From Macrostomum lignano (Eukaryota), in the NCBI GenBank assembly GCA_002269645.1, contig NIVC01003051.1:59029-123028 (forward strand): 64,000 bases of DNA, in the 5' to 3' direction. The notes below the pieces were generated by a model, which was not told where the DNA came from, did not search any database, and was given only the letters and a program-made list of their open reading frames with translations. Numbering within the stretch: position 1 is the first letter of the stretch; each line of letters begins with the position of its first letter. Positions 1 through 64,000 of the stretch are shown here, one piece after another. A program made the translations under genes and the position numbers.

Positions 1-357
1 GCATCAGGCATCAGCGTTTTTCAATTCGAAGAGCTTGCGTGCACGGCAGCCGTTCACGTAAGCTCAGAATTGCGTGCACGGCGGCTATCTACCTAGTGCT
101 TTATTTGCATGTATGCAGCCGTACACCTAGTGTTGTAATTGCGTGCACGGCAGCCGGCAATTGGCCGGGACTGGGGCCCTTAAATCCACGCATTGGCATT
201 GCAAACCTAATTAAAAAATATTTTTACTACATTGTTTTATAATGTTTTATCCCCCGTACACCATGGACTGCAAATGTAATCTTAATTCATTGTTTTTTTG
301 TTAACTTGAATATTAATTCGAATAGTATATGACTTACTGTATAAGCCTATAAGATAT

Positions 358-1070
358 GGTTGACGGTCATTTCGTCTGCCGCCTTTTCGTCTGCCGCCTT
401 TTCGTCTGCCAATATACGATATAGTCGTTTCGTCTGCCAATATATATAATATATAAATCGGAATAACTATGTCATCAAGCTTCGCATGGAAGTGTAATGT
501 AAATGTCTTATTAATTGTAATTTATTATAATGCTAGGATTTTTCTGAAAGTTCCGGAGCTAATATGTTGCATATAAATACACAAAGCCAGAAGCAAGTAT
601 CTCCAACCGTTTAGTTTCCTTCCAACTTTATTTTTACAAATAATTGCAAATTTTTTAAAATTGTAAAATTTTGTAAATTGTAAATTGTAAAATTGTAAAA
701 TTGTAAAATTGTAAAATTTGTAAAAATATTTGTTTTTACAAATTACGCATCAAGGACCACTAGAAGTTACGTTGTAACGGTAACTTCTAGTGGTCCTTGT
801 TACGCATGCGTCCATGGTGAAAAAATTATCGATAACACCACTTTCTCAGAAAATAACTTCGCATCGATGCGTCGTAGAAAATGAAGAAAAACAAAATGTA
901 TCAATATAAATAAGAAAACATACTTAAAACTTGCTTATACTAATTTATTTTAATTCCCTACATAAAAAATACTAAATAAGTGAACCAAAATAAACATAAA
1001 TATAAAAGTCGTTTCGTCTGCTAAAATTCTTTGGCAGACGAAAAGGCGGCAGACGAAATGACCGCAGACC
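358..1070. mobile_element. MITE nested in the 27-1140 element, 8-bp TSD (Merlin- or hAT-type)
   Basis: 38-bp TIRs at 358-395 and 1033-1070 (GGT...CGGTCATTTCGTCTGCCGCCTTTTCGTCTGCC, 3 mismatches); TSD TAAGATAT at 350-357 and 1071-1078; AT-rich non-coding interior. Superfamily is tentative. Confidence 0.8.
751..799. mobile_element. 49-bp micro-MITE (hairpin), P-superfamily-like ends
   Basis: Perfect 20-bp inverted repeat CAAGGACCACTAGAAGTTAC (751-770 and 780-799), 9-bp loop, TSD TTACGCAT at 743-750 and 800-807. Terminus CAAGG fits the CANRG end motif of P elements. Confidence 0.75.
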
Positions 1071-3007
1071 TAAGATATAGCTCTGCCGTGCACGCAATTC
1101 TGAGCTTATGTGAACGGCGGCCGTGCACGCAAGCTCTTCGTTTTCAATTTTCACAGTTTATTTTTTTTTCTATGGCCAACTACAAATATCAGGCGAGGGT
1201 ATTGCTGGTAAGTTAGGCTGTGCCTAAAGATTGCTACATTGAGTTGTTTGTCTAAACATTAACTGCTTTATACAGCAGTTAGTTAGTTAGTTTTTTAGCA
1301 GTATCAAACTTAAGTTAGACCTAAAATTTAGGAAGATGCTTTTTTTTTCAATTTTTCTCTGTTTTATTATAATTTGATAAATAAATAATCTTCAACAAGA
1401 CATACACATTTATTTGAATTTGAAATCAAAAAATTAATTATCAATTACTACTTTTTTAATGTTTTCTTTTGTTAAGCAAAAGTCTATTCTAAACAAAGGC
1501 CTATAGATAGTCAATAAATGTAGGCCCAACTAGCCTATGGTTAGCTTATATAGGATTAAACTTCATATAATGTCAAAATCTAAAAACTAAGGGCAATTTT
1601 TGGCAATCTTCAAGTTTCGTTCGTTAAATTATTTTTTCAATGATTCCTAAACTATCTTGCTCTGAGATGATTATTTTCGAGCTCTCCAGTATACCCAGCC
1701 CTTTCCTAGCTGAGAAAGTAGCAGCTTTGTTAATATTAACCTCTAAGGTACCATAAAGCCGAAAATATAAGATGCAAACAAGCAAAGCTAACATGTAACG
1801 CTAAGTACAAACAGACAGATGCAAAGTAAATGCAAAGTAAAACAACAGATAGGGTAAAGCATCATCAACCGAACATAAAAGTATCATTTTTCAACCTTCT
1901 TTCTTGCATAGCAAAAAAAATTTTATATGTAGTGAAATAAAACTACCCAGAAGTTGTTTAGAACATTTTTTTCTTTTAAATGAATGGTCGCTTTACTTTA
2001 TTGCACAAGTAGAAAAAAAGTTATTGATGATTTTATTTCAAAACCGAACGATGATTCTAGGGTATCTTCAAACGGAACAGGGTATCTGACGTTCAGTTTT
2101 TGTGTTTGAACACTAATAACTTTTTTATTTCTTGTTCGTTTTTTCTGAAATATATATCATTGTAAAGATTAATTCATACTCTTTCTAAAAAGTATAACTT
2201 TTGCACAGATAGATGTAGAAAAATATTGTTTATCTGCATTTGAATATAGTACCCCCCATTGAACAGAAAAATCGTGAATTTTTACTTTTTTGCCATTTCC
2301 TTTAACTCTCTCATGCTAAATTGATAAAATGCTATGTTTTCTACTTATTTTAGATTGTCGAATCGGAAAAGCAATAAAGAATTTTAAAAAACCACAAGTT
2401 CTTTAAAGCAGAGCTGATACTTTGCCCATTTCGGAGTTCTTCTGAAGGACCTACTAATGTTTCAGCTTTAAACATAGGCATTTATTTTGCCATTATTACC
2501 TTGTTTTTGAAAGAAAAAAGTACCTCTAGTATACTTTTAACCTTTTTTTACCATAAAGGTAATATTTTTTCAAAAGTTAAAGAAGAAGAAGAAAGAAAAG
2601 TAAAAAAATGGTAAAAAACGATTTTTTTGCAAACAAATTCTCGTAATTTTTTATTTTATTTCTTCTCATCATACTCGTATATTTTTACTTCAAGTAGTTG
2701 CATGCAAGATGTCAAGAAAAAATGCTGTAAAATCTTAAAATTTTCCGATAAACCATCACCTCGTTCTCAGACTGCAATCACTTGGCCCTCTTGATGTAAC
2801 AACAGGGGGGCCGCCAAAACCATAGGCTCATTGGGTTCATCTGTTTACCCCAGCCTTGTATACATGTAGATTTTTTGCAAATACAAGAAAGAAAAAGCTC
2901 GCAAAAATATTCAAAATCTACTTATATACGCTCGTATATATAAAGTAAAAATTATACATGTATATGTACATGTAGATTGCTATCTGATAATAACCAGCAT
3001 GAAGTCG

Positions 3008-6000
3008 ACAGACAGGCGGCTGATAGAAAGGAGACAGAAAGACGGCTGATAAAGAGAAGATAGACAGGCCACTGATAGAGAGGAGACAGGCAGGCCGCCA
3101 ATAGAGAGGAGACGGGCGGCTGATAAAGAGGAGAAAGACAGGCCGCTGATAGAGAGGAGATAGACAGGCCGCTGATAGAGAGGAGACAGGCCGCTGATAG
3201 AGAGGAGACAGGCAGGCCGCCGATAGAGAGGAGATAGACAGGCCGCTGATAGAGAGGAGACAGGCAGGCCGCCAATAGAGAGGAGACGGGCGGCTGATAA
3301 AGAGGAGAAAGACAGGCCGCTGATAGAGAGGAGATAGACAGGCCGCTGATAGAGAGGAGACAGGCCGCTGATAGAGAGGAGACAGGCAGGCCGCCGATAG
3401 AGAGGAGATAGACAGGCCGCTGATAGAGAGGAGACAGGCAGGCCGCCGATAGAGAGGAGATAGACAGGCCGCTGATAGAGAGGAGACAGGCAGGCCGCCG
3501 ATAGAGGAGATAGACAGGCCGCTGATAGAGAGGAGACAGGCCGCTGATAGAGAGGAGATAGACAGGCCGCTGATAGAGAGGAGATAGACAGGCCGCTGAT
3601 AGAGAGGAGATAGACAGGCCGCTGATAGAGAGGAGATAGACAGGCCGCTGATAGAGAGGAGATAGACAGGCCGCTGATAGAGAGGAGATAGACAGGCCGC
3701 TGATAGAGAGGAGACAGGCAGGCCGCCGATAGAGGAGATAGACAGGCCGCTGATAGAGAGGAGACAGGCCGCTGATAGAGAGGAGACAGGCCGCTGATAG
3801 TGAGGAGATAGACAGGCCGCTGATAGAGAGGAGACAGGCAGGCCGCTGATAGAGAGGAGATAGACAGGCCGCTGATAGAGAGGAGATAGACAGGCCGCTG
3901 ATAGTGAGGAGACAGGCAGGCCGCCGATAGAGAGGAGACAGGCCGCTGATAGAGAGGAGACAGGCCGCTGATAGAGAGGAGACAGGCAGGCCGCCGATAG
4001 AGAGGAGATAGACAGGCCGCTGATAGAGAGGAGACAGGCAGGCCGCCAATAGAGAGGAGACGGGCGGCTGATAAAGAGGAGAAAGACAGGCCGCTGATAG
4101 AGAGGAGATAGACAGGCCGCTGATAGAGAGGAGACAGGCCGCTGATAGAGAGGAGACAGGCAGGCCGCCGATAGAGAGGAGATAGACAGGCCGCTGATAG
4201 AGAGGAGACAGGCAGGCCGCCGATAGAGAGGAGATAGACAGGCCGCTGATAGAGAGGAGACAGGCAGGCCGCCGATAGAGGAGATAGACAGGCCGCTGAT
4301 AGAGAGGAGACAGGCCGCTGATAGAGAGGAGATAGACAGGCCGCTGATAGAGAGGAGATAGACAGGCCGCTGATAGAGAGGAGATAGACAGGCCGCTGAT
4401 AGAGAGGAGATAGACAGGCCGCTGATAGAGAGGAGTTAGACAGGCCGCTGATAGAGAGGAGATAGACAGGCCGCTGATAGAGAGGAGACAGGCAGGCCGC
4501 CGATAGAGGAGATAGACAGGCCGCTGATAGAGAGGAGACAGGCCGCTGATAGAGAGGAGACAGGCCGCTGATAGTGAGGAGATAGACAGGCCGCTGATAG
4601 AGAGGAGACAGGCAGGCCGCCGATAGAGAGGAGATAGACAGGCCGCTGATAGAGAGGAGACAGGCAGGCCGCCGATAGAGGAGATAGACAGGCCGCTGAT
4701 AGAGAGGAGACAGGCCGCTGATAGAGAGGAGATAGACAGGCCGCTGATAGAGAGGAGATAGACAGGCCGCTGATAGAGAGGAGATAGACAGGCCGCTGAT
4801 AGAGAGGAGACAGGCAGGCGGCTGATGGAGAGGAGACAGGCAGGCCTCCGATAGAGAGGAGATAGACAGGCCGCTGATAGAGAGGAGACGGGCGGCTGAT
4901 AGAGAGGAGATAGACAGGCCGCCGATAGAGAGGAGATAGACAGGCCGCTGATAGAGAGGAGACGGGCCGCTGATAGAGAGGAGATAGACAGGCCGCTGAT
5001 AGAGAGGAGATAGACAGGCCGCTGATAGAGAGGAGATAGACAGGCCGCTGATAGAGAGGAGATAGACAGGCCGCCGATAGAGAGGAGATAGACAGGCCGC
5101 TGATAGAGAGGAGACGGGCCGCTGATAGAGAGGAGATAGACAGGCCGCTGATAGAGAGGAGATAGACAGGCCGCTGATAGAGAGGAGATAGACAGGCCGC
5201 TGATAGAGAGGAGATAGACAGGCCGCTGATAGAGAGGAGATAGACAGGCCGCTGATAGTGAGGAGACAGGCAGGCCGCCGATAGAGAGGAGACAGGCCGC
5301 TGATAGAGAGGAGACAGGCCGCTGATAGAGAGGAGACAGGCAGGCCGCCGATAGAGAGGAGATAGACAGGCCGCCGATAGAGAGGAGACAGGCAGGCCGC
5401 CGATAGAGAGGAGACAGGCAGGCCGCCGATAGAGAGGAGATAGACAGGCCGCTGATAGAGAGGAGATAGACAGGCCGCTGATAGAGAGGAGATAGACAGG
5501 CCGCTAATAGAGAGGAGATAGACAGGCCGCTGATAGAGAGGAGACAGGCAGGCCGCCGATAGAGAGGAGACAGGCCGCTGATAGAGAGGAGACAGGCAGG
5601 CCGCCGATAGAGAGGAGATAGACAGGCCGCCGATAGAGAGGAGATAGACAGGCCGCTGATAGAGAGGAGATAGACAGGCCGCCGATAGAGAGGAGACAGG
5701 CCGCTGATAGAGATAGACAAACCGCCGATAGAGAGGAGATAGACAGGCCGCTGATAGAAAGGAGACAGGCAGGCCGCCGATAGAGAGGAGATAGACAGGC
5801 CGCTGATAGAGAGGAGATAGACAGGCCGCTGATAGAGAGGAGATAGACAGGCCGCTGATAGAGATAGACAGGCCGCTGATAGAGAGGAGACAGGCAGGCC
5901 GCTGATAGAGATAGACAGGCCGCTGATAGAGAGGAGATAGACAGGCCGCTGATAGAGATAGACAGGCCGCTGATAGAGAGGAGATAGACAGGCCGCTGAT

Positions 6001-6060
6001 AGAGAGGAGACGGTCGGCTGATAGAGAGGAGACAGGCGGCTGATGGAGAGATAGAGGCCG
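3008..6060. repeat. 3-kb minisatellite, 22-26-bp units (GACAGGCCGCTGATAGAGAGGAGATA and variants)
   Basis: Tandem array with interspersed unit variants, read directly. Confidence 0.97.
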
Positions 6061-6601
6061 CTAACGTAGACTATGAATACAAAGTCAATAATTAGAAGCA
6101 AAATATTGAAGCGTTTCGCGAAGGCAGTAGTTTTCCGGATGTCCGCTCTCGAAACGATGTTGCAGATGTAAGTTGATATTGATGAGCCTTGAAAATCAAA
6201 TTTCTAACGTAGCTAGGGCCAATTTTTTTCAACATGATTTACATATTTTAAACGCATGAATGGACGTTGGAAAGTTGATTGGTGCCGCAGGAAAGCAAAC
6301 AGAAACAGCCAATCCTCATGACTGCGCAAGGAATTCGGCTAACCAATGACAGCACGAGGAGAACTGGTCATGTCTGCGTAGGCCAAATTTTGTCCTCGTC
6401 GTTCAGTTTTTGAAATCTGGATGCAAAAACTTCAGATGGGCATTATCCATCTCTCACTCTAGCCACATCTATACCTAGCGCTTTTTGATTTACAGTTGGA
6501 ATCCCAAATTCTGGATCAGCCAAAGGATTTTTTATGCTTAAATCTGCTGACACTGGGACTAGAATAAGCCAGCGGATCCTTTCTCCCTATCCACTCCTTT
6601 T

Positions 6602-7107
6602 CCATCCGCCCCTTCCTCTGCATCCGCCCTTCCTCTGCATCCGCCCTTCCTCTGCATCCGCCCTTCCTCTGCATCTGCCCCTTCCTCTGCATCCGCCCTT
6701 CCTCTGCATCCGCCCTTCCTCTGCATCTGCCCCTTCCTCTGCATCCGCCCTTCCTCTGCATCTGCCCCTTCCTCTGCATCCGCCCTTCCTCTGCATCCGC
6801 CCTTCCTCTGCATCCGCCCTTCCTCTGCATCCGCCCTTCCTCTGCATCCGCCCTTCCTCTGCATCTGCCCCTTCCTCCGCATCCACCCTTCCTCTGCATC
6901 TGCCCCTTCCTCTGCATCTGCCCCTTCCTCTGCATCCGCCCTTCCTCCGCATCTGCCCCTTCCTCTGCATCCGCCCTTCCTCCGCATCCGCCCTTCCTCT
7001 GCATCCGCCCTTCCTCTGCATCCGCCCCTTCCTCTGCATCCGCCCTTCCTCTGCATCCGCCCCTTCCTCTGCATCCGCCCTTCCTCTGCATCAGCCCTTC
7101 CCTCTGC
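6602..7107. repeat. Minisatellite, 17-18-bp unit CATCCGCCCTTCCTCTG
   Basis: Direct tandem array. Confidence 0.95.
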
Positions 7108-8689
7108 GGTCGCTAATGTATTAACATGTATTGCGGTCGCTATATAGGCCATATCATTTATTTACTTCGTGAAAAGGGCGTGAATTTATGACATAATGCT
7201 TCTGGCGCTTCGTTAGGCGAGGCCCATCATGTCTAAAATGGGCACGAATTGGTTCCAGGCTCACCACGAAGTGCGAAAACAAACCGAATTTTGCAAAACA
7301 GTCGATAGTCAGAGATAAGGATACGAGTAGGTGGATCATGCCGTCTATTGCCTCAGAAAAGGCCCAGGGTCTGGGATTCTAGACAATGGACCTACTTGAC
7401 TGTTGGGTGCGAAAAATCGTGCTAAGAATTTCTGCCTAATCCTACGGACTTTAAAAGTGCGAATTTGAATTTGGTTCCCAGTACCAGGGGTAAAAATGAA
7501 TTAATAGACACAGCCCTTATCACAAACCGTCTGTCACCCAATTTTCGCACCTAAGTAACTCGAAACTCTGCTCAATTCGCACATGTTGTCTATGTTTTGG
7601 CACGGGTGTGAAGATGGAATTGCCCAAGGCAGATTCGGCCACTCATCAATTCGTAAAAAGACTGAAAGATTTCCTACTTTTTGTGGCTAAATCATAATAA
7701 ACTTGCAATAGGCCAGTAGCACATAGTTTTTGTTGGCGCACATTGAGAAAGTTTGCGTACAATTAAGATTTGTTGGCGTACAATTGAAAATTCAATGAAA
7801 ATTTGTCCAGCGTAAGACCCTTGGAAGCTTGGAAGCATATTAGCTTATATGCATACTAACATTTGCCGCCATGCTGCTTTAACGCCAGGTTGTACATCGC
7901 TTCTATATCGCTTCTTAGCGAGCACCGTACGCAAGCAACAAAGACCCTCTAGGGTCTCTCATACATGTACGTAAACCAAAAGGAGAAAAGGAAAGGAAGG
8001 AAGGAACAGCAAGCAAGCAATGGGTGACGCATCGCGATAATGAACATTCCTACCCCACTTCCCCCAACCCCCTCTCACACAACACGAATTATTTATCATC
8101 ACAACGATTTAAACCGAATTTAAACCGAATTTAAACCGATTTAACGAATTTAAACCGAAAACAACAAAGGAAAAACAGATTTTTTGAACACGTCGTTTTA
8201 AAACAAAAATGCAATTATCGGATGTTAAAGACTGTTGTAATTTTGAGAGCAATAATAGTTAAAAACTAAATTGAATTAATTTTTTAAGTTAGCGAAAAAA
8301 ATTATTAAATTCAATGCATAATAAAAACTAATCAAATGCAATCAATTTACTAAGTACGTATGCTTGGAGTAAAATTTATTGTACACGACGGATTACCAAA
8401 ATTCACGTCACACAAAAGTTTTGAAATGAATTTACGAGACCTTTAATAATAATAGGCCTTTCACATTTTTACCTGTCGTCTGACACTACATGCAAACTTG
8501 CATCATAGCACAAGATCGTGAGATACGTGTTTAAAGCTAGCAAAAACCGATTCGCGTATAAAGCATTATAAAAATAAACTTGTCATCGTTAATACAGTAC
8601 AAGTTGAATATAATACAGTAAAATAATAATTGCTATTCACTGGACTCATTTAACTGCTTTCTTGACTCAAATCACTGACAGATGCACAA

Positions 8690-8846
8690 ATCCCTGACCC
8701 AGTTATCAAATCACTGACCCAGTTATCAAATATCATGACCCAATTATCAAATCACTGACCCAGTTATCAAATCAGTGACCCAGTTATCAAATCCCATGAC
8801 CCAGTTACCAAATCCCATGACCCAGTTATCAAATCCCTGACCCAGA
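8690..8846. repeat. Short tandem array, about 18-20-bp unit TGACCCAGTTATCAAATC
   Basis: About 8 imperfect copies. Confidence 0.85.
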
Positions 8847-11084
8847 GGTCCAACCTGTTATAATACTTTAGCCTCAGAGGGGTGGGCAAGGGGAAACCAA
8901 ATTGGGCCCCCGACTCTCAGAGTTCCAAGGAAGTTTTAACAGAAAGGAAGCATTTGCCCCAATACTAGGGCAAAAACCTAGTTTCTAGTGTGATAGTCCA
9001 ACACAGCAGGTTTCTAGTGTGATAGTCCAATACAGCAGATGCTGCTGCAAGGAAGGAGTTGCCCAACAGAGGCCGGCCTTGTGCCGGGGTCACTGGCAAT
9101 CAAAAACATAACTGGCATGGTCTTACTGCCTAGGATGACTGTCAGCTTTGATTGACCCATAATCTCCAGTGTATTTGTGATGACATTGCACCAGTATATT
9201 TACACTACAGTATATGGTACATTTGCATACTAACATGTGCCGCCATGTTGTTTCGCCGCTAGGTTTTACATAGCTAAGCGCCATGCTATATATAATAGCA
9301 TGGTTCTGATAGAAACATTTTCCGCCATGATGTTTCCAATTATACGCGATATGCTGTTTCTGATAAAAGTGTGCTATGCTGTTTCTGATAACAGCGGCAT
9401 GCTCTAAGGAATACCATGGTACATGCATACTAACCATGGTCATGCATTAAACAGCATGCATTACTAACATTCGTCGCCATGCTGTTTCTGATAATGTCAG
9501 AAAATGTAAGTATGCATATGTACCATGGTTTTCCTGAGAGCATGGCGCTGTTAATCAGATACAGTATGGCACTGTTATCAGCAATAGCATGGCGGCACAT
9601 ATAGTATGAATATGTACCATGGTAGTCCTTAAAGTATGGCACTGTTATCTATGAGGTAAAAATAATAAACGCGGGGAATGACGATCAATGGGGCGAAGGT
9701 GTTTGCTAGATCACAAGCATGTCTACATGCTTTTTGCAAGCACGACACTGACATGCTCCAACGAACAACCACCCCACAAAAAAGCTTGAAAAACGTTTTA
9801 ACACTTATTAATTGTTATTTTATTTGTAATTTTGACCTCGCCTGGACTAAAAACCCTAGGCGGGTTAGGGTAAATCTAACTAAAAAAGAAAAAAATAAAC
9901 AAAATTAAATGAAAAAAATAACATAAATCCTTGGCCCAGCTGACTCGTCAATATGACTGCCAAACACGGTGAGCAGTCGCGGATTCACCCGGCAGACAAT
10001 ATTGGTCCTGCCTTGCATCCGCCGCTGTCCACTTGTTGTTACTTCTGAAATGTTGGTTTACTAAAAGATTACATTCTGTAACATAATATATGATTAGAGC
10101 TACACAGCAGCGCGTTGAAAGGCGCGGGTAAAGATCCTCTCCGCGAAGTAGAAATCCTCTCCGTGAAACTGGACTCAATCGAAATTTCTCCGTCAAACAG
10201 AGCCCAGCTCTCAGAATTAATTGGTTAGGGTTACGGTTAGGGTTAGAGCTACAAAGCAGCGTGTTTTGAAGGCGCTGGTAAGGAAATTGAACCAATTCAA
10301 TTAATTAGATGCGCAACCGATTTTACAGTCAGTCAGTATCAGTCTCAGCTAAAGTTATTAAGTTATTTATACTGTGATATAACTGAGCTTTTGGTTGCCC
10401 GGATCTGGGTCTAAAGATCTTGGAATCCCACCGCTATCACCAGTGTTATACTTTAGTTGTTGGGGTGGTTCGGCAGGTTTTGATATCCCACCGCTATCAC
10501 CAGTGTAGTGCTTGGCTTTCTGGTTTCTGTGGCGGGGTGGACTGCTATTACCCGAAGCAACCTTGCTGAGGATACTTATGGGGGCTGAGACTGGGGAGAA
10601 ATCTAAGGTCAAGGGTAGTGCTGCCACCAGCGTGGGAACCGTAGGATCCGCAATGAAGGGATCTGTTTGGGCTCCACGCAAATAAATAACGCTAGAACAA
10701 CTAGTCTCAGATATTTCAATGTCCAAGTGACAGGACTCAATGGTAGCAAATGGCCTGAGCGGCGCAGTCCTGGCACTGACAAATGTCCGCGCTTGAGCGT
10801 GTCTGAGTTTAGCTCTCAGAGGACCCCTAACTTCTATAACCAAATAGCTACGACTCGCGCATATGGGCGGCGAGGAGTAGGTCTATGCGCCTGAAGCAGC
10901 AATAGACTCACGCTAACTAAGCTCTCAGCTATTTCTTAGAATCGAGCACGAGTGCTGCGACTGCACACTCACTCTCACTCTTATTCGCGCCTGTGTCGCA
11001 AAATAGACTAAAGCAGAATGGCTTCAGCCAACTGATTTCCTGCCAAATAGGGTAGGCTGGAAAACCAGAGCTGTAGCGCTAGCA

Positions 11085-11212
11085 ATGCTCTACCAAGACC
11101 TGCTCGGGAGCGTGCTTTCTGCTTGAGCGCCGCAATGCTCTACCAAGACCTGCTCAGGAGCTTGCAGCTGCTTCTAGCGATGCTCTGCTCTACCAAGACC
11201 TGCTCAGGAGCT
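11085..11212. repeat. Three spaced copies of ATGCTCTACCAAGACCTGCTC(A/G)GGAGC
   Basis: Direct repeats read in the sequence. Confidence 0.75.
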
Positions 11213-11991
11213 TTGCTTCGCTGTTAACCGGCGCTAGAGCGCTAGACTTGGAGAAAGCTCTCGACAAGTCCTCACGAGGCGGTTCTGAGGAAAAATTCAG
11301 ACAGACGGGCCTGCATTCGTTAATATAGAACGCGGAGGGTGGAGCGTTTGGGCATTCCGTGGCTTGACCATGGAACTGCAGCCGAAAAGTGCGGATAATG
11401 ATGCACAACAGATATTGATTAAACATGGGGGAAAGAGTAGCTTGTACGAAGCGCCGACAGTCGCCTCAAGCCACTAGTGACAATAACATGCCAAATTTGG
11501 GCTTGTGCGCACAAGGCTGCACGTGAGGGAGGGTTCAGCTCGGGACACGGGGTCCGCGAAACCCTCAGTCTAAAAATAGAATGACGCATGGGGAGAGGCT
11601 CGGACGCAGGAGGAACGAGAGAGCAGAAGGGGGAAGGGTCCAGAGAGCGCACGGGGGAGGAGTGCGGCTAACTAGACTTGCGTACACTGAGCGATTGCCC
11701 GTGTGGCCATCTGATCAGGTTTTTCGCCCGGTAGGCGATCGGGATTTTTGCCCGGTTTGTAATACATTTTTTCCTATCTAAAAACCCGAAAATCCTCGGG
11801 AAAGTGGTCTCGAAAACGGACGAAGACGGCAGTTTCGTCTGGTTGTTCGTCAGGAATTTCGTAGAGGACATCAGGTATTTTCTCGGGTTTCTCTTCGCCT
11901 ACTCAAACTGATGAGTACCCTGAATAAAACCCGACAAATGACCGGATGAAAGTGCAATAGCAGAACCCGGCAAATAACCGTGGCAAAATCT

Positions 11992-12278
11992 GACTAAAAC
12001 CTAACGAAAGCGACACGACGACCCAACCGGACGAATATCCGGAGCAAAATCAGACTAAAACCTAACGAAAGCGACACGACGACCCAACCGGACGAATATC
12101 TGGAGCAAAATCAGACTAAAACCTAACGAAAGCGACACGACGACCCAACCGGACGAATATCCGGAGCAAAATCAGACTAAAACCTAACGAAAGCGACACG
12201 ACGACCCAACCGGACGAATATCTGGAGCAAAAAGACTAAAACCTAACGAAAGCGACACGACGATCAAACCGGACGAAA
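11992..12278. repeat. Subterminal 61-bp tandem repeat of the CACTA element (about 4.7 copies)
   Basis: Units start at 11992, 12053, 12114, 12175 and 12234 (GACTAAAACCTAACGAAAGCGACACGACG...). Confidence 0.92.
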
Positions 12279-12574
12279 AACCCTGCATCCCTATCGAATT
12301 GTGTCTACTCTCGGAAATATGTAGTGCCGACTTAGTAAAACATCTACAGTGCGCTTCTGTCAACGGATACCGTGAAGAGTAAAGAAGTAAGACAATTGTC
12401 AGTCAGTGTTAATACAAAATATGTAACGTTCCATCTTGCAATTCATCAAACTGTTCCAAATCGCCTACAAGATCAATATACTCCTCTGTTTTTTTATTCC
12501 AAAGATGTTGTAGAATACAGTCAGTAGGCGCATAGTCGCTAGTCATCTAGGCGCATAAATGCGGGAATTTAAAA

Positions 12575-14419
12575 TCACTTCTGACTGGCCAAAAGTATGT
12601 TCAGAAAGTCGCCGCAGCTGACTGTGCCGTCCAATGCGCTCTGATCGTCGTCCCCCTCCAGATGCCGCATTTCGACCCCTCTGGCATTTCCGGCGTCATC
12701 GCCGTCATTGGCGTCAGATGCAGCTGTTGTATTCGAGAGGGTTGGCTGACAGACTTCGCGGCTCCGAGCAGAGTCAGCGGAGTCTATAATGACGACTGTT
12801 GTTGCCTTCGGCTTTGGCGGTTTCGGCTGCTTCCGCTGGGGGGAGGGGCGGAGCGCGTTGGGAGTTCCAGTCTCTGCCGCGCAGTCGCAGTGCATTGCGT
12901 GAACGCCTGACTTAGACTGTCGGCAGTGCACTGCACCCCGGCGTTCGCGAGCCACACACGTACTGCAGCCAATTTTCCCGGGTTTGCGGGTGAAGATTTG
13001 GCCTGACCGGGCGCCTTGCGCCCGGACAGTGTGCAGCAGGCGAACTCCCTGTCCGTGAAGACGGCACGCAGGGCAGCTCGGAGAAGCAGTAAGTTTTGCG
13101 TCCTCGCCATCCTGTTTGGCTGGCACTTTTTTGCAGGCTTCTAGCCGATCTTCCGCATCGTGCCGCTTATTCAAAGCTACCTTAACGAAGCCCTGCTGCT
13201 CAGAGAATGGCACAAGAAAAGCAGCTGTTAGGTCAACGTTCGGCGTGGCGGCGTCGCAGGCATCTTTCAGAGCGCTCGTCTGCGCTGCGGACAAGCTCTG
13301 CGTTACAGTGAAGGACATGGCGTCCTGCCTGGAATCGCTGGCGTCGCCGTCATCACCGTCATTGGTGTCACATGCAGCTTTTGTACTCGAGCGGGCCGGC
13401 TGAGAGACTTCGCGATCGCGGGCATTCTGGGAAAGCAGCTCTGACCCCTGAATAAGCAGCGAGTTGCACTGCTGCATGCTGCTGACCAGCAGCACGTTAC
13501 GATGCTGCTCGTCCTCCAGTTGGCGTAAAAGCGTCCGCTCCATACGATTTGCGACACGAAGCTGCTCCGTTAATAGTCGGACGCTTTCTCGCTGATTCGT
13601 TTCTTCAACTATGCTGTGCTGTAACTGGCTCCCTAGAAAAGTATGCGGTGGTTCAAACAAAAAAGGCACTATACCCGACCTGAAAGTGCAGAAGTAACGA
13701 CCAACAATTGATGGCACTCACGCAGGGTGTCTATAAGCGACGACTGTCGCTCGTTCTCTATAGCAAACGTCCGGCAGGATGCACAGGCACGTGGAAGTTC
13801 CGATGGCTGAGCGTGTACGTTTCCTAGGACCGCTGTGCCGGTCGCGATGCTTCTGGAAGCGAACGGCCCACGTACTAGTGTCCCGAGCCATTTTTTCGCG
13901 GCCTTCCTGTTCGCCTTAGCGACGACAATTAAGACTTCGCTGCCGACATCGACGTTACTCGGGGACTCGCGTTTGCGTCCAACAATGTCATCGCGCGTGC
14001 TGACAACTTCTGTTTTTTTCGAAATAGTTGGAGTACTTAAAAATAAACAATCGCGGTACCGCTTCACGTTCGTAGGGCACCATGTCATGCTGTATGAAAA
14101 CGTCATCCCGTTGGGTGCCCTCTGCGACAGCAGACGAAGAAGGGCCCGAAGTCTGTGCAGCAGACATGGTGTCAATATCTTCGATGGCTGACAATAGCGG
14201 ATCCTGCAGTCGACGTGATTTCTCGGCAGTACGACCGAGAAATTGACTCAATGACTCATCGTCATCAGTCACAGCTTTGCGCTTCTTTCCACCGGACTTA
14301 CTCGACGGCGCCTTTGTTGGAGCTGATTTGGAGGTCGGCTTCGACTTCGACTTTGAAGTGGACGTGGAATTTGATTTCGACTTGCCGACTACGGCAGTAG
14401 TCTTCTTTCCTGTGCCCAT
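12575..14419 (-). CDS. CACTA accessory gene (TnpA-like), BEN-domain protein, about 584 aa after repairing frameshifts
   Basis: ATG at 14419; +1 shift in the T7 run at 14013-14019; GT-AG intron 13721-13633 joins the frames (TL|RSQLQH); BEN-like segment LLRAALRAVFTDREFACCTLSGRKAP...NPGKLAAVRVWL...AFTQCTATARQR at about 13098-12868, in a different frame from the 380-aa ORF. Confidence 0.65.
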
Positions 14420-14654
14420 TAGGATTAGAGCAGCTGAAAAAGGTGAGTTTTTGTGTCAATACTGTGTTCTGTGTTCACATGGGTGAAATCTAATTGTACT
14501 CGTACGTTACTTTAACTAGGCCTGGACTCAAGAGTAACAATTAAGGCTGTCGGTTTCCTCCTCAATCAAAAAGTCCGTACAAATTGTGCCGGCAACAAGG
14601 CCTTGTGTATTTATCAGCATATGCTGGTATACATACAAACGTGCATGTCTAACG

Positions 14655-14829
14655 TCCATCATCTCAATGTCATCATCATCTCAATGTCATCATCATCTCA
14701 ATGTCGTCATCATCTCAATGTCGTCATCATCTCAATGACGTCATCATCTCAATGTCGTCATCATCTCAATGTCGTCATCATCTCAATGTCATCATCATCT
14801 CAATGTCGTCATCATCTCAATGTCATCAA
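14655..14829. repeat. Tandem CATCATCTCAATGT(CGT) repeat between the CACTA cargo genes
   Basis: 14/17-bp units read directly. Confidence 0.9.
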
Positions 14830-14870
14830 TCCATCAATTGAGGCAGTCTCCAGTCCATCAATCGCAGTAG

Positions 14871-15649
14871 TCACTCGTATTCAGTGCGGGGTCTCGGTGA
14901 CAGACCCCGAAGCGGCCTTCGACGCCGCTTCCTCACTTTCAATTGATCCAACGGTACGGAAGGTGGTGATGGCGGCATTTCAATCGCGAAGAAGTTTGGC
15001 GCTTGCACGATCCGCCTGTGTCGGTGGCGGCCGTGCAGCGCTAAGCGGCGTGCTCGGCTAGTCGGCGACAGCTCCGCGTACCATGAGGCGCAGTCCGGGC
15101 AAGTTTGCGCAGGTAGTAGGCGTCGCTCGTCCCAACGCCTCGGCTCAAATGACGGTGGAGCAGCCGGTGGTAGCCGGTTGTAGTCCTCCCACGTATACTT
15201 GGACTCAGCAGTGGCTCGCGCGCAGGTCGACGTTGGTGGCGGGCCGGGAGAGTGACCACCGATTGTGGTGTCGCTGCCGTCATCGGAGTCGACGTTGGCC
15301 TTGGGACCGTCATGAAGCGGCCAAGTTAAGGCTGTAGAAGCAGAGACTGGGACGCAGCCTGAGTCGACGTTGGTGGCGGGCCGGGAGAGTGACCACCGAT
15401 TGTGGTGTCGCTGCCGTCATCGGAGTCGACGTTGGCCTTGGGACCGTCATGCAGCGGCCAAGTAAAGGCTGTAGAAGCAGTAAGCAGAGACTGGGACGCA
15501 GCGTGAGTCGACGTTGGTGGCGGGCCGGCAGAGTGACCACCGCTTGTGGTGTCGCTGCCGTCATCGGAGTCGACGTTGGCACGGGCATCCCCGTCAGCGA
15601 TCATTCGGTCGAAAAGTTTTGGCCAGTCAATTATGGGGCGATCCGACAT
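14871..15649 (-). CDS. CtIP/Ctp1/Sae2-like small protein inside the CACTA element (261 aa if a 7-bp deletion is restored)
   Basis: ATG at 15649 (MSDRPIIDWPKLFDRM), then 144-bp repeat units, then after a frameshift near 15343: FEPRRWDERRLLPAQTCPDCASWYAELSPTSRARRLALHGRHRHRRIVQAPNFFAIEMPPSPP...KRRRRPLRGLSPRPRTEYE, stop at 14873-14871. Matches the CtIP C-terminal pattern ERRKLxGHTCxxC..YY...SRHR...PxNFW...FP. Confidence 0.75.
15226..15585. repeat. In-frame 144-bp coding repeat (about 2.5 copies; one copy is 137 bp)
   Basis: GTCGACGTTGGTGGCGGG recurs at 15226, 15363 and 15507 (offsets 137 and 144); encodes ANVDSDDGSDTT.GGHS.GPPPTST. Confidence 0.9.
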
Positions 15650-16080
15650 GATTTAAATTCAATGGGGTCAGTCTGAAAATGGTTTTGACCACCTATAAGA
15701 ATATTCTTATTCTTATGCATATGAACACAACAAAAAATAAAGTGAATATAGTATACAGAAGTAACACGTAAATAAGCTACATATGACTCATAAAGCATCT
15801 CATCCAGATGCTTCTGGAAACCGGACTCAATTTTTTGGTTTAATTGCATCTACTATTACGTGCATATATACACATTTTTACAAAATCGCTAACAATTAGA
15901 ATGACTACTACAGTTTGTTAAAAAGTATAATAGAAATTTGATTATTTTCTTGCCAATCGTAAAGTAAGGAAAAAACGAAAGGAAAATACGTTTTATGCTG
16001 GCAATCAGTTATCCTAGCCTGTCAATCAGTTATCCCAGCCTGTCAATCAGTTATCCCATTGCCACGGACGCCAGCAGACT

Positions 16081-18885
16081 CTACGAATAGCCCAACTGCG
16101 GATGGGCCAGCAGAGCTACTTTTGTGTCGGTGACGACACAGACGCCACGAAACTGTGGCAGCCCCACATGAATCGGGTCGCCGAGGTAGCTCAAGTCGCC
16201 GAAGGGATCGCATGCGAATACTCGGAAGTGCGCGAGTCGACAGCCTCGATTAGGTGACGTTGTGGCAACCTGTGCTAGTTCCTCCAGCGGGTCGACGGCC
16301 GCGAGAACTGGCAGTACGAGCAGTCCGAGCCTAACCTGCTCACCTTGACATTCGATGGTTTGCACTCGGCAGAATCGGAAATCCGTCGTAGTGTCACCTT
16401 CGATGGCCACGAAGCCTGCCGCATCCTGACATCCGGGAGTGAAAATTCGTATTGTCCAACCGGATTTCAGAGTGGCACTGTGCCATCCGACTTGCCAGCG
16501 CTTCGGTCGACGAAGCACGACATCTGGAAGGGTGAGTACTTCTGTTCGACGGAATAATTCCTCTTCGTCTTGCTGATCCCCGTGCCCGATCAGTCGCGCT
16601 CGCGCTTGGATGGTGCCGATGTGGCGCTCCACGGCGCCAACCAGCTCGACGTCGGTGCGCCGCGTCCCATGCAGGCGTTTTTGCAGGCGCAAGTGCGTGC
16701 TTTCGAAAATTCCAGCCGATAGGCGGTGCGCAGAGCCGGCCAGATGGACGTATGTCAGCATGTGGCAGCACACCTGATGAGCATTATAGGTTAGTGCTCT
16801 TAAGGAGTACAACCTATACAGTTTGTCGTGGAAGTGGCGCAATGCAATCTCTACGTGCCGCAACTCAGACAGAGGCGCATAATCGGCAGTCATCCAGAAC
16901 ACTGCAGCGGAAAGAAGTAACAGATGCTGGTAGTGGGCGGGTGGTAGGACGGCTTCCAAAACGAGGGGGCCGTAGGCCATCAGCCACATTTCAAACTCGT
17001 GCCCACGGAAATTGCGGAGGTCACTCAGTGGACGCACTTCATGGCGTTGGACGTTGATGGGCAGCCGGATGCGGAGCAGCAGCTCATCGACCTGATGTTG
17101 AAGCCGGTGCAGGTCCGGACAATTCGTTTCTCCTCGGTCCGGCTTCTCGGCCCGCACCAGGAATAATTGGTACATTATCATCCGGACCAGACCTAGGTGC
17201 AGCTGGTGGAGATAACATGGCGGACATCGCGCAAGTCAAAACCCGGGAGGCGTCCTAACGGAGAGTGGCCTCGGACACCCAATGTGTCTGTGTTCTGGTG
17301 CCGAGCACCTGCTAGGTGTTGCTCCGCTAATCTGCGCGTATCTGCCATGCTCCGCAGGACAGTTTGCAGACAACCTAGACGTCGAGCAGCATTCTGCATT
17401 GCTGGCGTTAAGCCGACGTCGAAGACACGCCCAGAGCCTGAAGGATGAAGACGCGTAGCAATGTAGCACTTCTCGCAGCCGTAGATAGCCGTGCATCGTC
17501 GCATGCGGAGCGCATCTGCACGAGCCGGTGAGTCGAACATTGCTAGCAACGGATGGAAGCGTATCGTACGCTGAACTCCATCAGCGTCAGTGTACGTTAC
17601 GCCCCGGATGCGTAAAGAAATCAGCGCGTCGACGACCACCGGAAGGAAAGCCGCTGAACTCACTTTGGTCTTAGCAGCCCAGAGCCCACAGATTATGACA
17701 TAGCGCAACTTGACATGATCGTGAACCTCGTTGATGCTTAAGTAGGCTGGACACACCTCTACCTTGCTGGTTGACCGTGCTGGAAACCCATCAGAGCTCA
17801 GAGTATACGAGAGGTCGCTCTTAGCAACTAGGTTTATCGACTCCCGAAACTGTCTGTACAGGTGACTGTTGTAGAAATGGATGGTGTCTTCGTGCGGATT
17901 GAAGTCGGAAGGAAAAGTCAAATTATGCAGCAGTCCACATGACTCTATGTAAGTTCGGATCTGCTTTCTAATGTTGAAAACCCAGAAGTTTGCGACTCTC
18001 ATTGATCCGCAGTCTCTGCAATGTCCACCGTTTTGACTGCAGTCTCCTCGGTTGTTTACGTAGCACTCGTTGCACACAGTGACGCATTTTTCGGAGCCGA
18101 TGTAACTCTGGGCGGACTTTAGCGTCCGCCACATAGTTCTTTCAGTGCGCGGAATTCGACTTCCCGGAACCAGACAATGCACAAGACGTAGAAGTCTGGT
18201 TATTTTTTTACTTGGGATTCCAAGATCAATGGCGCAGTCGTTGATATGACACACAGCTTCACCAATGGTGCCCGTGATGGGTTCGCCGTTGTGCCACGGT
18301 AGCTGTAGCCAGGGATCAAGAACTGGCTGTTCCTGGCCATCGCTGTCGCTGGAGTCAAGTGACTCAGCGTCACTGCCGTCACTGGAGTCTGTGGGAAACG
18401 CGCGATAGTTTTTCTGTATCAACGGATATCGGGGCCGCATTTTGCAGATCCTCGATGCTACTCACCATGCTCAGGGGGCTCAGAGTCGGGTGTCTCTGTA
18501 CCGTCGCTGCCATTGCGGCCAGCGCTGTTTACGGACTCAGCGTCACTGCGGCTTTGGTCGCCTCCACTGTTGCCGTCACTGGAGTCTGTGGGAAACGCGC
18601 GATAGTTTTTCTGTATCAACGGATATCGGGGCCGCTTTTTGCAGATCCTCGATGCTACTCACCATGCTCGGAGGGCTCACTGTCACCGGTGTCTACGGAC
18701 TCGGCACCTCTGAGAAGCTGCGACGATGCTGCGACGACAGTGCTACTGCTGCGCGAAGTACTAGGTACAGCGCGACTAACCGGGGAACGCGGTCGGTCAG
18801 TCAACTCAGCGCAGGCCGCGTCAATATTTTGTTGCAGTCGTCGCGCCCGCTGATAAAATCGTCTGTCGCGTCGTGATCGCTCCAT
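16081..18885 (-). CDS. EnSpm/CACTA transposase (Transposase_21/DUF4218-type), 3 exons, about 883 aa, one frameshift
   Basis: Exons 18885-18663, 18585-18466 and 18388-16081 with GTGAGT...CACAG introns; motifs LSSDGFP, GLWAAK..FLPVVV..L, FDSPARA, GCEKC, GVRGHSPL..LPGFD, YLHQLHLG, TYNAHQVCCHM...SA..FES; one base missing at about 17220. Confidence 0.9.
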
Positions 18886-20942
18886 TGTAATTATTTCAGG
18901 TTTCTTAATGCAGCTGGAAATTCATGGAACTTTATTAACAAAGGCTGCTACGTACGCTACGCCTAGCGGGCCAATTCGGGGATGGGACTTTGCTTATACA
19001 TTTTTGTAAAAGAGGAAATCAACGTTGGAATCCCACAGTAGCATGCAGCCTTCAGAAATGTGTGCGATGACAGCATTAAAATGACAATATTTTTTCTCAG
19101 TTTACGTGAACTACGCTCGTAATGTAACATACGAAGACGCTCATATGATATATATATAAAGATGAGCGGAAAAAATACTGCAAGAGAACAAAACAGGAGC
19201 ACATTACAGGACATACAATTACAAGAAAATCTTCATGTCAATTGTCAATTATACACTGTGTCTCCCATACCATTTTCAACCCAATCCTGAATTAAAGGCT
19301 TTCATCAGCTCTTTTCTCCGGCTCTTGTCCAGTCGAAGAACCAGAGAAAGAACCGGGCAAAATTCCAGGCGGAAATGTTATTTCATCCGCTTTTACTCCG
19401 GAATTCCCTGGTTACTAAACTGGTTCCAAACCTGGCGAAGGACCGGGTAAAAAACCAGAGCACTCGTACGGTTTTTCCTCCGGAATTTCGCCTGGTTTAG
19501 AAAGGCAGAGAAAAAACGGATAAATTCGCCTGGTTTATGTTCTTCGCCTGGAAATGGGGCAAAAAACATAGCAAGCCAGAGCAAAACCGGGCGAAAAACC
19601 TGATCGGATGGCCACACGGGTGTACGCGGCAGGCCAGGCAACAACAGTACAGGCAAGCGCCAAATTTGGCGGCTTCCACTAACTAACCCTAGGCTAGGCA
19701 AACTTCCTAATTTCCTATGTTAAAGATTGCGCCATATTGTGCAACTTCTGAGCGCCAAGGAAGGCTGCTTAGAGTGCATGGAGGCAGCAGAAAATTCCTA
19801 TTCCAAATACTAGCAGCGGACAGCAGTGCCTAAGATGTGACTGCGGCCCTATGCTTGCAGCAGAAGGCTGCGGCCACATCACGTCTATGGCTGAAACGCG
19901 AGTGCGCTATGCCCATTGACGCACTCGTCAGCGTGCTAGATTCTTCTTCTTTCGTCTGACATGTTGAAAAAACTGAGTGTGGAACGGCATAGACAGCGCT
20001 TTTTATGGATTTCAGTGCTTAAATGAGTGCTCCAAAGATTAAATTGCCTGCCGGTTTGACACAGTTTTTACCATAGACAACTGGCAGTGAGGCTCAAAAT
20101 GCATGTGTTTTTTCTATCTTGGATTAAATTGCTTGCCCGTAGTCTCTAGCTCGTACTAGCTTGCAAAATGCTATAATAGCCATTAAATAACCTGTCTATG
20201 TCAGAATGTCCGAGGCTGCATTTAATGGTCCCGAGGCCAGCGAAGCGAGCCGAGGACTAGCTTTATTTATGTATCCCCCGTTCGGTATGTTGGCTGCTAG
20301 CGGGGATGAGGGGGCAGATTGCTGGCTGGGGGTGTGGGGGCGAAGCCCCCACATTTAGGCCACAGACAAATTTTAATTTATTTGCATCGATGCAAAGTGA
20401 GGCAAACTAGCAAAAAGTCAAGGGGAACTAAAGTACAAAAGAACTATAAAAAATAACAATAAAAAATGAAAAGTATAAATTACGTTTTTAGTCTATGGCA
20501 CAAAGCTAAAGGCTAATCTAGAAAGAAATTACTGTACGACGAAGTAAAGTTATTTGTGCAGCAACACTGCAAGCCGGGAGACTTATACGACTGAGAGACG
20601 TGCTGATTTTATCGACAAATAAGCCAAGAGATATGTCTGGACAGTCTGGTGCTCGACATCCAATCTTGTCGGATGCAGAAGCTGATGCACTGGTAAGTGC
20701 AACAGTGCCACCAAATACGGTCAAGAAGAGTGCGTGGATGATATCGACGTTTAAAGAGTGGCACGAATGCAAAAAAGAAGACTGGGCAAAGAATGGCGGC
20801 TCCTCTCTGATGGTATTGAAATCTATGGACGAATTTACTAGGTCCGACTTGAACTATTTGCTGAAGCTTTTCATCCTTGAGGTAAGGAATAAGAAGCATG
20901 AGCGCTACTCGGCTGGAACTCTCAAGGACTTCGTGTCTATGC

Positions 20943-22500
20943 CACAGAACATACACAGAATGGCGAATCAGCAGTTCTCTATGAAAGCGAAAATAAATGC
21001 GATTGCACTACTAACGTTGTGAAGCTGATAAGTAGCTGCGATTTTTTAAACGCAAAGTTGAATGTAAAAGTTGAGCTCAAGACAGCCTTTGAAAGCTCTG
21101 AATCCTCGTTTTGACGCTGCAGATGAATGCTGCGCCATCATTGTAATTAATTTGTTCATAACGGTGCGTGCGCAAAGTCATGAGCAGTAGTAACAACTGT
21201 TATAACCTCATTGCCATGTACATGTAAGCTAAAAAACAAAAGTAACAAACATATAACAGCAGGTTAAGTTTTAGCGCTGCACGCAAGGCAGGAAATGCCA
21301 GACGCAACAGAAATAACAAATCTCATGCAATCACACTCATCCTTTTGAACTTCCTCGATTGCTCATTGCAAAATGCTCGCCCGCGCTTTCTCTCCTGAGC
21401 CGCAATCCTGCGCCCATTGCACCAATGGTGCAAGCGCAGCCTCGAGAACAGCCTCACAATGCCCATCACGCATCTCTCTGAGTGCTCAGCGCAATGAGTC
21501 GCAATAATTGGCCTGATGCAATCGGCCAATAATTTGCTGATTCTGTGTGACAAAACAGCATGCATGAACTCTGTCACTTCCAGCAATTTGAATTGGCGTT
21601 CCATCTCAGTGACAGCTCTGATAACTGCTCTACTTGGGGTGACTAAGCTGTCATCCCGCTTGCACTTCAGTCGCAGGAAGCGTGTCCGAATTGCTTTCCC
21701 TTCAGTTCCTGCTGGAACACCTCACACTTGCACTCGGTTTTAAAGAAGCGGAACAGCAACCAACCGCCGACATATGCGCCCTTCTCGTGATCTAAGTCAT
21801 CCGATGTAGCAAAGAGCTCATCACCTGCTTCCGTGAGATCTGAGTCACAAGTGTTGCCCTGCAGGTGGAATGGATCTGGAGCTTCTTGGCTCACTGCAGC
21901 CTTGGATGCTCTCTGGCTGCTGAAAACCGGTGAAATCTAGTGCCCGGCGGACACTTGCCGGCGTAGTTGGGGCATCCGTACGCAGCGCACTGAAGCCTCG
22001 AAGCAGACGCAGTCATGCGAAAACAGTATCACAATAAGCTGCGTATTAAAACTCTAGCAGATATGCCTTCGGTATTACATGTAGCACTTTTGAAGCCAGA
22101 CCTAGCTTCAGCAGCACCAGCTTGGGCCATAGAGAATGCAATATAGCAAAGACAGGCTAGCGCGATCAATAATGCATTTGACCTGCATGCTTTCACGCCA
22201 CGAGCTCGTGCTTGAACGCCCAAGGCATGCTGTCTATGGCACTAACTTAAAGCGCAGCAGAAGGCAGGGCCAGCCTTAAGGTAGTTTCTAAAAATAGCAC
22301 AGTTTAGAAGGGGGTGGGTTGGTTCATCAAGCCTTCCTATATTCTGTGGGACAAACCCGCAATAAATGGCAAAGAATTGGTAAAGTGCCATTCAGCCTAC
22401 TTAGTTTCTCTTCACAACAAGAGTAGCCAGTATAGAATATCATTCTTGTGCAAGAAATTTTCTTAAAATGCGGGATTCGCCATTCTGTGTATATTCTGTG
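20943..22500 (-). mobile_element. P-superfamily (THAP9-like) internal-deletion derivative, 1558 bp
   Basis: 27-bp TIRs CACAGAA(C/T)ATACACAGAATGGCGAATC at 20943-20969 and 22474-22500; 8-bp TSD GTCTATGC at 20935-20942 and 22501-22508; CANRG terminus. Confidence 0.9.
21323..22016 (-). pseudogene. THAP N-terminal fragment next to a P-transposase C-terminal fragment
   Basis: MTASASRLQCAAYGCPNY...GTRFHRF (truncated THAP), then AYVGGWLLFRFFK..CKC, FLRLK...LVTPS..V...EMERQF, RLRLHHWCN; the catalytic core is absent. Confidence 0.75.
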
Positions 22501-24849
22501 GTCTATGCTGCAGTATGAAATGCGCAATGTCTACGGAAAGGACTGGAGCCTTTGGACGGATGTTCAGTTTGCTGAAAGTAGAAAATCGCTGGATGCGGCT
22601 ATGAAGCTATCAACTGCGGAAGGAAAAGGAGTCGGGCTAAAAAAGTCAGAGCCTGTGACGAAATCTATCGAAGATGATTGCTGGAATGCTGGTGTGCTAG
22701 GCTCCCAAAATCCTGAGCAACTAGTTCGCACCGTAATTTGGCTAATTGGCAAGCACTTCGGTCTGCGGGGTGATAGTGAGCTACGTGATTTGGAATTCCA
22801 GTGCGAGATCAATTTGGATGGCAGTGGGATTGAAGAGTGCCTTGATTACGAGGAGTGTCGGCGGACCAAGACGAATCAAGGTGGCCTGAAAGGAATTCAG
22901 AAACAACCGAAAGTAGTCAAAGCTTTCCATGCTGCAGATCCGGAGCAATGCGTTGTGTGCCTATACATCAAGTACGTTTCGTTGCGCCCCGAGAATTGTT
23001 CAAAAGCTTTGTTTCTTGCCGCCAATAAGCACTGGATGGAATCGAACGGAAAAGCCTGGTATAGTGTTCAGCCTATTGGGAAGAACACTATCTCGACAAT
23101 TGTGAAAGCCGCAGTGTCTGAAGTTCGGCCAAACAGCACTGCTCGTTTCTCGAATCAGAGCCTGCGAAAAGCATGTGCTATTCAACTCCACGAGGCTGGT
23201 GTCGAACGCGGAGACATTGCTCAGATCACTGGTCACGCTACTACCTACACGCTACAGGCTCTGGAGAAATACATAGCGCCATCAACAACACGACAGAAGA
23301 TCCAAAGTGCTATTTTGAGTGGAGACGCCACCGAGGCTTCTGCTGCAAGTATCATACAACAGTCTCGTGTTACCGTGTCCGACGTCAATACCGAGGTTTC
23401 TATCGAACCACCTGCTAGTAAGCGCATGCTCATCGAGGCAGACGGTGAAAAAAAACGTTGTGAAAATCACATTCTGTTAGTCATTATAAGTCCGAAACGA
23501 ACTTTATATCACACATTTTGTGTCCTACAGTTGTAATTAAGCTTTTGTGTGCAACACTTTTTGCTAGTTTTTGTTAGTCTATGGTTGTTGTCTCGAATTT
23601 ATCAGCCCGCGGGGCAGCGGGAAATAAATTATTTATTCACCTAGGGAAATAAATGAAAACATGCGTCACATAGACACTCGCCCAGGGCAAAAGGGGGATA
23701 CATATCATATTCCCCACTCATTTAGCTGTCTAGCGGGCAAAAGCAAGAGGTGACTCGTTTATTGACCGAGGCGAAGCCGAGGCCTAGATGCGAGTCTGAA
23801 GCTTATGCTTCAGACCATAGACTAAAATAAACGGAAATAATATATTTATACCCCGTTTGGCCATATTAACATTGTACATTTTAACCATGGAGAAATTTTG
23901 ATTTGATGCCGTGCACAAAAACGACTGTGTTGGGTACTTAAGAGTGAGTGGCTGTCTTTATCTTTACTAAAAATTTTCTGTGACATTTCGAGTTATTGTC
24001 TGCATGGGTGATGTTGATCGCGTCAGCTTTGAATCACTTAGTCTTCCTGAAGTCAAAGCTGTCTTAAGCACAGAATATACACTATTTATGATATACACAG
24101 AATGCTCAATCACGCATTTTGAGAAAATTTCCTGCAAAGAATTACATTCTATACTACATTTACACCTTTTTCTATTCTTTTTGGCAAACGTGCAATCAAA
24201 TTCAAAATCTTTTCATTCAATTCAGACAGTTTGGCCGGACGTGCATTCGATTCCGACAAATGTGCTTTTAAAAGCGACAATTTTCAAACAAAGCAAACAA
24301 GCTACCACGAGAAACCGACACTTTGCAATCAATTCAAACAAATTGCAATCAATTCCGACAGTTGGCTATGAATTGGCTTTTTATGTCCTCCTATCTATGG
24401 CTTTGACTTTGATTGCACGTTTGCCAAAATAGAATGGAAAAAGGAGTAGCTACTCTTGTTGTGAAGAAAAGCTAAGTAGGCTGAATGGCACTTTGTCATG
24501 TTTGTCCGTCCCAGACGGCTTCGTGAGCGGCGCTTACCATAGCTATATTTTAGCAGAGCATATCACTCCCGTTCTATTTTGGGTAGACTGGGAAGCGTAC
24601 GAGTCTGCCCTTCATCTTTGCGTATAAAGCCACCTCCCTCAGTTCTTAATTGTAAGCACTTCTGATTATAGACAAATACGAGTATGTATGCGGCCATAGA
24701 TTAAAACACGGGCAAGCCAACAGAAAGTGAGGTTGAGGCATGGTAAGCACCGTTAAGGCGTAAAGCCGGAGCAAGTGACAGAATCATTCACAGCAATTAC
24801 TCAGAATGCCAAATCGACAATTTAAAAAATCGGTGCAAGAAAAGAAACC

Positions 24850-25555
24850 GCATCGGACTATTCTTGTTGCTTGTTAAAATGCAGAGGCAGCTTCAATGAC
24901 AGACGGGAGTGCCGAGAGGCCGTGGCAGCTTTGCGATCCGTGTCTGTCAACCAGTTGTTGGGCTGTCACTTGCAGACCAACAGCAACTGCGAGAACGATG
25001 GTGGGCGATTTTCAGGCCCGGGTTGCAGAAAGTGCAAGTGCGCAGAGTCCTGGGTTGCAGGGCGATGATTCTGATTTCAGTGGATTCCACTGCATCAACT
25101 CATCAAGCTCACGACCTGCTTGCCGGTACATTCGGCATCATTAAGAGCGAGAAGTGCGTCTACATTGGGGGCTGGCTGCTTTTCAAGCTCTTCAAATCTG
25201 ACGCACATTCTGCAGCTCGAAAATGGACAGGATGGAACTGGAAACCTGGTCATCCGCAAAAAGCCAATCAATCATATCTGCAGTCTGTCAGATGGAGCGC
25301 ACTTTCACGACAACAGACAAAGAGTTGTGTGTTCTGAAGGGTGTGGGTCAATGGCTGCAAGAAAAGTTCTTTCCTGTTGTTCTTGCTAACATTCACACAC
25401 ACAGCTTGGATCACAGTGAATGCTGCGCAAGGGCGGTGGCCAAGTCGTTTGCCAGAATTCGCCTGAATCACTGGTGCAACACTCAGAGGGAGCTTGCTCA
25501 GCAGAGAAAGCGAGGGCGCATGACAGGAATGAAGAGAACTGAAGAGAAGAATTGA
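24850..25555 (+). pseudogene. P-transposase C-terminal remnant
   Basis: RGSFNDR...SNCEND; YIGGWLLFKLFK; QMERTF; HSECC...FARIRLNHWCN..RKRGR; collinear with 21323-21894. Confidence 0.7.
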
Positions 25556-25611
25556 TGCGAATTAATGCTGTTTAACTGCGATTTGAAGATACGAATGAAT
25601 GCTGTTTGACT

Positions 25612-26138
25612 GGGGGGTCTTTCTCGAAAGCAACTTACGATCGACCATAGACTTAAGTTGGGTAAGCTACACTTACGGGTTGCTCGAAGGGCTCGCAAGT
25701 TAGCTATGCGTAAGATTGATCGCAACTTTACGAGTTCGTAACTTTGCGCAAAAGACTGTTTCTCGAAACGTTCGTATGTCTATGGTCTTTCGTAAGGTTG
25801 ATCTTAACCCTACGACTGCTCGGTATCAGTCGTAAAACGCACTTAAGCACTAATCGCATAGTACGTGAAGCTTTAGTCAAGCCAAGTCAAGTTAAACTTT
25901 ATCGAAGGTGGGTCTTTCTCGAAAGCAACTTACGATAGACTAAGTAAAGATATTTGCAGATTTATGACCATAGACATGCAACTTTTCGTTTCAGATACGA
26001 CTTACGAACAGCGTAAGCCACGCAAAGTCTAAGTGAGTTTTGAGAAAGCGTCTTACGAGCAAACTTACGCTACACATAAATTTCTTTCTTACGATCTAAC
26101 TTACCATAGAACTTACGTGAGTTTCGAGAAACACCCCC
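25612..26138. mobile_element. MITE nested in the second P-type element (PIF/Harbinger-like ends, tentative)
   Basis: Ends GGGGGT(C/G)TTTCTCGAAA in inverted orientation; many internal CTTACG/CGTAAG motifs; TSD not cleanly resolved. Confidence 0.6.
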
Positions 26139-28375
26139 AGGAGTTTTAAAGATTCAAGTTGTGACTTCCTAAATAAACTGACTGGTTTTTACATTTGATC
26201 CTTTATAATAGGATGTTACTGCTTTTGATACTTTCTGCTAAATTATTCCTCGCTAGTTATACTACTGGCCATAGACTTCTCAACAAAAGTAGCGCGGACG
26301 ATTTTGAATTCAGTTTCATGAAAAATGCGTGATTGAACATTCTGTGTATATTCTGTTTTAAGTGACTTGCCATTCGCAGCCGCAACCGACTATCCGAGTT
26401 TGAGCAAGCGCGATCTCAACTACATTCTTAAGTGTTTTATCTTAGAGATCCGAAATTAACGTGGTGATCGCTATTGCGCTTCTTCGTTGGAGGATTATTT
26501 TCAGCATGCTACAATACTTGTTCAACCTATGCGGAAAGCCATGGAGCCTCTGGAAGGACGGAGAATTCAATGAGAGCCGACGTCTTGAGAGAAACTCTGG
26601 TCTGAAGGTGTGATTGGTAGTGATGTCCACGACAATTGGTGAGTTCTGTGATTTGGGCAGAGGGGTCATTGTGATGTTGTGCGGGTGTCACGTTATTGGC
26701 GTAGAGGCTATGACCCTTAGAAGGGCCGTTTTACGAGAGTTGTCGTAAGTCGTAGTCCCAAAATGAGTCGAGTCAAGTCTTGATAAGCGGATTGTGTAGC
26801 GGAGCACTTGGCATACAAGGCAGGTAACTGCCGTAGTTGTTTTATTGTTGAGATCAATATTCAAATTTGGTTAATGTTAATACAGAACTTATTGTGCTTT
26901 TGGGACACTGGCGGCTGCAACAATGGTTTTGAATTGAAGGTGAATTAGAAATTGTAGTCGAGTGGTAGGCGAGTGATGCAAGGCGATGCAACGTGGTGAG
27001 TAACGGTGATGAGCACAGCAGTGGCAGATGCGTAGTGGTGAGATTGGCGTTAGCCGTGGCAGACAGTGGCAGGCAGTGTAAACAGGCTGGCCCAGACAGA
27101 GGAGCCGTGGCGAGAGATAAGGAGGCAGATAGAAGGCAGGAGAAGGAAAACAAGAGCCGCGAAGTGAGGAGGCCCCCAGCCCGCCGCCAGGCGGGGGTTA
27201 ATAAAGAGCGCAAAAGGGGGGTAGCGTAAAACACGGAGAGCCTTCATTGGCTGGCGAGAGAACTTGAAATTATCGATCGTGCCAAAATTCACAGACGGGC
27301 GCAAGGCCTACCAAATGCACAGTGAATTAGCAGTTGATACAGATTATTTACACGCTACTATAAGTAAACGTTAAAATAAACTATTGGAGAAATTAAAATG
27401 AGAAATTGCAAGGGAAACTATAGTCCAACGGCCCTTTTGCGGGACCACTTAAACTAGCAACGTCACAGCGGGGTTATTGTCTACTTTTATTAAGTTGATC
27501 TGTTACGACCCATTGACTAACTTTTAACTGCCAAAGCCAAAAAACTGCTTAACAACTGCTCGCTTTTCTAAAACTGCTTGTTGCTTGTACATGTATTCAT
27601 TTGAGTACTTTCTTGTGGCTCATTCGTTTGTCTTATTTATTTGGATCGTTTATTGGGCCGGGACAAATGAACGCATTTTACATTGGACCATAGACTTATT
27701 CGGCGCGGCCAAAAGGGGTATACATTGAAAGCTTGCAGTACCAATTAGTAGGCCGCAAAAAGGAACATTGAGACTGTCACAGAAAAAAACAATCGTCTAT
27801 CGTCTACGTTTCACCACGGATAGAAAGACTTTCGATTTTAATCTAAGCTTTATTAAATTGGTTTTTACCGTAGATAAATTTGTAGGTACGAGCACGTATT
27901 TTTTAGGTAAATTTCGTATTTTACCCACGACTAGCTGACGTAGATAGAAACTTTATAAAATTAGAACTTAGTCCACAGCTCGTAAAGTCCCACTACCCGT
28001 TTTTATCAGGCTAAACGTGCTGCTTGCTGGCCAGAGAAATTAATCATTCCTTTTTTACTTTGGCGTCGCATTAAACTATTTGCACACAACTATCTGCTCT
28101 GCCAACAAACCTGATGAAGCTTCAGGCTTACCGAGTGATGCTCTGTAGTGGCAGTAGATAAGGGAAAATCAAACGTTTCCTAAAATCCATTCCTAAATAA
28201 AATCCATTATTGCTAACCTAATTTGGACACAGTCACCGTCTGTAGCTAGAGTAAACACCGATTTTCTCTTATTAATATTGACTTGCTGTAAGCTTCGTGC
28301 CGATCACCTATTTTACGAGAAACGAATCTGCATTAGCCTAATTCAGTCTGAACCCTATACACGTCGGTACCCGCA

Positions 28376-29997
28376 ATGCAGCTGATAAAAAATGCATTGA
28401 GTGGCACATCAGCGCACGGTCTGTCGAGAGTTACGTCCAACAAGCCAATCTACGTTCGATTAACCTGGTTACTAATATTCCTAATTATGTTTGGCCTGTT
28501 TCTTAAAGGACTCGTTGAGTTCGTGGAGAAGTTGCGGGTGAAAAAAGTAACCAGCTCGATAGAATCTGACGGTGTTAAGTTTCGATTTCCGGACATATTT
28601 GCCTGCTTTGAGAATCCCATCTCTAGCAGCTATTCGGCCACATTGGACTACGCCACAGCTTCTGCTATTAATACCAGCTTCAGTATGGTTGATACAGAGC
28701 TCCAGTTTCATGCCATTAAAGAAAACCTATCTCAAGAGAATACTGCAAAGCTGATGATTGAAAAGAGCTTTGTATATGTGTTTGGGTTGTCTTATAAACT
28801 TTTGTTTGACTCGTTGGCTCATCGAGTTGAGCAGTCGTTGATCTCTAGCACCATTGTCTACATGAGCGAAATCGGAGACGCCAAATTAGCAGAGATCGAA
28901 GCTTATCCGTTTAACCATCCGCAGTACCTTCGCTGCCTACGTTGGACCATCAACAAAACTTGGCAGGATAAAATGACTACAGTCGAAGCGTGGGCCGGAC
29001 TCACTATCACCTTACTGTTGGACACTAGCGGCTCCTTGCTGGAGCTCAAAGGTGGTTATAAAATACCGCGTAGAACTTTCATTCCGGACGGCTCGGAGAT
29101 CCCGATATCTGATTGGACTCTAGCAATCAAGGACTACAAACAGGCTGACAGGCCGATTGGACTGAAGGTGTTTTTGAGTCCACCTGGCGAATATCCTTCG
29201 GACTTTGTGAGTTCATTCTCTCTTGGGCCGGGTAGATATCACACTGTGGAGATCAAAATGTCAGCTTACTCCTTCAAGGAGGATCAATTTAAGTGCATTG
29301 GCGACGGCCATCCCGCTATTCAGTTCACTAATCCGTACGATCTGTCTGCCTACAGTCACGTGTATAGCTACTCCTACTGCTACTACTATGAATACCACCG
29401 TTTGAACCAGCTGCTGTTAAACCTATCTGGTAACATCAGTCCTTTACCATGGCCCCTGAGAGATTTCAAGTACATGTTTAACATATCTTCAAGGCCGCAC
29501 TACGGTAGCATGGATTACGAACAATCGGTGTGGGACCAGCAAGGAGAGCTGGCCGAAAAAGAGAAACCTGCAAGCAGAAGCGACCCTGCAGCACGCTGGA
29601 CTACAGTGCCAGCGTATCCAGCGCTGACTGGCCCACGCACAGCTCTCTGGCTCCTTTTATCAACAGCTCAGTGAGGCAGGCTTGGATGCGAGCCAAAGAC
29701 AGGAACCTCAGCGTACCGGCTCTTGACTTTTTGCTAACTAGCAACTCTTCCCGTGTTGCCTCGTACGTCCGCGACAACCTGTTAAAAGTGCACTTCAAGC
29801 CTAGTAGCGTCAGTAGTGACAAAGTCACATTCTCTATCGACTACGGATTTTCAAATTTCGTCTCGGAAGTTGGCGGCATTATGGGCATCTATCTGGGCAT
29901 GTCGTTGCTGACCCTATGCGAGCTGCTGGAACTGCTGTACGACATTTTTGCACGATATTGTTTGAAGAACGACAATGAATTGCCTGCCGAAAAGTGA
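28376..29997 (+). CDS. DEG/ENaC (amiloride-sensitive) channel subunit, intronless, about 540 aa with one frameshift
   Basis: TSAHG motif, TM1 RLTWLLIF, FPDIFAC..NP, C..PC...Y..S.S...WP, TM2 SEVGGIMGIYLGMSLLTLCELLE; one extra A in the A5 run at 29556-29560 joins the two ORFs. Confidence 0.9.
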
Positions 29998-30468
29998 CGC
30001 TCTTGAATATGAATGAAAACTCTGTCAGTACCGTTAAATTCCCTGTAAAAAAATGGTGAGCAGTTTATATCCAGATTTTAACTAATCTAGAATAAAGTTC
30101 ACAATGCCTCTATATGGTGTGGAGATTGGAAATTCAATTTTTTTAATCTGTTTTAATCTGAAAAAAGTGACGAACGATTTTTGCTAACTATTTAGTCAAG
30201 TGAAAACGCTGTCTGTAAAAATATTTTTGAAAAGTTATCTTATCTACTATTCAGTGCAAATGCAAACTTCGCCCAGTCGGTCGCTAAACTTTTCCAGTCA
30301 ACTATCGTCCAGGTTAGTGTTGAGCAAAAATATAAATTGAATTTTTCTGGTAACTATTACTGCTCTCGCTCCATTTTGCTGAGCCTAACGATAAATTTAG
30401 CTTGACTGTTTGGGCATATCGTGCTTTTTTAATAGCAAGTAGCTCGTATTCTGTAAAACGTCGAAGTG

Positions 30469-33400
30469 ATGGATATTAGTAAGATTCCTATTAAAGAGCT
30501 TTCAATTCAAATAGATTCAAGTCTGTTGGACCCCAATTGCATTGGCATTGACTTTGGTAAGTCAGCAAAATTTGGGCACCAGTCTGAGTGGTTCGGTGCC
30601 ATTTATGTTGTTGGGTGCCACTTACACTATCTACGTGCCATTCTTTTGAGTTTCATTCTTAATGAAACTCATTCTGGCCATCATTCTTAAGGTCGATTCA
30701 CACTGCCATCAAATGAGCCAAAAAATTACATGACCGATGTACACAGGGATAAAATTTGATGTACAAGTTGTGTGATCACACGAAATCTGGCCATATTTCA
30801 TGGCTGTGTGACCCAGCAAATTGGATGTCATGTTAGTTTATAAATGGTACTCATCTAGAGACAAAAACTGAGTGCTTCGTGTATTTTTTCGTAGACAGTA
30901 TTAATGAAATATAAAACAGCGCTGATTTTTAGTTTGAGTCTTGAGATCAGCATACAACAAATGGGATGTCATTTATAGTTCTCGTAGTTTCATGTACGCT
31001 ACCGTTACTTTAATATCTCTTCGCAACCTATGTTACATTTTCAATCGACTGCAAGGCACTGAACGCACAAAGCTTGCGTACCCTTCGGCCTGCATCGATT
31101 CCGAATCTACTACAAAGTACACCGCGAACTTTGCAACTTTCGAGACCAACGAAAAGACCGGCGTTGAAGTTTTAATTAAATATTTAACTGATAAACTACC
31201 TGATTTAAAGTCTGACTCCAGCAGCGGCCGCAAAAACTGGAAGGTGCGAGTAACGGGAGCCAGGGCTACCCAAGCTGCCGCGGATTCGATAAAACAACAA
31301 TTGGGACTTGAGTGAGGACTTTGGGACTTTGTGTACTGGCTAGCTAGCAAGTAGAATCGTGTCATGACTTGTTTCCCCGGCTGGCAGAAAGAAAATCAAG
31401 CCCGTTAATGGCCATAGACATGTTATAACCCACCTAAAGCATTAGCAACTGCCAAAAACTCGGCCAGTTACCATAGACAACTAGCAAATTGCCTTTTCCG
31501 GACACTTGATTAAATTTGCGCTTAAGAACGATTTGTTTGTTATAATCACAGATAATCACAGAATTGCAAATCAATAGAAATGAGTATTTGAAATGCCTGT
31601 TTGTGGTCTGACATAGCATTCAGTCGTCATTTTCCTGTGTGGGCCTTGTTATCTAATAGTATTCAAAGTATAAAGTCAGAGAAAACTTAAACGAAGCATC
31701 CAATGAGACTCGTTTCCATTTTATTTATAGGATCAGCTTTGTCGATGAGGCATCGAGCCAGTGTCGTGGCGCCAGCTTTCTGATGACTCGCTGCGATTCC
31801 GCCGACACCGCCTACCCGGCGCCGTTCATTGACCCCGCCGAATTCGCCGGTCTGGAGCACGGCGAGACATTTAAGAAATTTAACGAAGCTCAAGTCGATC
31901 TCATGTCCGGCGACTCAAAATTTCCCTGCCTGTTGGGCGTGTTTGGCTCCATTTGTCGGGTGTTCTTAGTGAGTGCTTGAGCTCGTGCAATTTCGTCTAT
32001 TTATATTTCAGTTTATTCACGCCTGTGAAGGTTTCTCTTCATCTCACTCCCCTATCCCAATCTCCATCTCACTACCCTATCCCAATCTCCATCTCACTCC
32101 CCTATCCCAATCTCCATCTCACTACCCTATCCCAATCTCCATCTCACTCCCCTATCCCAATCTCCATCTCACTCTCTGCCTATCCCAATCTCCATCTCAC
32201 TTCCCTATCCCAATCTCCATCTCACTCCCCTATCCCAATCTCCATCTCACTCCCCTATCCCAATCTCCATCTCACTCCCCTATCCCAATCTCCATCTCAC
32301 TCCCCTATCTCAATCTTCATCTCACTCCCCTATCCCAATCTCCATCTCACTCCCCTATCCCAATCTCCATCTCACTCCCCTATCCCAATCTCCATCTCAC
32401 TTCCCTATCCCAATCTCCATCTCACTCCCCTATCCCAATCTCCATCTCACTCCCCTATCTCAATCTCCATCTCACTCCCCTATCCCAATCTCCATCTCAC
32501 TTCCCTATCCCAATCTCCATCTCCCTCCCCTATCCCAATCTCCATCTCACTCCCCTATCTCAATCTCCATCTCACTCCCCTATCCCAATCTCCATCTCAC
32601 TCCCTATCCCAATCTCCATCTCACTTCCCTATCCCAATCTCCATCTCACTCCCCTATCCCAATCTCCATCTCACTCCCCTATCCCAATCTCCATCTCACT
32701 CCCCTATCTCAATCTTCATCTCACTCCCCTATCCCAATCTCCATCTCACTCCCCTATCCCAATCTCCATCTCACTTCCCTATCCCAATCTCCATCTCACT
32801 TCCCTATCCCAATCTCCATCTCACTCCCCTATCCCAATCTCCATCTCACTCCCCTATCTCAATCTCCATCTCACTCCCCTATCCCAATCTCCATCTCACT
32901 TCCCTATCCCAATCTCCATCTCCCTCCCCTATCCCAATCTCCATCTCACTCCCCTATCTCAATCTCCATCTCACTCCCCTATCCCAATCTCCATCTCACT
33001 CCCCTATCCCAATCTCCATCTCACTTCCCTATCCCAATCTCCATCTCACTCCCCTATCCCAATCTCCATCTCACTCCCCTATCTCAATCTCCATCTCACT
33101 CCCCTATCCCAATCTCCATCTCACTTCCCCATCCCAATCTCCATCTCACTCCCCTATCCTAATCTTCATCTCACTCTCTGCTTTACTGTCGATCTCTATT
33201 GGAAAATATGTCTAGACACAACTCAAAGTAAATATTTGAAAATGTTTGCATTTCTACTTACAGCAGTAGCGTAGTAAGTAGTTAGAAGTAAAATATTTTC
33301 TCTATAATTAACTCTCAGATGCAGGAAGATGGTCGGGGCGAAGAGGTGCACACGCAAAATCTGTCTGGCAAGAGCTTCTTAGGCATCTGCCAGTTGTTCA

Positions 33401-35094
33401 CCGGAGTCAGCGACTACTCAGTGCTGATGTCTATGGCGGCTGCTGGCAAGCGGGGCAACATCGACTCGCAGATCCGCGATCTGCTGGCTGACATGAAGAA
33501 CTCGCCGTACGGACGTCTGCCCCCATCTCTTGCCGTTTTTCCGTTTGGCAAGGCAGTTGACAACGACAGATCTTGTGAGCGTGTTGACAGCCACGCTGTC
33601 AGTTATACTGTCATCTGTACCGCCAAATTGGCTCATATACTGTCATGCTGTCATCTATACTGTCATGCTGTCATCTATACTGTCATGCTGTCATCTATAC
33701 TGTCACACTGTCATCTATACTGTCACACTGTCATCTATACTGTCATACTGTCATCTATACTGTCATGCTGTCATCTATACTGTCATGCTGTCATCGATAC
33801 TGTCATGCTGTCATATATACTATCATGCTGTCATCTATACTGTCATGCTGTCATCTATACTGTCATGCTGTCATCTATACTGTCATGCTGTCATCGATAC
33901 TGTCACACTGTCATCTATACTGTCATGCTGTCATCTATACTGTCATGCTGTCATCGATACTGTCATGCTGTCATATATACTATCATGCTGTCATCTATAC
34001 TGTCATGCTGTCATCTATACTGTCATGCTGTCATCTATACTGTCACACTGTCATCTATACTGTCATGCTGTCATCTATACTGTCATGCTGTCATCTATAC
34101 TGTCACACTGTCATCTATACTGTCATGCTGTCATATATACTGTCACACTGTCATCTATACTGTCATGCTGTCATCTATACTGTCATGCTGTCATCGATAC
34201 TGTCACACTGTCATCTATACTATCATGCTGTCATCTATACTGTCATGCTGTCATCTATACTGTCATGCTGTCATATATACTATCATGCTGTCATCTATAC
34301 TGTCATGCTGTCATCTATACTGTCATGCTGTCATCTATACTGTCACACTGTCATCTATACTGTCATGCTGTCATCTATACTGTCACACTGTCATCTATAC
34401 TGTCATGCTGTCATCTATACTGTCATGCTGTCATCGATACTGTCACACTGTCATCTATACTGTCATGCTGTCATCGATACTGTCACACTGTCATCTATAC
34501 TGTCATGCTGTCATCTATACTGTCATGCTGTCATCTATACTGTCATGCTGTCATCTATTCTGTCATGCTGTCATCTATACTGTCATGCTGTCATCGATAC
34601 TGTCACACTGTCATCTATACTGTCATGCTGTCATCGATACTGTCACACTGTCATCTATACTGTCATGCTGTCATCTATACTGTCATGCTGTCATCTATAC
34701 TGTCATGCTGTCATCTATTCTGTCATGCTGTCAGACACCCACCCATTTATTTTTTCTGCTAATTGGTATGGCCAGAAAAGCGGAAAACTATAGGCGCACT
34801 TCAGCCTTCTTTGAAAGTGAATTCCAATGCAACTCATCAGTCGCACTAATTAGCTAATCCACTTATAGCAAATAATTCAACCTGCTCAAAAAAATTAATT
34901 TTCCAGTCGAAGACACCCGACCGCAAGACCTGGTCCACTCCCTGGTGGCCACTTTTACGTCTAATCTGATCTACACGATTACCCAGATGGCCATGTTTTA
35001 CGGAGCCCGGAGTATTCGATTCGCTGGCGGCTCCTTTAACCACGAATGTCCTCGGGCCGAGCTGATCAAGACTGCCAAGTTGTTCACCGCCATT
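30469..35094 (+). CDS. Divergent type II pantothenate kinase (fumble)-like protein, 5 exons found, 3' end unresolved
   Basis: Phase-consistent exons 30469-30556, 31056-31311, 31731-31968, 33319-33574 and 34907-35094 (342 aa): IGIDFGTERTKLAY, VTGARA, FVDEASSQCRGASFL, FPCLLGVFGS, SGKSFLGICQLFTG, GKRGNIDSQIRD, FPFGKA, QDLVHSL...SNL, IRFAGGSF. Confidence 0.8.
32038..33176. repeat. Intronic 25-bp minisatellite CCCTATCCCAATCTCCATCTCACT(C/T)
   Basis: Fills PanK-like intron 3. Confidence 0.97.
33632..34733. repeat. Intronic 20-bp minisatellite CTGTCATCTATACTGTCATG (10-bp subunits)
   Basis: Fills PanK-like intron 4. Confidence 0.97.
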
Positions 35095-35148
35095 GTGAGC
35101 GACTGGCTTGCTGTATGGGACCCTGGGAGGACTAGGGAAGAGATGGGG

Positions 35149-36380
35149 AGACAGGTGTGATGGGGAGACAGGTGAGATGGGGAGACAGGTGAGATGGGGA
35201 GACAGGTGAGATGGGGAGACAGGTGAGATGGGGAGACAGGTGGGATGGGGAGACAGGTGAGATGGGGAGACAGGTGGGATGGGAAACAGGTGAGTTGTGG
35301 AGACAGGTGTGATTGGGAGACAGGTGTGATTAGGAGACAGGTGTGATTGGGAGACAGGTGTGATTGGGAGACAGGTGTGATTGGGAGACAGGTGAGATGG
35401 GGAGACAGGTGGGATGGGAAACAGGTGAGTTGTGGAGACAGGTGTGATTGGGAGACAGGTGTGATTAGGAGACAGGTGTGATTGGGAGACAGGTGTGATT
35501 GGGAGACAGGTGTGATTGGGAGACAGGTGAGATGGGGAGACAGGTGGGATGGGGAGACAGGTGAGATGGGGAGACAGGTGGGATGGGAAACAGGTGAGTT
35601 GTGGAGACAGGTGTGATTGGGAGACAGGTGTGATGGGGAGACAGGTGTGATTGGGAGACAGGTGTGATGGGGAGACAGGTGTGATTGGGAGACAGGTGTG
35701 ATGGGGAGACAGGTGTGATGGGGAGACAGGTGAGTTGTGGAGACAGGTGTGATGGGGAGACAGGTGTGATGGGGAGACAGGTGAGTTGTGGAGACAGGTG
35801 TGATGGGGAGACAGGTGAGTTGTGGAGACAGGTGTGATGGGGAGACAGGTGTGATTGGGAGACAGGTGAGTTGTGGAGACAGGTGAGATGGGGAGACAGG
35901 TATGATTGGGAGACAGGTGAGTTGTGGAGACAGGTGAGATGGGGAGATAGGTATGATTGGGAGACAGGTAAGTTGTGGAGACAGGTGAGATGAGGAGACA
36001 GGTATGATTGGGAGACAGGTGAGATGGGGAGACAGGTGAGATGGGGAGACAGGTATGATTGGGAGACAGGTGAGTTGTGGAGACAGGTGAGATGGGGAGA
36101 CAGGTATGATTGGGAGACAGGTGAGTTGTGGAGACAGGTGAGATAGGGAGACAGGTATGATTGGGAGACAGGAGAAATGAGATAGGTGAGAAGACAGGTG
36201 AGATGAGATAGGAGATGGGGGACAGGTGAGATGAGACGGGTGAGATGAGACGGGTGAGATGAGACGGGTGAGATGAGACGGGTGAGATGAGACGGGTGAG
36301 ATGAGACGGGTGAGATGAGACGGGTGAGATGAGACGGGTGAGATGAGACGGGTGAGATGAGACGGGTGAGATGAGACAGG
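35149..36380. repeat. 17-bp GGGGAGACAGGTGAGAT array grading into 14-bp GAGACGGGTGAGAT
   Basis: Direct tandem array. Confidence 0.95.
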
Positions 36381-36644
36381 AGAGATGAAATAATTCAGAT
36401 AAGACAGGGGAGATGCAATAGGTAAGAAGGGATGTCTAAGGCAAATAATGCCAGATGATTAAAACTTGATTTAGCTTAACTTTAACCATAGCATTCAATT
36501 TATATTAAACAGAAAGCCCTTTTAACTGAATCGAATTTGAATTCCAAAATCATTCACCACACATTCAAACTTTGCACCCTTCAGGTCTGATTGTTTACCG
36601 ATTATCTATATGTTCCTGAGAGTTTTCCTTCACTGTCTGTCTGC

Positions 36645-37655
36645 TCCCTCCCCGTCTGTCCGCCCTCTCCCCGTCTGTCCGCCCTCTCCCCGTCTGTCCG
36701 CCCTCTCCCCGTCTGTCCGCCCTCTCCCCGTCTGTCCGCCCTCCCTCCTTTTCCGCTCTCTCCCCGTCTTTCCGCACACTCCCCGTCTGTCCGCCCTATC
36801 CCCGTCTGTCCGCCCTCCCTCCTTTTCCGCCCTCTCCCCGTCTTTCCGCACACTCCCCGTCTGTCCGCCCTCTCCCCGTCTGTCCGCCCTCCCTCCTTTT
36901 CCGCCCTCTCCCCGTCTTTCCGCCCTCCCTCCTTTTCCGCCCTCTCCCCGTCTGTCCGCCCTCCCTCCTTTTCCGCCCTCTCCCCGTCTTTCCGCACACT
37001 CCCCGTCTATCCGCCCTCTCCCCGTCTGTCCGCCCTCCCTCCTTTTCCGCCCTCTCCCCGTCTTTCCGCCCTCCCCGCCTTTCCGCCCTCTCCCCGTCTG
37101 TCCGCCCTCCCTCCTTTTCCGCCCTCTCCCCGTCTTTCCGCACACTCCCCGTCTGTCCGCCCTCTCCCCGTCTGTCCGCCCTCCCTCCTTTTCCGCCCTC
37201 TCCCCGTCTGTCCGCCCTCCCTCCTTTTCCGCCCTCTCCCAGTCTTTCCGCTCCCTCCCCGTCTGTCCGCCCTCTCCCCGTCTGTCCGCCCTCCCTCCTT
37301 TTCCGCCCTCTCCCCGTCTGTCCGCCCTCCCTCCTTTTCCGCCCTCTCCCAGTCTTTCCGCTCCCTCCCCGTCTGTCCGCCCTCCCTCCTTTTCCGCTCT
37401 CTCCCCGTCTGTCCGCCCTCCCTCCTTTTCTGCTCTCTCCCCGTCTGTCCGCCCTCCCTCCTTTTCCGCTCTCTCCCCGTCTGTCCGCCCTCCCTCCTTT
37501 TCCGCCCTCTCCCCGTCTGTCCGCCCTCTCCCCGTCTTTCCGCCCTCTCCCCGTCTGTCCGCCCTCCCTCCTTTTCCGCCCTCTCCCCGTCTTTCCGCTC
37601 TCTCCGCGTCTGTCCGCCCTCTCCCTGTCTTTCCGCCCTCTCGTCTGTCCGCCCT
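36645..37655. repeat. Pyrimidine-rich minisatellite (CCGCCCTCTCCCCGTCTGT / CCGCCCTCCCTCCTTTT)
   Basis: Mixed 17-19-bp units. Confidence 0.95.
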
Positions 37656-38693
37656 CTCTCTTTTCATTTCCCCAAGCTTCATATACTTTCCAAGCCCTCA
37701 ACTTGAACCATGATTTTTAATCAGTCTCATTGTTTCCAGCAATAGCAATAAAACAATTAAAATTCTCAGTTTGATTTCATTAATAGTAAATACAGTTTCA
37801 AAAAATGCAGTAGGCATTGTTTTCTAAACTTTCTCTTCTTTAGCTAAATGCGCACTGCTCTTCTGCGGCTAAAGCCAACCTTAGCCTAAAGGCCGCGGTA
37901 ATTAATATTGCATAAGGCGGAGGGCATCGGGCTGGGGTCCGGTGAGTAGACAAAAAACCCAGTCCGCCGCAAGCTTCCAACTCCCTGGTGAGTTCTCGTC
38001 GAGCCCTGAAAAAGTCGATGAAAAATAAAAAAGAGAGAAGTAGAAAGTCAACCGCTGGGTCTTGCCGGGGACACCCGGACAGCTGCTGACGGGAGCTCAA
38101 GAATGACAGATGGGCTCCGGCTTACTTGATGAAAGCATCTCTCTGCACCCCCAATGTTCCAGCAGCTGGTCTTTATCTTGGTCGCTCATCTCTACGCTAT
38201 GGGATCTCATCCAAGGGAGAAGAATTAAGATAAATATGCACAACTATCCAGGGATGCTGCGGACACGGGGTCTCCTTCCCTTGCCTTCATCAAAAAAGAA
38301 ACTAGAAAGAGAGAAGCTTATTGATTTTCTAGTTTGCCTCTCTGCGCTCAAGATGAGGCTCCAGGAATGCTTTAGGAGTTTGAGAACAACATTTGACTTT
38401 ATGGCTTACCCACCAGCTACTACTATAATATTTACTTGGAACTTCAGAAGCACCCATTGTTAATGATTACGTTAGCTATTAGCTATATGGGTATGAAAAT
38501 ATCTGATAGAAATTTGATGGTACACCCGCTGCAGTCCGAGTATGCAGTGAGTGATTCAATTTTACCGTGAAGATGCCCACAAACTCCCAATGAGTTGGAG
38601 TGATTGTGGGAGGAGGGAAAGGGAGAGAGAGCTGTTTGGACTTTTGCTTGGAATTCTGTTTTTTTGGCCATCTTCCTTCTGCTGGAGTACTGT

Positions 38694-39260
38694 CCAACTG
38701 TCTATCTACCCGACTGTCTATCTACCCGACTGTCTATCTACCCGACTGTCTGTCTACCCGACTGTCTATCTACCCGACTGTCTGTCTACCCGACTGTCTG
38801 TCTACCCGACTGTCTGTCTACCCGACTATCTATCTACCGGCTATCTATGCACCTAACCTATCTATATACCCAACTTATCTGTCTACCCGACTGTCTATCT
38901 ACCCGACTGTCTGTCTACCCGACTGTCTGTCTACCCGACTGTCTATCTACCCGACTGTCTATCTACCCAACTGTCTATCTACCCGACTGTCTATCTACCC
39001 AACTGTCTATCTACCCGACTGTCTGTCTACCCGACTGTCTATCTACCCGACTGTCTATCTACCCGACTGTCTGTCTACCCGACTGTCTATCTACCCAACT
39101 ATCTACACGACTGTCTATCTACTCGACTATCCATCTACCCGACTATCTATCCCCCGGACGATCTAACCAAATCTACTACATATGTATTTTATTATTTAAA
39201 GAACCTATCTATCTAACCGTCTATCTGCCTGACTAAATACCCTAGCTACCTCTACCAACC
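38694..39260. repeat. 16-bp array CTACCCGACTGTCT(A/G)T
   Basis: Direct tandem array. Confidence 0.93.
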
Positions 39261-39729
39261 GTCTATCTACTCATCTATCAATCCAGATATTTAGATCCTT
39301 TCTATTAACCTAATCTAATCCACTCGCATCACTTGCATCAGCAGTCATAAAAAATAATAAAAAAAGACTAAACTGAACGCAAAAAGTTTCTTTATTAAAC
39401 AGATCAAAAACTAAGGTAACTTAAATCGCTGCATGAATCTGTTTTTTAAAGGTAAGCTAAAATATGAAAATTATGACCACGCGACATTGTTTTTATTCGT
39501 GTTAAATGTATCGAGGCAATCTCATCATTAAAGAGAATCAAATGAGAAGTTGAAGAGAGCCAAGTGGCCCATCGTTCAGCTGGTATATTTAGCTAGAAAT
39601 TAGTAGCAAAACATTTTCATGTTCGGAAAAATTGTACATTTTGGTAAATGTAAGTTTCAATGTTCGCATGGTGGACAAAAACTGGATAGAAGGGTGATAG
39701 CCAACAGTGACAGGGTGCCTAAATACAGT

Positions 39730-39730
<1 letters not shown>

Positions 39731-39810
<80 letters not shown>

Positions 39811-39878
39811 CACAGAAAGACAGACAGACAGACAGACACACAGACAGACAGACAGACATACAGACAGACAGACAGTCG

Positions 39879-39930
<52 letters not shown>

Positions 39931-39932
39931 GG
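39731..39932. repeat. (GACA)n microsatellite
   Basis: Seen directly; others at 44150-44343, 53113-53402 and 55485-55880. Confidence 0.97.
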
Positions 39933-40289
39933 CAGTCTGAATGAGGCATTTTTAAAACAATGTTGTCATGGATGTTATGAACACATTGAGCGTACAGCAT
40001 TATTAAAACAACTTTGTCAGAAGTGAACGTTTGTACGCAATTGCAATCAAAGAATGAAAACACGAGTTATAATAGTGTTTGCATAGCACGGAATTGAATG
40101 AAATTTCTAAATGAACTAAATAAGTAATAACAGTGCGACATGATCAACCTGACAACCCGAGGTATTGGTTTTTTGTTATAATTTTTGGCGAATGACCTGT
40201 TATTGTCAGATTGTATCTGTCTCTCTGTGTATCTGACCCATATTTATTCTTACCTTCGTATTTTCTCTGACGCTGACTCGGACTATCTG

Positions 40290-40575
40290 ATTTTATCACT
40301 ATCTGACTCTCACACTAGCTGACTGTCACACTAGCTGACTCTCACACTATCTGACTCTCTCACTATATGACTCTCTCACTATCTGACTCTCTCACTATCT
40401 GACTCCTCTCACTATCTGACTCTCACAATATCTGACTCTCTCAATATCTGACTCTCACACTATCTGACTCTCAATATCTGACTCTCACACTTTCTGACTC
40501 TCAATATCTGACTCTCTCAATATCTCACTCTCTGACTCGTTATCTGACTCTTTCAATAAGACTTTCTGACTCTCT
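40290..40575. repeat. CTATCTGACTCTCA(CA)-type array just beyond the iGluR stop
   Basis: 16-18-bp imperfect units. Confidence 0.88.
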
Positions 40576-40653
40576 TCATTTTCCCCAAGTAGCAAGTAGC
40601 GGTTCTGTAAATGTAGAACCGAAACGCATGAAAAAATAGTTTGAAATAAAAGC

Positions 40654-46736
<6,083 letters not shown>

Positions 46737-47844
46737 GACTGCTGCTGTCCCGAAGGCCAAGTCAGAATTTCACTGCTCCATTTGGCAGGCGCGTCTGCTG
46801 CATGCGGCAGGACAAGATGGAAGTCATTAATATTCAGAGCCGGCAACAGGAAGAGATGTCTACTCGGGGATCCGGAGACGAAGAGGACGCGACCTCTGAG
46901 CGGCACGCACAAGCATGCCCAGTTCCTTGCGATCTCCTCGTCTCCGATTCTGTCTTTCTTTCTCTCTGGCTCGATTTGACGCCAAATTCGATGACCCCAA
47001 AAACCGGAGGCCGGAATTAAAATTTTAAATTCCAATATACGGAAACGAATTTGAGCGAGCGAAACAACACGACGGCTGCGCTGACGACTGAAATGTCGGG
47101 TTTGTTGATGCTCTCGGATGCTCTTCCTGCTGTTTTCTGGGTGCCGGTCTTCTTTCTTGATTATTTTCTGCACCAAAGCCTGCAGAAGCGATGATGCTGC
47201 ATCTCTTCTTAGGCCGGGGCCAATCATAGCTCACCTACGAAGTCCCCCCCTGTCACAGTGCAGCGCTATGTCCCACAAAACTACCCAGTGAATGTCAAGA
47301 GCGAGAATTTGACGTGTTGAAATTACGACATTTGACTTAAAGCTGGACTAATTTTTGTGCTAAATGAAGAGCACAAAGGTTTGGAAACTGCAACACAAAC
47401 CAAAGCTCCCGCGTACTGCCCGTATTTACACGGGCAACGAAATTTGCTGAGCCTCCTGGCTCACAATAAGATTATGAATCATTTTAATCGATGCGCTCAT
47501 TTTATCCACATTACTGATGTGCATTGTTAATTTTATGCACATTTCTATTAATTTAAATCGTACTTACGCTCGTACAAATCCAGATTTTATTTGTTCACTC
47601 TCTTTCATCTCCCCTCTCTGTCCTCTCTCCCCTCTCTTTCCCTCTTTCTAACCCTGTCTCTCCCTCTCTCTCCTTCTCTATCCCCTCTCCCCCCATCTCT
47701 CCTCTCTCTCCCTCTCTCCCCCTCTCCCCTCTCTCTCCTCTCTCTCCCTCTCCCCCTCTGTCAGTCTCTCTCCCTCTTTCTCTCTCTCAATGCTTATTTT
47801 TGTCCAAGTCGTATTGATGAAATTTCAAAAAATTAAACGGTAAC

Positions 47845-48152
47845 GGAAATGGCGCCTCTTCAAATGAAATGGCGCCCCCTCAACTGAAATGGCGCCCACT
47901 TAAATGAAATGGCGCCCTCTCAACTGAAATGGCGCCCACTAAAATGAAATGGCGCCCTCCCAATTGAAATGGCGCCTCCTCAAATGAAATGGCGCCCTCC
48001 AAACTGAAATGGCGCCCACTTAAATGAAATGGCGCCCTCTCAACAGAAATGGCGCCCACTAAAATGAAATGGCGCCCTCTCAACTGAAATGGCGCCTCCT
48101 CAAATGAAATAGCGCCCTGTAAACTGAAATGGCGTCCCCTGAAATAAAATGG
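47845..48152. repeat. 18-19-bp array GAAATGGCGCCC...
   Basis: About 16 copies; a CT-rich tract lies at 47595-47790. Confidence 0.9.
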
Positions 48153-48789
48153 CACCAAGTTTTAAACCAAAACCGCATTGGGTTCTCATTAAAGAGTTCC
48201 CTTATTAAGCATATGCCGTTTGGCGGTCCTTGAACTCTGCGAGATCTCTGGAACACAGCTCGCACCGGCGAGCGCCGTATATAAGCACGCGCCATAGGAG
48301 CTCGAGCCGGTTCTCGCTGTCATCGTAATAAAACAAATTCCCCAGAGTATTTGACCGCGCGACCAAAAACTGCGACTGTCTCATCTTTCATCCTCCGCAC
48401 GCGGCTCGGCAACTCGGACTGTCCGGCCCACCAGAGTTGCCGCCTAATTAGATGCCAAATGTTTTACTTAGCAGATATGCAGTTATATTATACTAACAGT
48501 ATTATATAGCGCCTAGCCCGCAGAATTCCAAATTAGGGGGGCAAGTTGTAAGCTGTGTGACTGTTGGCCCTGCGAGTATGACCGAGGTGCATCTACCATT
48601 GCAACGGGGTTAATAAAGTACATCTGTGTGTGCGAGGGTTTGGAGGAATTATTTAAAGCTATAGATCGTATAAAAAGAAAATTAGGCCAATTAAAACTTT
48701 ATAAAATAGATATTTTTTATTTGAAGTCAGTTTAGTTTTGTTAAGATACCTCCAGAAATACATGTAGCAGGTCTGGTTGTGATAAACTA

Positions 48790-49570
48790 TAAGAGACAGG
48801 GGCGCCCACCAAGAGACAGGGGCGCCCCCCCACCAAGAGACAGGGGCGCCCCCCCACCAATAGACAGGGGCGCCCCCCCCCCACCAAGAGACAGGTGCGC
48901 CCCCCCACCAAGAGACAGGGGCGCCCCCCCACCAAGAGACAGGGGCGCCCCCCCACCAAGAGACAGGTGCGCCTCCCCCCCCCACCAAGAGACAGGTGCG
49001 CCCCCTCGCCAAGAGACAGGGGCGCCCACCAAGAGACAGGGGCGCCCACCAAGAGACAGGGGCGCCCCCCCACCAAGAGACAGGTGCGCCCCCCCACCAA
49101 GAGACAGGGGCGCCCCCACCAAGAGACAGGTGCGCCCCTCCCACCAAGAGACAGGTGCGCCCCCCCACCAATAGACAGGGGCGCCCCCCACCAAGAGACA
49201 GGTGCGCCCCCCACCACCAAGAGACAGGTGCGCCCCCCCACCAAGAAACAGGTGCGCCCCCCCCCACCAAGAGACAGGGGCGCCCCCACCAAGAGACAGG
49301 TGCGCCCCCCCACCAAGAGACAGGGGCGCCCCCACCAATAGACAGGGGCGCCCCCCCCCCACCAAGAGACAGGTGCGCCCCCCCACCAAGAGACAGGGGC
49401 GCCCCCCACCAAGAGACAGGTGCGCCCCCCACCACCAAGAGACAGGTGCGCCCCCCCACCAAGAAACAGGTGCGCCCCCCCCCACCAAGAGACAGGGGCG
49501 CTCCCCACCACACCAAGAAACAGGGGCGCCCCCCACCAAGAGACAGGGGCGCCCCCCACCAAGAGACAGA
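48790..49570. repeat. Minisatellite CCACCAAGAGACAGG(GG/TG)CGCCCCC with variable C-runs
   Basis: Direct tandem array. Confidence 0.95.
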
Positions 49571-49616
49571 GGGCTATACTAACGCGGCGCTCTGATGTTA
49601 TAATTTGGGTCTAAAA

Positions 49617-49836
49617 TGGAATCTCGGATTGGCTCTGCTCGTGAAATTAACGCCAAACTTGAGGGCCAAACCCCCAAGGCACAGTGAAGTGTACATGCCC
49701 AACGATAAATAAAGTCAGAGCCGCTGTAAACTCCTGTGTGAATTTGTGCCTGTGCGTATGACTGCTCAGGGGGAGTCGGTGGAATGGGCATGAGTAATGC
49801 CTCTCGCCGGTTGTGAGACAATGTCACTTGAAGTGC
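49617..49836 (+). repeat. About 215-bp dispersed repeat, copy 1
   Basis: Collinear with 56619-56831, with scattered substitutions and small indels. Confidence 0.85.
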
Positions 49837-50871
49837 GACTGCCTCAAATAAAAACCCAAAGCACACAGTCATGACTGACGCCTTTTCAGAGGCGTACAAA
49901 AAAGGATAATTAGCTGTAGCTCGCTTGATCCCCTTTAGTCGTTTAAGTCTTTATACCGTTTTATCCACTATGCATATCATATCTATGCAAACGCGGCTAA
50001 TTAGACTGATTGACTGCTTCTCATTTTCTTTTTTTTGCTTCGCCCCCATGACCCATAATGAATTCTGGAGCTTTGGCGAGGTCTGAACTGAGTGGAGAAG
50101 AGATTGATGGCCTTGAGCTGAGTAGATGAATGATAAATCGTCAATCTTTGACAAATGATGGATCGAATTGAAGAACTTTCATGTAATATTCCTTTTTATT
50201 GCTCGGTGAAGAAATCACACGACAGCTGCCTTGGTCAACACTATTCTCCGCTCAAACGGAATCGAACCAAGGACCATGGCGCTAGAGTCAGAACAGTTGT
50301 CCTGGTAAACTAATGACCCAAAATGCACGCATCCATAAAAACATCGCGAACTCATTTGACCTTCACCAAACTTTTCACAGAGCCTTCAAAAACTGCTAAT
50401 TGATGGGAGGTCCCGGAAAAAATCAATGATTTTAAGAAACAATTAGGAAATAAATTTCCAAAAAGACGTGCAAAGTTTTTTCTCTGCAAATTGACAATGT
50501 TCTTGCTAATTTACCATTTCTGTCACTTTGCTTTTCATTCACTACTGTCAATCAGTAGCATGATCGTGTTTTTTGCAATTTCTGCAGATGACTTATTTTC
50601 TTGTCAATAAAAAAATAAATGATCAAAATGGACAAGATGCTTTAGTCGCTGAATATTTTTGGAAGCATACAATTTTCCAAGCAAGGCATGCTGTTTAAAT
50701 CATTATATTGTATTTTAAAATACGAGTCAGTTACACAATTTAGAATTATTACTTATGTTAATTACAAGACGCACATACTTTCTACTAATATGCACAATCT
50801 ACTTTACTGACCTACAATATCGCGAATATCCATCATCCATGCTGACATTAACGAGCGTACTTATAAAGATA

Positions 50872-51512
50872 GTCAGCCAATCAGAGCGATCGGCTATACA
50901 GTCCCCTGAGAATCCAAACTCTATCCCCTATGAATCTCCCAGCCAATCAGCGATCGGCTACACAGTCCCCCTGAGAATCCAAACTGTATCCCCTATGAAT
51001 CTTCTATCCAATCAGCAATCAGCTACGCAGTCCCCCTGAGAATCCAAACTCTATCCCTATAAATCTTCCAGCTAATCAGCAATCAGCTACACAGTCCCCC
51101 TGAGAATCCAAACTCTACCCCTATAAATCTTCCAGCCAATCAGCGATCGGCTACACAGTCCCCCTGAGAATCCAAACTGTATCCCCTATGAATCTCCCAG
51201 CCAATCAGAGATCGGCTACACAGTCCCCCTGAGAATCCAAACTCCATCCCTATGAATCTTCCAGCCAATCAGAGATCGGCTACACAGTCCCCCTGAGAAT
51301 CCAAACTCCATCCCTATGAATCTTCCAGCCAATCAGAGATCGGCTACACAGTCCCCCTGAGAATCCAAAATCTACCCCCTAAAAATCTTCCAGCCAATCA
51401 GCGATCGGCTGAGTCGGAGCCAAACAAAACTCTACCCCCGGAAAGGTTCCAGCCAATCAGCAAAGAGCTAGGCATTCCCTCTGTTCTTCCAAAAGCGCCC
51501 AGCCAATCAGCA
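50872..51512. repeat. 64-65-bp tandem array with AGCCAATCAG in nearly every unit
   Basis: About 10 copies, starting within 10 bp of the COQ5 stop codon. Confidence 0.9.
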
Positions 51513-51516
51513 TAGA

Positions 51517-52990
51517 TCACTTGACACTCGGCAGCTTATACCCGGAGTGAATGCAACACACTCCAGGCCAGAGAACTTCATAATTAACAGCAGAAAATCC
51601 AGCCTCTCGCATCATATTAGCAAACAATGTCTGATGAGGGAATCTACGAATACTTTCAACTAGGTATTCGTAGGAGTCCCAGTCTCCGGCTACGAGCAGG
51701 CCCATCGGAGGAATCACTCGGAAGCTGTACTCGTCATACAAGATCGACAATAGAGGATTTTCAACCGAGCAGAACTCCAAGCAGGCAAACCGGCCGTAGG
51801 GCTTCAAAACTCGATGAGCCTCTCGCAGTACGCCAGGCAGATCTGTGCAGTTCCGCATTCCGAAAGCGATGGTGTACAAATCGCTAGAGGCCTCGTCCAA
51901 TGGCAGAGACTCAGCCCGGCCTTCCAGCCATTGGATTGAGCTGGCGAATGTTGAGCCTTTAGCCGAAGCTTTCGCACTGCCAACCTGCATCATGGATGGG
52001 CTGGGGTCCACGACGCTCACTGTGCAACCGGCAGGAGCTTCCGCTTCGGCAGCGGCTGTTTGACGTTCTGCGGCCTCTCGGAATGAGTCCACACTGCGTG
52101 GAGACAAGGGGATAGGCTCTGGCTGAGGGAGCGCAATAGCTGATCTCATATGCCTTGCAACTGAGGATCTGGGAGGCTGGTTGCCTACAGCAACAGAAGA
52201 TCTGGGAGGCTGGTTGCATAGCAATTGAGGATCTGGGAGTCTGGTTGCCTAGCAACTGAGGATCTGGGAGGCTGGTTGCCTACAGCAACAGAGGATCTGG
52301 GTGGCTGCATGGTTGCCTAGCAACAGAGGATCTGGGAGGCTGGTTGCCTATAGCAACGGAGGATCTGGGAGGCTGGTTGCCTAGCAACTGAGAATCTGGG
52401 TGGCTGCATGATTGCCTAGCAACTGAGGATCTGAAGGCTGGTTGCCTAGCAACTGAAGATCTGGGAGGCTGGTTGCCTAGCAACTGTACTTCTGGGAGGC
52501 TGGTTGCCTACAGCAACAGAGGATCTGGGAGGCTGGTTGCCTATAGCAACGGAGGATCTGGGAGGCTAGTTGCCTAGCAACTGAGGAACTCTCACCTGCC
52601 GTCCCCGGGCGCTACCCTGACAGGAGGTGGCGCCCTTCCAGGCAGCTTTCGACTCCACTCCAGCAGTCCCAGCGCAATGTCACCGGTGCCTCCGGCCACG
52701 TCGACAACTCGCCAACCTGGCCGAGGATTCGCCGAAGCAACGAACCGCCTCTTCCAGCACCGGTGCAGGCCAGCGCTCATCAAGTCGTTCATCACATCGT
52801 AACTGTTTGACACCCGGTTGAACACCTGGTTGACTCGGTCCTGCTTCTGGCCCGGTTCAACTTCTTCGAAACCGAACGAAGTGTCGAAGCCGCCTGGCTG
52901 ATGGATTTGACGGCGGGCGACACCAAAGCAGCTGCTGCTGCTGGTTGCCGGGCTGCGGCTGATGCAGCGGAGAAGCTGACGGCATTGCAT
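51517..52990 (-). CDS. COQ5: 2-methoxy-6-polyprenyl-1,4-benzoquinol methylase (UbiE/COQ5), 2 exons, 323 aa
   Basis: Exons 52990-52596 and 52093-51517 (phase 2); FGFEEV...[10 protein letters not shown]...[63 protein letters not shown]. Confidence 0.96.
52150..52590. repeat. 30-34-bp array CTGGGAGGCTGGTTGCCTAGCAACTGAGGAT in the COQ5 intron
   Basis: Direct tandem array. Confidence 0.92.
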
Positions 52991-53166
52991 TTTAGGGATG
53001 AACAGAATTTGAAAGTGAGAAGTTTAATTTTGTCATTTAAATAAAAAACGACTATTCAAAAGATTTAGCTAAAATCTCTTGTTGATGGTTAAGAAAAAAA
53101 ACATGCAAGCTTTGACAGACCGACAGACAGACAGGCAGGCAGACAGACAGACAGACAGACAGAAAA

Positions 53167-53223
<57 letters not shown>

Positions 53224-53261
53224 AAGACAGACAGGCAGGCAGACAGACAGACAGACAGAAA

Positions 53262-53294
<33 letters not shown>

Positions 53295-53296
53295 AA

Positions 53297-53365
<69 letters not shown>

Positions 53366-53789
53366 GCAGCAAACACAGAGAGAGCAGACAGACAGACAGA
53401 AACCTCAGTAGATCATAGTTGAAGAACATACGCGTAGCACCAGCTTATTGAGTTAATTTTTTGCTGTCCTGTGCTCAGTCAATGAGCTACATTTCTACTA
53501 CTGCGAGTAGACGAATGTGGTTGTTTAGAAGTATTCAGTCGTCTCTCCCAGAGTTTCACGTTAACTGTCCCCTCAGCCATGGCTTTCGCATTACTCAGCC
53601 AGAAGAGCACAGGACATATAAAAATTCTATTTACAAGCAGACAGAGAAAACTCAATTGCCTTGGGAGAGGTCGGTGGAATACTAGGATAAAACCGTGGAG
53701 ATCTCGATGCAGATCTGCATGGTTTATCTCTAAACAGTCGTCTTAAAGTCGTCATTTGAAAGCCAGACGAGGGAGGAAAGAAAGGGGAG

Positions 53790-54535
53790 TACATGAGAGA
53801 GAAGAGGAAAGAGAAGATGAGAGAGATGAGAGGAGAGGAGAGAAGAGATGAGAGGAGGGATGAGAGAAAAGACGAGAGAGAGGATAGAAGAGAGAAGAGA
53901 AGAGAGGAGGGAGAAGAGGAGAGATCAGACGAGAGAAGAGAGTGGGGAGAGGAGAGAAGAGAGTGGGGAGAGGAGAGAAGAGAGTGAGGAGAGGAGAGAA
54001 GAGAGTGGGGAGAGGAGAGAGGAGAGGAGAGGAGAGAGAGGAGAGGAGAGAAGAGAGTGGGGGGAGGAGAGAAGAGAGTGAGGAGAGGAGAGAAGAGAGT
54101 GGGGAGAGGAGAGAGAGGAGAGGAGAGGAGAGAGTGAGGAGAGGAGAGAAGAGAGTGGGGAGAGGAGAGAGAGGAGAGGAGAGGAGAGAGAGGAGAGGAG
54201 AGAAGAGAGTGGGGAGAGGAGAGAAGAGAGTGAGGAGAGGAGAGAAGAGAGTGGGGAGAGGAGAGAAGAGAGTGGGGAGAGGAGAGAAGAGAGTGAGGAG
54301 AGGAGAGAAGAGAGTGGGGAGAGGAGAGAGAGGAGAGGAGAGGAGAGAGTGAGGAGAGGAGAGAAGAGAGTGGGGAGAGGAGAGAGAGGAGAGGAGAGGA
54401 GAGAGAGAGGAGAGGAGAGAAGAGAGTGGGGAGAGGAGAGAAGAGAGTGGGAGAGGAGACAAGAGAGTGAGGAGAGAAGAGAAGAGGAGAGGAGAGGAGA
54501 GAGTGAGGAGAGGAGAGAAGAGAGCTGAGAAGAGA
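53790..54535. repeat. GA-rich low-complexity array (GAGAGGAGAGAAGAGAGTGGG)
   Basis: Seen directly; the complementary CT-rich array is at 56985-58047. Confidence 0.93.
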
Positions 54536-55509
54536 CACAAACCAGAGAGGGCCGGTTTGCAATTGTGAAGTTTGAAAGGACCCGAGAGCCGGAGGTTACC
54601 GACCGCATCCCCAAACTTGAAGAATGCGTATCAGTAATCATTTATCATTCGAACTGTACAATGAGACCAAACTTTGAAAGAAGGAAAAACTGTTTAAGCC
54701 AAAAAACAGAAGCTACAGTGATGAACTCTCGGTTGTCTTGAAAATGAGCTTCCTCCAGACTCCATGTTTGAATATGTCCATGAAACAGACAGAAACAGGG
54801 GGAAAAAACCTCTTGGACAGAAATGTTTCCCAAAGGAATTAAGGCTTGAGGAAGAAGGGGACCGGCGTAGTAATCGAATCATGATACTCCCTTAGCCCCA
54901 TCAAATTCGCTTGCCTCCCCCCCCCCCACCCCCTAGAAGCAGCAAATTTACAAAGCCAGCAAGAGAGAAGAGAGATGGTGAGGAGAGAAACAAGTCGCAG
55001 AGTAATGGGCCGAGCACTTACACTCTTCAATAAGCGAAGTTTCAGCCATGCAGTCCGGGGACAGACTCAGTCATTTCTTAGACCCATGGGAGGGAGACGA
55101 AATAAAAGGGCCAGGCGATTTTACAGGCTCCACTGCAGTTTAGAAGCAGTTAAGGAGATATATATATATATATAAATATATGCATATGAAGTTTTTAAAG
55201 CAGGACGAGATGACCCCCCCGGTTGAAGACAGAACACAACAGACTGAAACAGGTGCATGGGTCGCCAACAGGTGTGCGGTCAAGATGCGAGGTGAATGTG
55301 GTGGGATCTAAAGAGAGAAGAGGAGAGAAGGATTTCGAAAAACACAAGGTAAACAAATTTGGTAAAGACGAAATGTTTGACAAAATCCAAGTTCCAATAA
55401 TATCAACCACCGAGCAAAATTAATGTTCAGGGGTACATGCAGAAAATGGTACAGAGTGGTAACTTTGGACACGAGACAAATACATAGACAGACAGACAGA
55501 CAGACAGAA

Positions 55510-55540
<31 letters not shown>

Positions 55541-55605
55541 AAGACAGATAGAAAGACAAACAGACAGACAGACAGACACAGACACAGACAGACAGACACA
55601 GACGC

Positions 55606-55638
<33 letters not shown>

Positions 55639-55705
55639 CAGACGCAGACAGACAGACAGACAGACAGACAGACACAGACACAGACAGACAGACAGACACA
55701 GACGC

Positions 55706-55738
<33 letters not shown>

Positions 55739-55745
55739 CAGACGC

Positions 55746-55792
<47 letters not shown>

Positions 55793-55821
55793 GAGACAGA
55801 CAGACAGAGAGACAGCCAGAC

Positions 55822-55878
<57 letters not shown>

Positions 55879-56618
55879 CTGACAGTCAATAGTAGCTGTG
55901 GCCTCAGCAAATTCACTATGAAACCAGTCTACAAAACATTAAAAAGCAAGCAACACATTCAGCAGGATGCACACACAGCATTCACGCACTCTGAGTCAGT
56001 TGAATTTCGCTATTCAAAAACTGACGCTCAAGCACTCAAAAACTGCAAATGCAATTTCGATTTGATGAGGAAAAGCTATTTAGCATGATAACCTAATAAA
56101 ATCTAAATAGGAAAATAGCCTATTTCAAAATACTCTTTTGAGAATTGGAGTTCAAATTAAAATCGAAAAGATGATCCACACAAAATCCAACGAATAACCA
56201 ATGCTTTATTTCACACTTATTATTTTTACATTGGAGTAGTTGAAATTTTAGCATTTTATTAACAGAGAGAGACAGCCTCTGATGAAAATTTTTACTATTT
56301 TGAGAGTCTGGAATACCACAGAAAAAGCAAGAAAAACATGTTTAGACACAAAAAAATATTAAGCGAACCTTAACCAATGAAATTACTTTAATTACTTAGT
56401 AGTTTTGCAATTTTTTTGTCATAATTAATGTCAAAAATATGTCAAAAAATTGGCAATCATTTCGAAGTGAAAAGCCATTAAATATGTTTCTTAGAAATAC
56501 GAAGTGTTCATATCTGATTTCGAATATCTCAGCTACTAAACTCAGCTAACGAATTAATGAAATGCTGTTTCTTTTTGTTGAGTGTATTTTTATCTCGACC
56601 ATTAACTACGGGATAAAT

Positions 56619-56831
56619 TGGAATCTCGGCTTGGCTCTGCTCGTGCAATTAACGCCCTTGAGAGCCAACCCCCCAAGGCGCAGTGAAGTGTACATGCCTA
56701 ACGATAAATAAAGTTAGGGCCGCTGTACACTCCTGTGTGAGTGTGTGCCTGCGCGTATGACTGCTTAGGGGAGTCGGCGGAATGGGCAGCAATGCCTCTC
56801 GCTGGTTGTGCGACAATGTCGCTTGAAGTGC
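56619..56831 (+). repeat. About 215-bp dispersed repeat, copy 2
   Basis: Homologous to 49617-49836. Confidence 0.85.
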
Positions 56832-56984
56832 TCCAGGATGTACACAGCCCCTGTCTCTAATAAAAAAGAGTTAATTATTAGTCATCATCAACACAAATGA
56901 CCGGGGCAAACTTCCGTGAAACTTTTCAGTAGCAATCTGAGTCATCCGACCCGCTTAAGGCTTGTGTCTCTTCTCAGCTATCGT

Positions 56985-58047
56985 TTCTTTCTTCTCCTCT
57001 CCCTCCCCTCTTTTCCCTCCTCTCTCCTCTCTCCTCTCTCCTCCCTCCCCTCTCCTTCCTCCTCCCTCCCCAGCTCTCCTCCCTCCCCTCTCCTCCCTCC
57101 CCTCTCCTCCCTCCCCTCTCCTCTCTCCTCTCTCCTCCCTCCCCTCTCCTCCCTCCTCCCTCCCCTCTCCTCCTCCCCTCTCCTCTCTCCTCTCTCCTCC
57201 CTCCCCTCTCCTCCCTCCTCCCTCCCCAGCTCTCCTCCCTCCCCTCTCCTCCCTCCCCTCTCCTCCCTCCCCTCTCCTCTCTCCTCTCTCCTCCCTCCCC
57301 TTTCCTCCCTCCTCTCGCCTCTCTCCTCTCTCCTCCCTCCCCTCTCCTCTCTCCTCTCTCCTGTTTCCTCTCTTCTCTCTCCTCTCTCCTCTCTCATCTC
57401 TCATTTCTCCTCTCTCCTCTCTCCTCTTTCCTCTCTTCTCTCTCCTCTCTCCTCTCTCATCTCTCCTCTCTCCTCTTTCCTCTCTCCGATCTCCTCCCTC
57501 CCCTCTCCTCTCTCCTCTCTCCTCTTTCCTCTCTTCTCTCTCCTCTCTCCTCTCTCATCTCTCCTCTCTCCTCTCTCCTCTTTCCTCTCTCCGATCTCCT
57601 CCCTCCCCTCTCCTCTCTCCTCTCTCCTGTTTCCTCTCTTCTCTCTCCTCTCTCCTCTCTCCTCTTTCCTCTCTTCTCTCTCCTCTCTCCTCTCTCATCT
57701 CTCCTCTCTCCTCTCTCCTCTTTCCTCTCTCCGATCTCCTCCCTCCCCTCTCCTCTCTCCTCTCTCCTCTTTCCTCTCTCCTCTCTCCTCCCTCCCCTCT
57801 CCTCTCTCCTCTCTCCTGTTTCCTCTCTTCTCTCTCCTCTCTCCTCTCTCATCTCTCATTTCTCCTCTCTCCTCTCTCCTCTTTCCTCTCTTCTCTCTCC
57901 TCTCTCCTCTCTCCTCTCTTTTCTCTCCTCTTTCCTCTCTCCGATCTCCTCTCTCCTCCCTCCCCTCTCCTCCCTCCCTCTCCTCCCTCCCCTTTCCTCT
58001 CCTCTTTCCCCTCCTCTCCCCTCTCATCTCCTCTCCTCTCTCTCTCT
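56985..58047. repeat. CT-rich low-complexity array
   Basis: CTCTC/CTCCC units. Confidence 0.93.
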
Positions 58048-58245
58048 GGCCCGCAGTCCATGCGCTACTCGTAAATCTGGCCCTTACATTAAAAAAATTT
58101 GCCAACTACTAGACATAAAAATATCAAGCAAATCCGTTCATATTTTTTAACGATTGAATGAACAGCAATTATTTAGAAGATCAGGAGAAAACATCATTAT
58201 CAGCATCACAAGAGTAGTTTTCTCGTGTTTTTCTTTTTCAAATAT

Positions 58246-59017
58246 TTATTTTTCCAATTCATCGCAACCTCTCGTTTGCCAAGCGTGAATGGCCGCCCCA
58301 ACCGCCTGTTGCAGAGTCTGCTTCACCAGTTGCTGCTCCTGCTCAGTAGCTGTGGGATTTTTCAATTCAACAGCGAATCCGCTCCACTTCAACGGGTAAT
58401 CATCCGGTGTAGCGGACTTCAGAGCCTCGAGCTGTCGCTGGGAAACTGGCAAAGTAGCCGAGTAGGCGCAAGTTTCCTCATCAGCATCATTAGCAGCATC
58501 ATCACCAGTCTCAGCGACCGCAGTCGGTTCAACAAGACAGACGCAGTAGACCTGACAGAAGTGATCTGGGGTCGGTTCGACCACTCCGCGGCAAATAGAC
58601 ACCGACATGGGCAGCTTGCAAGCTGAGGAATCCTCCAACTCAAACTCGCTAGCAGCCGCCGTGGCTCGAACTCGTTCAACCAGAGCTCGCAGACGCTGCT
58701 GACAAGCCAACCTGAGCGAGCTGAACCCTAGCGGAGTTGGCGCCAGACCAGTCGGCGCGTCAGTCACGGCGCCAACAACAGCCCGACCAAAACTGCGCTG
58801 GATTGCTAGCCTAGCGGCCGCTTCGTCTGTTTTATTATCAACAGCCAGAGCGACTCGACAGTCGCCGCCGGTCAGCAGCAGAGCCTGCATTCCCGCCGGG
58901 TCCAAGCTGCCAATCACAGACTCCATGCCGCCTCTGGTCTTCTCCATCGCTTTGGAGACGAAAGCGCTGGTTGATGCAGACAGCCAGCTGCCCCAGCCAC
59001 TGCTCTGATGTTGCTGC

Positions 59018-59052
<35 letters not shown>

Positions 59053-59322
59053 AGAACTTGAAGAAGAAGAAGCTACAGAGGCAACAGTCGGAGGAGAAAC
59101 AGACGCTGTTGCTTTCGGAGTTTCTGGTTGCTGTTGCTTCTGTTGTTGCTGTTGCTGTTGCTGTTGTTGCTGCTGCTGCACAAGAGTGACAGTGGGAGGA
59201 GGCGGCAGCTCGGGGCCCAGCAGAGTGGCAAAGCCTGTAGTAGTGGAAGCAGCAGTCTGGCCGCTAGCTTGAGCTTCCTCACTGCTCACTATGACCAAAT
59301 CTTCCGGTGTCTCTTCTAGCAT
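58246..59322 (-). CDS. PRRC1: PRRC1 homolog (YjjX/NTPase I-T-like domain), intronless, 358 aa with polyQ tracts
   Basis: GWGSW...FVSKAMEKTRGGMESVIGSLDPAGM...GG, FGRAVV, LAPTPLGF, ATPDDYPLKWSGFAV; follows the PRRC1 motif order. Confidence 0.85.
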
Positions 59323-59454
59323 GCTTCTTGCTTGTGCGGTTCGATTATGAATATGCGATGGATTTTTGTTTTGTGTTATGTTGTTTCCTGTTGTATCAGA
59401 AATTATTGGTTGATGTAGGAAGCTGTAGTTAATGCCATTCTTACATTCTTTTAC

Positions 59455-60040
59455 GAGACCTAAAATTCACAAAACCTAAATTTTACAAGACCTAAACTTC
59501 GTTTACAAGACCTAAACTTTATTGCAAGACCTAAACTTCATCACAAGACGAAACTTCATTAAAAAGGCCTAAACTTTATTGCAAGACCTAAACTTTATCA
59601 TAAAACCCAAGCTTCATTCACAAGGCCTAAAGTTCATTCACAAGACCTAGAATTCACCACAAGACCTAAACTTTATTGCAAGACCTAAACTTTATCATAA
59701 AACCCAAGCTTCATTCACAAGGCCTAAAGTTCATTCACAAGACCTAGAATTCACCACAAGACCTAAACTTTATTGCAAGACCTAAACTTTATCATAAAAC
59801 CCAAACTTTATTCACAAGGCCTAAACTTCATTCACAAGACCTAGAATTCATCACAAGACCAAAACTTTATCACAAGACCTAAAGTTCATTCACAAGACCT
59901 AGAATTCATCACAAGACCTAAACTTTATCACAATACCTAAAGTTAATTCACAAGACCTAGAATTCATCACAAGACCTAAACTTTATTGCAAGACCTAAAC
60001 TTTATCGCAAGATCTAAATTTTATCACAAGATCCAAACTT
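59455..60040. repeat. About 20-bp array ACAAGACCTAAACTT... with higher-order periodicity
   Basis: Direct tandem array. Confidence 0.9.
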
Positions 60041-60564
60041 CTTTTTGTAAATTTAGATCCTGCAATGAAGATTTGAGCTGATGCGCGACAATAGGGTAGG
60101 TTTTAAGAACCGTCCCTAAAATGACGTCATTAATTATGACTTTGACTAACTAACACCAGGTGTTCAGTCCCAATACCCCCCCCTATCAACTTCTATTTAT
60201 CAATATCTCGAGTTGACAAGCTAAAAAATTCATGGATTTCAAACATACTAAGAATTGGATTTTAGAAACTAACACAACAATTCTCGTTAGCAGAGATCTA
60301 GCCAACGCGTCATTAGTCTTATAAGTGAAACAAGCCACTTTCTAATGCTCCAAATTTCCAGCTAATTAGAGACTTAGATGGTTAAAAGGAAAGAATGTTT
60401 AGCGACAGCTGGTATCGCTGATGGAATTGAGTGGCTGGCAAGGAGGTCTTAAAGCATAGAAACTGGAGTGCGGCAAAATTTCTTCTCAAAAACTGTTTAT
60501 CGTGACACCATAGGGAACTTAAAACACTACAAACTGACAATTAAAAAGGTGCTGTTTAGAAAGG

Positions 60565-60845
60565 CTCATGATAGGGGGAGGGGGTTGCTGAGATGTCAAA
60601 AAAGCCTCATGGGAGAATTTCTGAGATATCAAGGCTCATGGGGGAATTGCTGAGATGTCAAGCCTCATGGGGATATTGCTGAGGTGTCAAGGCTTATGGG
60701 GAATTGCTGAGATGTCACGAGGCTCACGGGGGGAATTACTGAGATGTCGAGGCTCATGGAGAATTGCTGAGATGTCAAGGCTGATGAAGAATCGCTGCTG
60801 AGATGTCAAGGCTCATGGGGAACCCCTGATATGCTGAAATGCTGT
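60565..60845. repeat. About 28-bp array GCTGAGATGTCAAGGCTCATGGGGGAATT
   Basis: About 9 imperfect copies. Confidence 0.85.
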
Positions 60846-61501
60846 GGCTCATAGGGGTAGCTCAGATGCCACAGGGTAAACTGAAATTTGTTGGTAGGCC
60901 AAGCATCAGACTAGATTGCTAGGACAGGGACTAAAGTCGAACAAGGGCTGTTACCGCCAGCTTCAGGTTTCAAGTCTCCATGGCAGCTCGTAAAAAATCG
61001 CGACCAGGGGTGACTTCAAACAAGGAAATGATAATTGCGCGGCAACAGATACACCCCAGCCTCACCACTGGGCCTCCACCAAACCCCTATAGCCGATAAG
61101 GAGGTGATGAAGCGAATCCCACACTAGAATTGAAAGGTAAAACGAAGCCCTATTCTTAGCTAAGCAATATATAATATTGGCTAACAGAAGCCCTATACGG
61201 TGAATAATTGTTAGCAGCTGACAATTTTACGGCCGGGCCTGGGGGTGCTGACTCGGTTAAAAAAGGTGGGACAGCTGCAGATGCAGATGGAGGTTAGAGG
61301 CATTAGTCAGTGCTAACTGCTTCTAGAAACTAGGGAACTGCGAACCCTATTTTAGCTATACGATTATTATATTACTTTTGTTACTACAAGTGTATATATG
61401 CATTAATAAAAAACGAAACGGTTTATTATAGAGATTTTGTAAAACAGGTATATTGCAACGAGTTTCAACAAGTGTTTAGCCTATTCGATTTGACCTTAAA
61501 C

Positions 61502-61948
61502 CCAGCACCAGGGGCGCCAGCACCAGGGGCGCCAGCACCAGGGGCGCCAGCACCAGGGGTGCCAGCACCAGGGGCGCCAGCACCAGGGGCGCCAAAGCTA
61601 CTGTAAGAGGGCGCCAATGCTACTGCAAGGTGGCGCCAAAGCTACTGCAAGGGGGCGCCACAGCTGCTGCAAGGTGGCGCCAAAGCTACTGCAAGGAGGC
61701 GCCACAGCTGCTGCAAGGTGACGCCAAAGCTACTGCAAGGTGGCGCCAAAGCTACTGCAAGGTGGCGCCAAAGCAACTGAAAGGTGGCGCCAAAGCTACT
61801 GCAAGGTGGCGCCAAAGCTACTGCAAGGTGGAGCCAAAGCTACTGAAATGTGGCGCCAAAGCTACTGAAAGGTGGCGCCAAAGCTACTGCAAGGTGGCGC
61901 CAAAGCTACTGCAAGGTGGCGCCAAAGCTACAGCAAGGTGGCGCCAAA
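61502..61948. repeat. 15-bp GCACCAGGGGCGCCA array followed by 22-bp GGCGCCAAAGCTACTGCAAGGT array
   Basis: Direct tandem arrays. Confidence 0.92.
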
Positions 61949-63049
61949 TGGTTTTGCCAGTCAATCGAGGGGCTGGTGTGCGCGACCCTCTCCCCCTCCC
62001 CGCTGACTACAATCCCTCCTGATGAACGACACCCGAACCGGTGCCAAGATAGCGAACAGAAAGTGGTCTAAAAAACACTCCAGTAGGAATTGAAAACCAT
62101 GCCCTCAGCAACGAAACTGATAATTACCCGGTATTCTCCCGTTCTGACGGCAAGCCCGACACAATAATAATTTATGACCCAGAGCTAAGGTGAAAGAAAA
62201 TGTTTAGCTAGCCAATTAGTGGACCCCATATATAGGGCCAACCAAAGCCCAAACAGAAACAGTAGATAAGCATCAGGAGACTAAAGGCACTACTAAAAAG
62301 TTTGCTAACTTTTGGCGCAAGTTCTGCGGATGAAGAGGATCGACGCACTCGGGATTTTTACCGAGGCCCGGAAAGCCTACAGATTCGGGTTAGAGATTAA
62401 ACACATTTCTTAGAACCTACCAATCAGCGATGTGGACGAACTGGACACTGGACACTTGCGTGTCTCGTTTGTAGCAGCAACACAAACAGCATTTCCTGAG
62501 AAGCAAAAATGAAATTAAAACACGAATGCCTTTGGGCAATCCAACTCATTCAATTACGATAATTAGACGGGTGATGGAGATCAGAGAACAGCAGAGGGGA
62601 GAGGCAGTAGCTTTGCGTACCAATGATAACTTGTCAGTTAAACAGAGAAAATTGTCAAGGATATAAAGATGAGAGAGTCAAGATGAGTGTATAGGAAAAG
62701 ATACAAACGAGAGCCTTCTAAACATGAAACAGTGAAACAGTAACAGACAAAAACCAAGATTAGATAGGGAGACAGACAGGTGAAACAAAGAAAATCATTA
62801 TTCACACGAGGGCCACGTGGGGGCACCCTTCGGCGACATCGTCCCACAACCAACGCCGACGGCAATCATAGGTGTAGGAACGGGGGGGCAGTGGGGCCAT
62901 GCCCCCCCACTTTAAAAAGGGGGTCGCTAGTAATGGTATCTGGCCCTCCACATTTTAAATGCAAAATGTAGACTTTTTGCTTATTTTTTACTCTTATTTT
63001 TGGTTTTTGCTGCTTTGCATGAATGCATTTGGCTGCAAAACATAGCGCC

Positions 63050-63495
63050 TGCAGCGCTAATGAGTGGCTGCGCGCTAAAAAAGTGCCTGCGGTGCTAAAA
63101 TGAGTGCCTGCGGCGCTAAATGTGCCTGCGGCGCTAAAATGAGTGCCTGCGGCGCTAAAATGAGTGCCTGCAGCGCTAATGAGTGGCTGCGGCGCTTAAA
63201 TGAGTGCCTGCGGTGCTAAAATGAGTGCCTGCGGCGCTAAAATGAGTGCCTGCGGTGCTAAAATGAGTGCCTGCGGCGCTTAAATGTGCCTGCGGCGCTA
63301 AAATGAGTGCCTGCGGCGCTAAAATGAGTGCCTGCAGCGCTAATGAGTGGCTGCGGCGCTTAAATGAGTGCTGCGGTGCTAAAATGAGTGCTGCGGCGCT
63401 AAAATGAGTGCCTGCGGTGCTAAAATGAGTGCCTGCGGCGCTAAAATGAGTGCCTGCGGTGCGAAAATGAGTGCCTGCGGCGCTAAATGAGTGCT
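63050..63495. repeat. 21-22-bp array AAATGAGTGCCTGCGGCGCTA
   Basis: Direct tandem array. Confidence 0.93.
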
Positions 63496-64000
63496 GACAA
63501 CACCGATTCACTCACGCACTCATACACACACTCACACAAGGTGTACAGCGTTTTGACTCTTTGATATCCAACAGAATCCCGACCAATGCAAAGCATTAAT
63601 TTACGCATTCTAATCAACAGCAGAAATAATGTATGAGAAGCAAGCCATGCAGCAAAACTGGAAGCAAAGCAAAGCACTGGGGCATGCCAATAAAAACACC
63701 CCCCCCCAGCCGAAACATTGCGCTAAAACTGACACACGGAAGCAATCGCTCTGCAATGGAAAGTGAAACAAAAGCTTTAGCTAACTGAGAGAAAATACTC
63801 GTATGCAGGCGCCAAGTGTCGGTTGAATTAGTTGATTTTCAGAGAAAAAAAACTATAACCATTTTTCATTATGATTTTTCACATTTTAGGCAAAAGCATC
63901 GTCAGCAGGCTCTTAATGGTTTTTATAACTGAGCTACTCAGAGTCAATTATTTAGAATCTCAGTATAGAGACATAAATCATAGAGCAGGTCAGTAGTGAA

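What the first reader, a model, noticed from the sequence alone, without database searches (positions are those of the whole stretch)
14871..15649. A CACTA transposon carries a hidden mini-CtIP/Sae2 (DNA end-resection factor) gene
Seen in sequence: a minus-strand frame missing from the ORF track (no in-frame start before it) encodes FEPRRWDERRLLPAQTCPDCASWYAELSPTSRARRLALHGRHRHRRIVQAPNFFAIEMP (about 15149-14973) and a tail KRRRRPLRGLSPR. It connects to the ATG at 15649 if a 7-bp deletion (about 15343) in one 144-bp repeat unit is restored, giving 261 aa. Established: the CtIP/RBBP8-Ctp1-Sae2 C-terminal domain, recalled as [58 protein letters not shown]...KRRQPYNAIFSPK, has the same CxxC, aromatic pair, RHR and NF-aromatic order and spacing. 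It binds and bridges DNA ends and stimulates MRE11-RAD50 resection. Inference: a cut-and-paste element has captured a repair-pathway module that could steer repair of its excision break (for example toward homologous recombination that regenerates the donor copy), help process blocked ends, or tether ends. I do not know of this cargo being described for CACTA elements.
Basis: partly seen in the sequence, partly recalled or inferred. Interest (0 to 1): 0.93.

Follow-up and report, generated by a model that had tools for sequence, protein, structure and literature searches.

The report
Transposon-borne CtIP/Sae2 tail gene, broken copy
A roughly 8-kb DNA transposon-like element in the flatworm Macrostomum lignano carries a stand-alone, long-conserved copy of the C-terminal domain of the DNA-break resection factor CtIP, separate from the worm's own CtIP gene; this copy is frameshifted, and nothing yet shows that it helps transposition.

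Summary
A 7-bp gap in the second unit of a 144-bp tandem repeat, between 15339 and 15338, separates it from the ATG at 15649. Restoring the gap gives 261 aa.

CtIP homology is real. An exhaustive phmmer search over 1.84 billion proteins returned four hits:
- the M. lignano CtIP (E 8e-21);
- an environmental short CtIP that passes Pfam SAE2 (E 3e-9);
- a frog CtIP (E 6e-4);
- one repeat protein.

CxxC, RHR, NF and the RRxxP tail are all kept. The window is M. lignano. The worm's own CtIP lies elsewhere, so this is an extra copy without the N-terminal coiled coil.

The two copies are saturated at synonymous sites, yet this one keeps ancestral residues as well as the host gene does. That points to long purifying selection.

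The gene lies inside a 7.9-kb unit (11685-19622) with 5'-CAC..GTG-3' inverted ends, clustered subterminal motifs and a spliced, roughly 800-aa transposase-like gene. No profile recognised that transposase. No second copy could be retrieved. Both the transposase gene and the mini-CtIP gene are frameshifted here. A role in transposition is inference only.

The parts
11685..19622 (-). Putative DNA transposon of about 7.9 kb. All its genes are on the minus strand. It is flanked by TA on both sides, within a palindromic GCGTA|...|TACGC context.
   Evidence: A 35-nt inverted repeat, 97% complementary and unique in the window. Ends read 5'-CAC...GTG-3'. Subterminal motifs cluster at both ends. No second copy was available to confirm the boundaries.
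11685..11732 (+). Left terminal inverted repeat: CAC, then a 10-11-nt insertion (TGAGCGATTG), then the 35-mer CCCGTGTGGCCATCTGATCAGGTTTTTCGCCCGGT.
19586..19622 (-). Right terminal inverted repeat: CA followed by the 35-mer CCCGTGTGGCCATCCGATCAGGTTTTTCGCCCGGT, read on the minus strand.
11721..12279 (+). Left subterminal region. It holds TTTTYGCCCGGT motifs at 11721(+), 11745(+) and 12268(-), and a 61-bp tandem array of 4.9 copies at 11983-12277.
   Evidence: The motif has 6 hits in the window against 0.44 expected. All lie within about 600 bp of the two ends. Array.
19352..19597 (-). Right subterminal region, with TTTTYGCCCGGT-like motifs at 19352, 19442 and 19586, all on the minus strand.
16081..18885 (-). 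Transposase-like gene. ATG at 18885. Two canonical 77-nt introns (18662-18586 and 18465-18389, GTGAGTAG...TTTCCCACAG). The long exon is broken by a frame change near 17235-17196. Stop codon at 16083-16081.
   Evidence: ORFs. Introns. No canonical intron repairs the frame change. Motifs read by eye: LSSDGF, MFDSPA, GCEKC (C(2)C), RH.YLH (H(3)H, spanning the frameshift), IFES. No Pfam, PDB or homologue support.
14871..15649 (-). Mini-CtIP gene, made of a novel N-terminus, three acidic S/T-rich tandem repeat units and the CtIP/Sae2 C-terminal domain. It is frameshifted in this copy.
15226..15580 (-). Coding tandem repeat of 144 bp (48 aa) per unit, 2.5 copies. Each unit contains the motif DSDDGSDTT.
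15338..15339 (-). Site of the 7-bp gap (ACTGCTT missing from repeat unit 2) that causes the frameshift.
14874..15212 (-). CtIP/Sae2-like C-terminal domain of 113 aa, with CPDC (CxxC), RHR, PNFF and the KRRRRPLR tail.
   Evidence: phmmer hits P0001, P0002 and P0004. Alignment A1. tblastn matches to the host CtIP and to P0002.
14657..14828 (-). 17-bp minisatellite of 10 copies, immediately 3' of the mini-CtIP stop codon.
12575..14419 (-). Third gene of the element, function unknown, about 520-570 aa if spliced. It has a K/S-rich N-terminus with KKRK, a coiled-coil stretch and Cys/His clusters. A canonical 89-nt intron lies at 13721-13633 (GTGAGT...TTTTCTAG). One further frame junction, between 14247 and 13991, is unresolved.
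   Evidence: No Pfam match.

Best explanation
The window is Macrostomum lignano DNA. Positions 11685-19622 are a decayed copy of a CMC/CACTA-like cut-and-paste transposon. On one strand it carries a spliced transposase gene, a small gene for a stand-alone CtIP/Sae2 C-terminal domain (mini-CtIP), and a third gene of unknown function.

Shown:
- The mini-CtIP descends from a flatworm CtIP, because its nearest relative is the host's CtIP.
- It split from that gene long enough ago for synonymous sites to saturate.
- It was then kept under purifying selection.
- It retains the CxxC, RHR and NF motifs and the basic RRxxP tail, but has no N-terminal tetramerisation coiled coil.
- In this copy a 7-bp deletion inside a recently expanded coding tandem repeat breaks the reading frame, and the transposase gene is also frameshifted. 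This locus is therefore a dead copy of what was a working gene.

Inferred mechanism for intact copies: the domain binds DNA through the RHR region and acts as a cofactor for host MRE11-RAD50-NBS1 at the breaks made by the transposase. Those ends may be hairpin-capped or protein-blocked, so clipping them would allow repair of the donor site by resection-dependent routes. As a monomer lacking the tetramerisation domain, it would not bridge ends.
For: Species. The iGluR ORF is 98% identical to M. lignano A0A1I8IS65.

Homology. Exhaustive phmmer found only 4 hits in 1.84e9 proteins: M. lignano Mlig004387 (E 8.3e-21, 56% identity), P0002 (E 2.8e-9), one repeat protein, and frog CtIP (E 6.4e-4). P0002 scores 37.6 bits on Pfam SAE2, and the frog CtIPs score 45-52 bits. 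SAE2 is also the only Pfam family hit by the window peptide. Invariant columns in A1 include C..C, RHR, F, P and RR..P.

Separate from the host gene. Mlig004387g1/g2 lie between acetyl-CoA synthetase and EMP24 genes on two contigs, and have an N-terminal coiled coil. The window has no such neighbours and no N-terminal CtIP exons.

Selection.
- pS is 0.79 (saturated) and pN is 0.36. Identity at codon positions 1/2/3 is 0.58/0.67/0.35.
- d3/d2 is 3.4, with a bootstrap 95% interval of 2.06-7.1.
- Of 38 columns invariant in distant CtIPs, the host keeps 21 and the window keeps 21.
- The relative-rate counts are 16 vs 9 and 11 vs 11, not significant.
- The identical block VQAPNFFAIEMPP differs at 8 of 39 nucleotides, all synonymous.

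Element anatomy. Inverted repeat with CAC/GTG ends. Subterminal motif with 6 hits against 0.44 expected, all near the two ends. Canonical introns in the flanking genes. CAC..GTG termini and the C(2)C and H(3-4)H motifs are CMC hallmarks (PMC4079192, PMC12730594).

Mechanism background. The isolated CtIP C-terminal domain binds DNA as a monomer, with the RHR motif contributing (PMC11317151). Hairpin ends left by hAT excision were not repaired in yeast lacking Mre11 or Sae2 (PMC3299998).
Against: - Only one copy was seen. No other copy of the element, the transposase or the mini-CtIP could be retrieved, so mobility, true boundaries and cargo status are unproven.
- No profile or structure search recognises the transposase.
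- A target-site duplication is not demonstrable. There is only TA/TA, inside a palindromic flank.
- The direct Pfam SAE2 score is below the gathering cut-off.
- The selection argument rests on one pairwise comparison of 113 codons. It cannot tell whether the constraint acted while the gene rode in a transposon or while it was an ordinary host paralogue.
- The gene is broken here, and no expression data exist.
- No annotated protein like it is present in 15 billion predicted proteins, which include two M. lignano proteomes.
Confidence: 0.55

Rival explanations
1. Passive transduplication. The element picked up a piece of the host CtIP gene, as Pack-MULEs and plant CACTA elements do with host gene fragments. 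The fragment never had a function and is simply decaying.
For: The ORF is frameshifted. Only one copy is seen. Homology covers only the last 100 aa or so of the host protein and starts in the middle of the host's last exon. No matching protein is annotated anywhere.
Against: - Nucleotide identity to the parent gene is only 53%, with saturated third positions, yet the deeply conserved residues are kept as well as in the host gene.
- Identical amino-acid blocks carry only synonymous differences.
- d3/d2 is 3.4, above the maximum of 2 expected if this branch had been neutral since the split.
- The disabling lesion sits in a young repeat whose units are 94-97% identical, so it is recent.
- The gene has its own ATG, preceded by a splice-acceptor-like ttttcag.
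Confidence: 0.15
2. Host paralogue caught between transposon pieces. The mini-CtIP is, or was, an ordinary short CtIP-like host gene, for example a germline-specific one. It lies in a repeat-rich region, and the two inverted-repeat ends belong to the neighbouring transposase unit or to two different insertions.
For: Purifying selection fits a host gene equally well. Boundaries cannot be confirmed without a second copy. The target-site duplication is ambiguous. The window is packed with repeats and other mobile elements.
Against: The gene lies about 3.2 kb inside the left end and 4 kb inside the right end. Same-strand genes flank it on both sides within the repeats. The 12-nt subterminal motif occurs only at the two ends, in mirror orientation, as expected for a single element. 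No other host gene interrupts the unit.
Confidence: 0.2
3. Interfering decoy. The intact protein, lacking the tetramerisation domain, competes with host CtIP for MRN or for DNA ends and so suppresses resection. That would favour end joining after excision, or blunt a host response.
For: There is no N-terminal coiled coil in the ORF or anywhere in the window. CtIP variants without the N-terminal domain bind DNA but cannot bridge it (PMC11317151). The CDK-site TP before NFW, present in frog CtIP and P0002, is absent (QAPNFF).
Against: The host M. lignano CtIP also has QAPNFF, so loss of that site is a lineage trait and not specific to the mini form. Nothing tested here separates activation from inhibition.
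Confidence: 0.1

Closest known systems
Macrostomum lignano CtIP (Mlig004387g1/g2; PAA88737.1, PAA54340.1)
   Same: It is the best match (E 8e-21). Identity is 50-56% over the last 110 aa or so, and CPDC, GRHR, VQAPNFFAIEMPP and KRRxRPLR are shared.
   Different: The host gene has three coding exons and an N-terminal coiled coil, encodes at least 481 aa, and lies between ACS and EMP24 genes. The window gene has a novel N-terminus plus tandem repeats, no coiled coil, saturated synonymous divergence, and sits inside a transposon-like unit.
[quoted passage not shown]
   Same: The order and spacing of CxxC, RHR, NF-aromatic and the basic C-terminal tail are the same. The isolated human domain is a monomer that binds DNA (PMC11317151).
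   Different: The direct Pfam score is below threshold (13.8 vs 19.8 bits). The TP CDK site is missing. The tetramerisation domain is missing, so bridging is not expected. There is a four-residue deletion before the ERR motif.
CMC (CACTA/EnSpm-Mirage-Chapaev) DNA transposons
   Same: 5'-CAC..GTG-3' termini, inverted repeats, subterminal short repeats and arrays, and several same-strand spliced genes. Candidate D, D, C(2)C, H(3)H and E motifs occur in the right order (PMC4079192, PMC12730594).
   Different: The ends are not literally CACTA. No 3-bp target-site duplication is visible. Pfam models and homology searches do not recognise the transposase.
Transposon-encoded accessory genes taken from the host, such as TET/JBP dioxygenases in fungal EnSpm, Plavaka, KDZ, hAT and Helitron elements, and SET methyltransferases in oomycete elements (PMC12730594)
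   Same: A host-derived functional domain is carried as a separate gene next to the transposase inside the element, and probably serves the element.
   Different: Those cargoes act on epigenetic silencing. Here the cargo is a DNA double-strand-break processing cofactor, for which I found no report. Those cases rest on many copies, whereas this one rests on a single copy.
Pack-MULE / plant CACTA gene-fragment capture (from my own knowledge)
   Same: Part of a host gene sits inside a cut-and-paste element.
   Different: Captured fragments are usually young, close to the parent in DNA sequence and neutral. This one is ancient and shows constraint.

Membership tests
CtIP/Sae2/Ctp1 family (C-terminal domain, Pfam PF08573) | Score on Pfam SAE2 at or above the gathering cut-off (19.8 bits) | tested here: not met
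   13.8 bits, E 0.13, and the only family hit. The host's bona fide CtIP also scores only 13.4-14.3 bits, so the model is weak for this flatworm lineage.
CtIP/Sae2/Ctp1 family (C-terminal domain, Pfam PF08573) | Significant sequence similarity to accepted family members | tested here: met
   E 8.3e-21 to M. lignano CtIP, 2.8e-9 to P0002 (SAE2 37.6 bits) and 6.4e-4 to frog CtIP (SAE2 51.8 bits), in a library of 1.84e9 proteins.
CtIP/Sae2/Ctp1 family (C-terminal domain, Pfam PF08573) | CxxC motif, the RHR DNA-binding motif, an NF-aromatic motif and the basic RRxxP C-terminal tail, in that order | tested here: met
   Invariant columns in A1 are C39, C42, R63-H64-R65, F75, P81, R97-R98 and P101. 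The role of RHR is described in PMC11317151.
CtIP/Sae2/Ctp1 family (full-length protein) | N-terminal coiled-coil tetramerisation domain | tested here: not met
   The restored 261-aa ORF starts MSDRPIIDWPKLF..., followed by acidic repeats. tblastn with the N-terminal parts of P0005 and P0002 finds nothing in the 64-kb window.
CtIP/Sae2/Ctp1 family (full-length protein) | CDK phospho-site (S/T-P) just before the NFW motif | tested here: not met
   The window has QAPNFF, as does the M. lignano host CtIP. P0002 has RTPPHFW and frog CtIP has STPENFW.
CtIP/Sae2/Ctp1 family | Stimulates MRE11-RAD50 endonuclease and binds DNA | not testable with these tools
   This needs biochemistry. No solved structure of the domain exists to compare with.
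CMC (CACTA/EnSpm-Mirage-Chapaev) DNA transposons | Terminal inverted repeats ending 5'-CAC...GTG-3' | tested here: met
   The left end reads CACTGAGCG... and the right end (reverse complement) reads CACCCGTG.... A 35-nt arm is 97% complementary and unique in the window. The hallmark is described in PMC4079192 and PMC12730594.
CMC (CACTA/EnSpm-Mirage-Chapaev) DNA transposons | Target-site duplication of 2-4 bp | tested here: inconclusive
   Only TA/TA flanks the CAC/GTG ends. The flanks GCGTA|...|TACGC are themselves inverted, which means either a palindromic target or a longer inverted repeat.
CMC (CACTA/EnSpm-Mirage-Chapaev) DNA transposons | [quoted passage not shown] | tested here: inconclusive
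   Pfam finds nothing up to E = 10, whether on whole ORFs or on fragments. There are no homologues, no PDB match and the AlphaFold model is unusable at pLDDT 34. By eye the order is SSDGF, FDSPA, GCEKC, RH.YLH (across the frameshift), IFES.
CMC (CACTA/EnSpm-Mirage-Chapaev) DNA transposons | Subterminal short repeats in both orientations | tested here: met
   TTTTYGCCCGGT has 6 hits against 0.44 expected. Three lie near each end. Both copies nearest the left end are on the plus strand, and all three at the right end are on the minus strand. A 61-bp array lies at 11983-12277.
CMC (CACTA/EnSpm-Mirage-Chapaev) DNA transposons | Multiple dispersed copies or empty sites, as evidence of mobility | not testable with these tools
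   The M. lignano genome cannot be searched by DNA here. Exact-protein look-ups and metagenome scans found nothing.
Neutral transduplicated gene fragment (Pack-MULE-like) | High DNA identity to the parent gene and no protein-level constraint | tested here: not met
   DNA identity is 53%, pS is 0.79 against pN 0.36, and d3/d2 is 3.4. Conserved blocks carry only synonymous differences.

The most novel reading that the evidence does not exclude
A family of flatworm cut-and-paste transposons encodes its own DNA-end resection cofactor. This is a monomeric CtIP/Sae2 C-terminal domain, possibly fused to repeated acidic S-D-T motifs that could dock on NBS1. It has been kept by selection within the element lineage, and its job is to recruit or activate host MRE11-RAD50-NBS1 at transposase-made breaks and so control how excision sites are repaired. 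I know of no other eukaryotic transposon that carries a double-strand-break repair-pathway factor as cargo.
Probability: 0.25. Interest if true: 0.85.

Novelty: new variant of a known kind. Interest (0 to 1): 0.6.

Why it matters
Cut-and-paste transposons depend on host repair of the breaks they make. Which repair pathway is used decides whether the element is lost, restored at the donor site, or leaves a footprint. Known transposon cargo genes mostly target silencing, such as the TET/JBP dioxygenases and SET methyltransferases (PMC12730594).

A transposon-encoded CtIP tail would be a direct handle on the choice between resection and end joining. It would also be a natural minimal CtIP. That makes two questions testable: what the conserved C-terminal domain can do without tetramerisation, and how transposase-made ends (hairpins or protein-capped ends) are handed to MRN.

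M. lignano is a transgenic, regenerating model animal, so the hypothesis could be tested there. The present evidence is one dead copy. Its value therefore depends on finding intact copies in the genome.

Tried and rejected
- Word-indexed homologue search with the CtIP-like peptide found nothing. The exhaustive search was needed.
- Homologue search with the 415-aa transposase ORF found nothing.
- Pfam on all element ORFs and on sub-fragments, up to E = 10, gave no transposase family.
- A PDB sequence search with a joined transposase sequence found nothing.
- AlphaFold on the transposase ORF without an alignment gave pLDDT 34, which is unusable, so no fold search was run on it.
- AlphaFold on the CtIP domain with the 5-sequence alignment gave pLDDT 68.5 and four short helices. 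Foldseek against the PDB gave 0 matches, and a profile search of PDB sequences gave only chance hits, so no solved CtIP C-terminal domain exists to compare with.
- Exact-protein look-ups of five window ORFs and of the M. lignano iGluR found none on record, so neither the source locus nor homeologous empty sites could be fetched.
- Metagenome scans for relatives of the CtIP domain and of the transposase found none.
- No other copy of any element ORF exists in the window.
- The idea that this is the host CtIP gene's last exon was rejected. The real gene lies elsewhere with different neighbours, and no N-terminal exons are present here.
- The idea that the frame changes are short introns was accepted for three places with canonical GTGAGT/GTGAGTAG donors. 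It was rejected for the mini-CtIP and for the transposase 17235-17196 junction, where no canonical donor exists.
- Gene conversion as the cause of the identical 13-aa block was rejected, because 8 of its 39 nucleotides differ.
- Literature searches for a transposon-borne CtIP/Sae2 gene found none. The M. lignano transposon paper does not mention CMC/CACTA elements.
Full report
**1. The observation**

Reading 15800..14700 on the minus strand shows one frame open from 15416 to 14874. It encodes ...TALTWPLHDGPKANVDSDDGSDTTIGGHSPGPPPTSTCARATAESKYTWEDYNRLPPAAPPSFEPRRWDERRLLPAQTCPDCASWYAELSPTSRARRLALHGRHRHRRIVQAPNFFAIEMPPSPPSVPLDQLKVRKRRRRPLRGLSPRPRTEYE*. That frame has no ATG, GTG or TTG before 15008, so the ORF list shows only a 45-aa stub.

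A 107-aa ATG ORF (15649..15326) lies upstream in another frame. TRF reports 2.5 copies of a 137/144-bp unit at 15226-15580. Aligning the units shows that unit 2 lacks 7 bases between 15339 and 15338. Putting them back gives one ORF of 261 aa. Removing the whole defective unit also gives an intact ORF, of 213 aa.

**2. Is it CtIP?**

Direct Pfam evidence is weak. SAE2 (PF08573) is the only family hit, at 13.8 bits (E 0.13), below the 19.8-bit cut-off. The word-indexed search found nothing.

The exhaustive phmmer search of 1.84 billion representative proteins returned four hits:
- P0001 (E 8.3e-21, 56% identity);
- P0002 (E 2.8e-9);
- a Cys-rich repeat protein (E 4e-4);
- P0004 (E 6.4e-4).

P0001, and its cluster-mate P0005, is Macrostomum lignano Mlig004387. 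P0004 is the C-terminus of a frog CtIP. P0002 is a 315-aa environmental protein with an N-terminal coiled coil. It passes Pfam SAE2 at 37.6 bits, and the frog proteins score 45-52 bits. The M. lignano protein itself scores only 13-14 bits.

In the five-sequence alignment A1 the invariant columns are R, R, L, C..C, L, R, RHR, F, P and RR..P. These are the CxxC, RHR, NF-aromatic and basic-tail landmarks of the Sae2-like domain. The RHR motif's role in DNA binding is described in PMC11317151. Homology to the CtIP C-terminal domain is therefore established, by a chain of significant matches rather than by the Pfam threshold. No solved structure of this domain exists to compare with.

**3. Whose gene is it?**

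The window encodes animal genes: an iGluR, a DEG/ENaC channel, and a DUF3504/tyrosine-recombinase element. The iGluR ORF is 98% identical to an M. lignano protein, so the window is M. lignano.

The worm's own CtIP (Mlig004387g1/g2) lies on two contigs between an acetyl-CoA synthetase gene and an EMP24 gene. It has three coding exons and an N-terminal coiled coil. The window has neither of those neighbours, and it has no sequence like the N-terminal two-thirds of CtIP. The window gene is therefore an additional, truncated paralogue. Its similarity to the host gene starts in the middle of the host's last exon. Upstream of that point it has a novel N-terminus (MSDRPIIDWPKLF...) and the tandem repeats.

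**4. Has it been under selection?**

Against the host gene, the 113 aligned codons are 50% identical in protein but only 53% in DNA. Identity at codon positions 1, 2 and 3 is 0.58, 0.67 and 0.35. pS is 0.79, which is saturated, and pN is 0.36.

If the window lineage had drifted neutrally since the split, the third-position distance could be at most twice the second-position distance. The observed ratio is 3.4, with a bootstrap 95% interval of 2.06-7.1.

Three further results point the same way:
- Of 38 columns invariant between P0002 and the frog CtIPs, the host gene keeps 21 and the window gene also keeps 21.
- Relative-rate counts are 16 vs 9 and 11 vs 11, neither significant.
- Blocks that are identical in protein differ only synonymously in DNA. 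VQAPNFFAIEMPP has 8 differences in 39 nucleotides, which also excludes recent gene conversion.

The lineage leading to this copy was therefore constrained for most of its history. The 7-bp lesion sits in a repeat whose units are still 94-97% identical, so it is recent. These tests use one pair of sequences. They cannot say whether the constraint acted inside a transposon or on a host paralogue.

**5. The surroundings**

*Ends.* A 35-nt inverted repeat (11698-11732 and 19586-19620), 97% complementary, is unique in the window. Reading outward, both arms end in CAC: the left reads CACTGAGCG... and the right, as reverse complement, reads CACCCGTG.... TA lies outside each end. The flanks GCGTA|..|TACGC are themselves inverted, so the target-site duplication is unresolved.

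*Subterminal repeats.* The 12-mer TTTTYGCCCGGT occurs 6 times against 0.44 expected, and all copies lie within about 600 bp of the two ends. The three at the right end are all on the minus strand. At the left end two are on the plus strand and one is on the minus strand. A 61-bp array lies just inside the left end.

*Genes.* Between these ends all long reading frames are on the minus strand.
- A transposase-like gene starts at ATG 18885. It has two canonical 77-nt introns (GTGAGTAG...TTTCCCACAG) and a long exon that changes frame near 17235-17196.
- The mini-CtIP follows.
- A third gene spans 14419-12575. It has a canonical 89-nt intron (13721-13633) and one unresolved frame junction.

*Comparison with CMC elements.* CAC..GTG ends, subterminal repeats and several same-strand spliced genes match the architecture of CACTA/CMC elements (PMC4079192, PMC12730594). 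By eye the transposase shows SSDGF, FDSPA, GCEKC, RH.YLH and IFES in the order D, D, C(2)C, H(3)H, E that PMC12730594 gives for this group. However, no tool recognised it:
- Pfam found nothing.
- Homologue and PDB searches found nothing.
- The single-sequence AlphaFold model is useless.

I therefore call the unit a CMC/CACTA-like element with moderate confidence. Neither the transposase frame change nor the mini-CtIP frame change can be explained by a canonical short intron. Unless they are assembly errors, this copy is dead.

**6. Copy number**

I could not search the M. lignano genome by DNA. The window holds no second copy. Exact-protein look-ups failed, and metagenome scans were empty. The exhaustive protein search shows that no similar protein is annotated in the collection, which includes two M. 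lignano proteomes. Cargo status and mobility are therefore unproven.

**7. Mechanism**

Shown:
- a DNA-binding-type Sae2-like domain with all landmark residues;
- no tetramerisation domain;
- long-term constraint;
- a position between transposon genes.

Inferred: intact copies would supply a monomeric CtIP tail that binds DNA and acts on MRE11-RAD50-NBS1 at transposase-made ends. In yeast, hairpin ends left by hAT excision were not repaired without Mre11 or Sae2 (PMC3299998), which gives a plausible need for such a factor.

Each repeat unit carries DSDDGSDTT. From my own knowledge this resembles the acidic S-D-T motifs through which Ctp1 and MDC1 bind NBS1. This was not tested.

Activation and dominant-negative interference cannot be told apart here.

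**8. Comparison and novelty**

Transposons that carry host-derived accessory genes are known, for example TET/JBP and SET genes (PMC12730594). Gene-fragment capture by CACTA and Mutator elements is also known, from my own knowledge. I found no report of a transposon carrying a CtIP/Sae2 domain. This is a new variant of a known kind. It is interesting if intact copies exist, and modest if this is a lone dead locus.

**9. Verdict**

- Confidence: about 0.95 that this is a CtIP C-terminal-domain paralogue distinct from the host gene; about 0.7 that it lies inside a DNA transposon; about 0.25 that it is a working transposon cargo acting on break repair.
- Interest: 0.6.

Noticed in passing
window 20600-24494: A second mobile element lies next door. 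One ORF has DUF3504 plus a phage-integrase (tyrosine recombinase) domain (22448-23536, Pfam E 6e-22). A likely N-terminal piece is at 20600-21022. 46-nt inverted repeats lie at 22382-22427 and 24449-24494 (96% complementary). It looks Crypton-like.
   Followed up: partly
window 18374-18694: A 197-bp tandem duplication in the transposase gene copies one exon together with its 77-nt intron (GTGAGTAG...TTTCCCACAG). After splicing, the reading frame is preserved.
   Followed up: yes
window 15660-15680 and 14425-14445 (minus strand): Both the mini-CtIP ATG (15649) and the third gene's ATG (14419) are preceded, 15-25 nt upstream, by a ttttcag acceptor-like site. These could be spliced-leader trans-splice acceptors or alternative cis-splice acceptors, as in the En/Spm TnpA/TnpD arrangement.
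   Followed up: no
window 15226-15580 (minus strand): Each 48-aa repeat unit of the mini-CtIP contains DSDDGSDTT, an acidic S-D-T motif. From memory, it resembles the CK2-phosphorylated motifs that bind the NBS1 FHA domain in Ctp1 and MDC1.
   Followed up: no
window 3010-6010, 32036-37660, 48791-49574, 53114-58047 and others: The window is packed with long minisatellite arrays of 4-146-bp units, up to 3 kb long, with strong strand skews. Most of the long ORFs there, including the 1049-aa ORF at 2952-6101, are artefacts of the repeats.
   Followed up: partly
window 45030-46760 (-) and 28376-29674 (+): Two host genes are present. One is an ionotropic glutamate receptor, 98% identical to M. lignano A0A1I8IS65. 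The other is a DEG/ENaC (ASC) channel. Both appear as long uninterrupted exons.
   Followed up: partly
window 12575-14419 (minus strand): The third gene of the element has no detectable relatives. It has a K/S-rich N-terminus with KKRK, a coiled-coil segment, Cys/His clusters (CPAC...CSTC...HAMHCDC) and an internal duplication of an acidic segment. It may be the counterpart of a TnpA-like DNA-binding protein.
   Followed up: partly
L003 (JGI 3300040801 contig Ga0450804_1774655): P0002 is a complete 315-aa short CtIP (coiled coil plus SAE2 domain) encoded as one uninterrupted ORF on a 1.6-kb environmental contig. It was useful as the bridge between the flatworm sequences and Pfam SAE2.
   Followed up: partly
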